DNA of 32,253 nt from Vulcanimicrobiaceae bacterium (lineage in GTDB: Bacteria > Vulcanimicrobiota > Vulcanimicrobiia > Vulcanimicrobiales > Vulcanimicrobiaceae), in assembly GCA_046262595.1 (NCBI GenBank), contig JBHEMM010000030.1, positions 1 through 32,253 of the forward strand, given 5' to 3'. The position numbers were made by a program, and so were the translations under genes. Positions 1 to 32,253 of this stretch are shown one piece after another; positions within the stretch are counted from its first letter, which is position 1; every line of letters begins with the position of its first letter. The notes under the pieces were generated by a model. The model worked only from the letters and a program-made list of their open reading frames with translations. It ran no database searches and was not told where the DNA came from.

Positions 1-1
1 G

Positions 2-781
2 TGTCGTGCGCCACCATTTTTGTTGAGCGTTCTCGTCACCGACACCGTCGGTAAATCGAACGCTGAGCGAAGTTATGTTTATCTCTTTTTCGCTCTCTAT
101 ATTTCTAAATACACACGGAACGATTCCGACAATCGGGCAACCCCGTTGGATCGGGCTAGCGCGTCCGCGCTTGGTGATGTAATCATCCTCTGTGTACGGA
201 AAGTACCAATCCTCGTTAACGTAAAGATCGAATTTTTCATTATGGAATATGTCGATATCTATATCAGCACCATACACCGTCCGCGCTTCGACCTTGAATC
301 CACCGACGACACTCGCGGCACCATTATTGGCTATGGTCATCCTAATCGCGGCGTAAAGCCCTTTAGCGTCCCTGGTGCGCGAAGACTGTACTGCTTCAAT
401 TCCAGCCGTAAATCTGGGGTATTGCTCGGCAATCTTGTTGCGAAGCACCTCATTCTCGCGCTCGGCGCTTTCAGCACGCGCCAAGGCGTGACGTAGCATT
501 TCAGGCGCTTCCGATGTGCTAGCGAAATGTTGATTTCCGCGAGAAACACGAAAAAATATAAATAAGCCAACCGCAACTAGAACTGAAATCGCGAGCCACG
601 GAACGGCCGATGGGACCCCGGCTAGCAGCGCATCGAAACCCGCGAGGGGTACTCCCGCGTGTCGCAACTCCTTCAGCATCGCCTGTTGCCTGCTAGCAAA
701 GATTGCGAAGACGCCTGCGGCGATAAATGGCGCTGCACTCCAAAATGCCGGGGATACTTGGGAGCGGATAAATCGGCCCAT
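2..781 (-). CDS. Hypothetical membrane protein (two N-terminal hydrophobic segments, short coiled coil, beta-rich C-terminal part); 3' end lies outside the window
   Basis: Not in the ORF track because it has no stop inside the window. Manual translation from ATG 781 gives 260 open codons to the edge: MGRFIRSQVSPAFWSAAPFIAAGVFAIFASR...VPWLAISVLVAVGLFIFFRVSR...ALARAESAERENEVLRNKIAEQ...AAIRMTIANNGAASVVGGFKVEART...; the DNA is visibly more AT-rich than the rest of the window. Confidence 0.7.
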   Translation of the reverse strand, partial: MGRFIRSQVSPAFWSAAPFIAAGVFAIFASRQQAMLKELRHAGVPLAGFDALLAGVPSAVPWLAISVLVAVGLFIFFRVSRGNQHFASTSEAPEMLRHALARAESAERENEVLRNKIAEQYPRFTAGIEAVQSSRTRDAKGLYAAIRMTIANNGAASVVGGFKVEARTVYGADIDIDIFHNEKFDLYVNEDWYFPYTEDDYITKRGRASPIQRGCPIVGIVPCVFRNIESEKEINITSLSVRFTDGVGDENAQQKWWRTT

Positions 782-849
782 TGGCTTATGATTCCAAACC
801 GAAACGCGGAAACCGTGCTGGGATCGAAATTGCCCGCCAGGTCGTAGCC

Positions 850-876
850 GGGCTGGGAGAAATCCAGCCCCTCTTC
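850..876 (+). terminator. GC-rich hairpin, possible terminator/insulator upstream of the rib promoter
   Basis: GGGCTGG (850-856), loop gagaaat, CCAGCCC (864-870), followed by ctcttc (a weak U-tract). Confidence 0.3.
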
Positions 877-894
877 ACGCTCAAATGGTAGGTG

Positions 895-939
895 TGTCAA
901 CTATATCACCTTGACAAGTGTTAAGTCCCTGCGTAAGCT
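895..939 (+). promoter_or_regulatory. sigma70/sigmaA promoter of ribBA-ribH with overlapping inverted repeats (candidate operator)
   Basis: Perfect -35 TTGACA (911-916), 17-nt spacer, -10 TAAGCT (934-939). Inverted repeats TGTCAA-N10-TTGACA (895-916) and TTGACA-ag-TGTTAA (911-924). Predicted +1 falls on the in-frame GTG at 946. Confidence 0.75.
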
Positions 940-945
940 GGCTTG

Positions 946-2358
946 GTGGGACCCTTTTCAAACGAACTCAATGCCGCGATGGACCGTGCGCGACTCTCGG
1001 CGGCGGATCTCGCCGAACGGTGCGGGCTGACGGAGTCGGCTATCTCCTATCTCCGGTCGGGCCAGCGCGAGCCTTCGTACCGTTCGCTTCAGCGCCTGAC
1101 CTCGGTGCTTCCCGATTTGGCGGCGACGCTGGATAAGGCCTCGCCTTTCGATTCGATTGAGGAGGCCATCAAAGACATCCGCGCGGGCAAAATGGTCATC
1201 GTCCTGGACGACGAGGACCGCGAAAACGAGGGCGACCTGGTAATGGCCGCCCAAATGGTCGCGCCTGAGGCGATCAATTTCATGCGCAAGCATGCCGGCG
1301 GCCTCATCTGCGTGCCGCTCACGGCGCGTCGCTTGGACGAGCTGCATCTGCCGCAGATGGTCGCCGACAACAGCGCCGTGCATGAGACCGCGTTCACCGT
1401 CTCCGTCGAGGCGCGCGGACGCACAACCACCGGCATTTCGGCGCACGATCGGGCGGCCACGATTCAGTCCTTGCTCGACCCGAATTCGCGCCCCGCGGAC
1501 CTGCTGCGTCCGGGCCATACGTTTCCGCTTCGCGCGCGCGACGGCGGCGTGCTCGTACGGGCGGGGCAGACGGAAGCGGCGGTCGATTTGGCGCGTCTTG
1601 CCGGTTTGTATCCTGCCGGCGTCATCTGCGAGATCATGGCCGAAGACGGAACGATGGAGCGCCTCGACGGGTTGATTGAGTTTGCGAAAAAGCATCAGCT
1701 TCGCTTGATCACCGTCAAAGATTTGATCGCGTACCGCTGGCGCACGGAAAAATTGCTGCACCGCGTCGCGCAGTTTAATCTTCCCACGCCGTTCGGTGCG
1801 TGGACCGGCTACGCGTTCGACAACTCGATTGACAGCAATACGCACGTTGCGCTCGTGATGGGCGAAATCGCTGACGGCAAGAACATTCCGGTGCGCGTGC
1901 ACAGCGAGTGTTTAACGGGAGATGCGCTGCATTCGCTTCGCTGCGACTGTGGAGCGCAGCGTGACGGCGCCATGGAGATCATTGCCAAAGAGGGACGCGG
2001 CGTGTTCCTGTACCTGCGTCAGGAAGGCCGCGGAATCGGCCTTGCAAACAAATTGCGGGCGTACCAGCTGCAAGATCAAGGCGCCGATACCGTCGAAGCG
2101 AATCTCGCGCTCGGCTTGCCGGTGGATAAGCGCGATTATGGCATCGGTTCGCAAATCTTAGCCGATCTCGGCGTCAAAGAGATGCGCATCATTACCAACA
2201 ACCCGCGGAAGATCTTTGGTCTGGAAGGCTACGGATTAAAGATCGTCGGACGCATTCCGATGCACACGCCATCCACGCCGTTCAACGAGAAATATATGGC
2301 GACGAAACGCAGCAAAATGGGTCATCTGTTCGAAGCCGCGCCTGCGAGCGCGACGTAA
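946..2358 (+). CDS. ribBA: XRE-family HTH fused to bifunctional 3,4-dihydroxy-2-butanone 4-phosphate synthase / GTP cyclohydrolase II
   Basis: DDEDRENEGDL, TTGISAHDR and RPGHTFPL (RibB); RVHSECLTGD..RCDCG, RQEGRGIGLANK and TNNPRK (RibA). The N-terminal ~60 aa (LSAADLAERCGLTESAISYLRSGQREPS) is HTH_XRE-like. Start GTG 946 preferred over TTG 943. Confidence 0.95.
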   Translation: MGPFSNELNAAMDRARLSAADLAERCGLTESAISYLRSGQREPSYRSLQRLTSVLPDLAATLDKASPFDSIEEAIKDIRAGKMVIVLDDEDRENEGDLVMAAQMVAPEAINFMRKHAGGLICVPLTARRLDELHLPQMVADNSAVHETAFTVSVEARGRTTTGISAHDRAATIQSLLDPNSRPADLLRPGHTFPLRARDGGVLVRAGQTEAAVDLARLAGLYPAGVICEIMAEDGTMERLDGLIEFAKKHQLRLITVKDLIAYRWRTEKLLHRVAQFNLPTPFGAWTGYAFDNSIDSNTHVALVMGEIADGKNIPVRVHSECLTGDALHSLRCDCGAQRDGAMEIIAKEGRGVFLYLRQEGRGIGLANKLRAYQLQDQGADTVEANLALGLPVDKRDYGIGSQILADLGVKEMRIITNNPRKIFGLEGYGLKIVGRIPMHTPSTPFNEKYMATKRSKMGHLFEAAPASAT

Positions 2359-2867
2359 TGGCGAAGCGTGAAAACGGCGGTAAGGGGAAGGCACCCGATT
2401 GCAGCGGCAAGCGTTTCGCCATCGTAACCGCGGAGTTCTACTCCGATCTGGCCGCGCAGCTCGAAGACGGTGCAAAACGCGCGTTGCGCGACTGCGGCGT
2501 GCACGATGCCGACATGCAGATCTACCGCGTCCCGGGCTGCTTCGAATTACCGGTGGCCGCAAAACGCCTGATCGAGGCGGACGCTGCGCTGGATGCGATC
2601 GTCGCGCTCGGCGTCGTGATTCGCGGCGAAACGCCGCATTTCGATTTCGTTGCCGGCGAATGCGCGAGGGGCATCATGACCGTGCAGATCGCAACCGGTG
2701 TGCCGATCGGATTCGGCGTTCTAACCACCGAAAACATGCGGCAGGCGCAAGAGCGAGCGGACGTCAACCGCGGAGATAAGGGATACGAGGCGGCGCTGGC
2801 GGCCGCCGCACTTTTGCACGTCCCCGCAATGCCGTCTTGCGCGCCGGCCGTAGGCTTCCGCCGTTAG
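2358..2867 (+). CDS. ribH: 6,7-dimethyl-8-ribityllumazine synthase
   Basis: VPGCFELP, LGVVIRGETPHFDFV, PIGFGVLTTEN..QAQERA; TAATG overlap with ribBA. Confidence 0.95.
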   Translation: MAKRENGGKGKAPDCSGKRFAIVTAEFYSDLAAQLEDGAKRALRDCGVHDADMQIYRVPGCFELPVAAKRLIEADAALDAIVALGVVIRGETPHFDFVAGECARGIMTVQIATGVPIGFGVLTTENMRQAQERADVNRGDKGYEAALAAAALLHVPAMPSCAPAVGFRR

Positions 2868-3009
2868 GCTTTAAACCCCGCTTGCAGGACCTTTCTCACG
2901 CCATCGACGTAGCCGAAGCGGCGTTTTAGCCGGCTGGAGACGCCTGGCCATGCTGTCTACCAGGCAAGCGAGGAATCCGGCAGGCCGTGGTCGCATTCTC
3001 CCGGCGCGT

Positions 3010-3031
3010 TGCTATTATTCTTATGGAGGTG
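3010..3031 (+). promoter_or_regulatory. Extended -10 promoter and Shine-Dalgarno of the zinc-ribbon gene
   Basis: TGcTATTAT (3010-3018); GGAGGTG (3025-3031) 7 nt before ATG 3039. Confidence 0.55.
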
Positions 3032-3038
3032 TGGGTTA

Positions 3039-3329
3039 ATGGAAGACAAGAGCATCGTCTGCAAAGAGTGCGCGCGCCCTTTTACGTTCACCGTGCGCGA
3101 TCAGCAGTTTTATGCAGAAAAAGGCTTTGAAAATCAGCCGCAGCGCTGCCGCGACTGCCGCGTGACGCGCAAAGGCCCCGCTTCGGCAACACCGTCGGCC
3201 CGTGAAAATTTTGATGCCGTCTGCGCCGAATGCGGCACAGCCACAACGGTGCCGTTCCGCGCTAAAGGCGACCGGCCCGTTTATTGCCGCGCGTGCTTCG
3301 TGGCGCACGCTTCGGCAGCCGCCGTTTAG
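3039..3329 (+). CDS. Small zinc-ribbon protein (probable zinc-ribbon domain + CxxC-x17-CxxC domain)
   Basis: CKEC..FTFTVRDQQFYAEKGFENQPQRCRDC and CAECG...VPF....RPVYCRAC; strong SD. Confidence 0.88.
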   Translation: MEDKSIVCKECARPFTFTVRDQQFYAEKGFENQPQRCRDCRVTRKGPASATPSARENFDAVCAECGTATTVPFRAKGDRPVYCRACFVAHASAAAV

Positions 3330-3365
3330 GCGGGGCGGCGCGCTGCGCGGCGAAAGCGCCGCACA

Positions 3366-4385
3366 ATGGAAGCTATCCGCTGGCAAGGTGACGCGGTCGA
3401 ATATGTCGACCAGCGTTTGCTGCCGCATGAGGCACTCGTGCGCCGTGCCGGTACGGTGGATGAAATGGAAAGCGCAATCCAAACGCTCGCCGTGCGCGGC
3501 GCGCCGTGTATCGGCGTCTTCGGCGCATACGGCGTCGCGCTGCTGCGCTCCAAGCTTTCCCGCGACGAGGAGTTTCATGCGGCGGCCATGCGCGTGCGCA
3601 ACGCGCGCCCGACTGCCGTGAACCTGATGTGGGCGGTGGATCGCGTGCTGGCCGCGGGCGACATGCTGGCCGAAGCCCATGCCATACATGCCGAGCAGCG
3701 GCACACGGACGACTTGATAGCGCAGGCAGGCGCCGAACTGATTGGGCAAAACGCCGCGCTTATCACGCATTGCAACACCGGCCCGGTGGCGACGGCCGGC
3801 GGCGGCACGGCGCTGGGCGTCATCATCTCGGCTGCCCGCGCCGGGAAACGCCCGCATGTTTTCGTGGATGAGACGCGTCCGTTGCTCCAAGGCTCGCGCC
3901 TTACCTATTACGAGCTCGCCGCCGAAGGGATCGATGCCACGCTGATCGTCGACTCGGCGGCGGCGGTGGTGATGCAGCGCAAGGGGATCGATCTGGCGAT
4001 TGTGGGCGCCGATCGTATTGCATGCAACGGCGATACGGCAAATAAAGTCGGCACGTATGCGCTCGCTATCGTGGCTGCGCACCATCGGGTGCCGCTGTAT
4101 GTCGCCGCGCCGCGCTCCAGCTTTGATTTCACGCTTCCATCCGGTGCGCAGATTCCCATTGAAGAGCGCGCGTCCGGTGAAGTCACGGCATTCGGCGACG
4201 CGCGCGTGGCTCCCCAGGCGGCGCGCGCATTCAACCCGGCGTTCGATATCACGCCCGGCCATCTAATCGACGGCTTCATCACCGAGTGCGGGATCGTACG
4301 GCCCCCGTACGTCGAGACGATTGCCAATCTGCAGCTGCGTCCGAACATGCGCGCACTGGCGAAAGCGGCGCAAAACGATCGATGA
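3366..4385 (+). CDS. mtnA: S-methyl-5-thioribose-1-phosphate isomerase
   Basis: VRGAP, RPTAVNL, THCNTG, ETRPLLQGSRLT, GADRIACNGDTANKVGTY, NPAFDITP. Confidence 0.95.
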   Translation: MEAIRWQGDAVEYVDQRLLPHEALVRRAGTVDEMESAIQTLAVRGAPCIGVFGAYGVALLRSKLSRDEEFHAAAMRVRNARPTAVNLMWAVDRVLAAGDMLAEAHAIHAEQRHTDDLIAQAGAELIGQNAALITHCNTGPVATAGGGTALGVIISAARAGKRPHVFVDETRPLLQGSRLTYYELAAEGIDATLIVDSAAAVVMQRKGIDLAIVGADRIACNGDTANKVGTYALAIVAAHHRVPLYVAAPRSSFDFTLPSGAQIPIEERASGEVTAFGDARVAPQAARAFNPAFDITPGHLIDGFITECGIVRPPYVETIANLQLRPNMRALAKAAQNDR

Positions 4386-5356
4386 AGTACTACGACTTCA
4401 TCGAGAAACGACCCGCGATTGGGAAACTGCTCATCATCGAAGGAACGGAACGCGTGCTGGCCGAGCGCGCGCTCGATGCCGCGATCGAGCGCCTCTTGCC
4501 GCCGGAGGTGCGCGATATGAACTTGGAGCGCTTCAACGCATCCGGCTTGGAGAGCGGCGCGCGCCTAAGCGAAGCGGCGCAAGCAATGCCGTTCCTCGCC
4601 GACCGGCGCGTCGTCGTGCTGACCGATGCGCAAACGCTGAAAACCGCAATGCGCCGCGAGGTGTGGGCGGCCGCCGAAAACGTCCCCGAGGGAAACACGC
4701 TCATCGTGTGCGATTTGCTCTCACCGCGATCGAAACGTCCCGAACCGTTCGGCGCCATGGCGGGGCGCAGCGCGCTGCGCGTGGATACAAGCGCGGAGGA
4801 AGACGTGCGCGCGCGCTTCATCCAGGAAACGCTCGAAGCGTTGAACGTCACTGCGGAACCGCGCGCCGTGGATGCGCTCGCGCGCAGCAGTGCCGACCTG
4901 GCATCGGTTCGCAACGATCTGCAGAAGCTCGCGCTTTCCGGGAAAAAGATCACCTTCAAGGAATTGGAAACGGAAAGCCTGAGCGTCGAAGATCCGAAGG
5001 CATACCAGTACGCAGGTGCTTTAATCGAGGGCCGGCCGGACCACGCGCTCGCGATCGCCCATGAACTGTTCGCCTCGGACCGTGCGGCGGCGGTCCCGCT
5101 GATTTACGCGCTCGCAACCGAATGCGGCTATCTGTGGGAGCTTGCGCGCCCGGGCGGCGAAATTCCGGCACGCATGCGCTGGCGCGAACGCGCGCTGCGC
5201 CCGATTGCCGCCAGGGTCGGCGAGGCGCGCGCGCGGCGGGCGTTCGAACGCGCGATCGCCGCGTTCGATTCCATCGTTACGGGAAAAGTCGACGATCCGG
5301 AACTCGTTGTGGACATGCTCACGGCCGAGCTTTCGACGCTCTCCGCTAAGCGGTAG
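4382..5356 (+). CDS. holA: DNA polymerase III delta subunit (HolA-like)
   Basis: LLIIEGTE, MNLERF, AQAMPFLADRRVVV, RNDLQKLAL; 324 aa; ATGA overlap with mtnA. Confidence 0.8.
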   Translation: MKYYDFIEKRPAIGKLLIIEGTERVLAERALDAAIERLLPPEVRDMNLERFNASGLESGARLSEAAQAMPFLADRRVVVLTDAQTLKTAMRREVWAAAENVPEGNTLIVCDLLSPRSKRPEPFGAMAGRSALRVDTSAEEDVRARFIQETLEALNVTAEPRAVDALARSSADLASVRNDLQKLALSGKKITFKELETESLSVEDPKAYQYAGALIEGRPDHALAIAHELFASDRAAAVPLIYALATECGYLWELARPGGEIPARMRWRERALRPIAARVGEARARRAFERAIAAFDSIVTGKVDDPELVVDMLTAELSTLSAKR

Positions 5357-5393
5357 GGCGGTCCCGGCCGAGCGCGAAAAGGCCCGCTATTCC

Positions 5394-6830
5394 ATGAAAT
5401 ACGATACGTACGCCTCTCCGTTCTCGTGGAGATACGGTCGCGCCGAATTGCGCGCGCTGTTCTCCGAAGTGGAGCGCCGCAAACTGTGGCGGGCCGTGTG
5501 GGTCGCGCTCGCGCAAGCGCAGAGCCGGCGGGGGCTGGTGAGCGAGGACGAAGTCGCCGACTTACGCGCGCATGCGGGCGACATCGACATCGAAGCGGCG
5601 CTGCAGATCGAACGCGAGATTCATCACGACCTCATGGCGGAGATCCGCGTGTTTTCCTCGCAGGCGAAGATCGGCGGCGGGAAACTGCACTTGGGCGCAA
5701 CCTCCATGGATATCGAAGACACGGTGGAAACGTATCGCGTGCGCCGCGCGATCGCTTCCGTCGGGGCCGCCATCGATGTGCTGCTTGGTTCATTTGCGCA
5801 AAAAATTCGCGAGTACGGCGACCTCGTCTGCATCGCGTTCACGCATCTCCAGCCGGCGGAGCCGACGACCCTCGGGTACCGCTTGGCGGTGTACGCGCAG
5901 GATCTGCTCATCGATCGCGATGCGCTGCGTTTCGCCTTTGAACACATGACGGCCAAGGGCCTGCGCGGCGCCGTCGGGACGGCGGCCTCATACGAGCAAC
6001 TGGTCAACAACAGCGGTGATTCAGCGGAACTCGAAAACGAAGTGCTCGGGGTCTTCGGATTGAGCGCGCGTGACATCAGCACGCAAACGTACCCGCGAAA
6101 GCTCGACTATCTTTTACTGAGCGCTATTGCCGGAGCGGCCGCGTCGCTTTCAAAGTTTGCGGCCGATGTGCGCATCTTGAGCTCGCCCGAGTTCGGCGAG
6201 GTGTTCGAACCGTTCGGCGCAACGCAGGTCGGCAGTTCCGCCATGCCGTTCAAGCGCAATCCGATCGTCTGCGAGCGCATCGGATCGTTGGCGCGGCTGC
6301 TGCCTGCCTACGCCGACGTCGCCTGGCAAAACGCGGCAACGAATTACTTGGAGCGCACGCTGGACGATTCAGCAAACCGCCGCACGATACTTCCCGAATC
6401 GCTGCTGTGTTTAGACGAAATCGTGCATCTCGCGACGCGCGTCATAACCGGATTGCGGGTCGACACGCTGCGCATCGCGCAGAACCTGCGCACGTATGGC
6501 CCGTTTGCCGGCACCGAACCGATTATGATGGAAGCCGTCCGTGCGGGCGGAAACCGGCAAGAACTGCACGAGTCGCTGCGCAGCGCCGCCATGCAGTCAT
6601 GGAACGAGATCGCGCAAGGCAAGAGCAACCCGCTGGGCCGCCTGTTGACCGAAGACCCCGAATTGACCAGCCGCGTCGATCCCGCGGAGATCCGCCGCAT
6701 GCTCGATCCCGCAAAACATGTCGGCACGGCGCCGCAGCGCGCACGCGTCTTGGCGGCACGCATCGAGGCGCTCGATCCGTTCCCTTCGCAGAAAGAGGCG
6801 CCTTCGATGCATCAGGATACGCACCGGTGA
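5394..6830 (+). CDS. purB: Adenylosuccinate lyase
   Basis: HLGATS, FTHLQPAEPTT, GSSAMPFKRNP, LERTLDDSANRR. The ORF-track N-terminal extension overlaps holA and is rejected. Confidence 0.95.
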   Translation: MKYDTYASPFSWRYGRAELRALFSEVERRKLWRAVWVALAQAQSRRGLVSEDEVADLRAHAGDIDIEAALQIEREIHHDLMAEIRVFSSQAKIGGGKLHLGATSMDIEDTVETYRVRRAIASVGAAIDVLLGSFAQKIREYGDLVCIAFTHLQPAEPTTLGYRLAVYAQDLLIDRDALRFAFEHMTAKGLRGAVGTAASYEQLVNNSGDSAELENEVLGVFGLSARDISTQTYPRKLDYLLLSAIAGAAASLSKFAADVRILSSPEFGEVFEPFGATQVGSSAMPFKRNPIVCERIGSLARLLPAYADVAWQNAATNYLERTLDDSANRRTILPESLLCLDEIVHLATRVITGLRVDTLRIAQNLRTYGPFAGTEPIMMEAVRAGGNRQELHESLRSAAMQSWNEIAQGKSNPLGRLLTEDPELTSRVDPAEIRRMLDPAKHVGTAPQRARVLAARIEALDPFPSQKEAPSMHQDTHR

Positions 6831-8029
6831 ATAAAGGTATCGAAATTGCGCGCGGCAAGACCAAAGTGCTGTATGAAGCAGCGGGCCAGCCCGACATGCT
6901 GGTCGTCAAGCAAACCGACTCGATCTCGGCCGGCGACGGCGCGCGGCGCAGCGACATTCCCGGCAAAGGACGCTTGGCGGCGCAAACCACGGCGCGCGTG
7001 TTCCGTCTGCTCAACCTGTGCGGCTTGCCGACGCATTATTTGAACGGCGGCGAGGACGACGACGACAACGAGATGCTCGTGCGCCGCTGCAACATGGTAC
7101 CGCTGGAAGTGGTGGTGCGCGGCGTCGCGGCCGGATCGCTGGTGAAACGCAACCCCGGCTTGCAGCGCGGTTCACTGCTGGTGCCGCGGATGGTCGAGTT
7201 CTTTTTCAAAGACGACGCGAACCACGATCCGCTTATCACGCCGGACCAAATGACGGCGCAGAACCTCGCGAATGCCGCGGAAGTTTCGGCGATGAGCGAG
7301 ATCGCGCGACTCGCGTTCGAAGTACTCGCACACGCATGGCGAAAACGCGACGTGCTGCTCGTGGACCTCAAAGTGGAGTTCGGGCGCTTGACCAGCGGCG
7401 AGAACAAGGGTCAGCTCGTTATCGCCGACGTGATCGACAACGACTCGTGGCGCATTTGGCCGCAAGGCCGCGAAGACCGCATGCTGGACAAGCAAATGTA
7501 CCGCAATCTTGAAACGATCGACGATGCGGCGCTCGCACAGGTAAAAGCGGCATACGAACAGGTTGCCGATTTAACGGGCGGCTTCCCGGTAATGCGGCCC
7601 GGCATGGTCGCGCTGTTTGCCGAGTCCGGTGACTTCACGGCGCAGCTCAACGGCGTCGCGCAGGCGCTGGGTCAGCTTGGCTTGCCCGTCATCCGGCACG
7701 TTGCGAGCGCCGTACGCACGCCGGGATACGTTCTTCAACTGCTGCAGCAGCACGACGCGACGTTCGCGCGTTTGCTGTATGTGACGTTCGCCGGTTTGGA
7801 CGGCGCATTGGGCCCGCTGGTTGAAAACGCAACGAGCAATCCGGTGATCGGCGGCTCCGGTGACCCCTCCGACGTCGCGCTGCAGTGCGCAAAAGTTCTG
7901 GCGCTCGAAGACACGGTGCTGTTCGGCCGAACGCTCCTCGTGCAGACGAACGCGCGTTCTGCGGTGCTGCAGGCCGACGCGCATTTGAACGCGCAGCAGC
8001 AGCAGGCGCAACAGCCGAATCTTGGATAA
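6827..8029 (+). CDS. purC: SAICAR synthetase fused to a degenerate C-terminal PurE-like domain (PAICS architecture)
   Basis: GKTK, PLEVVVR, EFFFKDDANHDP, LVDLKVEFG, ADVIDNDSWRIWP, DKQMYR; C-terminal ~140 aa aligns by eye with the AIR carboxylase fold. GTGA overlap with purB. Confidence 0.92.
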   Translation: MNKGIEIARGKTKVLYEAAGQPDMLVVKQTDSISAGDGARRSDIPGKGRLAAQTTARVFRLLNLCGLPTHYLNGGEDDDDNEMLVRRCNMVPLEVVVRGVAAGSLVKRNPGLQRGSLLVPRMVEFFFKDDANHDPLITPDQMTAQNLANAAEVSAMSEIARLAFEVLAHAWRKRDVLLVDLKVEFGRLTSGENKGQLVIADVIDNDSWRIWPQGREDRMLDKQMYRNLETIDDAALAQVKAAYEQVADLTGGFPVMRPGMVALFAESGDFTAQLNGVAQALGQLGLPVIRHVASAVRTPGYVLQLLQQHDATFARLLYVTFAGLDGALGPLVENATSNPVIGGSGDPSDVALQCAKVLALEDTVLFGRTLLVQTNARSAVLQADAHLNAQQQQAQQPNLG

Positions 8030-10313
8030 TTTCCCCGTCCGAGGACTCGACGAGGAAAAGCTGCGCGCCGCTGCGTCGCATGCCGGCTTGGCTTTACGCG
8101 CGGACGAACTGCGGCGGATCGCGCAAACGCTGGGGCGCGATCCTTCGATCGTCGAAGCGCATGCGTTCGATGCGCAGTGGAGCGAGCACTGCTCCTATAA
8201 GAGCAGCAGGCATTTGCTCAAGCGTCTTCCGGTCGATGGACCGGCAGTGATGCAAGGCCCCGCCGAGGATGCCGGCATTCTGCATCTCGGTGAATGGAAC
8301 GGCGAGAAGTACGGCGTCGTCATCGCTCACGAGTCGCATAACCATCCTTCACAGGTCGTTCCTTTTGAAGGCGCTGCCACCGGCATCGGCGGCATCGTGC
8401 GCGACGTGCTCTGCATGGGTGCGCGCGTCGTGGCGCTGGCGGATCCGCTGCGCTTTGGGCGGATCGAAGACCCGGCATCGCATCAGCGGTACGTGGCGCA
8501 AGGCGTGGTTGACGGTATCTCCGCGTACGGCAATGCGATCGGCGTGCCCAACATTGCCGGCGACGTGTATTTCGACGAACAGTTCGACGACAATTGCGTG
8601 GTCAACGTGGTCGCAGTCGGCTTGGTGAAGCAGGACGACATCGTGCATTCCGCGGCGCCGCCCGGCTCCGCGGGCTGGGATATCGTTCTGGTCGGGAAAG
8701 CGACGGACCGCAGCGGTTTCGGCGGAGCGGCGTTCTCATCCGTAACCCTCGATGAAGAAGATGCGGACGCAAACCGCGGCGCCGTTCAAGTGCCCGATCC
8801 GTTTTTGAAAAATGTGATCATGCGCGCGACGTACCGCGTGTTCGAGTATCTGCGCGCCAACGGCATCACCGCCGGCTTCAAAGACCTCGGCGCAGGCGGC
8901 ATCATGGGGTGCAGCGCGGAGCTGTGCAGCACCGGCGGATTCGGCGCGATCGTCGATCTCGACGACGTGAGCACGGCGATCGGGCAAATGCCCCCCGAGG
9001 TCATCGCAATCGGTGAAACGCAGGAACGGCTGTGCTGGGTACTGCCGGCAGCGGTCACCCCCGACGTTCTGCGCATCTACAATGAAGAGTTCTCCCTGCC
9101 CCGGATAGCGCGCGGCGCCTGTGCGAGTGTCATCGGCACGGTCCAGCAAGAAAAACGCTACGTCATGCGCCACGGCGGTGCGACCGTGATGGACGTGCCG
9201 ATCGACTTTCTCACGGGGTCCATTCGCGACGAGTTGCCGGTTCGCCCGATGAGCGAACGCAAAGTGGACGATCGCCGCAAGCGTTACATCGAACCGGGCC
9301 ACGACGTCCGGGAGGTTTTAGACAAAGTGCTCGCGCACCGCGACGTGTGCTCGCGCGAACCGCTTTACGTGCGCTACGACAGCGTGGTGCGCGGCGTGAC
9401 GGTCGTCCCGCGCGGCGTGGCGGATGCGGGCGTCATTGCCCCGGTTGATGGTTCGCCGCTCGGCATTGCGCTGAGCGTTGCAGGCAATCCGCGCTACGGC
9501 AAACTGGACCCGTACCTTGGCGCACAGCACGCCGTACTTGAAGCAGTTCGTAAAACGGTCGCCGCGGGCGCGCGGCCGCTCGGGCTCACGGATTGCTTGA
9601 ATTTTGGCAATCCGCACAACGTGGAGCATTACTCCGAACTCGTGTATGCGATCGACGGCCTGGCGCTTGCAGCGCGCGCACTCGGCACGCCGTTTGTCTC
9701 CGGCAACGTCAGCTTGTACAACGAGTCGAAAGCGGGCAATGCGATTCCCGCATCGCCCATCGTCGCGTGCGTCGGCGGATTCACGGATATCGCAACGGTT
9801 TTGACCTCTCCGCTCAAGGGCGGCGGTCACGCGCTCTACGCCGTAGGAACGCCATACAACGCTATGGGCGGTTCGGTGCTCGCCGAGGTCCTGGGACAGA
9901 TCGGCGGACCGGTCCCGCCGATCGATTATCGCGCGGCGAGCGCCGATCTTGCGTTCGTTCAGCGGGCGGCGCGGGCAGGCATCATTCTGTCGGCAGGAGT
10001 GATCGGTTCGGGCGGAGCGCTCGTGCGGTTACTGCGCATGGCGTTTGCCGCCGCTTGCGCGATCGGTTTCTCGTTGGAAGCGCCGCGCGCTGCAGCTTGC
10101 GGGGAACTGGAACTGTTGTTCGGCGAGAACTGGGGGTTTGTGATCGAAACGGCGCAGCCGCAAGCGCTCGAAGCGCTCGCGACCGACGGCGTTGCGCTGC
10201 AGCGCATCGGCGCCACTGGTGCCGGCGGCGCCATCGCAATCGGCTCGGCGGTCTTTGAGACAGCTTTGCTGCGCGCTGCATGGATGCGGCCGCTGCAGGA
10301 GGTTTATCCGTAG
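8022..10313 (+). CDS. purL: FGAM synthase synthetase subunit (small PurL)
   Basis: WSEHCSYKSS, ESHNHPS, GAATGIGGIVRD, DLGAGG, ETQER, TDCLNFGNP, VSGNVSLYNE. TTG start is uncertain. Confidence 0.95.
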   Translation: MDNFPVRGLDEEKLRAAASHAGLALRADELRRIAQTLGRDPSIVEAHAFDAQWSEHCSYKSSRHLLKRLPVDGPAVMQGPAEDAGILHLGEWNGEKYGVVIAHESHNHPSQVVPFEGAATGIGGIVRDVLCMGARVVALADPLRFGRIEDPASHQRYVAQGVVDGISAYGNAIGVPNIAGDVYFDEQFDDNCVVNVVAVGLVKQDDIVHSAAPPGSAGWDIVLVGKATDRSGFGGAAFSSVTLDEEDADANRGAVQVPDPFLKNVIMRATYRVFEYLRANGITAGFKDLGAGGIMGCSAELCSTGGFGAIVDLDDVSTAIGQMPPEVIAIGETQERLCWVLPAAVTPDVLRIYNEEFSLPRIARGACASVIGTVQQEKRYVMRHGGATVMDVPIDFLTGSIRDELPVRPMSERKVDDRRKRYIEPGHDVREVLDKVLAHRDVCSREPLYVRYDSVVRGVTVVPRGVADAGVIAPVDGSPLGIALSVAGNPRYGKLDPYLGAQHAVLEAVRKTVAAGARPLGLTDCLNFGNPHNVEHYSELVYAIDGLALAARALGTPFVSGNVSLYNESKAGNAIPASPIVACVGGFTDIATVLTSPLKGGGHALYAVGTPYNAMGGSVLAEVLGQIGGPVPPIDYRAASADLAFVQRAARAGIILSAGVIGSGGALVRLLRMAFAAACAIGFSLEAPRAAACGELELLFGENWGFVIETAQPQALEALATDGVALQRIGATGAGGAIAIGSAVFETALLRAAWMRPLQEVYP

Positions 10314-11059
10314 TGGCAGCGCGCAAAGTCGCCGTTCTCGTGTTCCCCGGCACGAACAGCGAGGACGAAACGTGCCGCATTCTGCGGGCGGTCGGCTTGG
10401 ACGCACACCTGGTGCACTGGAGCTGCGCCGCGAGGCTGCCGCAGTACGAAGCGTTCGTGCTGCCGGGCGGGTTTTCGTACGAGGACCGCATCCGCGCCGG
10501 CGCCGTTGCGGCACACGACGCCATGTTGGATTACGTGATCGACGCGGCACAAAACGAAAAACTGATTTTGGGCATTTGCAACGGCGCGCAAATTCTGCTC
10601 GAGGCGGGGCTCGTGCCCGGAACCGGTACCATCCGGCGGCCCACCGCTGCGTTCACGCACAATGCGCCCGTCCCGCACTTTATCTGCAAGCACGTGCGCG
10701 TGCGCTTGAACGTGGAGCCCTCCCGCAGCCCCTTCACCGCCGGAATGAACCGCGAAGAAGTGTTCCCCGCCTGGGCCGCGCACGGTCAGGGACGGCTGGC
10801 GGCAACGCCGGCGCATCTGGAGGAATTGGTGCACGGCCGCCACGTGGCGTTCGTATACGAGAACGGTGCGCCGAACGGCTCCGCGCTCGACTGCGCCGGC
10901 CTTTTGAACGATGCGGGCAACGTGTGCGCGATCATGCCGCATCCGGAACGCGATGCTTGGTCGTTCAATCATCCGGACCGGCGTGAAGGCGGGATTCTGA
11001 CGCCGTCGGGCGGCGTTCGCTTTTTTCAAAGCTTCGCCCAAGCAATGGAACGGCCATGA
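10313..11059 (+). CDS. purQ: FGAM synthase glutaminase subunit
   Basis: FPGTN, LPGGFSYED, GICNGAQIL (nucleophile Cys), MPHPER; SD AGGAGG 10297-10302; TAGTG overlap with purL. Confidence 0.95.
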   Translation: MAARKVAVLVFPGTNSEDETCRILRAVGLDAHLVHWSCAARLPQYEAFVLPGGFSYEDRIRAGAVAAHDAMLDYVIDAAQNEKLILGICNGAQILLEAGLVPGTGTIRRPTAAFTHNAPVPHFICKHVRVRLNVEPSRSPFTAGMNREEVFPAWAAHGQGRLAATPAHLEELVHGRHVAFVYENGAPNGSALDCAGLLNDAGNVCAIMPHPERDAWSFNHPDRREGGILTPSGGVRFFQSFAQAMERP

Positions 11060-11478
11060 CGCAGAGGACGATTGCCGTCAAGTTGAAGATTCCCGACAAC
11101 GAAGCGTACACGGCGCTCGTTGCGCTGCAGCGTTTAGGCGTCGCCGTTTCGAAGGTCGAGCGAGCCGAGATCTGGCAGTTCGACGACGAGGGGCTGACGC
11201 CGGTGGAAGCGCGTTTTGCGAGCAATGAGATGCTGTACAACTCGAACAAGCACGAAATGCAGGTGCTCGACGGCGGGCGCCCACGCACCGGGGAGGTGTG
11301 GATCGAAGAGCTCGATGCCGCCGGCGTTCCGCTGCGCATGACGGGCGCCTCGCACGCCCGCCGTTACGTCGCCTGGCGGCTATACGGGCCGGACAAAATG
11401 TCTGCGGCGTCCGGCGTCGTGCGCGAAGCGGCCGAAAAACTCTTGTGCAACCCTGCGATCGAAAGGGCCCTTCAATGA
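11056..11478 (+). CDS. purS: Double-length PurS-like subunit of FGAM synthase
   Basis: Directly after purL-purQ with ATGA overlaps; C-terminal EKLLCNPAIE is the PurS signature, echoed mid-protein by MLYNSNKHE; 140 aa versus about 80 for usual PurS. Confidence 0.7.
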   Translation: MTQRTIAVKLKIPDNEAYTALVALQRLGVAVSKVERAEIWQFDDEGLTPVEARFASNEMLYNSNKHEMQVLDGGRPRTGEVWIEELDAAGVPLRMTGASHARRYVAWRLYGPDKMSAASGVVREAAEKLLCNPAIERALQ

Positions 11479-11891
11479 ATCAGCCTTACACCATTGCCAC
11501 GCTGGGCTCCCATTCGGCGCTGCAGATACTCAAAGGCGCGCACGACGAAGGTTTTCGCACCCTCGCGATTGCGAACCGCGAGACAGAGAGCTTGTACCGT
11601 TCCTTCGGGTTCGTCGATGAAGTGATCGGCATCGATACGTATCAGGCGTTTCCCGGCCTGTTCGGCGCGTTCTGCATCGAGACGATCATCACGCCGGACA
11701 TGCAATTTTACATCATGGAGATTTCCGCGCGCATCGTAGCGGGTACGAACCTTTTTATCGACGGCTCTCCGTACTCGTATTTGAACTACTCCGAGCCGAT
11801 GTCCACCGGCCGGCGCATTGCGCGCGAACTCAAAAACGCACTTTTGACGGGGAACCTACGTTTCGTACTCGATGATTCGAGCGTGCTTTAA
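11475..11891 (+). pseudogene. purP: Archaeal-type PurP (formate:AICAR ligase family) with a large in-frame internal deletion; 138 aa
   Basis: N-terminal IATLGSHSALQILKGAHDEGFRT joined directly to C-terminal GLFGAFCIE...EISARIVAGTN...MSTGRRIARE; the central ATP-grasp core is absent. Could also be an assembly collapse. Confidence 0.75.
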
Positions 11892-12984
11892 GTCTCTTGC
11901 GGTCCTGGCCTGCGCCGCCGCGCTCTGCGTCCCGGCGAAGGCGGCGACATTGGCGGATCCGGACGTGCTCTACGCACAGATGAACGCTGTTCTCCAGCGC
12001 GGGGACCGCGAAGGCTGGACGCTGTTCAACCGCGAGTACCTGCTGGCGACGATCTTCGATGCCGGGCGCGCCTATTCGCTGCAGCGGCCCGACGATCCGA
12101 AGTACCCGCAGGTGGAGCAAATGACGGTCGACGCTGCGGCGGATCTGCATTACGATCCGCTGATCAATCACGAAGCCGTGGAATGGTACGTGCGCGAGGC
12201 CGCAGTCGACATCGAGAAGACGTCGGCCGATCCCGCCGAAGCGGCGAAAGCACGCGATTTGCTGGCGCGCGTGGATGCGCTTGAAGATCCGGCCGCGCTG
12301 GCGAAATTTGCGGACGAAGACGCGGCCGCAAACATCGTCCAATATCCGCGCGATGCGGACGCGCTGCTCGCGCGCGTCGAAGCGAACTGGCGCGGCTGGC
12401 TCATCACCCGTGACCCGTCATGGCGCGCGTGGGCGCTCGTGCGCGCCTCGCAGTTCGATTTTCCTATCGGCAGCCTGCCTTCATCGTGGGGCCCCGGCTT
12501 TCTGGCGTTCGTAAAAAGCGCCGCTCACGGCGGTCATGGCGTTACTGCGGCCGAGCGCGACAACGCGCAACTGATTTTGCAGAATCTGAAGAAATTGACC
12601 GCCCTAAAAGTCATCGCAAACGTGAACGCGCAGGCCTCACACGATCAGGTAATGACCACGCTTGCGCCGGCGGATGAATATTTCGGGCCGCTCGGCATGT
12701 CCATTTTAGGCATGCGCAACGAGATGAGCCGCGTAAACGCGATGATCGGGTTCGGCGAAGCGCAGCGCGAGAGCGATCCGGCGGTTCAGATCGCGCTGGC
12801 CATCGACGACCTTCACCGCGTGTACCCGCGCGACCGTGATGTGCCGAAACTGCTCTACGACATTCAAGACACGCTCGCCAAGATCGATACGCCGCAGGCG
12901 AAGACGGAGCGTGCGCACATGCGAGCGGTGCTCACGGTCGAGTATCAAGACACCAAGCAAGCGCACGATCTTTTGGGGCCGTAA
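11872..12984 (+). CDS. Secreted/exported, probably alpha-helical hypothetical protein
   Basis: 370-aa ORF with host-like codon usage and a signal peptide (SLAVLACAAALCVPAKA|A); overlaps the purP end by 20 nt. Confidence 0.75.
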   Translation: MIRACFKSLAVLACAAALCVPAKAATLADPDVLYAQMNAVLQRGDREGWTLFNREYLLATIFDAGRAYSLQRPDDPKYPQVEQMTVDAAADLHYDPLINHEAVEWYVREAAVDIEKTSADPAEAAKARDLLARVDALEDPAALAKFADEDAAANIVQYPRDADALLARVEANWRGWLITRDPSWRAWALVRASQFDFPIGSLPSSWGPGFLAFVKSAAHGGHGVTAAERDNAQLILQNLKKLTALKVIANVNAQASHDQVMTTLAPADEYFGPLGMSILGMRNEMSRVNAMIGFGEAQRESDPAVQIALAIDDLHRVYPRDRDVPKLLYDIQDTLAKIDTPQAKTERAHMRAVLTVEYQDTKQAHDLLGP

Positions 12985-13003
12985 CGCACTAAGCGTTTTC
13001 GTC

Positions 13004-14296
13004 CTAAGCGTTTATCGCAGCGAGGCTTGCCTCGAACGCACGAACGAATTCCGCCGAATCGCCATCGCTGAAAATGAGCGGCGGTTGAATGCGCATGATG
13101 TTGCCGAAGCGGCCGCCCTTTCCGACGAGCACGCCGCGCTTGCGCATCTCTTCGAGCATGCGCGTCGCCTCGGCGGCGGCGTACGTCTTGCGCGTGTCCT
13201 TGACGAGTTCGACGCCGATCATCAAGCCCCGCCCGCGCACCTCGCCGATGATCGGGTAACGCTGCTGCAGTTCGCGCAGAGCGCTCAAAAGCGTTTCGCC
13301 TTGCCGTTTGGCGTTTGCGATCAGGTGGTGTTTTTCAATGACATCGATCGTCACACGCGCAGCGCGGCTCGAAACGGGATTGCCGCCGAACGTGTTGATG
13401 TGCGGGCCTTTGAAAATGTCCGCAAGCTCCGGACGCGTGATGGTGATCCCGATGGGAACGCCGGAACCCAACCCTTTTGCCGACGTAATGATGTCCGGAA
13501 CCACTCCGTACGTTGCCGGCATCCCGAACATTCCGTCGCCTAAACGTCCCCACCCCGTTTGCACTTCATCGGCAATCAGCAGCGTTCCGAACGGTTCGAG
13601 CGTTTCGCGCAAGACCTTGAAGTACTCGGGCGGCGGCGTGATGATGCCGCCGACGCCGGCGATCGTTTCGGCGATCATCGCCGAAGGCGCGCCGTTGGTC
13701 TGCGTTTCGATCACGCGTTTGGCCGACTTGGCGCAGGCGATCTCGCAGGAAGGGTAGGTCAGGCCGAGCGGACAGCGATAGCAATACGGATTGGGCACGA
13801 ACGCGACGTGCGGATACTGCGCGGCGAAATTGCGCCAGTTGCTCTGCCCCGCCATCGCAACGGTATAGAGTGTCCGCCCGTGATAGGCGTGTTCGAGCGC
13901 CAGAAAATCCGGCGACTTCTTAGCCGTGCGCGCGACGACCGCCGCCATCTCATTCGCTTCCGAGCCGGAGTTGCCGAAGAAGCTTTTGCTCATGCCCTCG
14001 GGCGCGACGTCGGCGACTTTTTCGGCGAGATCCAGCATCTCTTCGGTCAAATACAGCGCGGAGACATGCAGCAGCTTCTTCGCCTGATCGGCGACGGCTT
14101 GCGCGACTTCCGTGTCGCCGTATCCCAGCGTGTTGGTTGCAATGCCGGCGAACGCATCGAGATATTCGTTGCCGCCGTCGTCGCGGACGCGCGTTCCTTC
14201 GCCTTCGACGAGCGTGAGCGGCTCCTCGTAATACGTCGTCTGCGCCGCGAAAAGATGATCGCTCGCGCGTTTTGCATTGTTTTTAAGCAGTCGCAT
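13004..14296 (-). CDS. Class III PLP aminotransferase, by context beta-alanine:2-oxoacid aminotransferase (PydD-like)
   Basis: SGSEANE, YHGRT, LIADEVQTGWGR, SAKGLGSG, NTFGGNP; last gene of the pyd operon. Confidence 0.88.
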   Translation of the reverse strand: MRLLKNNAKRASDHLFAAQTTYYEEPLTLVEGEGTRVRDDGGNEYLDAFAGIATNTLGYGDTEVAQAVADQAKKLLHVSALYLTEEMLDLAEKVADVAPEGMSKSFFGNSGSEANEMAAVVARTAKKSPDFLALEHAYHGRTLYTVAMAGQSNWRNFAAQYPHVAFVPNPYCYRCPLGLTYPSCEIACAKSAKRVIETQTNGAPSAMIAETIAGVGGIITPPPEYFKVLRETLEPFGTLLIADEVQTGWGRLGDGMFGMPATYGVVPDIITSAKGLGSGVPIGITITRPELADIFKGPHINTFGGNPVSSRAARVTIDVIEKHHLIANAKRQGETLLSALRELQQRYPIIGEVRGRGLMIGVELVKDTRKTYAAAEATRMLEEMRKRGVLVGKGGRFGNIMRIQPPLIFSDGDSAEFVRAFEASLAAINA

Positions 14297-15755
14297 TTGC
14301 CGCAGCCTCCTCGGGAACCGCCTGCGGCGCCGGCCGCATCAGCAGTTTGTATGCAATCAGTCCGCCGAGCAGACTGAAAATCCATCCTCCGCTCCACAAA
14401 AAGTGCAGCGGCGGCACGAACAGCCCCAACGCAGCGAGCGCCCACCCGGCAACGAGCGCGAGCGCCGCGCGTACGTTAAACCCGCGCGCATATGAGTAGA
14501 GGCCTTGCGGCTTGTAAAGTTCCGCTAAATCGATATAGCCGCGGCGAACGAGCCAGTAGTCCGCGATGGCAATGCCGTCGAACGACCCCAGCATCGCACC
14601 GTACGTGCCGAGCCATAAAAAGATGTACGACGAAAACGACGAGAGCACGTACCACGGCTGCATCGCCAGGCTGAGCAAGCCGGTAAGTACCGCCCCCGCG
14701 GCAAAGGTAATGCGCTGCGGCCAAAGGTTCTCTAAAGCGCGCGCCGGCGCCATCACGTTTGCGCCGACGTTGATCGTCACGGATGAGAGGATCACGACGA
14801 TGCCGGCGATGACGATCTCCGGCGTGGGAAAGCGCACGATCAGATCGACCGGATTCCAGAGCGCCTTGTGAAAGAGGATGACGGTTGCCGAGGTCACCGC
14901 AATGCCGGCGAACGAAAATAGCGCCATCGCAACCGGCATCGAGAGGGCCTGCCCCAGCATCTGGCCGCGCTGCGTCTTCGCGTACCGGGTGTAATCCGGA
15001 ATGTTCAACGCCATGGTCGCCCAGAACGCAATGACGCCGACGACGGAGGGAAGAAAGGCATTCCAAAAGCCCGCGCCGTGAATCGTCGCGGGCGCCGCGA
15101 GCATCGGCCCGAATCCTCCTGCGCTGTGCGCCGCCCAAAAAACGAGCGCAATGGCGCCCACGGCCAGTGTCGGCGCCGCGATCTGCGCGAGACGTCCGAT
15201 CGCCTGCGGTCCGCGCATGGCGATGGCCACGTTTATTGCCCAAAACAGTGCAAAGGCGGCGCCCAAATGCAAGCCGATACCGTGCCAAAACGGCAAGATG
15301 CGCGTGAAGATTGCATCGAGCGCCTGGCCGCCGAACCACGAATTGATGCCGAACCATCCCGCCGCGATGATCGCGCGCGCGAGCGCCGGAATGTGCGCGC
15401 CGCGCGTGCCGAACCACAACCGCGCAAACACCGGATACGGAATGCCGTAGCGCGCGCCGGCGTGCGAGACCAGCAGTATTGCCGCAAGCACGACGGCGCT
15501 TCCGGAGAAGATGGAAAGCACCGATTCCCACCAGTTCATTCCCAGCGCTATCATGCCGCTCGCGAGCGAATACGTCGGCAAGCACAGGCACATGCCTATC
15601 CAGAGCGATGCGAATTTGCTTGCGCGCCACGAGTGTTCGGCGAGTGTGCACGGCCGCAGATCGTCGTTCCACATGCCGGCGTTCTTCGCGGCGGCGCGTA
15701 CGGCGTCGGGCGTGAGCACGATAACGTCGCCCACCTCCGCCTGCGTTGCCGTCAT
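14283..15755 (-). CDS. NCS1-family nucleobase (uracil/dihydropyrimidine) permease (PydP-like)
   Basis: Many hydrophobic segments; GARYGIPYPVFAR, GWFGI, FWATMALNIPDYTRY, IADYW; start ATG 15755. Confidence 0.9.
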   Translation of the reverse strand: MTATQAEVGDVIVLTPDAVRAAAKNAGMWNDDLRPCTLAEHSWRASKFASLWIGMCLCLPTYSLASGMIALGMNWWESVLSIFSGSAVVLAAILLVSHAGARYGIPYPVFARLWFGTRGAHIPALARAIIAAGWFGINSWFGGQALDAIFTRILPFWHGIGLHLGAAFALFWAINVAIAMRGPQAIGRLAQIAAPTLAVGAIALVFWAAHSAGGFGPMLAAPATIHGAGFWNAFLPSVVGVIAFWATMALNIPDYTRYAKTQRGQMLGQALSMPVAMALFSFAGIAVTSATVILFHKALWNPVDLIVRFPTPEIVIAGIVVILSSVTINVGANVMAPARALENLWPQRITFAAGAVLTGLLSLAMQPWYVLSSFSSYIFLWLGTYGAMLGSFDGIAIADYWLVRRGYIDLAELYKPQGLYSYARGFNVRAALALVAGWALAALGLFVPPLHFLWSGGWIFSLLGGLIAYKLLMRPAPQAVPEEAAANATA

Positions 15756-15757
15756 CG

Positions 15758-16642
15758 CTAGACGTACACCAAATCGTCGTACGTTTCGGGACGGCGATCG
15801 CGGTAAAACTGCCACGTATTGCGCACGTCGGTGATAATGCGGCGATCCATCGTGCCCAAAATCACCTCGTCACGGTCGCGACTGGCGGTCGCGACGAACT
15901 GCCCGCGCGGATCGACTATATACGACTGCCCGTAGAACTCGCCCATGTTCCAGGGCGTTTCCGTGCCCACGCGGTTGATCGCGCCCAAATAATAGCCGTT
16001 CGCGACGGCGTGCGCCGGCTGTTCGAGCTTCCACAGATACTCCGAGAGGCCGGCGACGGTCGCCGATGGATTGAACACGATCTCCGCGCCGTGCAATCCC
16101 AGCATACGCGCCCCTTCGGGAAAGTGGCGATCGTAGCAAATGTACACGCCGACCTTCGCGAACGCGGTATCGAAGACGGGATAGCCCAAATTACCCGGGC
16201 GGAAGTAATACTTCTCCCAGAAGCCGCACCCGGCGGGCCCGGCCTGCACCTGCGGCAGATGATGCTTGCGGTATTTGCCCAGATACGCGCCGTCCGCATC
16301 GATCACCGCCGCCGTGTTGTAATAGACGCCGGCAAATTCTTCTTCGTACATCGGAACGACGAGCACGATGCCGAGCTCTTTGGCAAGGTCCTGCATCAGG
16401 CGCGTCGTCGGCCCGTCGGGAATCGGCTCGACTGCGCCATACCACTTCGTCGTCTGTTCCGTGCAGAAATACGGGCCGTAAAACAGCTCCTGCAGGCAAA
16501 CGATCTGCGCGCCGCGCTGCTTCGCCTCGCGGATCATGCGCACGTGTTTTTCGATCGCGTTCTTTTTATGAACCTCGACGGGCTCGCTGCCGTCCGTGTC
16601 ATGATGCGCTTGAATCAACCCGATGCTGACTGTGGGTTCCAC
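15758..16642 (-). CDS. Nitrilase-family beta-ureidopropionase (N-carbamoyl-beta-alanine amidohydrolase)
   Basis: Glu-Lys-Cys triad: LQELF, YRKHH, ICYDRHFPE; FWEKYYFRPGNLG; SD AGGAGG before GTG 16642. Confidence 0.9.
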   Translation of the reverse strand: MEPTVSIGLIQAHHDTDGSEPVEVHKKNAIEKHVRMIREAKQRGAQIVCLQELFYGPYFCTEQTTKWYGAVEPIPDGPTTRLMQDLAKELGIVLVVPMYEEEFAGVYYNTAAVIDADGAYLGKYRKHHLPQVQAGPAGCGFWEKYYFRPGNLGYPVFDTAFAKVGVYICYDRHFPEGARMLGLHGAEIVFNPSATVAGLSEYLWKLEQPAHAVANGYYLGAINRVGTETPWNMGEFYGQSYIVDPRGQFVATASRDRDEVILGTMDRRIITDVRNTWQFYRDRRPETYDDLVYV

Positions 16643-16650
16643 GTGGCCTC

Positions 16651-18042
16651 CTAGAGCTGGACGGGGTAGAAGGGCGAGCTTTTTTGAAACCGGCCGGCGC
16701 CTTTGGTTCCGGTGAACGTCGTGCCGTCCGCAACTTTGCGGCCCCGCGAAAAAACGTACCGCGGGCTGCCGTGAATCGTCATGCCGTCGAAGACGTTGTT
16801 GTCGACGTTCATGTGGTGCGTCTTCGCCGAGATCGTGCGCGTCTTGGCCGGATCCCACACCACGATGTCGGCATCGCTGCCGGCGGCAATCGTGCCTTTG
16901 CGCGGAAACAGGCCGAACAGTTTTGCCGGGTTGGTACTGCCTAGAGCGACAAAGTTATTCAAGCCAAGCACCTTTCGGTTCACGCCCACCTCGTAAAGGA
17001 TCGCGAGGCGATCTTCAATCGTCGGCGCGCCGTTGGGGATTTTCGAGAAGTCGTTTCTGCCAAGTTCCTTTTGACCGCACAGATTGAACGAGCAGTGGTC
17101 GGAACCGAAGCTATGCAGCTCCAAGTTCTTGAGCTTGCGCAGCAGCACGTCTTGGTTCCATTTATCGCGGATCGGAGGAGAAAGGACGTATTTTGCACCG
17201 GCGAAATCCGGGCGCTCGTAGTCCGTGAAGTCGCATACCAGATATTGAGGGCACGTTTCGCCGTAAATGTTTAGGCCGCGCTTGCGGCCGTCAGAGACCG
17301 CATCCGCGGCCATCGCGCTCGAGACGTGCACCACGTAGAGCGGTGCCCCGGCGATTTCGGCAAGGCGAATTGCACGATGCGTGGCCTCACCTTCGCATTC
17401 GACCGGCCGCGTGAGTGCGTGCCACTTGGGCTCCGTTTTGCCTGCTGCCAGGGCCTGTTTGGTCGTCACCTCGATGACGTCGCCGTTTTCGGCATGCACT
17501 TGCACCAGCCCGCCATTCGCGGCGCAGGTCTGCAGCGTTTTGAAGATCGTTTCGTCGTCCACTTGCAGCACGTGTTTGTAGGCCATGAAGACCTTGAACG
17601 AATTCACGCCTTCCTCAGAAATCATGCGCGGGATCTCGGCCATCGTCTCGTCGCGGCCGTCGGCTATCGTCAAATGAAAGGCGTAGTCGATGCATGCTTT
17701 GCCGGATGCTTTTTGATGCCATGTCTTGAGCGCGTTCGCGAGCGAGTCGCCGCGCGTGTGCAGCGCGAAGTCGACGATCGTCGTCGTGCCGCCCATTGCG
17801 GCGGCGCGCGTCCCGGTTTCGAAGTCGTCCGCCGTGACGGTTCCGCCAAACGGCATGTCGAGATGCGTGTGCGGGTCGATGCCGCCCGGAAAGACGTACG
17901 CGCCGCTCGCGTCGACGATCTCATGCGTCCCGGCGGGCAAATTCACGCCGATCGCCGCAATCTGCTCGTCCTCGACGACCACGTCGCCGGGATAGGTGTC
18001 GGTGGCGGTCACGACGGTGCCGCCGCGGATCAGTAAACTCAA
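16651..18042 (-). CDS. hydA: Dihydropyrimidinase
   Basis: PGGIDPHTH, SFKVFMAYK (carbamylated Lys), VHAENG, VVHVS, GSDHC; TTG 18042 overlaps the preA stop. Confidence 0.95.
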   Translation of the reverse strand: MSLLIRGGTVVTATDTYPGDVVVEDEQIAAIGVNLPAGTHEIVDASGAYVFPGGIDPHTHLDMPFGGTVTADDFETGTRAAAMGGTTTIVDFALHTRGDSLANALKTWHQKASGKACIDYAFHLTIADGRDETMAEIPRMISEEGVNSFKVFMAYKHVLQVDDETIFKTLQTCAANGGLVQVHAENGDVIEVTTKQALAAGKTEPKWHALTRPVECEGEATHRAIRLAEIAGAPLYVVHVSSAMAADAVSDGRKRGLNIYGETCPQYLVCDFTDYERPDFAGAKYVLSPPIRDKWNQDVLLRKLKNLELHSFGSDHCSFNLCGQKELGRNDFSKIPNGAPTIEDRLAILYEVGVNRKVLGLNNFVALGSTNPAKLFGLFPRKGTIAAGSDADIVVWDPAKTRTISAKTHHMNVDNNVFDGMTIHGSPRYVFSRGRKVADGTTFTGTKGAGRFQKSSPFYPVQL

Positions 18043-19280
18043 GACGACCGTTCTTTCCAGGATTGCGAAGGCACGCCCGCATCCACACGCACCATTTCGA
18101 TGCAGTCTTGCACGGGACAGACCATCTGGCACAAATTGCAGCCGACGCACTCTTGTTCGTCCACGACGACCATGGCCGAACCATTCGTCCCTATGCGGTC
18201 GATGCACTGGTGTGCCGCGTCTTCGCAGGCGATATAGCACTTGTTGCAGCGGATACACTTGTCTTGATCGATCCGCGCGACGACCTTATAGTTGAGGTTG
18301 AGGTTCTCCCAGGTTGTGATGCGCGATGCCGCGGCGCCGGCGAGTACGGCGACGCTGCTCACGCCGCGCGAGTCCAGATAGCGCGAGAGGCCGTCGATCA
18401 TATCTTCAACAATGCGGAAACCATGATGCATGACGGCGGTGCAGACCTGGACGTTGCCGGCGCCCAGCAAGAGAAACTCCGCCGCATCGCGCCACGTTTC
18501 GATGCCGCCGATGCCGGAGATCGGAATATTCACTTGCGGATCGCGGGCGCACTCGTTCACCATGTTCAGCGCAATAGGCTTCACCGCCGCGCCGCAATAA
18601 CCGCCATGGCTGCTCATGCCGTCGACGTGCGGAACCGGGTTCCACGTCTCGAGATCCACGCCGATAATGCTGTTGATCGTGTTTATTAGGCTGATCGCGT
18701 CCGCGCCCCCGTTCACCGCGGCGCGGGCGACGGGGCGGATGTCGGTGATGTTGGGCGTGAGTTTCACGATGACCGGAACGCGCGCGGCTTCTTTAACCCA
18801 CGTCGAAACTTGCTCGATGAGGTCCGGATGCTGGCCCACTGCTGCACCCATGCCGCGTTCGCTCATGCCGTGCGGGCAGCCGAAGTTCAGTTCGAATCCG
18901 TCGATGTCCACTTCTTGCACGCGCTTGACCAGGTCGTGCCATGCCTGCCGTTCGCATACTTCCATTAGCGATGCCACGACCGCGCGTTCGGGAAAAGTTT
19001 TCTTGCACTGCGCGATCTCGCGCAGATTCTCGTCGAGCGGCCGGTCGGTGATCAGCTCGATGTTGTTCATGCCGATCATCTTGTTCTGCTTGTAGTCCAG
19101 CGCGGCGAAGCGCGAGGTGACGTTGACGATCGGCGTTCCCAGCGTTTTCCACACGGCGCCGCCCCAGCCGGCCTCGAATGCGCGCATCACTTGATAGCCG
19201 CTGTTCGTCGGCGGCGCCGATGCGAGCCAGAACGGATTGGGACTTTTGATGCCCGCGAGATTGGTTTGCAGATTAGCCAT
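18039..19280 (-). CDS. preA: Dihydropyrimidine dehydrogenase FMN/Fe-S subunit
   Basis: NPFWLASAPPT, ELNFGCPHGMSERGMG, KLTPNITDI, INTINS; C-terminal 2x[4Fe-4S] motifs CIRCNKC and CVGCNLC. Confidence 0.95.
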   Translation of the reverse strand: MANLQTNLAGIKSPNPFWLASAPPTNSGYQVMRAFEAGWGGAVWKTLGTPIVNVTSRFAALDYKQNKMIGMNNIELITDRPLDENLREIAQCKKTFPERAVVASLMEVCERQAWHDLVKRVQEVDIDGFELNFGCPHGMSERGMGAAVGQHPDLIEQVSTWVKEAARVPVIVKLTPNITDIRPVARAAVNGGADAISLINTINSIIGVDLETWNPVPHVDGMSSHGGYCGAAVKPIALNMVNECARDPQVNIPISGIGGIETWRDAAEFLLLGAGNVQVCTAVMHHGFRIVEDMIDGLSRYLDSRGVSSVAVLAGAAASRITTWENLNLNYKVVARIDQDKCIRCNKCYIACEDAAHQCIDRIGTNGSAMVVVDEQECVGCNLCQMVCPVQDCIEMVRVDAGVPSQSWKERSS

Positions 19281-20562
19281 GGTTGACCGCCTCGAAAGAT
19301 TCGTGGATCGCTGCCGCGACGCGTTTGCCTTGTTCGGCGGCCTCCACGACCATCGCTTCGCGCATGCCTTTCTCGAAGATGCAGTCCCCGGCCGCGTACA
19401 CGCCGGCCCTACTGGTGCGCAACTGCTCATTCACGCGAATCACGCCGCGGTCGTGTTCGATGCCGAAGGCTTCGATCTCCGCCAGTAGCCGGCTTTGACC
19501 GATCGCGCGGATGAACGTCGTGACAGGCTCGATAAACGCGCTGTCCGGTAGGCGCGTCGCGTCAGCGGCCGTTTGCACGAATTCGACCGCCTCGACGCGT
19601 TCGCCGCCCAAAACGCGGACCGGTGCGCAGAAGAAGCGGAACTCGATCCCTTCTTGTTTGGCGAAATCGTATTCGAACTGGTACGCCGTCATTTGTCCCG
19701 CGCCGCGGCGATAGTAGCACGTTACACGCGCGCCCGGAGCGAGCCGCTTCGCGCAGGTGAGCGCGTCGATCGCCGTGTTGCCCGCGCCGATGACGGCAAC
19801 GTGCGCACCCAGGCGGCCCGTGTCCAAACCACGTTTCGCCCGTTCGATGAAGTCGAGTGCGTCCCAAACGCCCGGAAGGTCCTCGCCCTCGATGTTGAGC
19901 CGCGGCACGGCACCCATGCCGCACGCGATCACGATCGCGTCATATTCGGCGCTGATCTGCTGAAACGGAACGTCAATTCCGATGCGCATGTTCGCGCGCA
20001 GTTCCGCGCCCAAGGCCAGCACTTGACCGGCTTCCCAAAGCGCCGTTTGCGTGTCGAGGCGGAATGGCACGATGCCGTACGTGTTCAAGCCGCCGGCATC
20101 GTCATGCGCGTCAAACAGCGTAACGGCATGGCCGAAGCGGCGCAGGTCGCGTGCGGCGGAGAGCCCGGCCGGCCCGGCGCCGATCACCGCCACGCGAAAT
20201 CCCGTCGGCGCGCCGGGCGTAAACAGCGCAATGTTCCCGTTCATTACGTGGTCGACGGCGAAGCGCTGCAAATCGCCGATACGGATTGGCGAGTCGCCGG
20301 CCGCGTGATAAACGCAGGCGCCCTCGCACAATTGCTCGGTGGGACAGACGCGCGCGCAGCTCGCGCCCATGGGGTTTGCTTCCATGATGACGTGCGCGCT
20401 TCCGGTGACGTTCCCCGACGTAATTTTTCTGATGAACGAAGCGACGTCAATATGCGTTGGACACGCATTCGTGCATGGCGCGTCGTAGCAGTTCAAGCAC
20501 CGGTTGGCTTCCAAGCTCACCTCCACCGCCGAGAGCGGACGATGGATAGACTCCCCGAGCAT
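19273..20562 (-). CDS. preT: Dihydropyrimidine dehydrogenase FAD/NAD(P)H subunit
   Basis: RCLNCYDAPCTNACP, CARVCPTEQLCEGAC, GAGPAG, GAGNTAID, AAGD. Confidence 0.93.
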   Translation of the reverse strand: MLGESIHRPLSAVEVSLEANRCLNCYDAPCTNACPTHIDVASFIRKITSGNVTGSAHVIMEANPMGASCARVCPTEQLCEGACVYHAAGDSPIRIGDLQRFAVDHVMNGNIALFTPGAPTGFRVAVIGAGPAGLSAARDLRRFGHAVTLFDAHDDAGGLNTYGIVPFRLDTQTALWEAGQVLALGAELRANMRIGIDVPFQQISAEYDAIVIACGMGAVPRLNIEGEDLPGVWDALDFIERAKRGLDTGRLGAHVAVIGAGNTAIDALTCAKRLAPGARVTCYYRRGAGQMTAYQFEYDFAKQEGIEFRFFCAPVRVLGGERVEAVEFVQTAADATRLPDSAFIEPVTTFIRAIGQSRLLAEIEAFGIEHDRGVIRVNEQLRTSRAGVYAAGDCIFEKGMREAMVVEAAEQGKRVAAAIHESFEAVNHG

Positions 20563-20574
20563 GCGCGTACCTCT

Positions 20575-22083
20575 TTATTTGTGCGTAGGAAAACCGAGAT
20601 TGATGCCCGCGCCCGATTCGTGCCAGCGTGTCGTGACGACTTTGCCGCGCGAGTAAAAGCGGAACCCATCCTCGCCGTAGATATGCAGATCGCCCAACAG
20701 CGATGCTTTCCACCCGCCGAAGCTATAGTAGCCCACGGGTACCGGAATCGGAATGTTGATACCGACCATACCCGCCGCGACCTCGTTTTGAAAACGCCGC
20801 GCCGCCGCACCACTCCGGGTGAAGATCGATGCGCCGTTGCCGTACGGGTTGTCCGCAATGAGGCGCAGTGCCTCGTCCAATCCCGACGCCCGCACGTTGA
20901 CGAGCACCGGGCCGAAAACTTCATCGCGATAGATCGACATCTGCGGCGTCACGCGATCGAAGAGCGTGGGACCGACGAAAAACCCCTGCTCGTATCCCGG
21001 CACGTTGACCGTACGGCCGTCGCAGACGAGCTGCGCGCCGGCGGCGATGCCTTGTTCGATGTAGTCCAGAATACGCTCGCGCGCCGCCGGCGTCACGACC
21101 GGGCCCATGTCGCTGCGCTCATCGCTGCCAGCGCCGATTTTCAAGTTGCCGATGCGCTCGATCAGTTTAGGAAGCAGCGCGCCGGCCGCATCGCCCACGC
21201 AGATGCTCGCCGAGATGGCCATGCAGCGCTGACCGGCGGAGCCGTAACCTGCAGACACCAGCGCGTCGGCCGCGGCATCCATGTCGGCATCGGGCATGAC
21301 GACCAAATGATTCTTTGCGCCGCCGAGCGCTTGAACGCGTTTGCCGTTCGCCGCAGCCGTTGCGTAGATCGCACGCGCGATCGGCGTCGAGCCGACAAAA
21401 CTGATCGCGTCGACTTGCGCATGTGCGAGCAGCGCGTCCACGGCTATTTTATCGCCGTGCACGACGTTGAATGCGCCGTCCGGCAAACCCGCGCGCGCGA
21501 GCAGCTCGGCGGCCAGCAGCGCGGCCGACGGATCGCGTTCCGACGGCTTGAGCACGAACGTGTTGCCGCAAGCCAGCGCTATGGCGAACATCCACGCCGG
21601 CACCATCATCGGAAAGTTGAAGGGCGTGATGCCGGCGCAAACGCCTAGAGGCTGGCGCAGCGAATAGGTATCGACGGAAGACGAGACGTTCTCGCTGAAT
21701 TCGCCTTTGAGTTGATGCGGCAGCGAGCAGGCAAAATCGACCACTTCGAGTGCGCGTGCAACCTCGCCCTGTGCGTCGCTCACCACTTTTCCGTGTTCGC
21801 TCGATACGATCTCGGCGAACTGCGCAGCATGTTCTTTGAGGAGATTGCGGAAAGCGAACAACACCTCGGCGCGCTTGCCCAACGGAGTGCGGCTCCACGC
21901 CGGAAACGCCGTGCGCGCCGCTTGCACTGCTGCATCGACATCCGCAGCGGAAGCGAGGGGCACTTTGGCCTGCACCTGACCGGTGGCAGGATCGAACACA
22001 TCGCCGAAGCGTCCGCTGCTGGGCGTTTCCAAGCGTCCGCCGATGAAATGGGCGATGGTGCGTACTTTCGTTGGAGCTTGCAT
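20575..22083 (-). CDS. mmsA: CoA-acylating (methyl)malonate-semialdehyde dehydrogenase (PydE-like)
   Basis: ITPFNFP, LKPSERDP, FVGSTP, GGAKNH, AGQRCMA, EVFGPV; start taken as ATG 22083 (MQAPTKV). Confidence 0.93.
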   Translation of the reverse strand: MQAPTKVRTIAHFIGGRLETPSSGRFGDVFDPATGQVQAKVPLASAADVDAAVQAARTAFPAWSRTPLGKRAEVLFAFRNLLKEHAAQFAEIVSSEHGKVVSDAQGEVARALEVVDFACSLPHQLKGEFSENVSSSVDTYSLRQPLGVCAGITPFNFPMMVPAWMFAIALACGNTFVLKPSERDPSAALLAAELLARAGLPDGAFNVVHGDKIAVDALLAHAQVDAISFVGSTPIARAIYATAAANGKRVQALGGAKNHLVVMPDADMDAAADALVSAGYGSAGQRCMAISASICVGDAAGALLPKLIERIGNLKIGAGSDERSDMGPVVTPAARERILDYIEQGIAAGAQLVCDGRTVNVPGYEQGFFVGPTLFDRVTPQMSIYRDEVFGPVLVNVRASGLDEALRLIADNPYGNGASIFTRSGAAARRFQNEVAAGMVGINIPIPVPVGYYSFGGWKASLLGDLHIYGEDGFRFYSRGKVVTTRWHESGAGINLGFPTHK

Positions 22084-22141
22084 CCCTACGTGTTCGACGC
22101 GTCGGCGGGTGGTCTTGCGAGAAGTGTCCAACGACGCGGCC
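22084..22141. promoter_or_regulatory. Compact divergent control region between the pyd operon and the purP-like gene
   Basis: 58-bp head-to-head gap with no SD on either side; palindrome CGACGCGTCG 22095-22104; AAGA-N16-CGAA on - and GGGT-N17-CCAA on +. Confidence 0.45.
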
Positions 22142-23242
22142 GTGACGGACGCTGCGCCCACCCTTTGCTCGATCGGAAGCCACTCGGCCCTTGAAGTGGC
22201 ATACGGCGCGCGCGCCCAAGGCTTGCGAAACCTCGTCGTGACGGCGAGAGGACGCGAGAAAACGTACGCGCGGTACTACGCGAGTGCCGCCGCGCCGCCG
22301 CGCGGGTGCGTCGATGAAACGATCGAACTCGAGCGTTTCGCCGACTTGCTTCGCCCGGACGTGCAAGCGCAATTGCAGGCGCGCAAGGTGCTGTTCGTGC
22401 CCAACCGCTCCTTTGAAGTGTATTTGCACGAGCAGTACACGTACGATGAGATCGAAGCCGGCATGAAAGTGCCGGTGTTCGGAAACCGGCGCTTGCTGCG
22501 CGCCGAAGAGCGCGGCGAGGCGGATAATCAGTACGCGCTGATGCAGCGCGCCGGTATCCGGCATCCGCTGCAGTTTCCGTCATCGGATGCGATCGACCGT
22601 TTGGTGATGGTGAAGGCGCCGCACGCAAAAGTCACGTTCGAGCGGGCGTTTTTCTTGTGCGCCTCGCCCCAAGAATACCGCGACCAAGGCCGCCGCCTCA
22701 TGCGCGACGGCGTTCTGACGGCGCAAGGCCTTGACGGCGCGGTAATCGAGGAGTACGCGCTCGGTCCATCGATCAATTTGAACTTTTTCTTCTCGCCGGT
22801 TTTGAACGAACTCGAACTGTGCGGCACGGACACGCGCCGCCAAACGAATCTCGAAGGTTTCCGCAACGTGCCGCCTTCGGCGCTCGAATCGCTGCGTGCC
22901 GTCCCCATGCGCTTGGAAGAAGCCGGACATATTGCCGCCACGCTCACAGAGTCGATGCTGGAGAAAGCATTCGAGATGGGCGAGCGGTTCGTGCGCGCCG
23001 CGCGTGAGGCGAATCCTCCGGGCGTGATCGGCCCGTTCGCGCTGCAATGCATCATCATTGCCGGACCGCCGAAAGAATTCGTGTGCTACGACGTTTCGCT
23101 GCGCATCCCCGGCTCGCCCGGAACCCGCTACACGCCGTACTCCGCATACCGTTGGGGGCGCGATGTTTCGGTAGGCGAACGCATCGCGATGGAAGTGGTG
23201 TTCGCCCGCGAAGCAGGGCGAATCGCGGATATTCAGACGTAG
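22142..23242 (+). CDS. purP: Archaeal-type PurP-like ATP-grasp protein (second paralog type), full length about 366 aa
   Basis: SIGSHSALE, VPNRSF, PVFGNRRLLRAEER, FERAFF, DTRRQTN, EEAGH, PPGVIGPFALQ, DVSLRIPGSPG, GERIAME; start GTG 22142 (alternative 22124). Confidence 0.88.
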   Translation: MTDAAPTLCSIGSHSALEVAYGARAQGLRNLVVTARGREKTYARYYASAAAPPRGCVDETIELERFADLLRPDVQAQLQARKVLFVPNRSFEVYLHEQYTYDEIEAGMKVPVFGNRRLLRAEERGEADNQYALMQRAGIRHPLQFPSSDAIDRLVMVKAPHAKVTFERAFFLCASPQEYRDQGRRLMRDGVLTAQGLDGAVIEEYALGPSINLNFFFSPVLNELELCGTDTRRQTNLEGFRNVPPSALESLRAVPMRLEEAGHIAATLTESMLEKAFEMGERFVRAAREANPPGVIGPFALQCIIIAGPPKEFVCYDVSLRIPGSPGTRYTPYSAYRWGRDVSVGERIAMEVVFAREAGRIADIQT

Positions 23243-23306
23243 GCGCAAGCGCGCTTCACAAGGCAAGAACGCCACATCTGCGAACTGCAGCACGCGGAGG
23301 TAGAAT

Positions 23307-23840
23307 ATGACTATAACGATGGGCGGAAATCCGGTCGAGCTGGACGGTCCGGACCTGCAGGTGGGCGACAAAGCGCCCGATTTCACGGTCGTCTCGGACG
23401 GCATGGGTGACACTAAAACGCTTGACGACGTCATCGAGCATGGCAGAAAGAACGCACTGCTGATCGTCGTGCCTTCTCTGGACACCAACGTGTGCTCGAT
23501 CGAATCGCAGAAGTTCAACGCACGCCTGGGCCAACTGCCCGCCGACACTGCGGCCTATGTCGTAAGCCGGGACCTGCCGTTTGCGCAGAAACGCTGGTGC
23601 GGTGCTCAGAGCGGCGGCGCAGTGCGGCTCGGCATGCTCTCCGACGCGCGCGATCACCGTTTCGGGCCTGCGTACGGCGTGCTCATCAAAGGTGTGGGCT
23701 TACTCGCGCGCACGGTGTTCATCATCGGTAAAGACAAAACGATCAAATACAAGCAGGTCGTGCCTGAGGTCGGCTCCGAGCCCGACTATGACGATGTCAT
23801 CGCAGCGGCGTCCAAACTTTCTTCCGCGGTCAACGCATAA
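23307..23840 (+). CDS. tpx: Thiol peroxidase (atypical 2-Cys peroxiredoxin)
   Basis: VPSLDTNVC, SRDLPFAQKRWC, EPDYD; SD GGAGG 23296-23300. Confidence 0.93.
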   Translation: MTITMGGNPVELDGPDLQVGDKAPDFTVVSDGMGDTKTLDDVIEHGRKNALLIVVPSLDTNVCSIESQKFNARLGQLPADTAAYVVSRDLPFAQKRWCGAQSGGAVRLGMLSDARDHRFGPAYGVLIKGVGLLARTVFIIGKDKTIKYKQVVPEVGSEPDYDDVIAAASKLSSAVNA

Positions 23841-23880
23841 TCACAAAGAGCGGCCGAGCGGTGAGCCGAAAGGGCCGGCG

Positions 23881-25434
23881 GTGAACTCCCCGGCCCTTCC
23901 TTCAACCGTCTTTATCCTCGACTTCGGCGCGCAGTATAGTCAGCTGATTGCACGGCGCGTGCGCGAGATGAACGTGTATTGCGAGATTGTTCCGTACGAC
24001 ACGCCATGGGCCGCATTGTCGGCACGTAATGCGAGTGCCGTCATTCTGAGCGGCGGCCCCGAAAGCGCGCTTGCTCCGGGCGCACCGCAGATGGACGCCG
24101 CAATCCTGCGCAGCGGTCTGCCGCTGCTCGGCATCTGTTACGGCATGCAGCTTATCGCTCGCGAATTCGGCGCGGAGCTGCTTGCGCACGGCCAGGCGGA
24201 GTACGGTCCCGCAACCCTTCAAACCGTTTCGGCGACGGCGCTGTTCGCACGGGTTGCAGAGCGTTCGCGCGTTTGGATGTCTCACGGTGATTCCGTAAGC
24301 CGCCTGCCGGACGGCTTTGCGATAGCAGGCTCGACGAGCCGCTGTAACGTGGCGGCGATCGCCGACGACGCGCGCAAGCTCTACGGCGTTCAATTCCATC
24401 CCGAAGTCGTACACACGGAATATGGAAAGCAACTGCTGCGCAACTTCGTGCTTGAGATTGCCGGCGTTGCCGGTGATTGGCAGATGGAGTCTTTTGTCGG
24501 GCACTCTATCGAAAGCATTCGCGCGCAGGCCGGGTCCGACAAGGTAATCTGCGCCCTCTCCGGCGGCGTCGACTCGGCTGTCGCCGCCACGCTGGTCGCG
24601 CGCGCCATCGGCGAACAGCTGACCTGCATCTTCGTGGATCACGGCCTGCTGCGCAAAGACGAAGCAAAGCGGGTCATCGAAGCATTCCGCGACGTCCTGC
24701 ACCTCAATCTGATAGCGATCGATGCGCGCGAACGGTTTTTGAGCAAATTGCGCGGGATCGAAGACCCCGAACGCAAGCGCATCGTTATCGGGCACGAATT
24801 CATCCGCGTGTTCGAAGAAGAAGCGGCAAAAATTCCCGGCGTAAGGTACCTCGTGCAGGGCACGCTGTATCCGGATGTGATCGAATCGAAAACGCCGCAG
24901 AGCAAAGCGGGCCACAAAATCAAATCGCACCACAATGTCGGCGGCCTGCCCGAACACATGAACTTCGCGCTCATCGAACCGTTGCGCGCACTCTTTAAAG
25001 ACGAGGTTCGGGCGGCCGGCAAAGTGCTCGGCTTACCCGAAGCGATCGTTCAGCGTCAGCCGTTTCCCGGTCCCGGGCTAGCGGTACGCATCATCGGTGA
25101 CATCACGGAAGAGCGGCTCGCGCTGCTGCGCGAAGCTGACGCGATCGTCTGCGATGAGATCGACGGCGCCGCGCTCGATGCCAAGCCGTGGCAGTATTTT
25201 GCCGTGCTCACGCCCGTCAAGAGCGTCGGCGTCATGGGCGACGGCCGGACCTATTCGAATCTCGTTGCCGTACGCGCCATCACGAGCGAAGACGGCATGA
25301 CGGCCGATTGGGCGCGGTTGCCGTTCGATCTGCTCGAACGCATTTCGACGCGCATCGTGAATGAAGTGCCCGGCGTCAACCGCGTCGCGTACGACATCAC
25401 CTCAAAACCGCCCAGCACGGTGGAATGGGAATGA
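23881..25434 (+). CDS. guaA: GMP synthase (glutamine-hydrolysing)
   Basis: ILDFGAQYSQLIARR, GICYGMQ, QFHPEV, SGGVDS, KSHHNVGGLP, SKPPSTVEWE; start GTG 23881. Confidence 0.96.
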   Translation: MNSPALPSTVFILDFGAQYSQLIARRVREMNVYCEIVPYDTPWAALSARNASAVILSGGPESALAPGAPQMDAAILRSGLPLLGICYGMQLIAREFGAELLAHGQAEYGPATLQTVSATALFARVAERSRVWMSHGDSVSRLPDGFAIAGSTSRCNVAAIADDARKLYGVQFHPEVVHTEYGKQLLRNFVLEIAGVAGDWQMESFVGHSIESIRAQAGSDKVICALSGGVDSAVAATLVARAIGEQLTCIFVDHGLLRKDEAKRVIEAFRDVLHLNLIAIDARERFLSKLRGIEDPERKRIVIGHEFIRVFEEEAAKIPGVRYLVQGTLYPDVIESKTPQSKAGHKIKSHHNVGGLPEHMNFALIEPLRALFKDEVRAAGKVLGLPEAIVQRQPFPGPGLAVRIIGDITEERLALLREADAIVCDEIDGAALDAKPWQYFAVLTPVKSVGVMGDGRTYSNLVAVRAITSEDGMTADWARLPFDLLERISTRIVNEVPGVNRVAYDITSKPPSTVEWE

Positions 25435-26711
25435 GAATACTCGTCGTCGGCGGCGGGGCCAGAGAAGATGCGCTGTCGTGGCGTTTGCAGTCCAGTGCAT
25501 CGTGCGACGCGATCTTTGCGGCGCCGGGCAACGCCGGAACAGCCCGCCGCGGCGAAAACTGGAACGTTTCGGCAACGGACGGCAAGCCGCTCACGCAGCG
25601 TGCGCTTTCGGAAAAGATCGACCTCGCCGTGATCGGGCCGGAAGTTTCCATTGCCGCCGGCGTGAGCGATCGCCTGCGGGATGCGGGCATCGCCGTCTTC
25701 GGCCCAAGCCGCTCGAGCGGCCGTCTGGAAACAAGCAAGATATTCGCCAAGCGCTTCATGGAGCGGCACGGCGTTCCAACGGCGCGCGCGCTGATCGTGC
25801 ACTCGCTCGAAGGGGCGAACAAGGCGCTTGAAACGTGGCGGGGCGGCGTGGTCGTGAAAGCCGACGGGTTGGCGGCCGGCAAAGGCGTCGTGGTGGTCCA
25901 GAGCGTTGACCAGGCGCGCGGCGTGTTATCCGAGTGGTACGCAAGCGGCAAAGTCCCGGGCGGCGGCAGCGACGTGCTCCTCGAAGAAAAGCTCGAGGGC
26001 CGCGAGATCAGTTTGTTCGCGATTTCTGACGGTCGCGCGATGTATCCCATTGCTTCGGCGTGCGATTACAAGCGCGCAGGCAACGGCGACACGGGCCCAA
26101 ACACGGGCGGCATGGGCGCGTATTCGCCTCCCCAAGGGTTCCCTGCGGACTTTGAGGATGTCGTGCGGGAACGCGTGCTCGCGCCGGTGCTGCGCGGACT
26201 GCTGGCGGAAGGCGAGCGTTATATCGGCGTGCTGTACTGCGGGCTGATGTGGACGCAGGCAGGCCCGTATGTAATCGAATTCAACGTCCGCTTCGGCGAT
26301 CCGGAGGCGCAAGTGCTGATGCCGCGCGTCACCGGCGACTTCGCCGCACTGCTGCGCTCCGCGGCGGATGGCGCAATCGACTTAAGCGCCGCGTCGTTCG
26401 CCGCACGGGCGTGCGTGGGCGTTGTGCTGGCTAACGAAACATATCCGCGCTCGAGCTCGCCCGTGGCCGGATTACCTGGGAACGTGGACCTCGGTCTGGA
26501 CGCCCAGGTGTTTTGGGGAACCTCCAAGCTCGACGCCGACGGAACGGTCAGTTCCAGCGGCGGACGGGTGCTGACGGTGACGGGTATGGGCGACGACGTC
26601 GCGCTTGCGCGCATCCGCGCCTACGATGCGCTGCGCGATCTGGCCGCGCGCCTCAAAGCCGCGCACGGTCTCACGTACCGCACCGACATCGCGGACACCG
26701 GCGGCCTTTAA
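25431..26711 (+). CDS. purD: Phosphoribosylamine--glycine ligase
   Basis: APGNAG, KADGLAAGKGV, DTGPNTGGMGAYSP, EFNVRFGDPE, GGRVL, YRTDI; ATGA overlap with guaA. Confidence 0.96.
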   Translation: MRILVVGGGAREDALSWRLQSSASCDAIFAAPGNAGTARRGENWNVSATDGKPLTQRALSEKIDLAVIGPEVSIAAGVSDRLRDAGIAVFGPSRSSGRLETSKIFAKRFMERHGVPTARALIVHSLEGANKALETWRGGVVVKADGLAAGKGVVVVQSVDQARGVLSEWYASGKVPGGGSDVLLEEKLEGREISLFAISDGRAMYPIASACDYKRAGNGDTGPNTGGMGAYSPPQGFPADFEDVVRERVLAPVLRGLLAEGERYIGVLYCGLMWTQAGPYVIEFNVRFGDPEAQVLMPRVTGDFAALLRSAADGAIDLSAASFAARACVGVVLANETYPRSSSPVAGLPGNVDLGLDAQVFWGTSKLDADGTVSSSGGRVLTVTGMGDDVALARIRAYDALRDLAARLKAAHGLTYRTDIADTGGL

Positions 26712-26715
26712 GCGT

Positions 26716-28323
26716 TCATCCCCACCGCTGCCGGTAGCGTTCGTTCGGAACCAAATACATCACGGCATTCGCGTAGTCGAAGTATACGTCGAAGTTGCGA
26801 AGCACGTCTTGACCGATGAGGCCGTCGTAATCGTCACCCTCAAAGCTTGGCGCGTCTTTCGACACGTCGAACAGCCATTTCGGAAACGTGATGCTGCCGA
26901 TCGAGAGCGACGGGACCTGCACGGGGCGCACCTGCACCTTGCCGCCCACGCCGTAGATCTGGCTGATGAACGGATACGACGCCGTCATCGATTCACCCAA
27001 ACCTTGATCCGCGACGTCTGCCGTGTGCGCTTGCGCGAACCCGGAGAAGATCATGCTGCGGTCCGCGCCCGTGTCGACGATGAAATGATGGGCCGCCGCC
27101 GATCCGATACGCGCGTCGATCACCGGAACGCCGTCGTCCAGTCGGAGCGGAATCTTCATCGCAGCAGCAGGCGGCGTGAATGAGCCGGGGGCGATGGCTT
27201 CCACCGTGGAGTTGTAGTAGTCCACGTGCATGACGGCGCCGGCGATAAAGTCGTATCCCATAAGGCCGGCGACCGGAGCGCCGTCGTACGTTTCGTCTGC
27301 GTACGGTGCGGTTTCGGCTGCGACGTTCTGCATCGTGACGCCGCCGAAATCGACTTCCGGTATCAACGCCTCTGCGGTAAGGTATTCCCCGGCCGTCTCG
27401 CGCGTCCAAGACCCGTACGATTTCACGCCGGTCGCATCGGCAACGGCGCGGTTCAGTAAAATGCCGGAGGCGCCCGAATCCATCTGCAGGCTCACTTTAT
27501 GCGCGCCGATTCGCATTGTAAGAATAATGCGGTCGCCGCTGAACGTGACGGGAAGCGCGGCACGCGCGCCGCTGAATGCAACGGTGGGCACGTTCGGCGG
27601 AATCGCTACCTTGGCCGGATCGACGCGGCCGCCCCATTCCAGGCTCTGCACTTTCCAGTCCGTGTCGTCGCCTTTGATGCCGTTCGTTTGATGGATGTGC
27701 CAAGGCCGCCGCACGCCTTGTGTGAGGCGGTAATCGTCGTAGGTGAAGCTCACGCGCTTGCCTTCGGAAGCATTGTCGTCGCGTGAGACGAGATACGTGG
27801 CCGCGTCGTAGTAGAGATACTCGATGCGTCCGCGCGGAGGATCCACCTTGACGACGTAGGCCGCACCGGGATCTTTGACGACGCCCAAGAGCTTGACGTA
27901 GGGCGAGCTGTTCGAAGCATTCTCGAGCGCGGCCGTATTGACGTCGTCGCGTGAATGAAGGCCCGTCATCGTGCGGACTAGACCGTTGCGGTTTTGCTCC
28001 CACGCCGTCGTGCCGTGCTTGCCGGAAGCGCTGTGAAAGACGCCCAGAATCGTGTCTTGGCGGGAATCGCCGTTTACGGCGTACTCCGTTTGGCTTCCGG
28101 TAAGCACGCCGTCCACGTATGTTCGCGTTTCCGCGCGGGTGTGCGCGGTTCCGGGAGCAAGTTTTCCGGTTGCCGCCCGATGCAGCGCCAGCAGGCGCGT
28201 GAGGGTCATTGTGGTCGGCGCTATGCCGTCGGGCGCTGAGGTTCCGTCGTCGGCCCGCGCGGTTGAAAGCGCAGCCGTTGCAATGAGTGCGGCCGCTATG
28301 GCGCAGCAGATGCCGTTCTTCAT
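26716..28323 (-). CDS. Secreted protein with an N-terminal beta-rich domain and two retropepsin-like aspartic protease domains (motifs intact)
   Basis: Signal peptide; LQMDSGASG ... GLMGYDF and FIVDTGADRS ... GLIGQDVL. Confidence 0.85.
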   Translation of the reverse strand: MKNGICCAIAAALIATAALSTARADDGTSAPDGIAPTTMTLTRLLALHRAATGKLAPGTAHTRAETRTYVDGVLTGSQTEYAVNGDSRQDTILGVFHSASGKHGTTAWEQNRNGLVRTMTGLHSRDDVNTAALENASNSSPYVKLLGVVKDPGAAYVVKVDPPRGRIEYLYYDAATYLVSRDDNASEGKRVSFTYDDYRLTQGVRRPWHIHQTNGIKGDDTDWKVQSLEWGGRVDPAKVAIPPNVPTVAFSGARAALPVTFSGDRIILTMRIGAHKVSLQMDSGASGILLNRAVADATGVKSYGSWTRETAGEYLTAEALIPEVDFGGVTMQNVAAETAPYADETYDGAPVAGLMGYDFIAGAVMHVDYYNSTVEAIAPGSFTPPAAAMKIPLRLDDGVPVIDARIGSAAAHHFIVDTGADRSMIFSGFAQAHTADVADQGLGESMTASYPFISQIYGVGGKVQVRPVQVPSLSIGSITFPKWLFDVSKDAPSFEGDDYDGLIGQDVLRNFDVYFDYANAVMYLVPNERYRQRWG

Positions 28324-30011
28324 TGCTTTACTTTGAACGCCTTGAAGAAGTCGGCATTCGGCTTGAGAAAGATCCGGTTGTGCGGATAGTCTAGGTAGAT
28401 GTCGTAATAGCGCAGCAGATCGCCGCCCATGACGGCATCAACCGGGTGGCCGCCGAACTCAATGTCACCGTCGGCCGCCACGATCTGATAGTTCAAGAAG
28501 TGCGCGGGGCCGAATTGCACATCCGGAACTTTTCCGAGCCAGACGTGCACGTCTTTTCCGTAGCCCTTCGAGTCGGCAAACGGAATGGTGGCCATCCCAT
28601 GGTCTTTCCCCGTGACCACGTCCTTGACCGATTCTGGATACTTGCCGGTGAAGCCGCCGAACACATACGACATTTCAAAGTCATTATCGAACAAGATGTT
28701 CGCGCTGATGTGCGAGTCGAGCGTTCCTTGAAAGAACGGATAGCCCGAGTCGAAAAGGACCGGTATGGAGTACGCGTCGCCGCCGAGCGCCGGATTGTCA
28801 AAATCCTGCGCCGGAAACACGTCGAGCGTGCTGTTGTCGTAGTCGATTTTGAACACTCCGGTGGAGAGCACGTCATAGCCCAGGACGCCCACGACTTTCG
28901 TTTCGTCGTTCAAATGATAGTGGAACGGCGTTGCGCGCACGGCAAGTTTGCGAAGCATGAGGCCGCCCAGGTCGGCCGCGGGCAGAATCGTATCGTAGGG
29001 GACGTCTTTGCCTTCGGCATGCGTCACTTGGCCATAGCTGGGCAGCTGCAGCTGCTGCGCGACGTCGAAGTCGATCAGCGTGTCCGGTTCGGCGGCTGAG
29101 ACGGCAAAATCGAGACCGCGGCCGCCGATGTTCAGGCGCACGACCAGAGTCGGTGATTCGGCATCGTGTTCGTAGCCGTTTCCGACATCGATAGTCCACT
29201 GATCCCAGAACACTTTCGCGGGCAGCTTTTGATGACCGCTGAACGATTCAAATGCGAACGACGAGGCCGGCATCGTAAACTGCATGGCGTCTAGGTCGCC
29301 GCCGACTTTGAGCGATGAACGCTTGAAGTCGAAGTCCAGCGAGGGCGTGCCGTCGCCGGCGTGCACGTGCCAGGGCTGGCTCAATCCCTTGGTTTTGCGG
29401 TAGTCGTCGTATGCGATCGTAATGCGCGTGCCGTCCGACACGTGCGAAACCTTTTGAATTAAGCCGGATTGTTTGTCGTAATAAACATACTCGGAATGCT
29501 TCTGTCCCGTTTGTTTGACGGCAAGCACGTAAGCGGGCCGCGAATCGGCCGTTTGGCCCAGCAACGTGACATCGTTCTTGGGATCGGAAGCGTCGTTGAG
29601 CGCATTCATGAAGAGCAGCATGTCGAAGCTGTTTTGATCGTGCGAGCCCGCCGGTGAGACGACGCCGTTCTGATCGCGGTGCCAGCCGTGGCCCAAGAAT
29701 TGACCGTACTCGTCGGAAAGCGGACCGCTGGTAATGTGCGCGTAGTAGTCGAAGCCGCTGCGAACGAGTTTCTCGGTACCGGCCAGGCCGGCGCGCGTGA
29801 ACGTCCACTCCTCACTGCTCGTATCCTGGACGCCGGGCGGCCTCTTTCCGGCGGCGGCATCGTAGGCATTCAGGATCTGCGAGATCGGCACGGTTGCAGG
29901 CAACAAGCCTTCGGGCCGCGCGTCGAGATCCTTGGCAAAGGCCGGTGCGGCCGTACAGAGCAGCGCCGCCCCAAAAAGCACTGCCGCAACGAAAAACAAC
30001 ACCCGTTTCAT
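28320..30011 (-). CDS. Secreted paralog of the adjacent aspartic protease with degenerate catalytic motifs
   Basis: Signal peptide; shared segments (EYVYYDK/EYLYYDA, YDDYRKTKG..PWHVH / YDDYRLTQG..PWHIH, YDIYLDY / FDVYFDY); FAVSAAE and ILFDNDF replace D[ST]G; SD GGGGAG; ATGA overlap. Confidence 0.82.
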   Translation of the reverse strand: MKRVLFFVAAVLFGAALLCTAAPAFAKDLDARPEGLLPATVPISQILNAYDAAAGKRPPGVQDTSSEEWTFTRAGLAGTEKLVRSGFDYYAHITSGPLSDEYGQFLGHGWHRDQNGVVSPAGSHDQNSFDMLLFMNALNDASDPKNDVTLLGQTADSRPAYVLAVKQTGQKHSEYVYYDKQSGLIQKVSHVSDGTRITIAYDDYRKTKGLSQPWHVHAGDGTPSLDFDFKRSSLKVGGDLDAMQFTMPASSFAFESFSGHQKLPAKVFWDQWTIDVGNGYEHDAESPTLVVRLNIGGRGLDFAVSAAEPDTLIDFDVAQQLQLPSYGQVTHAEGKDVPYDTILPAADLGGLMLRKLAVRATPFHYHLNDETKVVGVLGYDVLSTGVFKIDYDNSTLDVFPAQDFDNPALGGDAYSIPVLFDSGYPFFQGTLDSHISANILFDNDFEMSYVFGGFTGKYPESVKDVVTGKDHGMATIPFADSKGYGKDVHVWLGKVPDVQFGPAHFLNYQIVAADGDIEFGGHPVDAVMGGDLLRYYDIYLDYPHNRIFLKPNADFFKAFKVKQ

Positions 30012-30159
30012 GCGTGTCTCCCCACGGCAAAACGCCGTACCGCGTTATTGGCGGGCGGTGGCCCGGCCGCCTGTGTCTTTAGGCAATGGGGCTTTTGCTC
30101 GGGGCGCGGAATCGTTATGGGATGAAACCCGTACGACGGACGGCGGTTATTAACAAGCG

Positions 30160-30828
30160 ATGACGATGCGGTATCAAGCGCCGGCCCAGCCCTTAGGATA
30201 TGCAGCAGCGCTTCCGGCGCAAAGTCTGCTCGGAGCCGTTTTAGGAATCACCTCGCTCGGTTTAGGTGTAACGGCGGCTGCGGCTTATATCTTCGGCGGC
30301 GTTTCGTACGGCGCCGGACTGGCGGCGCTCATTGCCGGCTTTATCTTACTCTTCGCAATCAATGCGACGCGCGCGAACGGAGCGCTCTCGCTCACGCTCT
30401 TTTACGCCTTCACCGCGCTCGAGGGCGTGGGACTCGCGCCGACCATTCATGCGTATGCCGCAGCGGTGGGGCCGGGCGTGGTCGTCGATGCAGCGGGCAC
30501 GACCGCAATGGGCATGGCCGCACTTGCGTGTATCGTTTACGCGACCGGCTTGGATCTGCGGCGCTTTCAGGGATACTTTTTCCTCGCGCTGATCGGATTA
30601 GTCCTCGCCGGCATCGTCTCCGCATTTACGCATTTTCTGCATCCCGCGCTTTACTCGTGGCTCACGCTCGCGCTCTTCACCGGACTCGTTCTGATTGATT
30701 TTGCGCGGATACGCGCCGGCGGCGACGGCCTTGCGCCGGTCCAGCTTGCCGTGCAGATCTACTTGGATGCGATCAATATCTTTCTTGCCGTCTTGCAGTT
30801 GCTCGGGGCACGCCGCAGCGAAGACTAA
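30160..30828 (+). CDS. Bax inhibitor-1/YccA family membrane protein
   Basis: About 7 hydrophobic segments; FYAFTALEG, LFTGLVLIDF, AVQIYLDAINIFLAVL. Confidence 0.9.
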   Translation: MTMRYQAPAQPLGYAAALPAQSLLGAVLGITSLGLGVTAAAAYIFGGVSYGAGLAALIAGFILLFAINATRANGALSLTLFYAFTALEGVGLAPTIHAYAAAVGPGVVVDAAGTTAMGMAALACIVYATGLDLRRFQGYFFLALIGLVLAGIVSAFTHFLHPALYSWLTLALFTGLVLIDFARIRAGGDGLAPVQLAVQIYLDAINIFLAVLQLLGARRSED

Positions 30829-30831
30829 GGC

Positions 30832-32193
30832 ATGTGCGGCATAGCGGGGGTCTACGCTCCGGGACAGGACGCGGCGCGTTTGGCCTTCTTTGCGCTCTAC
30901 GCCCTGCAGCACCGCGGCCAAGAGTCCGGCGGCATCGCCGCCGCCGATGGGCGGACCATCCGTTCGCATAAAGATATGGGCCTGATGGGCGCAATTTTCG
31001 ATGAAGAGATTTTAAGCGGCTTGAGCGGCCATATCGCGGCCGGCCACACGCGGTACTCCACTTCCGGTTCCTCGATCGTCGTGAACGCGCAGCCGCTGCT
31101 CGAACGAACCGAACTCGGAGACTTCGCATTCGCGCATAACGGCAATCTCACGAACACCGACGAACTGCGCGAAACGCTTTCGCCGGCCGTTACGCTGCAA
31201 GCCACATCCGACTCCGAGGTCATGGCGAAAGTGCTCGTGGAGACGCACGGCAGCATGATGGACCGCATTACGTCCGTGCTCAAGCACGCCCGCGGCGCGT
31301 ACTCCATCGTGCTGTGCACCGTCGACGAGCTGTACGCGTTCCGCGATCCTTGGGGCGTGCGTCCGCTGTGTCTGGGACGCTTAGCCGGCGGATGGGTCGT
31401 TGCTTCCGAGTCGTGCGCGCTTTCAACCGTCGGCGCGACGTACGAACGCGAGCTCGAAGCGGGCGAAATTCTGCGCATCGGCGCGCACGGCATCGAGTCG
31501 AAGATCGTGCGCGTGGACGAAACGCCCGCGCTGTGCATGTTCGAATACATCTATTTCGCGCGTCCCGATTCGAAGCTGAACGGCCAGTCCATCTACATGG
31601 CGCGCTACCGCATGGGCCGCGCGCTCGCCAAAGAGTATCCCGTTGATGCCGACGTCGTCATGGCCGTGCCTGATTCGGCGGTGCCCGGCGGCATCGGTTA
31701 CGCGGCGCAGAGCGGCTTACCGTACGTCGAAGGGCTCATCAAGAACCGCTACATCGGCCGCACGTTCATCAGCCCCGATCAAATGATGCGCAGTCGCGGC
31801 GTGCAGCTCAAGTTCAATCCCGTCGTCGAGAACTTGAAGGATCGTCGCGTCGTCGTCGTCGACGACTCGATCGTGCGCGGAACGACGACGCCCCGCATCG
31901 TGCAGTTGCTTCGCGAAGTGGGAGCGAAGGAAGTGCACGTGCGCATTACGTCCCCACCGATCAAACACCCGTGCTACTTGGGCGTCGATATGGCGACGTA
32001 CGACGAGCTTATCGCGGCAAATTACACGGTCGATCAGATTTGTTCGAAGATCGGCGCGGATTCGCTGGGGTATTTGAGCCTGGCGGGCTTGGTGGACGCC
32101 ACGCAGCGCGATGCGAATGCGATGTGCTTGGGCTGTTTGACCGGCGTGTATCCAAACGTGCCGGCGGCACACGAGCCGCGCGTTCTCGCCTGA
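30832..32193 (+). CDS. purF: Amidophosphoribosyltransferase (Fe-S type, no propeptide)
   Basis: MCGI N-terminal nucleophile, LQHRGQE, GHTRYST, HNGNLTN, VVDDSIVRGTT; Cys ligands CMFE, PCYLG, CLGC. Confidence 0.96.
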   Translation: MCGIAGVYAPGQDAARLAFFALYALQHRGQESGGIAAADGRTIRSHKDMGLMGAIFDEEILSGLSGHIAAGHTRYSTSGSSIVVNAQPLLERTELGDFAFAHNGNLTNTDELRETLSPAVTLQATSDSEVMAKVLVETHGSMMDRITSVLKHARGAYSIVLCTVDELYAFRDPWGVRPLCLGRLAGGWVVASESCALSTVGATYERELEAGEILRIGAHGIESKIVRVDETPALCMFEYIYFARPDSKLNGQSIYMARYRMGRALAKEYPVDADVVMAVPDSAVPGGIGYAAQSGLPYVEGLIKNRYIGRTFISPDQMMRSRGVQLKFNPVVENLKDRRVVVVDDSIVRGTTTPRIVQLLREVGAKEVHVRITSPPIKHPCYLGVDMATYDELIAANYTVDQICSKIGADSLGYLSLAGLVDATQRDANAMCLGCLTGVYPNVPAAHEPRVLA

Positions 32194-32222
32194 GCCGGCA
32201 CCTCGCCACGGCGCTGGCGTCG

Positions 32223-32253
32223 CTAAGCCTTCTTTTGGGCTGCAGTCATGCCC
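32223..32253 (-). CDS. Possible 3' end of a convergent gene starting beyond the window
   Basis: Minus-strand reading ...GMTAAQKKA-TAG ends 29 nt after the purF stop; too short to verify. Confidence 0.25.
   Translation of the reverse strand, partial: GMTAAQKKA

Follow-up and report, generated by a model that had tools for sequence, protein, structure and literature searches.

The ribBA–ribH locus

At one end of the 32,253-nucleotide stretch of DNA that we analysed (hereafter the window), a single reading frame joins a helix-turn-helix (HTH) domain to both catalytic halves of RibBA, the entry enzyme of riboflavin synthesis, and runs directly into ribH. The features discussed below lie at the following window coordinates:

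2..781, minus strand: membrane or coiled-coil protein of at least 260 aa, divergent from ribBA, with no Pfam family
891..909, no strand assigned: AT-rich arm ggtgtgtcaactatatcac beside the candidate operator, containing TGTCAA at 895–900
910..925, no strand assigned: candidate operator C-TTGACA-AG-TGTTAA-G, reaching across the −35 hexamer and 9 nt into the spacer
911..916, plus strand: −35 hexamer TTGACA, near-invariant (84–87 of 87 orthologous loci)
934..939, plus strand: −10 hexamer TAAGCT (TAnnnT type), 17 nt past the −35, its TAA being an in-frame stop
946..2358, plus strand: HTH-ribBA coding sequence, 470 codons from GTG 946, with a transcript predicted to begin at or beside the start codon
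976..1110, plus strand: XRE-type HTH (Pfam HTH_3, PF01381), residues 12–56, 27.7 bits against a cut-off of 23
1159..1734, plus strand: DHBP synthase (RibB) domain, PF00926, residues 73–264, 295 bits
1762..2259, plus strand: GTP cyclohydrolase II (RibA) domain, PF00925, residues 274–439, 235 bits
2358..2867, plus strand: ribH (lumazine synthase), PF00885, 170 bits, its ATG overlapping the ribBA stop (TAATG)

Pfam assigns HTH_3, DHBP_synthase and GTP_cyclohydro2 to the ORF at 946–2358, all within a single frame that is open from position 937, the in-frame TAA at 934–936 falling inside the −10 hexamer. TTG 943 was considered as the start and rejected, as homology favours GTG 946. The NCBIfam model of bifunctional RibBA (PRK09311, NF006803) matched at 626.8 bits against a cut-off of 569, with TIGR00506 at 262 bits (cut-off 177) and TIGR00505 at 245 (cut-off 206). 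Because PRK09311 spans residues 65–465 only, residues 1–64 constitute an extension, and the nearest solved chain, the RibBA structure 4i14 (E 3.6e-136), covers residues 69–462.

An alignment of 22 sequences revealed that the motifs DDEDRENEGD, HETAFT, RPGH, HSEC, RCDC, QEGRGIGL and TNNP are all invariant; these stretches include the catalytic and metal-binding motifs of the two enzymes. The preliminary description of this DNA, made from the letters and their translations, had stated that both halves keep their motifs, and the alignment bears this out. RibBA is single-copy in the window's assembly; as ribD, ribE and ribH are present too in this 89.7%-complete genome, it is probably the working enzyme. 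A full-length AF2 model built from the 22-row alignment gave no usable domain arrangement (mean pLDDT 54, residues 66–244 below 50). Source annotations call the protein RibBA only, the HTH having been overlooked by the pipelines.

An N-terminal HTH domain kept across an order

The HTH_3 score of the window's protein exceeds the cut-off by only 4.7 bits, and the cluster representatives P0205 and P0277 reach 33.4 and 39.7 bits. Alignment columns show hardly any variation in the recognition helix GLTESAISYLRSGQREPSY across fusion proteins. An AF2 model of the N-terminal domain (pLDDT 82.6) contains five helices (residues 3–14, 19–26, 30–37, 45–54 and 56–65), and Foldseek matched it to C.BclI, C.AhdI, SinR, P22 c2 and the 434 repressor with TM-scores of 0.70–0.75 and an rmsd of 1.4–1.9 Å over 56–62 residues, at 20–27% identity. 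Foldseek probability was 1.00 for C.BclI, C.AhdI, SinR and P22 c2, and the E-values were only 0.007–0.05 because the domain is short. Cyanase and HppE were likewise among the matches; both have XRE-like N-terminal domains that are not known as DNA binders.

We found the fusion in 108/113 sampled genomes of the window's family (f1), in 101/110 of a second sample, and in 3/3 genomes of the sister family (f2), while it was not found in 5/5 genomes examined of the next family, where ribBA comes after ribE. More than 100 genomes have an open frame of ~470 aa. With the N-terminal 72 aa as query, 205 proteins were matched; nearly all of the 120 matches listed are 454–489 aa long and carry PF01381, PF00926 and PF00925, and the shorter matches are the same fusion broken at contig ends. 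No free-standing paralogue of the domain appeared among the matches, and the window's genome contained one match only. On these sequence matches, HTH-RibBA is a feature of one order within the little-known soil phylum Eremiobacterota. The in-frame XRE-type HTH that the preliminary description had read at the RibBA N terminus is therefore real as a domain assignment, scoring above the PF01381 cut-off, translated, and kept across an order, and its concern that orthologues might lack the HTH or start past it is answered by the counts above and by the conserved start.

All counts here and below come from related genomes and are thus non-independent, and some tallies take in the unpublished genomes G178, G204, G208, G210, G213, G214, G223, G251, G254 and G260.

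In a domain-architecture search, the best 150 of 27,040 RibBA-like representatives were inspected, and more HTH fusions may lie among the more distant ones. RibBA also exists fused to TetR_N (a cluster of 6 members) and to an ECF sigma domain (6 members, of which one is named as coming from Reticulibacter mediterranei). Judged by these architectures, RibBA may be a recurrent fusion partner of transcription domains. Literature searches and passages of one review gave no description of HTH-RibBA, and the preliminary description likewise knew of no characterised example.

A predicted leaderless promoter

Hexamers of the TAnnnT type recur at 16–18-nt spacing from the −35 in most of the 87 orthologous loci (TAGGCT in 20, TACGCT in 16 and TAGCCT in 8). 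A generic sigma-70 scanner misses the window's promoter because TAAGCT agrees with TATAAT at only 3/6 positions, and the predicted ribBA promoter rests on conservation, not on consensus score. The promoter had been proposed from the window as TTGACA-17-TAAGCT, a reading that the near-invariant −35 and the recurrent TAnnnT hexamer uphold.

The homologous start codon is ATG in 46, GTG in 40 and TTG in 1 of the 87 loci. In the window, as in 57/87 loci, it follows the −10 by 6 nt, and the distance is 6–8 nt in 75/87; across these loci the −10 often supplies an in-frame stop. With the start codon 6 nt past the −10, the ribBA mRNA is predicted to be leaderless; as read from sequence, translation starts at the expected transcription start and the start codon lacks a Shine-Dalgarno sequence. 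Genome-wide, leaderless promoters number 7 candidates, too few for statistics.

The 6–8 nt between −10 and start in most loci therefore leave no room for RNA control. Rfam gave no match in the window, and the FMN riboswitch (RF00050) was found neither in the 89.7%-complete genome nor in any of 150 genomes of the phylum, in agreement with the initial remark that no leader is available for such a riboswitch.

A palindrome over the −35 hexamer and spacer

The −35 hexamer lies within a palindrome of consensus C-TTGACA-NN-TGTnAA-G, which we detected at a fixed offset in 87/89 orthologous loci (at most three mismatches; 17 perfect, 60 with one, 8 with two and 2 with three) and, in a second sample, in all 80 of 80 loci. 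Conservation extends over the whole site (C in 76/87, TTGACA in 84–87/87, TGT in 82–87/87, AA in 87/87 and G in 74/87), and the flanks are unconserved, at less than 0.4 bit. The right half (TGT-AA-G) falls in the promoter spacer, for which we know of no sequence requirement in sigma-70 promoters. In the window, TTGACA-AG-TGTTAA (911–924) forms a 14-bp palindrome with one mismatch, and the 910–925 palindrome alone exceeds chance among the window's repeats.

The preliminary description had seen three related half-sites forming two inverted repeats, and one of these stands: the repeat at 911–924 is the conserved palindrome. The left repeat (895–916) pairs TGTCAA at 895–900 exactly with TTGACA at 911–916, but a 6-nt inverted repeat inside 111 nt has no significance by itself, and this one is unconserved, its outer GTCA occurring at that offset in 6/27 loci with the AT-rich arm and in 0/58 without it. 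The motif had also been suggested as something to look for at other rib genes. It is present at the ribBA loci, but neither ribD, which directly follows a ComF-like gene, nor ribE has a palindrome site upstream, and the pathway as a whole is therefore not covered; the regulon seen is ribBA-ribH.

Families with the fusion have roughly one copy of the motif per genome, and other families seldom have it. By family, CTTGACANNTGTHAA was counted in 86/113 (f1) and 2/3 (f2), as against 1/15 (f3) and 6/69 (others), and a reversed-motif control matched in 5/111 genomes. Nearly all sites whose position relative to ribBA is known lie ~25–45 nt upstream of it, and the window's genome (2.4 Mb) has two sites, 910–925 being one. 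We also considered GGGCAAAGCC as a genomic repeat and set it aside, as 12/13 of its matches fall in unrelated, coding-like stretches.

Relatives without the HTH link the domain to the right half of the site. In G077, RibBA lacks the HTH and the promoter is kept (TTGACA-17-TAGCCT-6-ATG), but the right half-site is lost (TTGACACCGTTTGC); in G145 and G162, RibBA lacks the HTH, the promoter has no palindrome, and there are no motif sites genome-wide. A quick tree groups the three HTH-less RibBAs on long branches (SH-aLRT 87; the short rows L002, L005 and L015 were left out), so that domain and palindrome may have been lost in one event.

Since fusion and palindrome occur in the same clade, phylogeny alone could suffice to explain their association, with another, unlinked transcription factor binding the palindrome and co-occurrence reflecting common ancestry only. 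A single loss in the three HTH-less genomes would suit this explanation, as would the TetR-family gene that lies divergent to ribBA, with a palindrome of its own, in at least eight loci. However, the TetR palindrome differs in sequence and is missing from most loci, the window included, and no other conserved regulator lies beside the locus, where the upstream neighbours vary. G077, moreover, lost exactly the half-site outside the −35 hexamer. Variants of the recognition helix also track variants of the operator, variant Y (ISYL) occurring with TGTTAA in 13/13 scored loci and variant L with TGTAAA or TGTCAA in 37/45, although phylogeny confounds this correspondence. We consider an unlinked factor very unlikely and favour binding of the palindrome by the fused HTH.

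A variable island and additional palindromes

Of the orthologous promoters, 27/87 have the AT-rich arm, which takes the form (G/C)TATATC-NN-C. This arm also makes up the inner end of the 35–41-nt inverted repeats of G148 and G237, which include the palindrome and bound a ~2.1-kb IS1595-type segment, so that two palindrome copies bound the segment; it carries Zn_ribbon_IS1595 in both genomes and DDE_Tnp_IS1595 in G148. Pfam detects no IS1595 transposase domains in the window, where an unassembled transposase copy is possible because the contig ends within the island. Upstream neighbours vary among relatives (transposase, TetR, membrane proteins without assigned function), and the divergent ORF at 2–781 is probably cargo of this variable island.

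Because copies of the palindrome bound an IS1595-type segment and flank unrelated genes, a role as target or terminal repeat of such a transposon upstream of ribBA is possible, the HTH then acting elsewhere, for example structurally as in the fold matches cyanase and HppE. All six transposase genes seen begin ~75 nt from a palindrome, and the ribBA 5' end frequently coincides with a contig end. The evidence from paired copies is divided: the central dinucleotide is common to both copies in 3/6 site pairs (the window's genome, G148 and G237), resembling a target duplication, but differs in G053, G260 and G208. However, 58/87 loci have the palindrome and no arm, and a transposase lies within 1.5 kb upstream in only 2/30 loci that have that much DNA. 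The palindrome nevertheless holds its exact offset to the −10 and start codon, and the site is near single-copy per genome, unlike an IS end. Its disappearance from G077, which lost the HTH but not the promoter, and a recognition helix whose near-invariance would be unexpected in a purely structural appendage also argue against a transposon sequence, which we regard as unlikely. Given an operator at ribBA, an IS1595-type transposon may land on it and regenerate a full operator at each end.

Other readings of the arm and palindrome were rejected. A dif/Xer site composed of both would have half-sites 2 nt apart and no 6–8-nt crossover region, a divergent promoter would find no −10 at workable spacing on the other strand, and a sigma-54 reading of TGGCA...GGTGC in the arm has a spacing that is off by one.

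Extra palindrome copies in ~12 genomes adjoin unrelated genes. The second site in the window's genome (C41:1580–1595) is perfect and lies at the far island boundary, upstream of an Aldo_ket_red gene, an arrangement that recurs in G201, and in G118, G053 and G237 a perfect form 36–46 bp long separates divergent genes. Such sites could mean that the HTH binds the palindrome with an outcome other than plain self-repression, either as an activator or anti-repressor or with its main targets at the extra palindromes (the C41 Aldo_ket_red boundary, the transposase genes). Yet the extra sites occur in a minority of genomes and their adjoining genes are unconserved, whereas at ribBA the site centre lies ~28 nt before the predicted start, in a core promoter with a 16–18-nt spacer. 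Because the site falls inside the core promoter, its position would be that of a classic repressor and not of a class I/II or MerR-type activator. An outcome of this other kind therefore seems quite unlikely to us, and self-repression remains the reading that we develop below.

Proposed mechanism and significance

HTH-RibBA is probably a bifunctional enzyme and at the same time the repressor of its own gene, with the 16-bp palindrome as candidate operator. Residues 65–470 would be the cell's only RibB/RibA enzyme and residues 1–64 an XRE/Cro-type HTH. DHBP synthase and RibBA are dimeric in solved structures, and an HTH-RibBA dimer would bind CTTGACA-NN-TGTnAAG over the −35 hexamer and spacer of its own ribBA-ribH promoter. 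The bound dimer would block RNA polymerase, and the resulting negative feedback would keep the level of the entry enzyme steady where no FMN riboswitch was found. DNA binding by the HTH, repression over activation, and the dimer geometry are the parts of this model that we infer.

More speculatively, and with considerable doubt, the catalytic body might be the ligand-sensing module of a one-component repressor that replaces the FMN riboswitch in one Eremiobacterota order. Occupancy by GTP, ribulose-5-P, a product or flavin could then shift the seating of the two HTHs on the operator. Self-repression independent of any ligand is equally possible.

Bacterial riboflavin synthesis is a textbook case of riboswitch control, and a phylum without a detectable FMN riboswitch (0/150 genomes) must set the flux in some other way, for which this locus offers a testable answer in one order. 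If our model is true, HTH-RibBA would give archaeal RbkR its first counterpart in Bacteria, and it would be the first case that we have found in which the pathway's entry enzyme is the regulator. The system is compact, consisting of one protein, one 16-bp site and a predicted leaderless promoter, which suits it to in vitro tests, and, should there be an effector, HTH-RibBA could be put to use as a switch that responds to a metabolite. The operator with its IS-bounded variable island may also show a regulatory site turning into an insertion hot spot.

Comparison with known systems

The proposed feedback resembles that of the FMN riboswitch (RF00050) in acting at the first committed riboflavin genes, and differs in that no riboswitch was found here (0 in the window, the genome and 150 phylum genomes) and the ribBA mRNA is predicted to have no leader.

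The best structural matches of the N-terminal domain are the C proteins of restriction-modification systems, SinR, and the 434 and P22 c2 repressors. These bind ~14-bp palindromes overlapping promoters, and C proteins autoregulate. In contrast to HTH-RibBA, in which a 400-residue enzyme would supply dimerisation, they are small, free-standing proteins that dimerise through the HTH or a C-terminal domain.

Enzymes that double as regulators are termed trigger enzymes. HTH-RibBA combines a DNA-binding domain on a pathway enzyme that is the sole orthologue with a conserved candidate operator co-distributed with the fusion, as expected of an enzyme-repressor fusion. BirA, NadR and PutA are named in the RbkR literature as enzymes doubling as repressors (PMC5397151). 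As proposed for RibBA, their catalytic domain also does the sensing for a one-component repressor that acts on the enzyme's own pathway; they share no sequence kinship with HTH-RibBA, and their effectors are established.

Archaeal RbkR unites a riboflavin kinase with a winged HTH, and its binding was shown experimentally (PMC5397151). It differs from HTH-RibBA in joining the kinase rather than the entry enzyme to a DNA-binding domain, in belonging to Archaea rather than Bacteria, and in using a MarR-like wHTH where we find an XRE/Cro HTH_3 (PMC5397151). The regulon seen here is also confined to ribBA-ribH, and the operator is a candidate predicted from sequence, whereas RbkR binding is experimental. 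The likeness nevertheless covers several features described for RbkR: both are riboflavin-pathway enzymes with an N-terminal DNA-binding domain, both are the sole orthologue in most genomes that have them, and both occur in organisms that lack FMN riboswitches, with predicted operators upstream of rib genes (PMC5397151).

A conserved helix-turn-helix domain fused to RibBA

The window's ribBA gene encodes an in-frame N-terminal helix-turn-helix (HTH) of the XRE type, as the preliminary description had claimed, with three Pfam domains in a single open reading frame.

934–936 to 2358, forward strand: ribBA open reading frame, from an in-frame TAA (open frame in the sequence)
Residues 12–56: HTH_3 (Pfam, 27.7 bits; cut-off 23)
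Residues 73–264: DHBP_synthase (Pfam)
Residues 274–439: GTP_cyclohydro2 (Pfam)
2358–2867, forward strand: ribH, overlapping the ribBA stop codon

Residues 1–64 are an added domain, because both the NCBIfam RibBA equivalog match (confined to residues 65–465) and the alignment to the closest solved chain, RibBA 4i14 (residues 69–462), start after the HTH. A model of this N-domain contains five helices (pLDDT 82.6) and matches C.BclI, C.AhdI, CapH-NTD, HipB, SinR, P22 c2 and 434 repressor with TM of 0.70–0.75; the N-domains of the enzymes cyanase and HppE are matched too. The genome assembly (89.7% complete) holds one RibBA copy, and ribD and ribE lie on a separate contig, C41. Downstream of ribH, a small protein (3039–3329) carries a pair of treble-clef zinc fingers (zf_Tbcl and zf_Tbcl_2); it likewise comes after ribH in two relatives (G148 and G237). 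The gene that follows it in the window (3366–4385), of the IF-2B family, probably encodes methylthioribose-1-phosphate isomerase.

The fusion is conserved and no artefact of gene calling, a finding we regard as solid. Querying with the N-terminal 72 residues matched 205 proteins; of the 120 listed, nearly all are 454–489 aa long and combine PF01381, PF00926 and PF00925, and the sources name the fusion proteins merely as RibBA of Candidatus Eremiobacteraeota. Matching proteins shorter than 259 aa are contig-end pieces of the same fusion, and no free-standing paralogue was found among the matching short proteins. By whole-genome search, the N-domain lies inside a ~470-aa open frame in 108/113 genomes of the window's family (f1) and 3/3 of a sister family in the same order (f2), while the rest of the phylum yields weak generic HTH matches only; in another f1 sample the count was 101/110. 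Scanning a single genome for each species returned 261 relatives, the best 80 bearing the titles Baltobacteraceae, Eremiobacteraeota, Vulcanimicrobiota, Cybelea, Tumulicola, Aquilonibacter and Rubrimentiphilum, with two titled Acidoferrum. Across homologues the recognition helix and a REPSY turn are near-invariant.

Some orthologs do lack the HTH: RibBA is truly without it in three f1 genomes (G077, G145 and G162), and in five genomes of the next family (f3) it begins MPLATIEEAI directly after ribE. Five further HTH-negative f1 calls (G018, G241, G227, G246, G260) are genes interrupted by contig ends, and no RibBA was recovered from G181 or G219 with the query used.

A domain-architecture search, proposed at the outset, found HTH_3 in two of the best 150 of 27,040 RibBA-like cluster representatives, both of this clade. 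Cluster representatives with other domains fused to the N-terminus of RibBA (P0201, P0252, P0163) were also seen: TetR_N (6 members), an ECF sigma factor (r2 and r4; 6 members, of which one bears the name Reticulibacter mediterranei) and a HAD phosphatase (2 members), along with the usual RibE-RibBA and RibD-RibBA fusions.

A palindrome within a predicted leaderless promoter

We aligned 90 orthologous ribBA loci, with upstream DNA available for 89. The motif TTGACANNTGTCAA occurs with at most three mismatches in 87/89 loci (none in 17, one in 60, two in 8, three in 2), 24–40 nt upstream of the aligned first residue, and was not found at this threshold in L077 and L087. All 80 loci of a second sample carry it with at most two mismatches, although the samples share genomes and all rows are kin. 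Conservation is concentrated at C(−1) (76/87), TTGACA (84–87/87), TGT (82–87/87), AA (87/87) and G(+14) (74/87), with less than 0.4 bit at every position from −40 to −2. The conserved right half-site falls within the promoter spacer; sigma-70 promoter spacers require no particular sequence. The search upstream of orthologs thus bears out the right-hand of the two inverted repeats originally described, but not the left (895–900 with 911–916), which is real in the window sequence and not conserved. Its 895–900 half-site lies in an AT-rich arm, (G/C)TATATC-NN-C, present in 27/87 promoters.

Across the 87 loci, a TAnnnT hexamer, often doubling as an in-frame stop, mostly follows the −35 at a spacing of 16–18 nt, and the start codon (ATG in 46, GTG in 40) lies 6 nt beyond this −10 element in 57/87 and 6–8 nt in 75/87. 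This conserved spacing, together with the start codons, places the window's ribBA start at GTG 946, and the same spacing predicts a leaderless mRNA. RF00050 had no match in the window, its genome or 150 genomes of the phylum (a control search was positive in 7/14 known genomes), consistent with the earlier claim that no leader is available for an FMN riboswitch.

Other elements occur near these promoters. A TetR-family gene diverges from ribBA in at least eight relatives (L013:1390–1420, L016:1395–1425, L052, L055, L072, L096, L097, L102), where a separate palindrome, ACTTGAAAC-N4-6-GTTTCAAGT, probably the operator of the TetR protein, precedes the ribBA −35 by 10–35 nt; the window lacks this palindrome. 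One to three TTTATGGGCAAAGCC-like repeats, ~17–21 nt apart, lie 5' of the promoter in L004, L020, L024, L026, L028 and L029; in the window's genome this motif does not behave as a genome-wide repeat. Outside the window, at C8:38814 on another contig of this genome, TTGACT-CGAACATATGTTCG-GTATACAAT-6 nt-ATG contains what we take to be a Gram-positive-type LexA box. This box fills the promoter spacer, an operator placement shared with ribBA, and the promoter again appears to be leaderless.

The palindrome accompanies the fusion

A 14-mer form of the motif occurs at two places in the window's genome and in 78/111 f1 genomes, mostly as a single site per genome; a reversed control motif occurs in 5/111. 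A 15-mer form was found in 86/113 f1 and 2/3 f2 genomes, against 1/15 in f3 and 6/69 in all other families. Nearly all sites with a known ribBA position lie ~25–45 nt upstream of ribBA, the exceptions being G045 and G126, where the exact 14-mer is elsewhere and a degenerate site stands at ribBA.

Of the HTH-less genomes, G077 is the most informative: its ribBA keeps TTGACA-17-TAGCCT-6-ATG but has lost the right half-site. G145 and G162 have neither HTH nor palindrome. Because the three group together inside f1 in a quick tree (SH-aLRT 87, long branches), HTH and palindrome may have been lost in one event. Among helix variants, ISYL pairs with TGTTAA in 13/13 scored loci and ISLL mostly with TGTAAA or TGTCAA (the regex scoring missed 29 rows), a pairing that is suggestive but confounded by shared ancestry. 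We consider the fusion-linked palindrome on a predicted leaderless promoter solid; that the fused HTH represses its own ribBA gene is the best-supported mechanism and, on this comparative evidence, a probable one.

A variable island bounded by palindromes

At other sites the arm (window 891–909) flanks the palindrome on both sides, giving perfect palindromes of 36–46 bp. Two copies of the palindrome with its arm, arms inward, bound a ~2.1-kb segment in both G148 and G237 (L031:4389–6573, L032:4628–6720); the segment encodes an unknown membrane protein as well as a transposase of the IS1595 type. Genes for such transposases, with Zn_ribbon_IS1595 and in some cases also DDE_Tnp_IS1595, have a conserved 5' region in common and always begin ~75 nt from a palindrome; in G118, two of them face one another over a single palindrome (L035:5900–6100). 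The element may either target the candidate operator or carry it. The 5' ends of ribBA frequently coincide with contig ends in draft genomes, breaks that a repeat at that place would cause.

A second, perfect palindrome lies at C41:1580–1595, upstream of an aldo/keto-reductase gene, with the same arm (C41:1554–1595) as window 891–925, and forms the far boundary of the same variable region. C41 encodes ribD, ribE, a thioesterase, ADH, a 212-aa protein and the aldo/keto reductase; because this order equals that in G148 and G201, C41 and the window contig are probably neighbours, separated by a variable island that has the two palindromes as its ends. The arrangement in G260 and G208 is based on unpublished genomes. 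We propose that an ancestral ribDE(BA)H operon may have split, that ribBA would have acquired a promoter of its own along with the HTH, and that the gap could have become the island bounded by two operator-like palindromes.

Relation to known enzyme-repressors

A full-text literature search found no description of HTH-RibBA, and a word search of a 2025 review on riboflavin regulation gave neither "helix-turn-helix" nor "DNA-binding". Among bacteria, BirA, NadR and PutA are earlier examples of enzyme-repressors, and the closest analogue of HTH-RibBA is archaeal RbkR (PMC5397151).

Follow-up and report, generated by a model that had tools for sequence, protein, structure and literature searches.

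In PAICS (structures 2h31, 6yb8 and 4ja0), a SAICAR synthetase forms the N-terminal part of the protein and a PurE fold the C-terminal part. Class II PurE is found as a stand-alone, active enzyme in Treponema denticola (3rg8 and 3rgg). A PurE-like domain of low similarity is present in the double-domain PurE-PurE' protein of Methanobacteria; in PMC3261824, PurE' is described as possibly structural and needed for subunit assembly, and the second domain is required according to genetics.

The gene presented here, purC-E*, lies in a window of 32,253 nucleotides, the whole stretch of DNA that was analysed, from a soil bacterium of the phylum Eremiobacterota (Vulcanimicrobiota). The alignments support its reading as a PAICS-like PurC-PurE fusion with a carboxylase half stripped of the catalytic histidine and of the substrate loops. 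The order of the domains is that of PAICS, as is their mutual arrangement in the predicted model, with 30–33% identity in structural alignments. Compared with PAICS, the protein has lost the catalytic His, the P-loop and the 70s loop, along with a deleted stretch of 26 residues that includes the fifth strand. Unlike animal PAICS, the gene is bacterial and operon-encoded. The C-terminal domain shares the fold of the T. denticola PurE (target TM 0.75–0.77; E 6.4e-4), which has the His and the loops that are missing here. Its role may be structural, as perhaps that of the methanobacterial PurE', which in contrast is archaeal and fused to an active PurE (PMC3261824).

Gene, operon and domains

The gene stands in a purine operon.

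5394–6830, + strand: purB, adenylosuccinate lyase, 478 residues from the MKYDTY start, with Pfam domains Lyase_1 and ADSL_C
6827–8029, + strand: purC-E*, whole open reading frame, 400 residues, SAICAR synthetase with a degenerate PurE-like C-terminal domain
6845–7516, + strand: SAICAR synthetase (PurC) domain, residues 7–230, PF01259 with E 1.2e-60
7592–8008, + strand: PurE-fold pseudo-domain, residues 256–394, delimited with AlphaFold2 (AF2), Foldseek and a PurE HMM
8022–10313, + strand: purL, with Pfam domains AIRS, AIRS_C and FGAR-AT linker
10280–11059, + strand: purQ, with Pfam domain GATase_5

The GTG start of purC-E* overlaps the stop codon of purB (GTGA), and its own TAA stop (8027–8029) is overlapped over 8 nt by purL, which starts with TTG. 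Judged from these overlapping junctions, purC-E* appears to be translationally coupled to both purB and purL. The order purB-purC*-purL-purQ recurs around genes of the same degenerate form in the best 80 of 587 related genome stretches. There, purB lies upstream at 75 of 78 loci, ending at most 60 nt from the gene at 63 of them, and the start/stop overlap [GA]TGA is found at 71 of 78. Downstream, purL is present at 77 of the 80 loci and purQ at 67.

The N-terminal domain scores 205.6 bits against PF01259 (SAICAR_synt; cut-off 20) and 156.6 bits against TIGR00081, which is under the equivalog cut-off of 189.9. It superimposes onto solved PurC structures (2ywv, 3nua and 2gqr) with target TM-scores of 0.88–0.92 in Foldseek. 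The PAICS-type motifs KRNPG, FFKDDANHDP, ADVIDNDSWRIWP and DKQMYR are present. These, together with FAESGD, SAVRTP, AGLDGALG and LQADAHL of the C-terminal half, had been quoted by the first-pass annotation, and every one of them was found in the translation. Across 112 fused proteins, animals included, 36 columns are invariant, all between residues 10 and 226 except L328. The 35 that belong to the N-terminal domain are all retained in the window protein, among them G10, K11, T12, K13, E94, R98, S104, R108, K128, D180, K182, E184, D201, R209, K222 and R226. From these residues the domain is judged to be an intact SAICAR synthetase.

The best solved relatives of the protein are insect PAICS (4ja0, E 6.6e-68) and human PAICS (2h31, E 8.7e-58). 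The AF2 model of the full protein (pLDDT 93.3) superimposes onto human PAICS 6yb8_A with TM-scores of 0.88/0.84 over 422 alignment columns. The C-terminal region, which had been assigned to PurE on the basis of the letters, does have a PurE fold in the model, with target TM-scores of 0.72–0.77 to the PurE chains 3trh and 3rg8 (Foldseek). It consists of four strands instead of five, plus a long C-terminal helix. The match to the AIRC profile (PF00731) is partial: residues 269–342 align with profile positions 10–82 of 148 only, and the score of 28.4 bits is below the cut-off of 30. The NCBIfam purE model TIGR01162 gives 32.6 bits for a cut-off of 149.6. A custom PurE HMM matches the domain in two pieces, at profile positions ~5–87 and ~119–160, and does so in 81 of 81 sources.

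Decay of the carboxylase half

The altered elements of the PurE-like domain were located by alignment to 4ja0, 2h31 and the intact bacterial fusions.

7616–7633, + strand: old P-loop, FAESGD where MGSxSD is expected from the PAICS alignment
7706–7717, + strand: old SAH[KR] motif, now SAVR, the catalytic His being replaced by Val296 (GTA, 7712–7714)
7787–7810, + strand: old 70s loop, FAGLDGAL where VAGRSNGL is expected from the PAICS alignment
7850–7864, + strand: site of a 26-residue deletion, with GGSGD left, from the alignments

In the alignment to PAICS, FAESGD is paired with MGSTSD, SAVR with SAHK and AGLDGALG with AGRSNGLG, in agreement with the substitutions reported from the letters alone. 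The position of the catalytic His is occupied by Ala in 36, Thr in 24, Ser in 17 and Val in 2 of 79 orthologs of this degenerate form, and by His in none; His is found in 1 of the 6 members of an intermediate clade and in 25 of 25 intact fusions. In the class I and II enzymes this His is universally conserved and its mutation abolishes complementation, as stated in PMC9376930, where it is also given as the sole possible proton acceptor near the substrate, its mutation inactivating the enzyme. The same paper lists 18 AIR carboxylase active-site residues for human PAICS, of which 6 are identical and 1 is conservatively replaced in the window protein; human His303 aligns to the Val. The Arg/Lys following the His position is kept in only 28 of the 79 orthologs, the P-loop columns vary, and the 70s loop is variable and partly gapped.

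At the deletion site, intact relatives have CPxxGxxWxGMEILSSLxLPSGVAS.... Between residues 341 and 347, five residues are found in 75 of 79 orthologs and four to eight in the remaining four, compared with 31 in 13 of 13 intact relatives of the same phylum, so that 26 residues are missing after the PVI motif. The first-pass annotation had put the loss at about 25, and it is found in all 79 orthologs. They carried the fifth strand and the preceding loop, which is the '100s' loop of PurE. In PurE structures this segment presumably makes contacts between subunits and completes the active site of the neighbouring subunit. As such contacts would be lost, the quaternary structure may differ from that of PAICS. 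From the missing residues, the domain is predicted to be without AIR carboxylase activity.

Relatives, descent and selection

Metagenome records named Eremiobacterota, Armatimonadota and Patescibacteria contain intact PurC-PurE fusions of about 424 residues. The clade nearest to the window protein (51–56% identity over the full length) bears the name of the same phylum; its named members are mostly Eremiobacterota rather than animals. This family, exemplified by P0289 (named Candidatus Tumulicola/Eremiobacteraeota, with Armatimonadota and Patescibacteria members), shares with the window protein the start NKGxE[IV]ARGKTK and the insert GGEDxDxNEM. Unlike the window protein, it keeps IMGSxxD, SAHK, AGRSNALS and the 31-residue segment. 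Degenerate and intact forms are both found in records named Candidatus Tumulicola.

Six proteins of 422–423 residues (P0374, P0295, P0386, P0319, P0385 and P0393) form an intermediate clade with 55–59% identity to the window protein. The blocks FPVM, TPGYLLQL and DATFARL are common to this clade and the degenerate family, which differ in that the clade does not have the deletion. Its GSxxD and GRSN motifs are partly kept and the His is replaced by Gln, Leu or Ser in five of the six. In a quick IQ-TREE reconstruction of 66 rows with SH-aLRT support, the 19 rows of the degenerate clade (support 99) have as their sister group the intermediate clade (6 rows, 100), with a support of 98 for their union, which makes it the closest sister clade. 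The sister group of the two combined is the intact Eremiobacterota-like clade (13 rows, 99), with 100 for the whole. The score of the AIRC profile falls in steps along this series, from 111.6 bits in the intact P0289 to 101.7 and 89.4 in intermediates (89–102 bits in the clade), 28.4 in the window protein, 21.7 in P0122 and none in P0123. A graded series of relatives connects the C-terminal domain to intact PurE domains. The gene had been called an animal-type PAICS fusion in a bacterium. The PAICS-like fusion agrees with the alignments and the model; the term 'animal-type', which hints at an oddity or at a gene acquired from animals, is misleading in view of the intact bacterial fusions and of the tree.

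Relatives are encoded in 587 genome stretches, of which the best 80 are all full-frame with 65–87% identity. The reading frame, noted as intact at the outset, is so in 78 of 78 full-length orthologs, which have 394–403 residues at 65–87% identity. Long blocks of columns in the C-terminal domain are 90–100% conserved. In the SAxx-TPG segment, R290, H291 and P299 are present in 79 of 79, T298 in 78 and S294 in 66. The dN/dS comparison across orthologs that had been proposed gave 0.125 for the PurC domain, 0.224 for the C-terminal domain, 0.175 for this domain without the old loops and 0.471 for the old loops (NG86, 539 of 3081 pairs, 0.05 < dS < 1), which are rough values because dS is ~0.9, near saturation, and the pairs are non-independent. 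The value for the C-terminal domain is well below 1, and the domain is held by purifying selection. With its catalytic residues gone and its fold under purifying selection, it is classed as a putative pseudoenzyme domain.

Proposed role and source of CAIR

Our preferred reading, to which a probability of about 0.55 is given, is that the domain is a pseudoenzyme kept as an assembly module and descended from a fused class II PurE in a bacterial ancestor. The N-terminal domain would work as SAICAR synthetase. The C-terminal domain would go back to a PurE of class II (AIR carboxylase), joined to PurC already in this ancestor, and would have no catalysis left. AIR carboxylase activity would have become dispensable along the branch that ends in the window gene. 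The catalytic residues may have drifted first, as in the 422–423-residue sister clade without the deletion; the 26 residues of the fifth strand and its preceding loop would then have been deleted, and the P-loop and 70s loop would have decayed. The remaining four-stranded PurE-like module would most likely self-associate as the cores of PurE and PAICS do, and keep the PurC domains together in an oligomer like that of PAICS. The CAIR that PurC uses as substrate would be supplied by another protein, either the intact paralog where it is present or a separate PurE.

Self-association was evaluated by structure prediction with four copies of residues 252–400. The complex score was 0.58, compared with 0.01 for the best control. 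Among proteins of solved structure, 20 of 30 one-chain pairs and 1 of 23 single chains reach the mark used for this score, a calibration outside which the four-copy run lies. The four-copy runs have at least 68% of contacts in common and a partner pLDDT of at least 78. As the prediction passes its controls, it fits the idea of a scaffold; the score may nevertheless reflect the model's memory of, or likeness to, solved PurE and PAICS octamers. Conservation at the predicted interface does not exceed that elsewhere in the domain (mean majority frequency 0.737 for 54 residues versus 0.744 for 81; Mann-Whitney p 0.62).

The enzyme that makes CAIR was searched for around the gene and beyond. Neither purE nor purK is present in the window, as had been remarked in the first pass, according to Pfam on 25 open reading frames and to the custom PurE HMM on all open reading frames of at least 80 residues. 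At the 80 related loci, the same HMM detected no purE up to 10 kb away from the gene. Querying the Atlas with an intact PurE domain gave PurE clusters from archaea, spirochaetes and Chloroflexota at 0.85–0.86, and none that led to an Eremiobacterota PurE. The terms purE, purK and K01588 were not found in the supplements of the Eremiobacterota genome papers PMC9758169 and PMC11180709, from which absence is not implied. Degenerate and intact forms were not matched to one contig among the clusters listed, a comparison of low power because the lists are partial and many genomes are outside the protein set. The degenerate form is found on contigs of 2.83, 3.42 and 3.56 Mb, and no intact-family cluster is listed on a contig so large; for this reason some genomes may lack the intact paralog.

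Two other candidates in the window were set aside. The open reading frame at 11872–12984 was ruled out as the missing enzyme, being without a Pfam or NCBIfam match and having, by eye, a signal-peptide-like N-terminus. A conserved 'mini-PurP' was also ruled out: the contiguous short form exists only in the window among the loci checked, the others having a purP paralog that is full-length or, in L001, split.

It is possible, but we consider it doubtful, that the degenerate domain co-assembles with an active PurE, be it the intact paralog or a stand-alone enzyme, and so sets PurC beside the production of CAIR. In PurE-type cores, which are homo-oligomeric, the active sites lie at the subunit interfaces, so that mixed assemblies are conceivable. 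A partner may exist in the intact fusion family, which at 51–56% identity carries the name of the same phylum, with records also named Tumulicola, and self-association of this PurE-like domain is predicted. An E. coli two-hybrid screen has PurK, PurE and PurC as central interactors, according to the review PMC10912719, and PurE' may serve subunit assembly in Methanobacteria (PMC3261824). Against such docking, no purE lies within 10 kb at the 80 loci, and the 2.83–3.56 Mb contigs of the degenerate form exceed any contig among the intact matches listed, which suggests genomes with the degenerate form only. If many Eremiobacterota were of this kind and had no PAICS-like AIR carboxylase, which is proposed tentatively and with low confidence, either the domain would be an obligate assembly partner, recruiting a separate PurE to a mixed PurE-like core and passing CAIR straight to PurC, or CAIR would be made by an enzyme unrelated to PurE.

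The partly conserved SAxx-TPG segment (R290, H291, P299, T298 and S294, as counted above) and the old loops, which at a dN/dS of 0.47 are not fully neutral, could be remnants of a non-catalytic pocket in which AIR, CAIR or another nucleotide is still bound, as a means of regulating the PurC domain. Such sensing is unlikely: Arg or Lys is found at the phosphate-binding position in only 28 of 79 orthologs, the columns of the P-loop and 70s loop are highly variable, the latter gapped, and the deleted segment is the one that presumably completes the site of the neighbouring subunit. Less probable again is a functionless relic, decaying and pending loss. The faster evolution of the domain (0.224 versus 0.125 for the N-terminal domain), that of the catalytic loops, faster still (0.471), and a Pfam match now under threshold would agree with decay, but the constant length of 394–403 residues in frame in all 78 full-length orthologs at 65–87% identity, a dN/dS well under 1, the confident AF2 fold and the long blocks of 90–100% conserved columns argue against it. 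That the domain is still an AIR carboxylase, acting through other residues, is hardly to be expected. No other AIR carboxylase is near the gene in 81 sources, and some large contigs seem to be without the intact paralog, which would favour residual activity; yet the general-base His is gone in 79 of 79, replaced by Ala, Thr, Ser or Val, which are unable to accept a proton, and no alternative His, Asp or Glu is conserved in the variable loops of the 79 orthologs. PMC9376930 leaves no other proton acceptor near the substrate.

PAICS-like fusions extend beyond animals. A natural PAICS core without AIR carboxylase chemistry is a tool to separate the role of scaffold from catalysis and from the channelling of CAIR. 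In the source records these proteins are named either simply PurC or 'AIR carboxylase family protein', as is the case for the degenerate P0401 with the second name, and because of such names pathway reconstructions can wrongly count the AIR-to-CAIR step as present. Eremiobacterota is a widespread soil phylum, and the misnaming bears on the reconstruction of its purine pathway. The intact, drifting and deleted clades offer an example, dated by the tree, of how a catalytic domain becomes a non-catalytic module in a central pathway; if many genomes do have the degenerate form only, the series would trace the change from one half of a bifunctional enzyme to a structural subunit.

The purC-E* gene and its carboxylase half

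The gene purC-E* encodes a PurC domain followed by a PurE-like C-terminal domain (C-domain).

6827-8029, + strand: purC-E*, ORF translated into 400 aa

Its GTG start is shared with the purB stop as GTGA at the upstream junction, and its TAA stop (8027-8029) sits 8 nt within purL, counted from the purL TTG start. Every motif quoted in the first-pass annotation was found in the translation, and the claimed replacement of the catalytic His by Val was borne out by the codon GTA at 7712-7714. In Pfam, SAICAR_synt matched residues 7-230 (E 1.2e-60). The alignment to AIRC (PF00731) that had been suggested was run and gave a partial match only, in which residues 269-342 align to profile positions 10-82 of 148; its score of 28.4 bits is lower than the gathering score of 30. 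The NCBIfam scores were 156.6 bits for purC, and 32.6 bits for purE versus a cut-off of 149.6. The top sequence matches among solved structures were insect PAICS 4ja0 (E 6.6e-68) and human PAICS 2h31 (E 8.7e-58); stand-alone PurE chains reached E 6e-4 at best, the others being weaker.

The AlphaFold2 model of the protein, calculated with an input alignment of 37 rows, has a mean pLDDT of 93.3 and a pTM of 0.89. Its first Foldseek match in the PDB is human PAICS 6yb8_A (E 1.8e-38, query TM 0.88, target TM 0.84), and insect PAICS comes next. Taken by itself, the N-domain superimposes onto solved PurC with target TM of 0.88-0.92, and the C-domain onto the PurE chains 3trh and 3rg8/3rgg with 0.72-0.77, in agreement with the PurE fold proposed earlier. 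The modelled C-domain consists of four strands (260-265, 288-292, 316-321 and 340-342), one fewer than the PurE fold, with helices 347-359 and 363-394 after the fourth strand.

The passages of PMC9376930 on the human AIRc site define it by 18 residues (M272-D277, S301-K304, V328-L335) and present His303 as the sole possible proton acceptor near the substrate, universally conserved across class I and II PurE, mutation of which abolishes complementation. By sequence alignment to PAICS, 6 of the 18 residues are kept in the window protein, with one conservative change (Lys to Arg), and Val296 pairs with human His303. An alignment was made of the window protein and 78 full-length orthologs from related genomes (79 sequences, the dead family). 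The His column contains Ala in 36, Thr in 24, Ser in 17 and Val in 2, and His in none of the 79. The Arg/Lys that comes next is kept in only 28/79, and variation is high at the P-loop and 70s-loop columns. Between residues 341 and 347, there are 5 residues in 75 of the 79 and 4-8 in the rest; as intact relatives hold 31 at this stretch, 26 residues are missing in the dead family, close to the deletion of ~25 aa reported after the PVI motif. A class II PurE HMM, our own build from ten intact domains, matched purC-E* in two pieces (profile ~5-87 and ~119-160) in 81/81 sources. Loss of the His, variability of the loops, absence of the 26 residues and splitting of the HMM match strongly indicate, at the level of sequence, that the carboxylase half is inactive.

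Intact relatives and descent

The 120 best homologs (71-88% identity, 340-421 aa) originate, where the source is named, from Candidatus Eremiobacterota or Baltobacteraceae. A search of 1.84 billion representatives returned 2873 matches at E≤0.001. Alignment of 17 fused forms, designated by their cluster representatives, distinguished three kinds: a dead, window-like kind (P0122, P0123); an intact kind (P0128, P0130, P0131 and others) with GSxSD, SAHK, AGRSN[AG]LG and the PP...SSLRxPSG segment; and a second degenerate set (P0139, P0151, P0157). Members of this second set, 387-395 aa long, end in a degenerate PurE-like tail and carry a deletion where the window protein has its own.

Searching with P0128, then P0289, reached an intact family of ~424 aa with, among the matches listed, ~84 clusters at ≥71% identity to P0289. 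Among the sources named for it are Candidatus Tumulicola sp., Candidatus Eremiobacteraceae and Candidatus Eremiobacteraeota; other intact fusions bear the names Armatimonadetes, Patescibacteria and insects. Intact proteins with an Eremiobacterota name share 51-56% identity with the window protein and have lineage-specific N-terminal features in common with it. Tumulicola is placed in Vulcanimicrobiaceae, the current name for Baltobacteraceae, and the dead form is present in the Tumulicola-titled loci L026, L028 and L049. A third group of 422-423 aa without the deletion (P0374, P0295, P0386, P0319, P0385, P0393) is mixed in its catalytic state, with His in 1/6 and Q, L or S in 5/6. The Pfam AIRC score drops stepwise from 111.6 bits for P0289 to 101.7 for P0319, 89.4 for P0374, 28.4 for the window protein and 21.7 for P0122; there was no AIRC match for P0123 and P0139.

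A quick IQ-TREE phylogeny of 66 rows, with SH-aLRT support only, was built from P0122 and P0123 with 17 sequences out of the 79 in the dead family, the 6 intermediates of 422-423 aa, 13 of the ~84 listed intact Eremiobacterota-like clusters, the 3 second-type degenerates, 6 animal-like fusions and 13 other intact fusions; 6 PurC-only proteins served to root the tree as outgroup. The 19 rows of the dead clade group with support 99 and the 6 intermediates with 100, and these two clades are sisters, their union being supported at 98. The sister of this union is the intact Eremiobacterota-like clade (13 rows, 99), the whole being supported at 100. The animal-like sequences lie in another part of the tree, among bacterial fusions that include Armatimonadota-named ones. 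As they group with bacterial fusions and apart from the window gene, the PurC-PurE fusion is not peculiar to animals, and the 'animal-type' label of the first-pass annotation is not retained. The window gene derives from an intact bacterial fusion, and the topology suggests that residue drift preceded the deletion. P0139, P0151 and P0157 lie on long branches, with support of only 17 for their monophyly; since they are placed inside the animal-like clade, their decay is independent.

The purine locus and a candidate source of CAIR

One genome per species was scanned, which yielded at least 587 stretches encoding relatives; the titles of the best 80 of these loci are nearly all Eremiobacterota or Vulcanimicrobiota, several being titled just 'bacterium' or 'uncultured bacterium', with no phylum given. 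The gene order is stable: ribBA, ribH, an ORF without known identity, holA-like, purB, purC-E*, purL, purQ, then purP paralog, secreted-looking ORF, purP, guaA and purD. In the best 80 loci, purL is downstream in 77 and purQ in 67. Upstream, purB is present in 75/78 loci and ends ≤60 nt away in 63, with a [GA]TGA overlap at the junction in 71/78. Start codons of the orthologs are GTG (52), ATG (24) and ATT (2). Three loci titled Verrucomicrobiia (two) or Candidatus Acidoferrum (one) (L011, L023, L038) look like mislabelled or mixed bins, as they contain an Eremiobacterota-type gene (71-74% identity) in the same synteny.

Other features of the window are the following.

943-2358, + strand: ribBA ORF, with an HTH_3 match at residues 12-56, before the DHBP synthase domain
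11472-11891, + strand: remnant (~139 aa) of a purP paralog (formate-dependent FAICAR synthetase), inside ORF 11298-11891
11872-12984, + strand: 370-aa ORF, N-terminus signal-peptide-like by eye, no match in Pfam or NCBIfam
13004-22161, - strand: gene block resembling reductive pyrimidine degradation
21983-23242, + strand: full-length archaeal-type purP (DUF1246 + DUF1297) within the bacterial purine cluster
26716-30011, - strand: two adjoining large ORFs (535 + 563 aa) between purD and a Bax1-I family gene, with retropepsin-like aspartyl protease domains (Asp_protease_2, gag-asp_proteas)

The HTH_3 match may be the product of a too-early ORF start. In the purP-paralog remnant, PurP profile positions ~1-51 are joined directly to ~281-354, so that the central part was deleted in frame. 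A full-length paralog (~340-440 aa) occupies the same place in 7/8 other inspected loci with a match, the eighth match (L004) running off the contig end; there was none at the inspected locus of L026, and in L001, the closest relative, the paralog is split over two ORFs. The archaeal-type purP matches NCBIfam formate--phosphoribosylaminoimidazolecarboxamide ligase (E 1e-66) and was found in 61/80 related loci. The minus-strand block encodes a class III aminotransferase, a cytosine/purine-family permease, a CN hydrolase, an amidohydrolase, two dihydropyrimidine dehydrogenase-like subunits and an aldehyde dehydrogenase. Placed between ORF 11872-12984 and purP, which adjoin in most related loci, it looks like an insertion; the 370-aa ORF is kept inside the purine cluster in 56/80 loci.

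As previously noticed, the window contains no purE or purK detected with Pfam on ORFs or the PurE HMM. Across 80 related loci, each taken with as much as 10 kb of flanking DNA on either side (8799 ORFs), the HMM matched only the fused gene. An intact paralog is a candidate source of CAIR. Among the matches listed, no contig, compared by length in bp, was common to dead-form and intact-form clusters. The largest dead-form contigs listed (2,827,001, 3,421,103 and 3,562,638 bp) exceed every intact-form contig listed (maximum 2,647,984 bp), a weak hint that some genomes may be without the intact paralog.

Selection, predicted self-association and possible role of the PurE-like domain

The dN/dS comparison across orthologs proposed by the first-pass annotation was carried out by the Nei-Gojobori method.

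Median dN/dS in codon alignments, from 539 of 3081 pairs with 0.05<dS<1; values are rough because dS is ~0.9 (near saturation) and pairs share history
PurC domain: 0.125
C-domain: 0.224
C-domain minus 30 former loop codons: 0.175
Former loop codons (524 pairs): 0.471

As all values are far below 1, that of the C-domain included, this domain is kept by selection, with its former catalytic loops much freer.

Self-association was predicted with four copies of residues 252-400, a 112-row alignment, three runs and three controls. The median score of the three runs was 0.58 versus 0.01 for the best control, four copies being outside the calibration, in which the mark was reached by 20/30 proteins known from solved structures as pairs of one chain, and by 1/23 known as single chains. 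The runs have at least 68% of contacts in common, with partner pLDDT of at least 78. This pass may come from likeness to solved complexes, as PurE and PAICS octamers are already solved. The modelled contact residues, which include 290-303, 325-341, 349-360 and 366-388, are no more conserved than the remaining C-domain (mean majority frequency 0.737 versus 0.744, p 0.62). Given the caveats on calibration and on likeness to solved complexes and the lack of extra conservation at the contacts, the predicted complex supports a scaffold role only modestly.

Fused PurCE is termed 'common in eukaryotes' in a 2011 archaeal survey. A 2024 review (PMC10912719) places PAICS in eukaryotes, with PurE and PurC as separate proteins in bacteria, and describes PurK, PurE and PurC as central interactors in E. 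coli. A limited literature search found no description of an inactive PurE domain fused to PurC in a bacterium, nor of an AIR carboxylase as a pseudoenzyme. In automatic annotation, proteins of this family are called PurC or 'AIR carboxylase family protein'. The initial observation is confirmed and its interpretation partly supported: the PurE domain is retained and appears dead, the fusion is not 'animal-type', and the role of the domain as scaffold, docking partner or other is what we infer. The purC-E* product is a PAICS-like fusion whose second half is a pseudo-PurE domain.

Follow-up and report, generated by a model that had tools for sequence, protein, structure and literature searches.

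Does a bacterial purine operon carry both of the PurP types known from Archaea, and do they replace PurH there? The question is raised by a stretch of 32,253 nucleotides (the window), contig C30 of a soil-bacterium MAG of 122 contigs and 89.7% completeness (Eremiobacterota/Vulcanimicrobiota, Baltobacteraceae = Vulcanimicrobiaceae; G000 in our comparisons). An original prediction had claimed for it one PurP of each type, taking over the role of PurH after an archaea-to-bacteria transfer. To our knowledge, MJ0136 of Methanocaldococcus jannaschii is the only characterised formate/ATP-dependent FAICAR synthetase, and we know of no PurP II or PurP III protein with demonstrated activity. Archaeal examples are PF1517, which we take to be a PurP II (PDB 2R84-2R87), and PF0421, presumably its pair partner in Pyrococcus furiosus. 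Neither of these two proteins showed AICAR formyltransferase activity when alone (PMC3261824). The function of PurP II and PurP III has been open since 2008-2011, and the surveys that we consulted treat PurP as confined to Archaea; PMC6486802, which covers 1,403 complete genomes, counts no PurP in Bacteria.

The window covers a portion of a Vulcanimicrobiaceae purine operon (Table 1). The predicted embedding of the two PurP genes was confirmed, with purB-C-L-Q-S upstream and guaA, purD and purF downstream, and so was their host-like GC content (0.60-0.63 at both genes vs 0.59-0.66 across the remaining window, the first kilobase being at 0.53). Pfam searches of the window revealed no purH, purN, purT or purO, as had been stated, a result that applies to the window only; neither a riboswitch nor a leader RNA was detected in it at Rfam gathering thresholds. 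The true start of purC is probably close to the end of purB since SAICAR_synt begins at ORF residue 147, and its PurE-like segment scored below the cut-off (AIRC, 27.7 bits vs 30). Similarly, guaA should start further into its ORF, as GATase begins at residue 112. The purS-like gene is a conserved neighbour ahead of type A in relatives, and its stop codon here overlaps the start of the 11475 ORF (ATGA).

Table 1. Positions of the features identified in the window.
Feature	Position	Strand	Evidence or remark
purB (adenylosuccinate lyase)	5142..6830	+	Pfam Lyase_1 5.6e-35, ADSL_C 4.6e-17; true start uncertain
purC with C-terminal PurE-like segment	6407..8029	+	SAICAR_synt 2.5e-60; TIGR00081 155.9 bits
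purL (small FGAM synthase)	8022..10313	+	AIRS, AIRS_C, FGAR-AT_linker
purQ	10280..11059	+	GATase_5 2.3e-37
purS-like, 140 aa	11056..11478	+	PurS 24.8 bits, residues 116-137 only
PurP II / cluster Ib remnant (type A), 138 aa	11475..11891	+	Partial Pfam and two-stretch NCBIfam matches
In-frame 606-nt deletion junction (TTTCC/CGGCCTG split)	11651..11655	+	G002/G003 alignment
X370, 370 aa, signal-peptide-like N-terminus, without family	11872..12984	+	Conserved spacer between PurP genes
Reductive pyrimidine-catabolism cluster, inserted between PurP genes	13004..22161	-	Pfam
Intact PurP III / cluster II (type B), 372 aa from GTG	22124..23242	+	Full-length Pfam; PDB 2r7k 2.1e-54
tpx-like thiol peroxidase	23307..23840	+	Redoxin, AhpC-TSA
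guaA (GMP synthase)	23581..25434	+	GATase, GMP_synt_C
purD	25425..26711	+	GARS_N/A/C
purF	30832..32193	+	GATase_6/7, Pribosyltran

We compared the neighbourhood of 80 related loci. The order purQ-purS-A-X370-B-(tpx)-guaA was observed at 43 of them, with X370 between the two PurP genes, and A and B were adjacent at five. X370 has no match in Pfam or NCBIfam, and its look-alikes occur in Vulcanimicrobiota only. The inserted cluster encodes a class-III aminotransferase, an NCS1 permease, a beta-ureidopropionase-like CN hydrolase, a dihydropyrimidinase-like amidohydrolase, PreA-like and PreT-like proteins and a methylmalonate-semialdehyde-type aldehyde dehydrogenase. It is common to the related genomes G001 and G014 and absent from G003; PreT/MmsA lie immediately upstream of type B at 6 of the 80 loci.

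The proposed membership of the PurP family was confirmed for both proteins, each having DUF1246 and DUF1297 matches, and the motifs SARIVAGTN, FERAFF and SLRIPG were located in the respective ORFs. The two types, which diverged long ago and are here named type A (PurP II / cluster Ib) and type B (PurP III / cluster II), share 31-32% identity. A type A orthologue from a relative (G007) scored higher against PF1517 (337.6 bits) than against MJ0136 (301.5 bits). Cut-offs of the NCBIfam equivalogs for formate--phosphoribosylaminoimidazolecarboxamide ligase (NF009778-NF009783) were reached neither by type B (best 225.9 vs 556) nor by this orthologue (best 383.6 vs 590). His27 and Arg314 of MJ0136 are formyl contacts with 100% conservation in archaeal PurPs, and cluster II is marked by a longer glycine-free loop and by GH in place of GN (PMC3261824).

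Type B is full-length, matching DUF1246 at positions 2-121 of 122 (114.5 bits, 3.8e-33) and DUF1297 at 1-187 of 188 (175.1 bits, 1.5e-51). There is indeed a second PurP gene where one had been placed, at 22142, but this position is an in-frame GTG behind the actual start, and the protein's own record has the corresponding 372 aa. Both marks of cluster II, a longer glycine-poor basic loop and His for Asn258, were found. In the HMMER alignment the loop KAPHAKVTFERAFF is two residues longer than KFPGARG--GRGYF of MJ0136 and has no glycine, and GH stands where MJ0136 has GN. The equivalents of His27 and Arg314 are His20 and Arg327, and His269 occupies the Asn258 position; H271 is nearly invariant in a 47-row type B alignment. 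The loop segment PHAKVTFERA (residues 166-175) contains the beginning of FERAFF, and SLRIPG is at residue 325.

Only type III is intact in this genome. The 11475 ORF matched DUF1246 at positions 1-51 of 122 and DUF1297 at 98-186 of 188, with scores over the cut-off; it is homologous to PurP and not a whole PurP, because 202 codons are missing and both domains are partial. In a nucleotide alignment with orthologues of the same genus (G002 and G003), these codons correspond to one in-frame gap of 606 nt, and CCGAA is present at both edges of the corresponding G002 stretch. The remnant retains ~59 N-terminal and ~79 C-terminal residues, and tblastn aligns it with no more of the query than residues 11-73 and 278-352. 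Its losses comprise the ATP-grasp core, the P-loop and the residue equivalent to Asn258. The marks of cluster Ib, the P-loop (K/R)GG(K/R)G and Asn258, thus both fall inside the deleted stretch; intact type A orthologues have GAQGGKGY (with Gln at the first position) and an invariant G245-N246. Equivalents of the formyl contacts are still present in the remnant, i.e., His13 (His27) and Arg86 (Arg314; MJ0136 numbering), as is SARIVAGTN at residue 84 (nt 11724). With the P-loop and ATP-grasp core gone, the PurP II copy here cannot be a ligase. The claim that both types are present holds for family and types; one of each is not functionally present, since the type II copy is a 138-aa remnant without catalytic core. 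For annotation, this ORF should not be named PurP.

We also considered, and rejected, the possibility that type A is decaying gradually in more than one lineage. In G001 and G014 the fragmented type A is accompanied by a fragmented type B, and in G001 PurH is fragmented too, which points to error-prone assemblies. Separately, the type A copy of G004 ends at a contig edge, and that of locus L066, in a long-read MAG, is in three pieces.

The original prediction had also suggested a genome-wide check for purH, purN, purT and purO, and its idea that PurP replaces PurH was contradicted by the outcome. A complete PurH is encoded on contig C11 (L003:1102-2664, 520 aa; NF002049 582.1 vs a cut-off of 402; TIGR00355 518.3, slightly under its 528), and PurH (PF01808) matches were found in all 41 class relatives searched. 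As far as gene content goes, a complete PurH is what the original prediction had itself named as refuting. In this organism, steps 9 and 10 must fall to PurH. A PurN-like protein scored below the threshold (130.6 bits vs 150.1), and a PurN-like gene adjoins purM in all 41 genomes, likewise with sub-threshold scores. PurK (439.9 bits), PurE, FolD and FolP are also present, together with a PurM that is interrupted by a stretch of N. No PurT was over the cut-off in any of the 41 genomes, and neither PurO nor Fhs was found in this genome. A PurT-like role for a PurP paralogue is not needed with a PurN-like gene in every relative, and this candidate was discarded. In annotation, this genome should not count as folate-independent. 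In Archaea, the PurP pair occurs together with PurH in 10 genomes, as listed in Table 1 of PMC6486802.

To examine the distribution of PurP, we used a phylum sample of 121 genomes in families f1-f18, of which f1-f3 form the class in question. Among the 41 relatives, PF06973 matched in every one. In the phylum sample, PurP was detected in 70 genomes, all in f1-f3 (0/51 in f4-f18), and all 69 positive genomes other than the present one contain both copies. This Eremiobacterota class is a new host lineage for a pair already known from Archaea; our literature search, with subscription journals and supplements outside its range, yielded no earlier account of an Eremiobacterota PurP. The presence of the pair beside a normal PurH across the class implies that it is not simply a PurH substitute. 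The distribution is consistent with transfer into the ancestor of this one class, and it is likely that the class acquired the PurP II and III module horizontally, in line with that part of the original prediction. A direct archaeal donor was not borne out: the nearest labelled relatives are CPR bacteria, namely Peregrinibacteria/Patescibacteria for type A and Roizmanbacteria for type B, in a clade that also contains DPANN Micrarchaeota. Labels were taken from record name strings; labelled rows are scarce in the trees and none is from a classical archaeon, so the trees do not fix donor or direction.

Taken together, the explanation that we favour, and regard as reasonably probable, is that the class acquired the pair and keeps it beside PurH, and that PurP II has been deleted in the present genome. 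The class would retain a PurP II and III module next to purL-purQ-purS in addition to its normal PurH. In the relatives, the pair most likely formylates AICAR to FAICAR in an ATP- and formate-dependent, folate-independent manner, and ring closure would then fall to the IMP cyclohydrolase half of PurH. In this way the pair may run in parallel with PurH's transformylase half, much as PurT does with PurN in Escherichia coli. The reaction, the cooperation of the two paralogues and the transfer are inferred. A complex prediction for the A and B pair of G007 gave scores of 0.19 and 0.12 against a mark of 0.32, which have no bearing on binding either way.

Omega values point to purifying selection on the remnant (0.03-0.07 across its 137-138 codons) as well as on type B (median 0.111). 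Several points weigh against this explanation, among them the inactivity of PF1517 and PF0421 when alone and the scores below the NCBIfam equivalog cut-offs. Another is the state of the remnant, in which amino-acid changes are not in excess; it could still be under selection, or the deletion could be very recent or an assembly or strain artefact. If the 606-nt gap were an assembly error or a minority strain variant, the organism would have a full-length PurP II like its relatives. We consider this quite unlikely, although the genome is a fragmented MAG, it is the sole one among the 70 positive genomes with a single strong PurP match, and its 138-aa product is a singleton (one contig among ~15 billion proteins). 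Against an artefact, the window contains no N, only CCGAA and no collapse-prone long repeat flanks the gap in the sequence of relatives, and the ORF has stayed in frame, still coupled to purS through ATGA and still overlapping its downstream neighbour. These preserved features, including an intact start and stop, would suit a functional small protein held by selection, e.g., one that regulates PurP III or acts as its scaffold, and so would the low omega, the formyl-contact equivalents and a C-terminal part in which 78 of 79 residues match G002 although synonymous changes are numerous. Such a role is very improbable: the short form occurs in one genome only, the fragment lacks most of both domains, and a recent deletion would account for the low omega just as well, as most of the divergence predates it. 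Under the favoured explanation, the deletion is probably recent.

The intact type B in the absence of its presumed partner fits a stand-alone role equally well. PurP III might be an enzyme independent of PurP II, with another ligase reaction or a contribution to ring closure, so that loss of PurP II would not affect its function. It has no stop codon while type A is gutted, and its omega differs little between pairs with this genome (median 0.111, n=9) and the remaining ones (0.084, n=36). At the AICAR-carboxamide contact it also has His instead of Asn258, and it lacks a P-loop; in 4 of 5 genomes searched A and B are 27-33 kb apart yet both intact (on separate contigs in the fifth). On the other hand, the two types occur together in every other positive genome of the class and in an identical set of 61 archaeal OTUs (PMC6486802). 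With dS between this genome and its relatives near saturation (0.9-1.6), B would not yet reveal that A was lost recently. On balance, we regard this alternative as unlikely, if worth keeping in mind. A deletion that is real and not very recent would make this genome a natural PurP II knock-out in which PurP III stays intact and constrained, with a role of its own for which PurP II is not needed; as a whole, we consider this reading improbable. PurP III might then catalyse a ligase reaction of its own or assist FAICAR ring closure. If true, this would matter for what the second PurP paralogue does in Archaea, as well as for the IMP cyclohydrolase missing from Crenarchaeota and Pyrococci.

Under the favoured explanation, a pair is kept in the purine operon beside PurH across a class of free-living soil bacteria, and the value of the present window is that it offers a natural loss of one partner by deletion. 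The cultured genus Vulcanimicrobium is in the same family as the closest relatives of the MAG (NCBI taxonomy); this makes a mesophilic and potentially tractable system available for the pair.

Compared with the archaeal PurP II and III pair, the class has the same two types with the same diagnostic marks, one copy of each, often adjacent and linked to pur genes. The host, however, is a free-living bacterial class, and in this genome type II is an internally deleted remnant and the genes are ~10 kb apart with inserted genes between them. MJ0136 (PurP I / cluster Ia; PDB 2R7K-2R7N) is a single paralogue in organisms without PurH. Both types share its fold family over the whole length (2.1e-54 for type B and 7.3e-89 for the type A orthologue) and keep the His27/Arg314 equivalents, whereas type B has neither its P-loop nor Asn258. 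In E. coli, PurT and PurN carry out formate/ATP-dependent and folate-dependent GAR formylation of one step. The likeness is one of logic only, an ATP-grasp formate ligase parallel to a folate-dependent transformylase; PurT acts at another step, belongs to another family and is absent from this genome. CPR sequences show ~49-51% identity for both types, but their hosts are symbionts with tiny genomes, whereas Eremiobacteria are free-living soil and peat bacteria of 2-5 Mb whose canonical pathway is complete and whose family includes a cultured member.

Both PurP-like genes of the window proved to be members of the PurP family, one of each type as the original prediction had it, but one of the two (type A) is represented only by a 138-aa remnant. 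The other (type B) is complete for both domains (DUF1246 positions 2-121 of 122 and DUF1297 positions 1-187 of 188, Pfam) and matched PurP of M. jannaschii (PDB 2r7k) at 2.1e-54 across residues 7-359, whereas the short ORF covers only DUF1246 1-51/122 and DUF1297 98-186/188. According to the consulted part of Brown et al. (2011; PMC3261824), clusters Ia and Ib are marked by a P-loop, (K/R)GG(K/R)G, and Asn258, and cluster II by a loop that is two residues longer and lacks the glycines, as well as by His at 258; His27 and Arg314 are kept in all clusters. By these marks, the intact gene is classified as cluster II (PurP III). In the short gene's full-length orthologues, GAQGGKGY and an invariant Gly-Asn are present; these proteins match PF1517 of P. 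furiosus best (337.6 bits; MJ0136, 301.5) and are, judged by sequence, cluster Ib (PurP II). Neither type reached the NCBIfam equivalog cut-offs. Identity between the types is 31-32%; therefore, they are ancient paralogues, and a local duplication as the source of the pair was ruled out.

Features of the window, from a Pfam run on 29 candidate ORFs
Feature	Coordinates	Strand	Remark
ribBA	943-2358	+	Pfam
ribH, IF-2B-family isomerase, holA		+	Pfam
purB, purL, purQ		+	Pfam
purC	6407-8029	+	Pfam
PurE-like (AIRC) segment of purC ORF	7625-7852	+	27.7-30.2 bits
purS-like gene	11056-11478	+	Pfam; 140 aa
Short PurP-like ORF (type A remnant)	11475-11891	+	Pfam
Deletion in type A	~11651-11655		606 nt
370-aa protein without family (X370)	11872-12984	+
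Reductive pyrimidine-catabolism block, ~nine kb	13004-22161	-	aminotransferase, NCS1 permease, CN hydrolase, dihydropyrimidinase-like, PreA-like, PreT-like, aldehyde dehydrogenase
Full-length PurP-like gene (type B)	22124-23242	+
tpx, guaA, purD		+	follow type B
Two aspartyl-protease-domain genes	26716-30011	-	3' of purD
Bax1-I gene, then purF			follow the protease-domain genes

As contig C30, the window belongs to a genome of 2.42 Mb in 122 contigs that is rated 89.7% complete (G000). All 80 loci examined as the closest public records for intact PurP (best 80 of 191) are titled Candidatus Baltobacteraceae, Vulcanimicrobiota or Eremiobacteraeota MAGs; Baltobacteraceae equals Vulcanimicrobiaceae in NCBI taxonomy, to which the cultured Vulcanimicrobium alpinum belongs. 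The ribBA ORF, read from the first TTG, has an N-terminal HTH_3 match (residues 12-56), which may stem from a wrongly chosen start codon or from a genuine fusion to a regulator domain. The weakly PurE-like segment of the purC ORF (model positions 8-82 of 148) may be a degenerate C-terminal PurE-like domain fused to PurC. The purS-like protein is about twice the usual PurS length, a long form also conserved in the complete genome G007, and its PurS model match (24.8 bits) is confined to the last ~22 residues. The tandem proteins between purD and purF (535 and 563 aa) have retropepsin-like domains (Asp_protease_2, gag-asp_proteas).

PF06973 was detected in all 41 relatives including G000, which represent three families of one class, and nearly always as two matches. 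Single matches were found in two fragmented assemblies (G006 and G022) and fragmented ones in G001, G014 and G020, and the type A copy of G004 is truncated by a contig end. Decay of PurP in G001 and G014 was set aside because type B is also in pieces in both, and PurH as well in G001; we read these breaks as assembly errors. In G020 (L107, G020:C186:1-6000), type B aligned at query residues 8-74 and 185-366 only, with ~120 nt between the pieces, and type A contains a TGA in frame; G020 is 80% complete in 270 contigs and could represent either another lineage whose PurP genes are damaged or a poor assembly. In a phylum-wide sample of 121 genomes (completeness of at least 90% requested, E <= 1e-30), the PurP family occurred in 70, namely 59/59, 1/1 and 9/9 genomes of the three families of the class (f1, f2 and f3) plus G000, and 0/51 genomes of the other families (f4-f18) had a match. 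All 69 other positives had two matches, G000 being the sole single-match genome. In five more genomes with type B in another context, type A was intact in all; four have it 27-33 kb from type B on one contig, and the fifth has it on a separate contig. The tallies include unpublished genomes (G011, G022, G023 and G036), and no claim depends on these alone. One public bin, G143, has two copies each of type A and type B in the same local context (large contigs C1 and C2; L018 and L024), probably reflecting two strains in one bin or a large duplication.

Among 80 related loci, the order purQ/purS-A-X370-B-(tpx)-guaA, or a part including A, X370 and B, was present in 43. A was followed directly by B in five; six have PreT/MmsA immediately upstream of B, which is the window's arrangement; X370-B with A off the locus was seen in two and a fragmented A in one; and in 23 the flank retrieved around B contained no A. 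The two types overlap in G007. The pyrimidine-catabolism genes between the PurP genes are common to the window, G001, G014 and six of the 80 loci and are missing from G003, a member of the same genus; the set looks complete (PreT/PreA-like, dihydropyrimidinase-like, beta-ureidopropionase-like, aminotransferase, semialdehyde dehydrogenase and NCS1 permease). X370, which lies between the PurP genes in those 43 loci, has a signal-peptide-like N-terminus and is probably exported; it has no Pfam or NCBIfam family, and its look-alikes are Vulcanimicrobiota hypotheticals only, with weak TPR/YfiO leads (0.85).

The absence of purH from the window had suggested that PurP replaces PurH. This does not hold, as a complete PurH is encoded on contig C11 (ORF of 520 aa with both halves; PF01808, 334.5 bits; NF002049, 582.1 versus a cut-off of 402), and PF01808, its transformylase domain, is present in the same 41/41 genomes. 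Of the other enzymes missing from the window, PurT (over cut-off in 0/41 genomes, with purK as the best match) and PurO were indeed not found in the 89.7% complete G000, nor was formate-tetrahydrofolate ligase, but a PurN-like ORF of 130.6 bits (sub-threshold versus 150.1) adjoins purM on C6, where the purM match is interrupted by a run of unknown bases. Since C14 carries purK (439.9 versus 375) beside a genuine purE, and both FolD and FolP are present in addition to PurH, PurN-like and purM, the canonical folate-dependent route is available in G000. Within the class, AIR carboxylation may differ, because none of the 11 f3 genomes has a PurK-like match (E-values with the purT model 1e-9 to 1e-12 at best), whereas most f1 and f2 genomes have one, up to ~190 bits.

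Among 1.84 billion representatives, all scanned, only 453 belonged to the PurP family (E <= 0.001). The first trees comprised 65 of the 150 matches listed (at least 300 aa) and six own rows; for the final ones, nine fragmentary or long-branch rows were removed and 17 organism-named rows added (quick IQ-TREE, LG+G4, SH-aLRT only). Type B copies of Eremiobacteria form a clade (support 100) whose sister is a Roizmanbacteria (CPR) protein (97); both fall within a 28-row clade (98) with nine Micrarchaeota (DPANN) rows. For type A, the corresponding clade (97) groups with one unlabelled row (98), and the sister of this group is a Peregrinibacteria/Patescibacteria clade (100; support of 92 for the two joined). 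In these trees, whose rows are mostly unlabelled and include no labelled classical archaea, the Eremiobacteria copies appear nested among CPR/DPANN-type sequences. As to the proposed archaea-to-bacteria transfer, confinement of the pair to one class agrees with a single transfer into the ancestor of that class; the nearest labelled rows are CPR/DPANN. Overall, the original observation was partly confirmed and its interpretation partly supported.

In relatives, PurP II, with its P-loop, and PurP III would together form an ATP/formate-dependent FAICAR synthetase whose product would pass to the cyclohydrolase half of PurH, making the pair a route that spares folate and runs parallel to the transformylase half. 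Such a route would fit a genome lacking formate-tetrahydrofolate ligase, in which formate has no other way into the C1 pool. Aligned at the nucleotide level with its orthologues in G002 and G003, of the same genus, type A of the window shows a single in-frame gap of 202 codons, and the 356-aa G007 orthologue, as tblastn query, was covered in the window only at residues 11-73 and 278-352. The P-loop and Asn fall within the deleted stretch, and His13 and Arg86 are retained. As predicted from its sequence, PurP II of G000 cannot bind ATP in the normal mode, so the PurP route is probably off, with PurH doing the work.

An assembly or strain artefact could leave a product that is, as here, a singleton cluster from one contig, but the window contains no N, the remnant still overlaps both neighbours, with its start codon at the purS stop (ATGA) and with its end at the following gene; we consider an artefact improbable. 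Over the 137-138 retained codons, dN/dS was 0.071 versus G002 and 0.028 versus G003 (0.040 for the G002-G003 pair), and the C-terminal 79 residues carry one difference from G002, with 15% nucleotide divergence of the retained parts. The alternatives are a deletion far more recent than the species split (dS 0.8-1.6) and a remnant under continued constraint; a functional mini-protein, which such constraint would suit, is very unlikely. A stand-alone role of PurP III is rather unlikely, though somewhat less so than an artefact: median dN/dS of type B was 0.111 in nine pairs with G000 versus 0.084 in 36 other pairs, and these pairs, with dS near saturation, gave no clear sign of relaxed selection in G000, yet all other positives of the phylum sample keep two matches. 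The preferred reading for G000 is a probably inactive PurP route.

One survey (PMC6486802) reports that archaeal PurP II and III share the same 61 OTUs and co-occur with PurH in 10 genomes, and gives PurP for 0 Bacteria among 1,403 complete genomes. The archaeal pair is the same as the one described here, and its activity is putative. Because the pair is known from Archaea and the literature searched contained no description of PurP in Eremiobacterota, what is new is this phylum as a host lineage of the known pair, together with a natural deletion of one partner.
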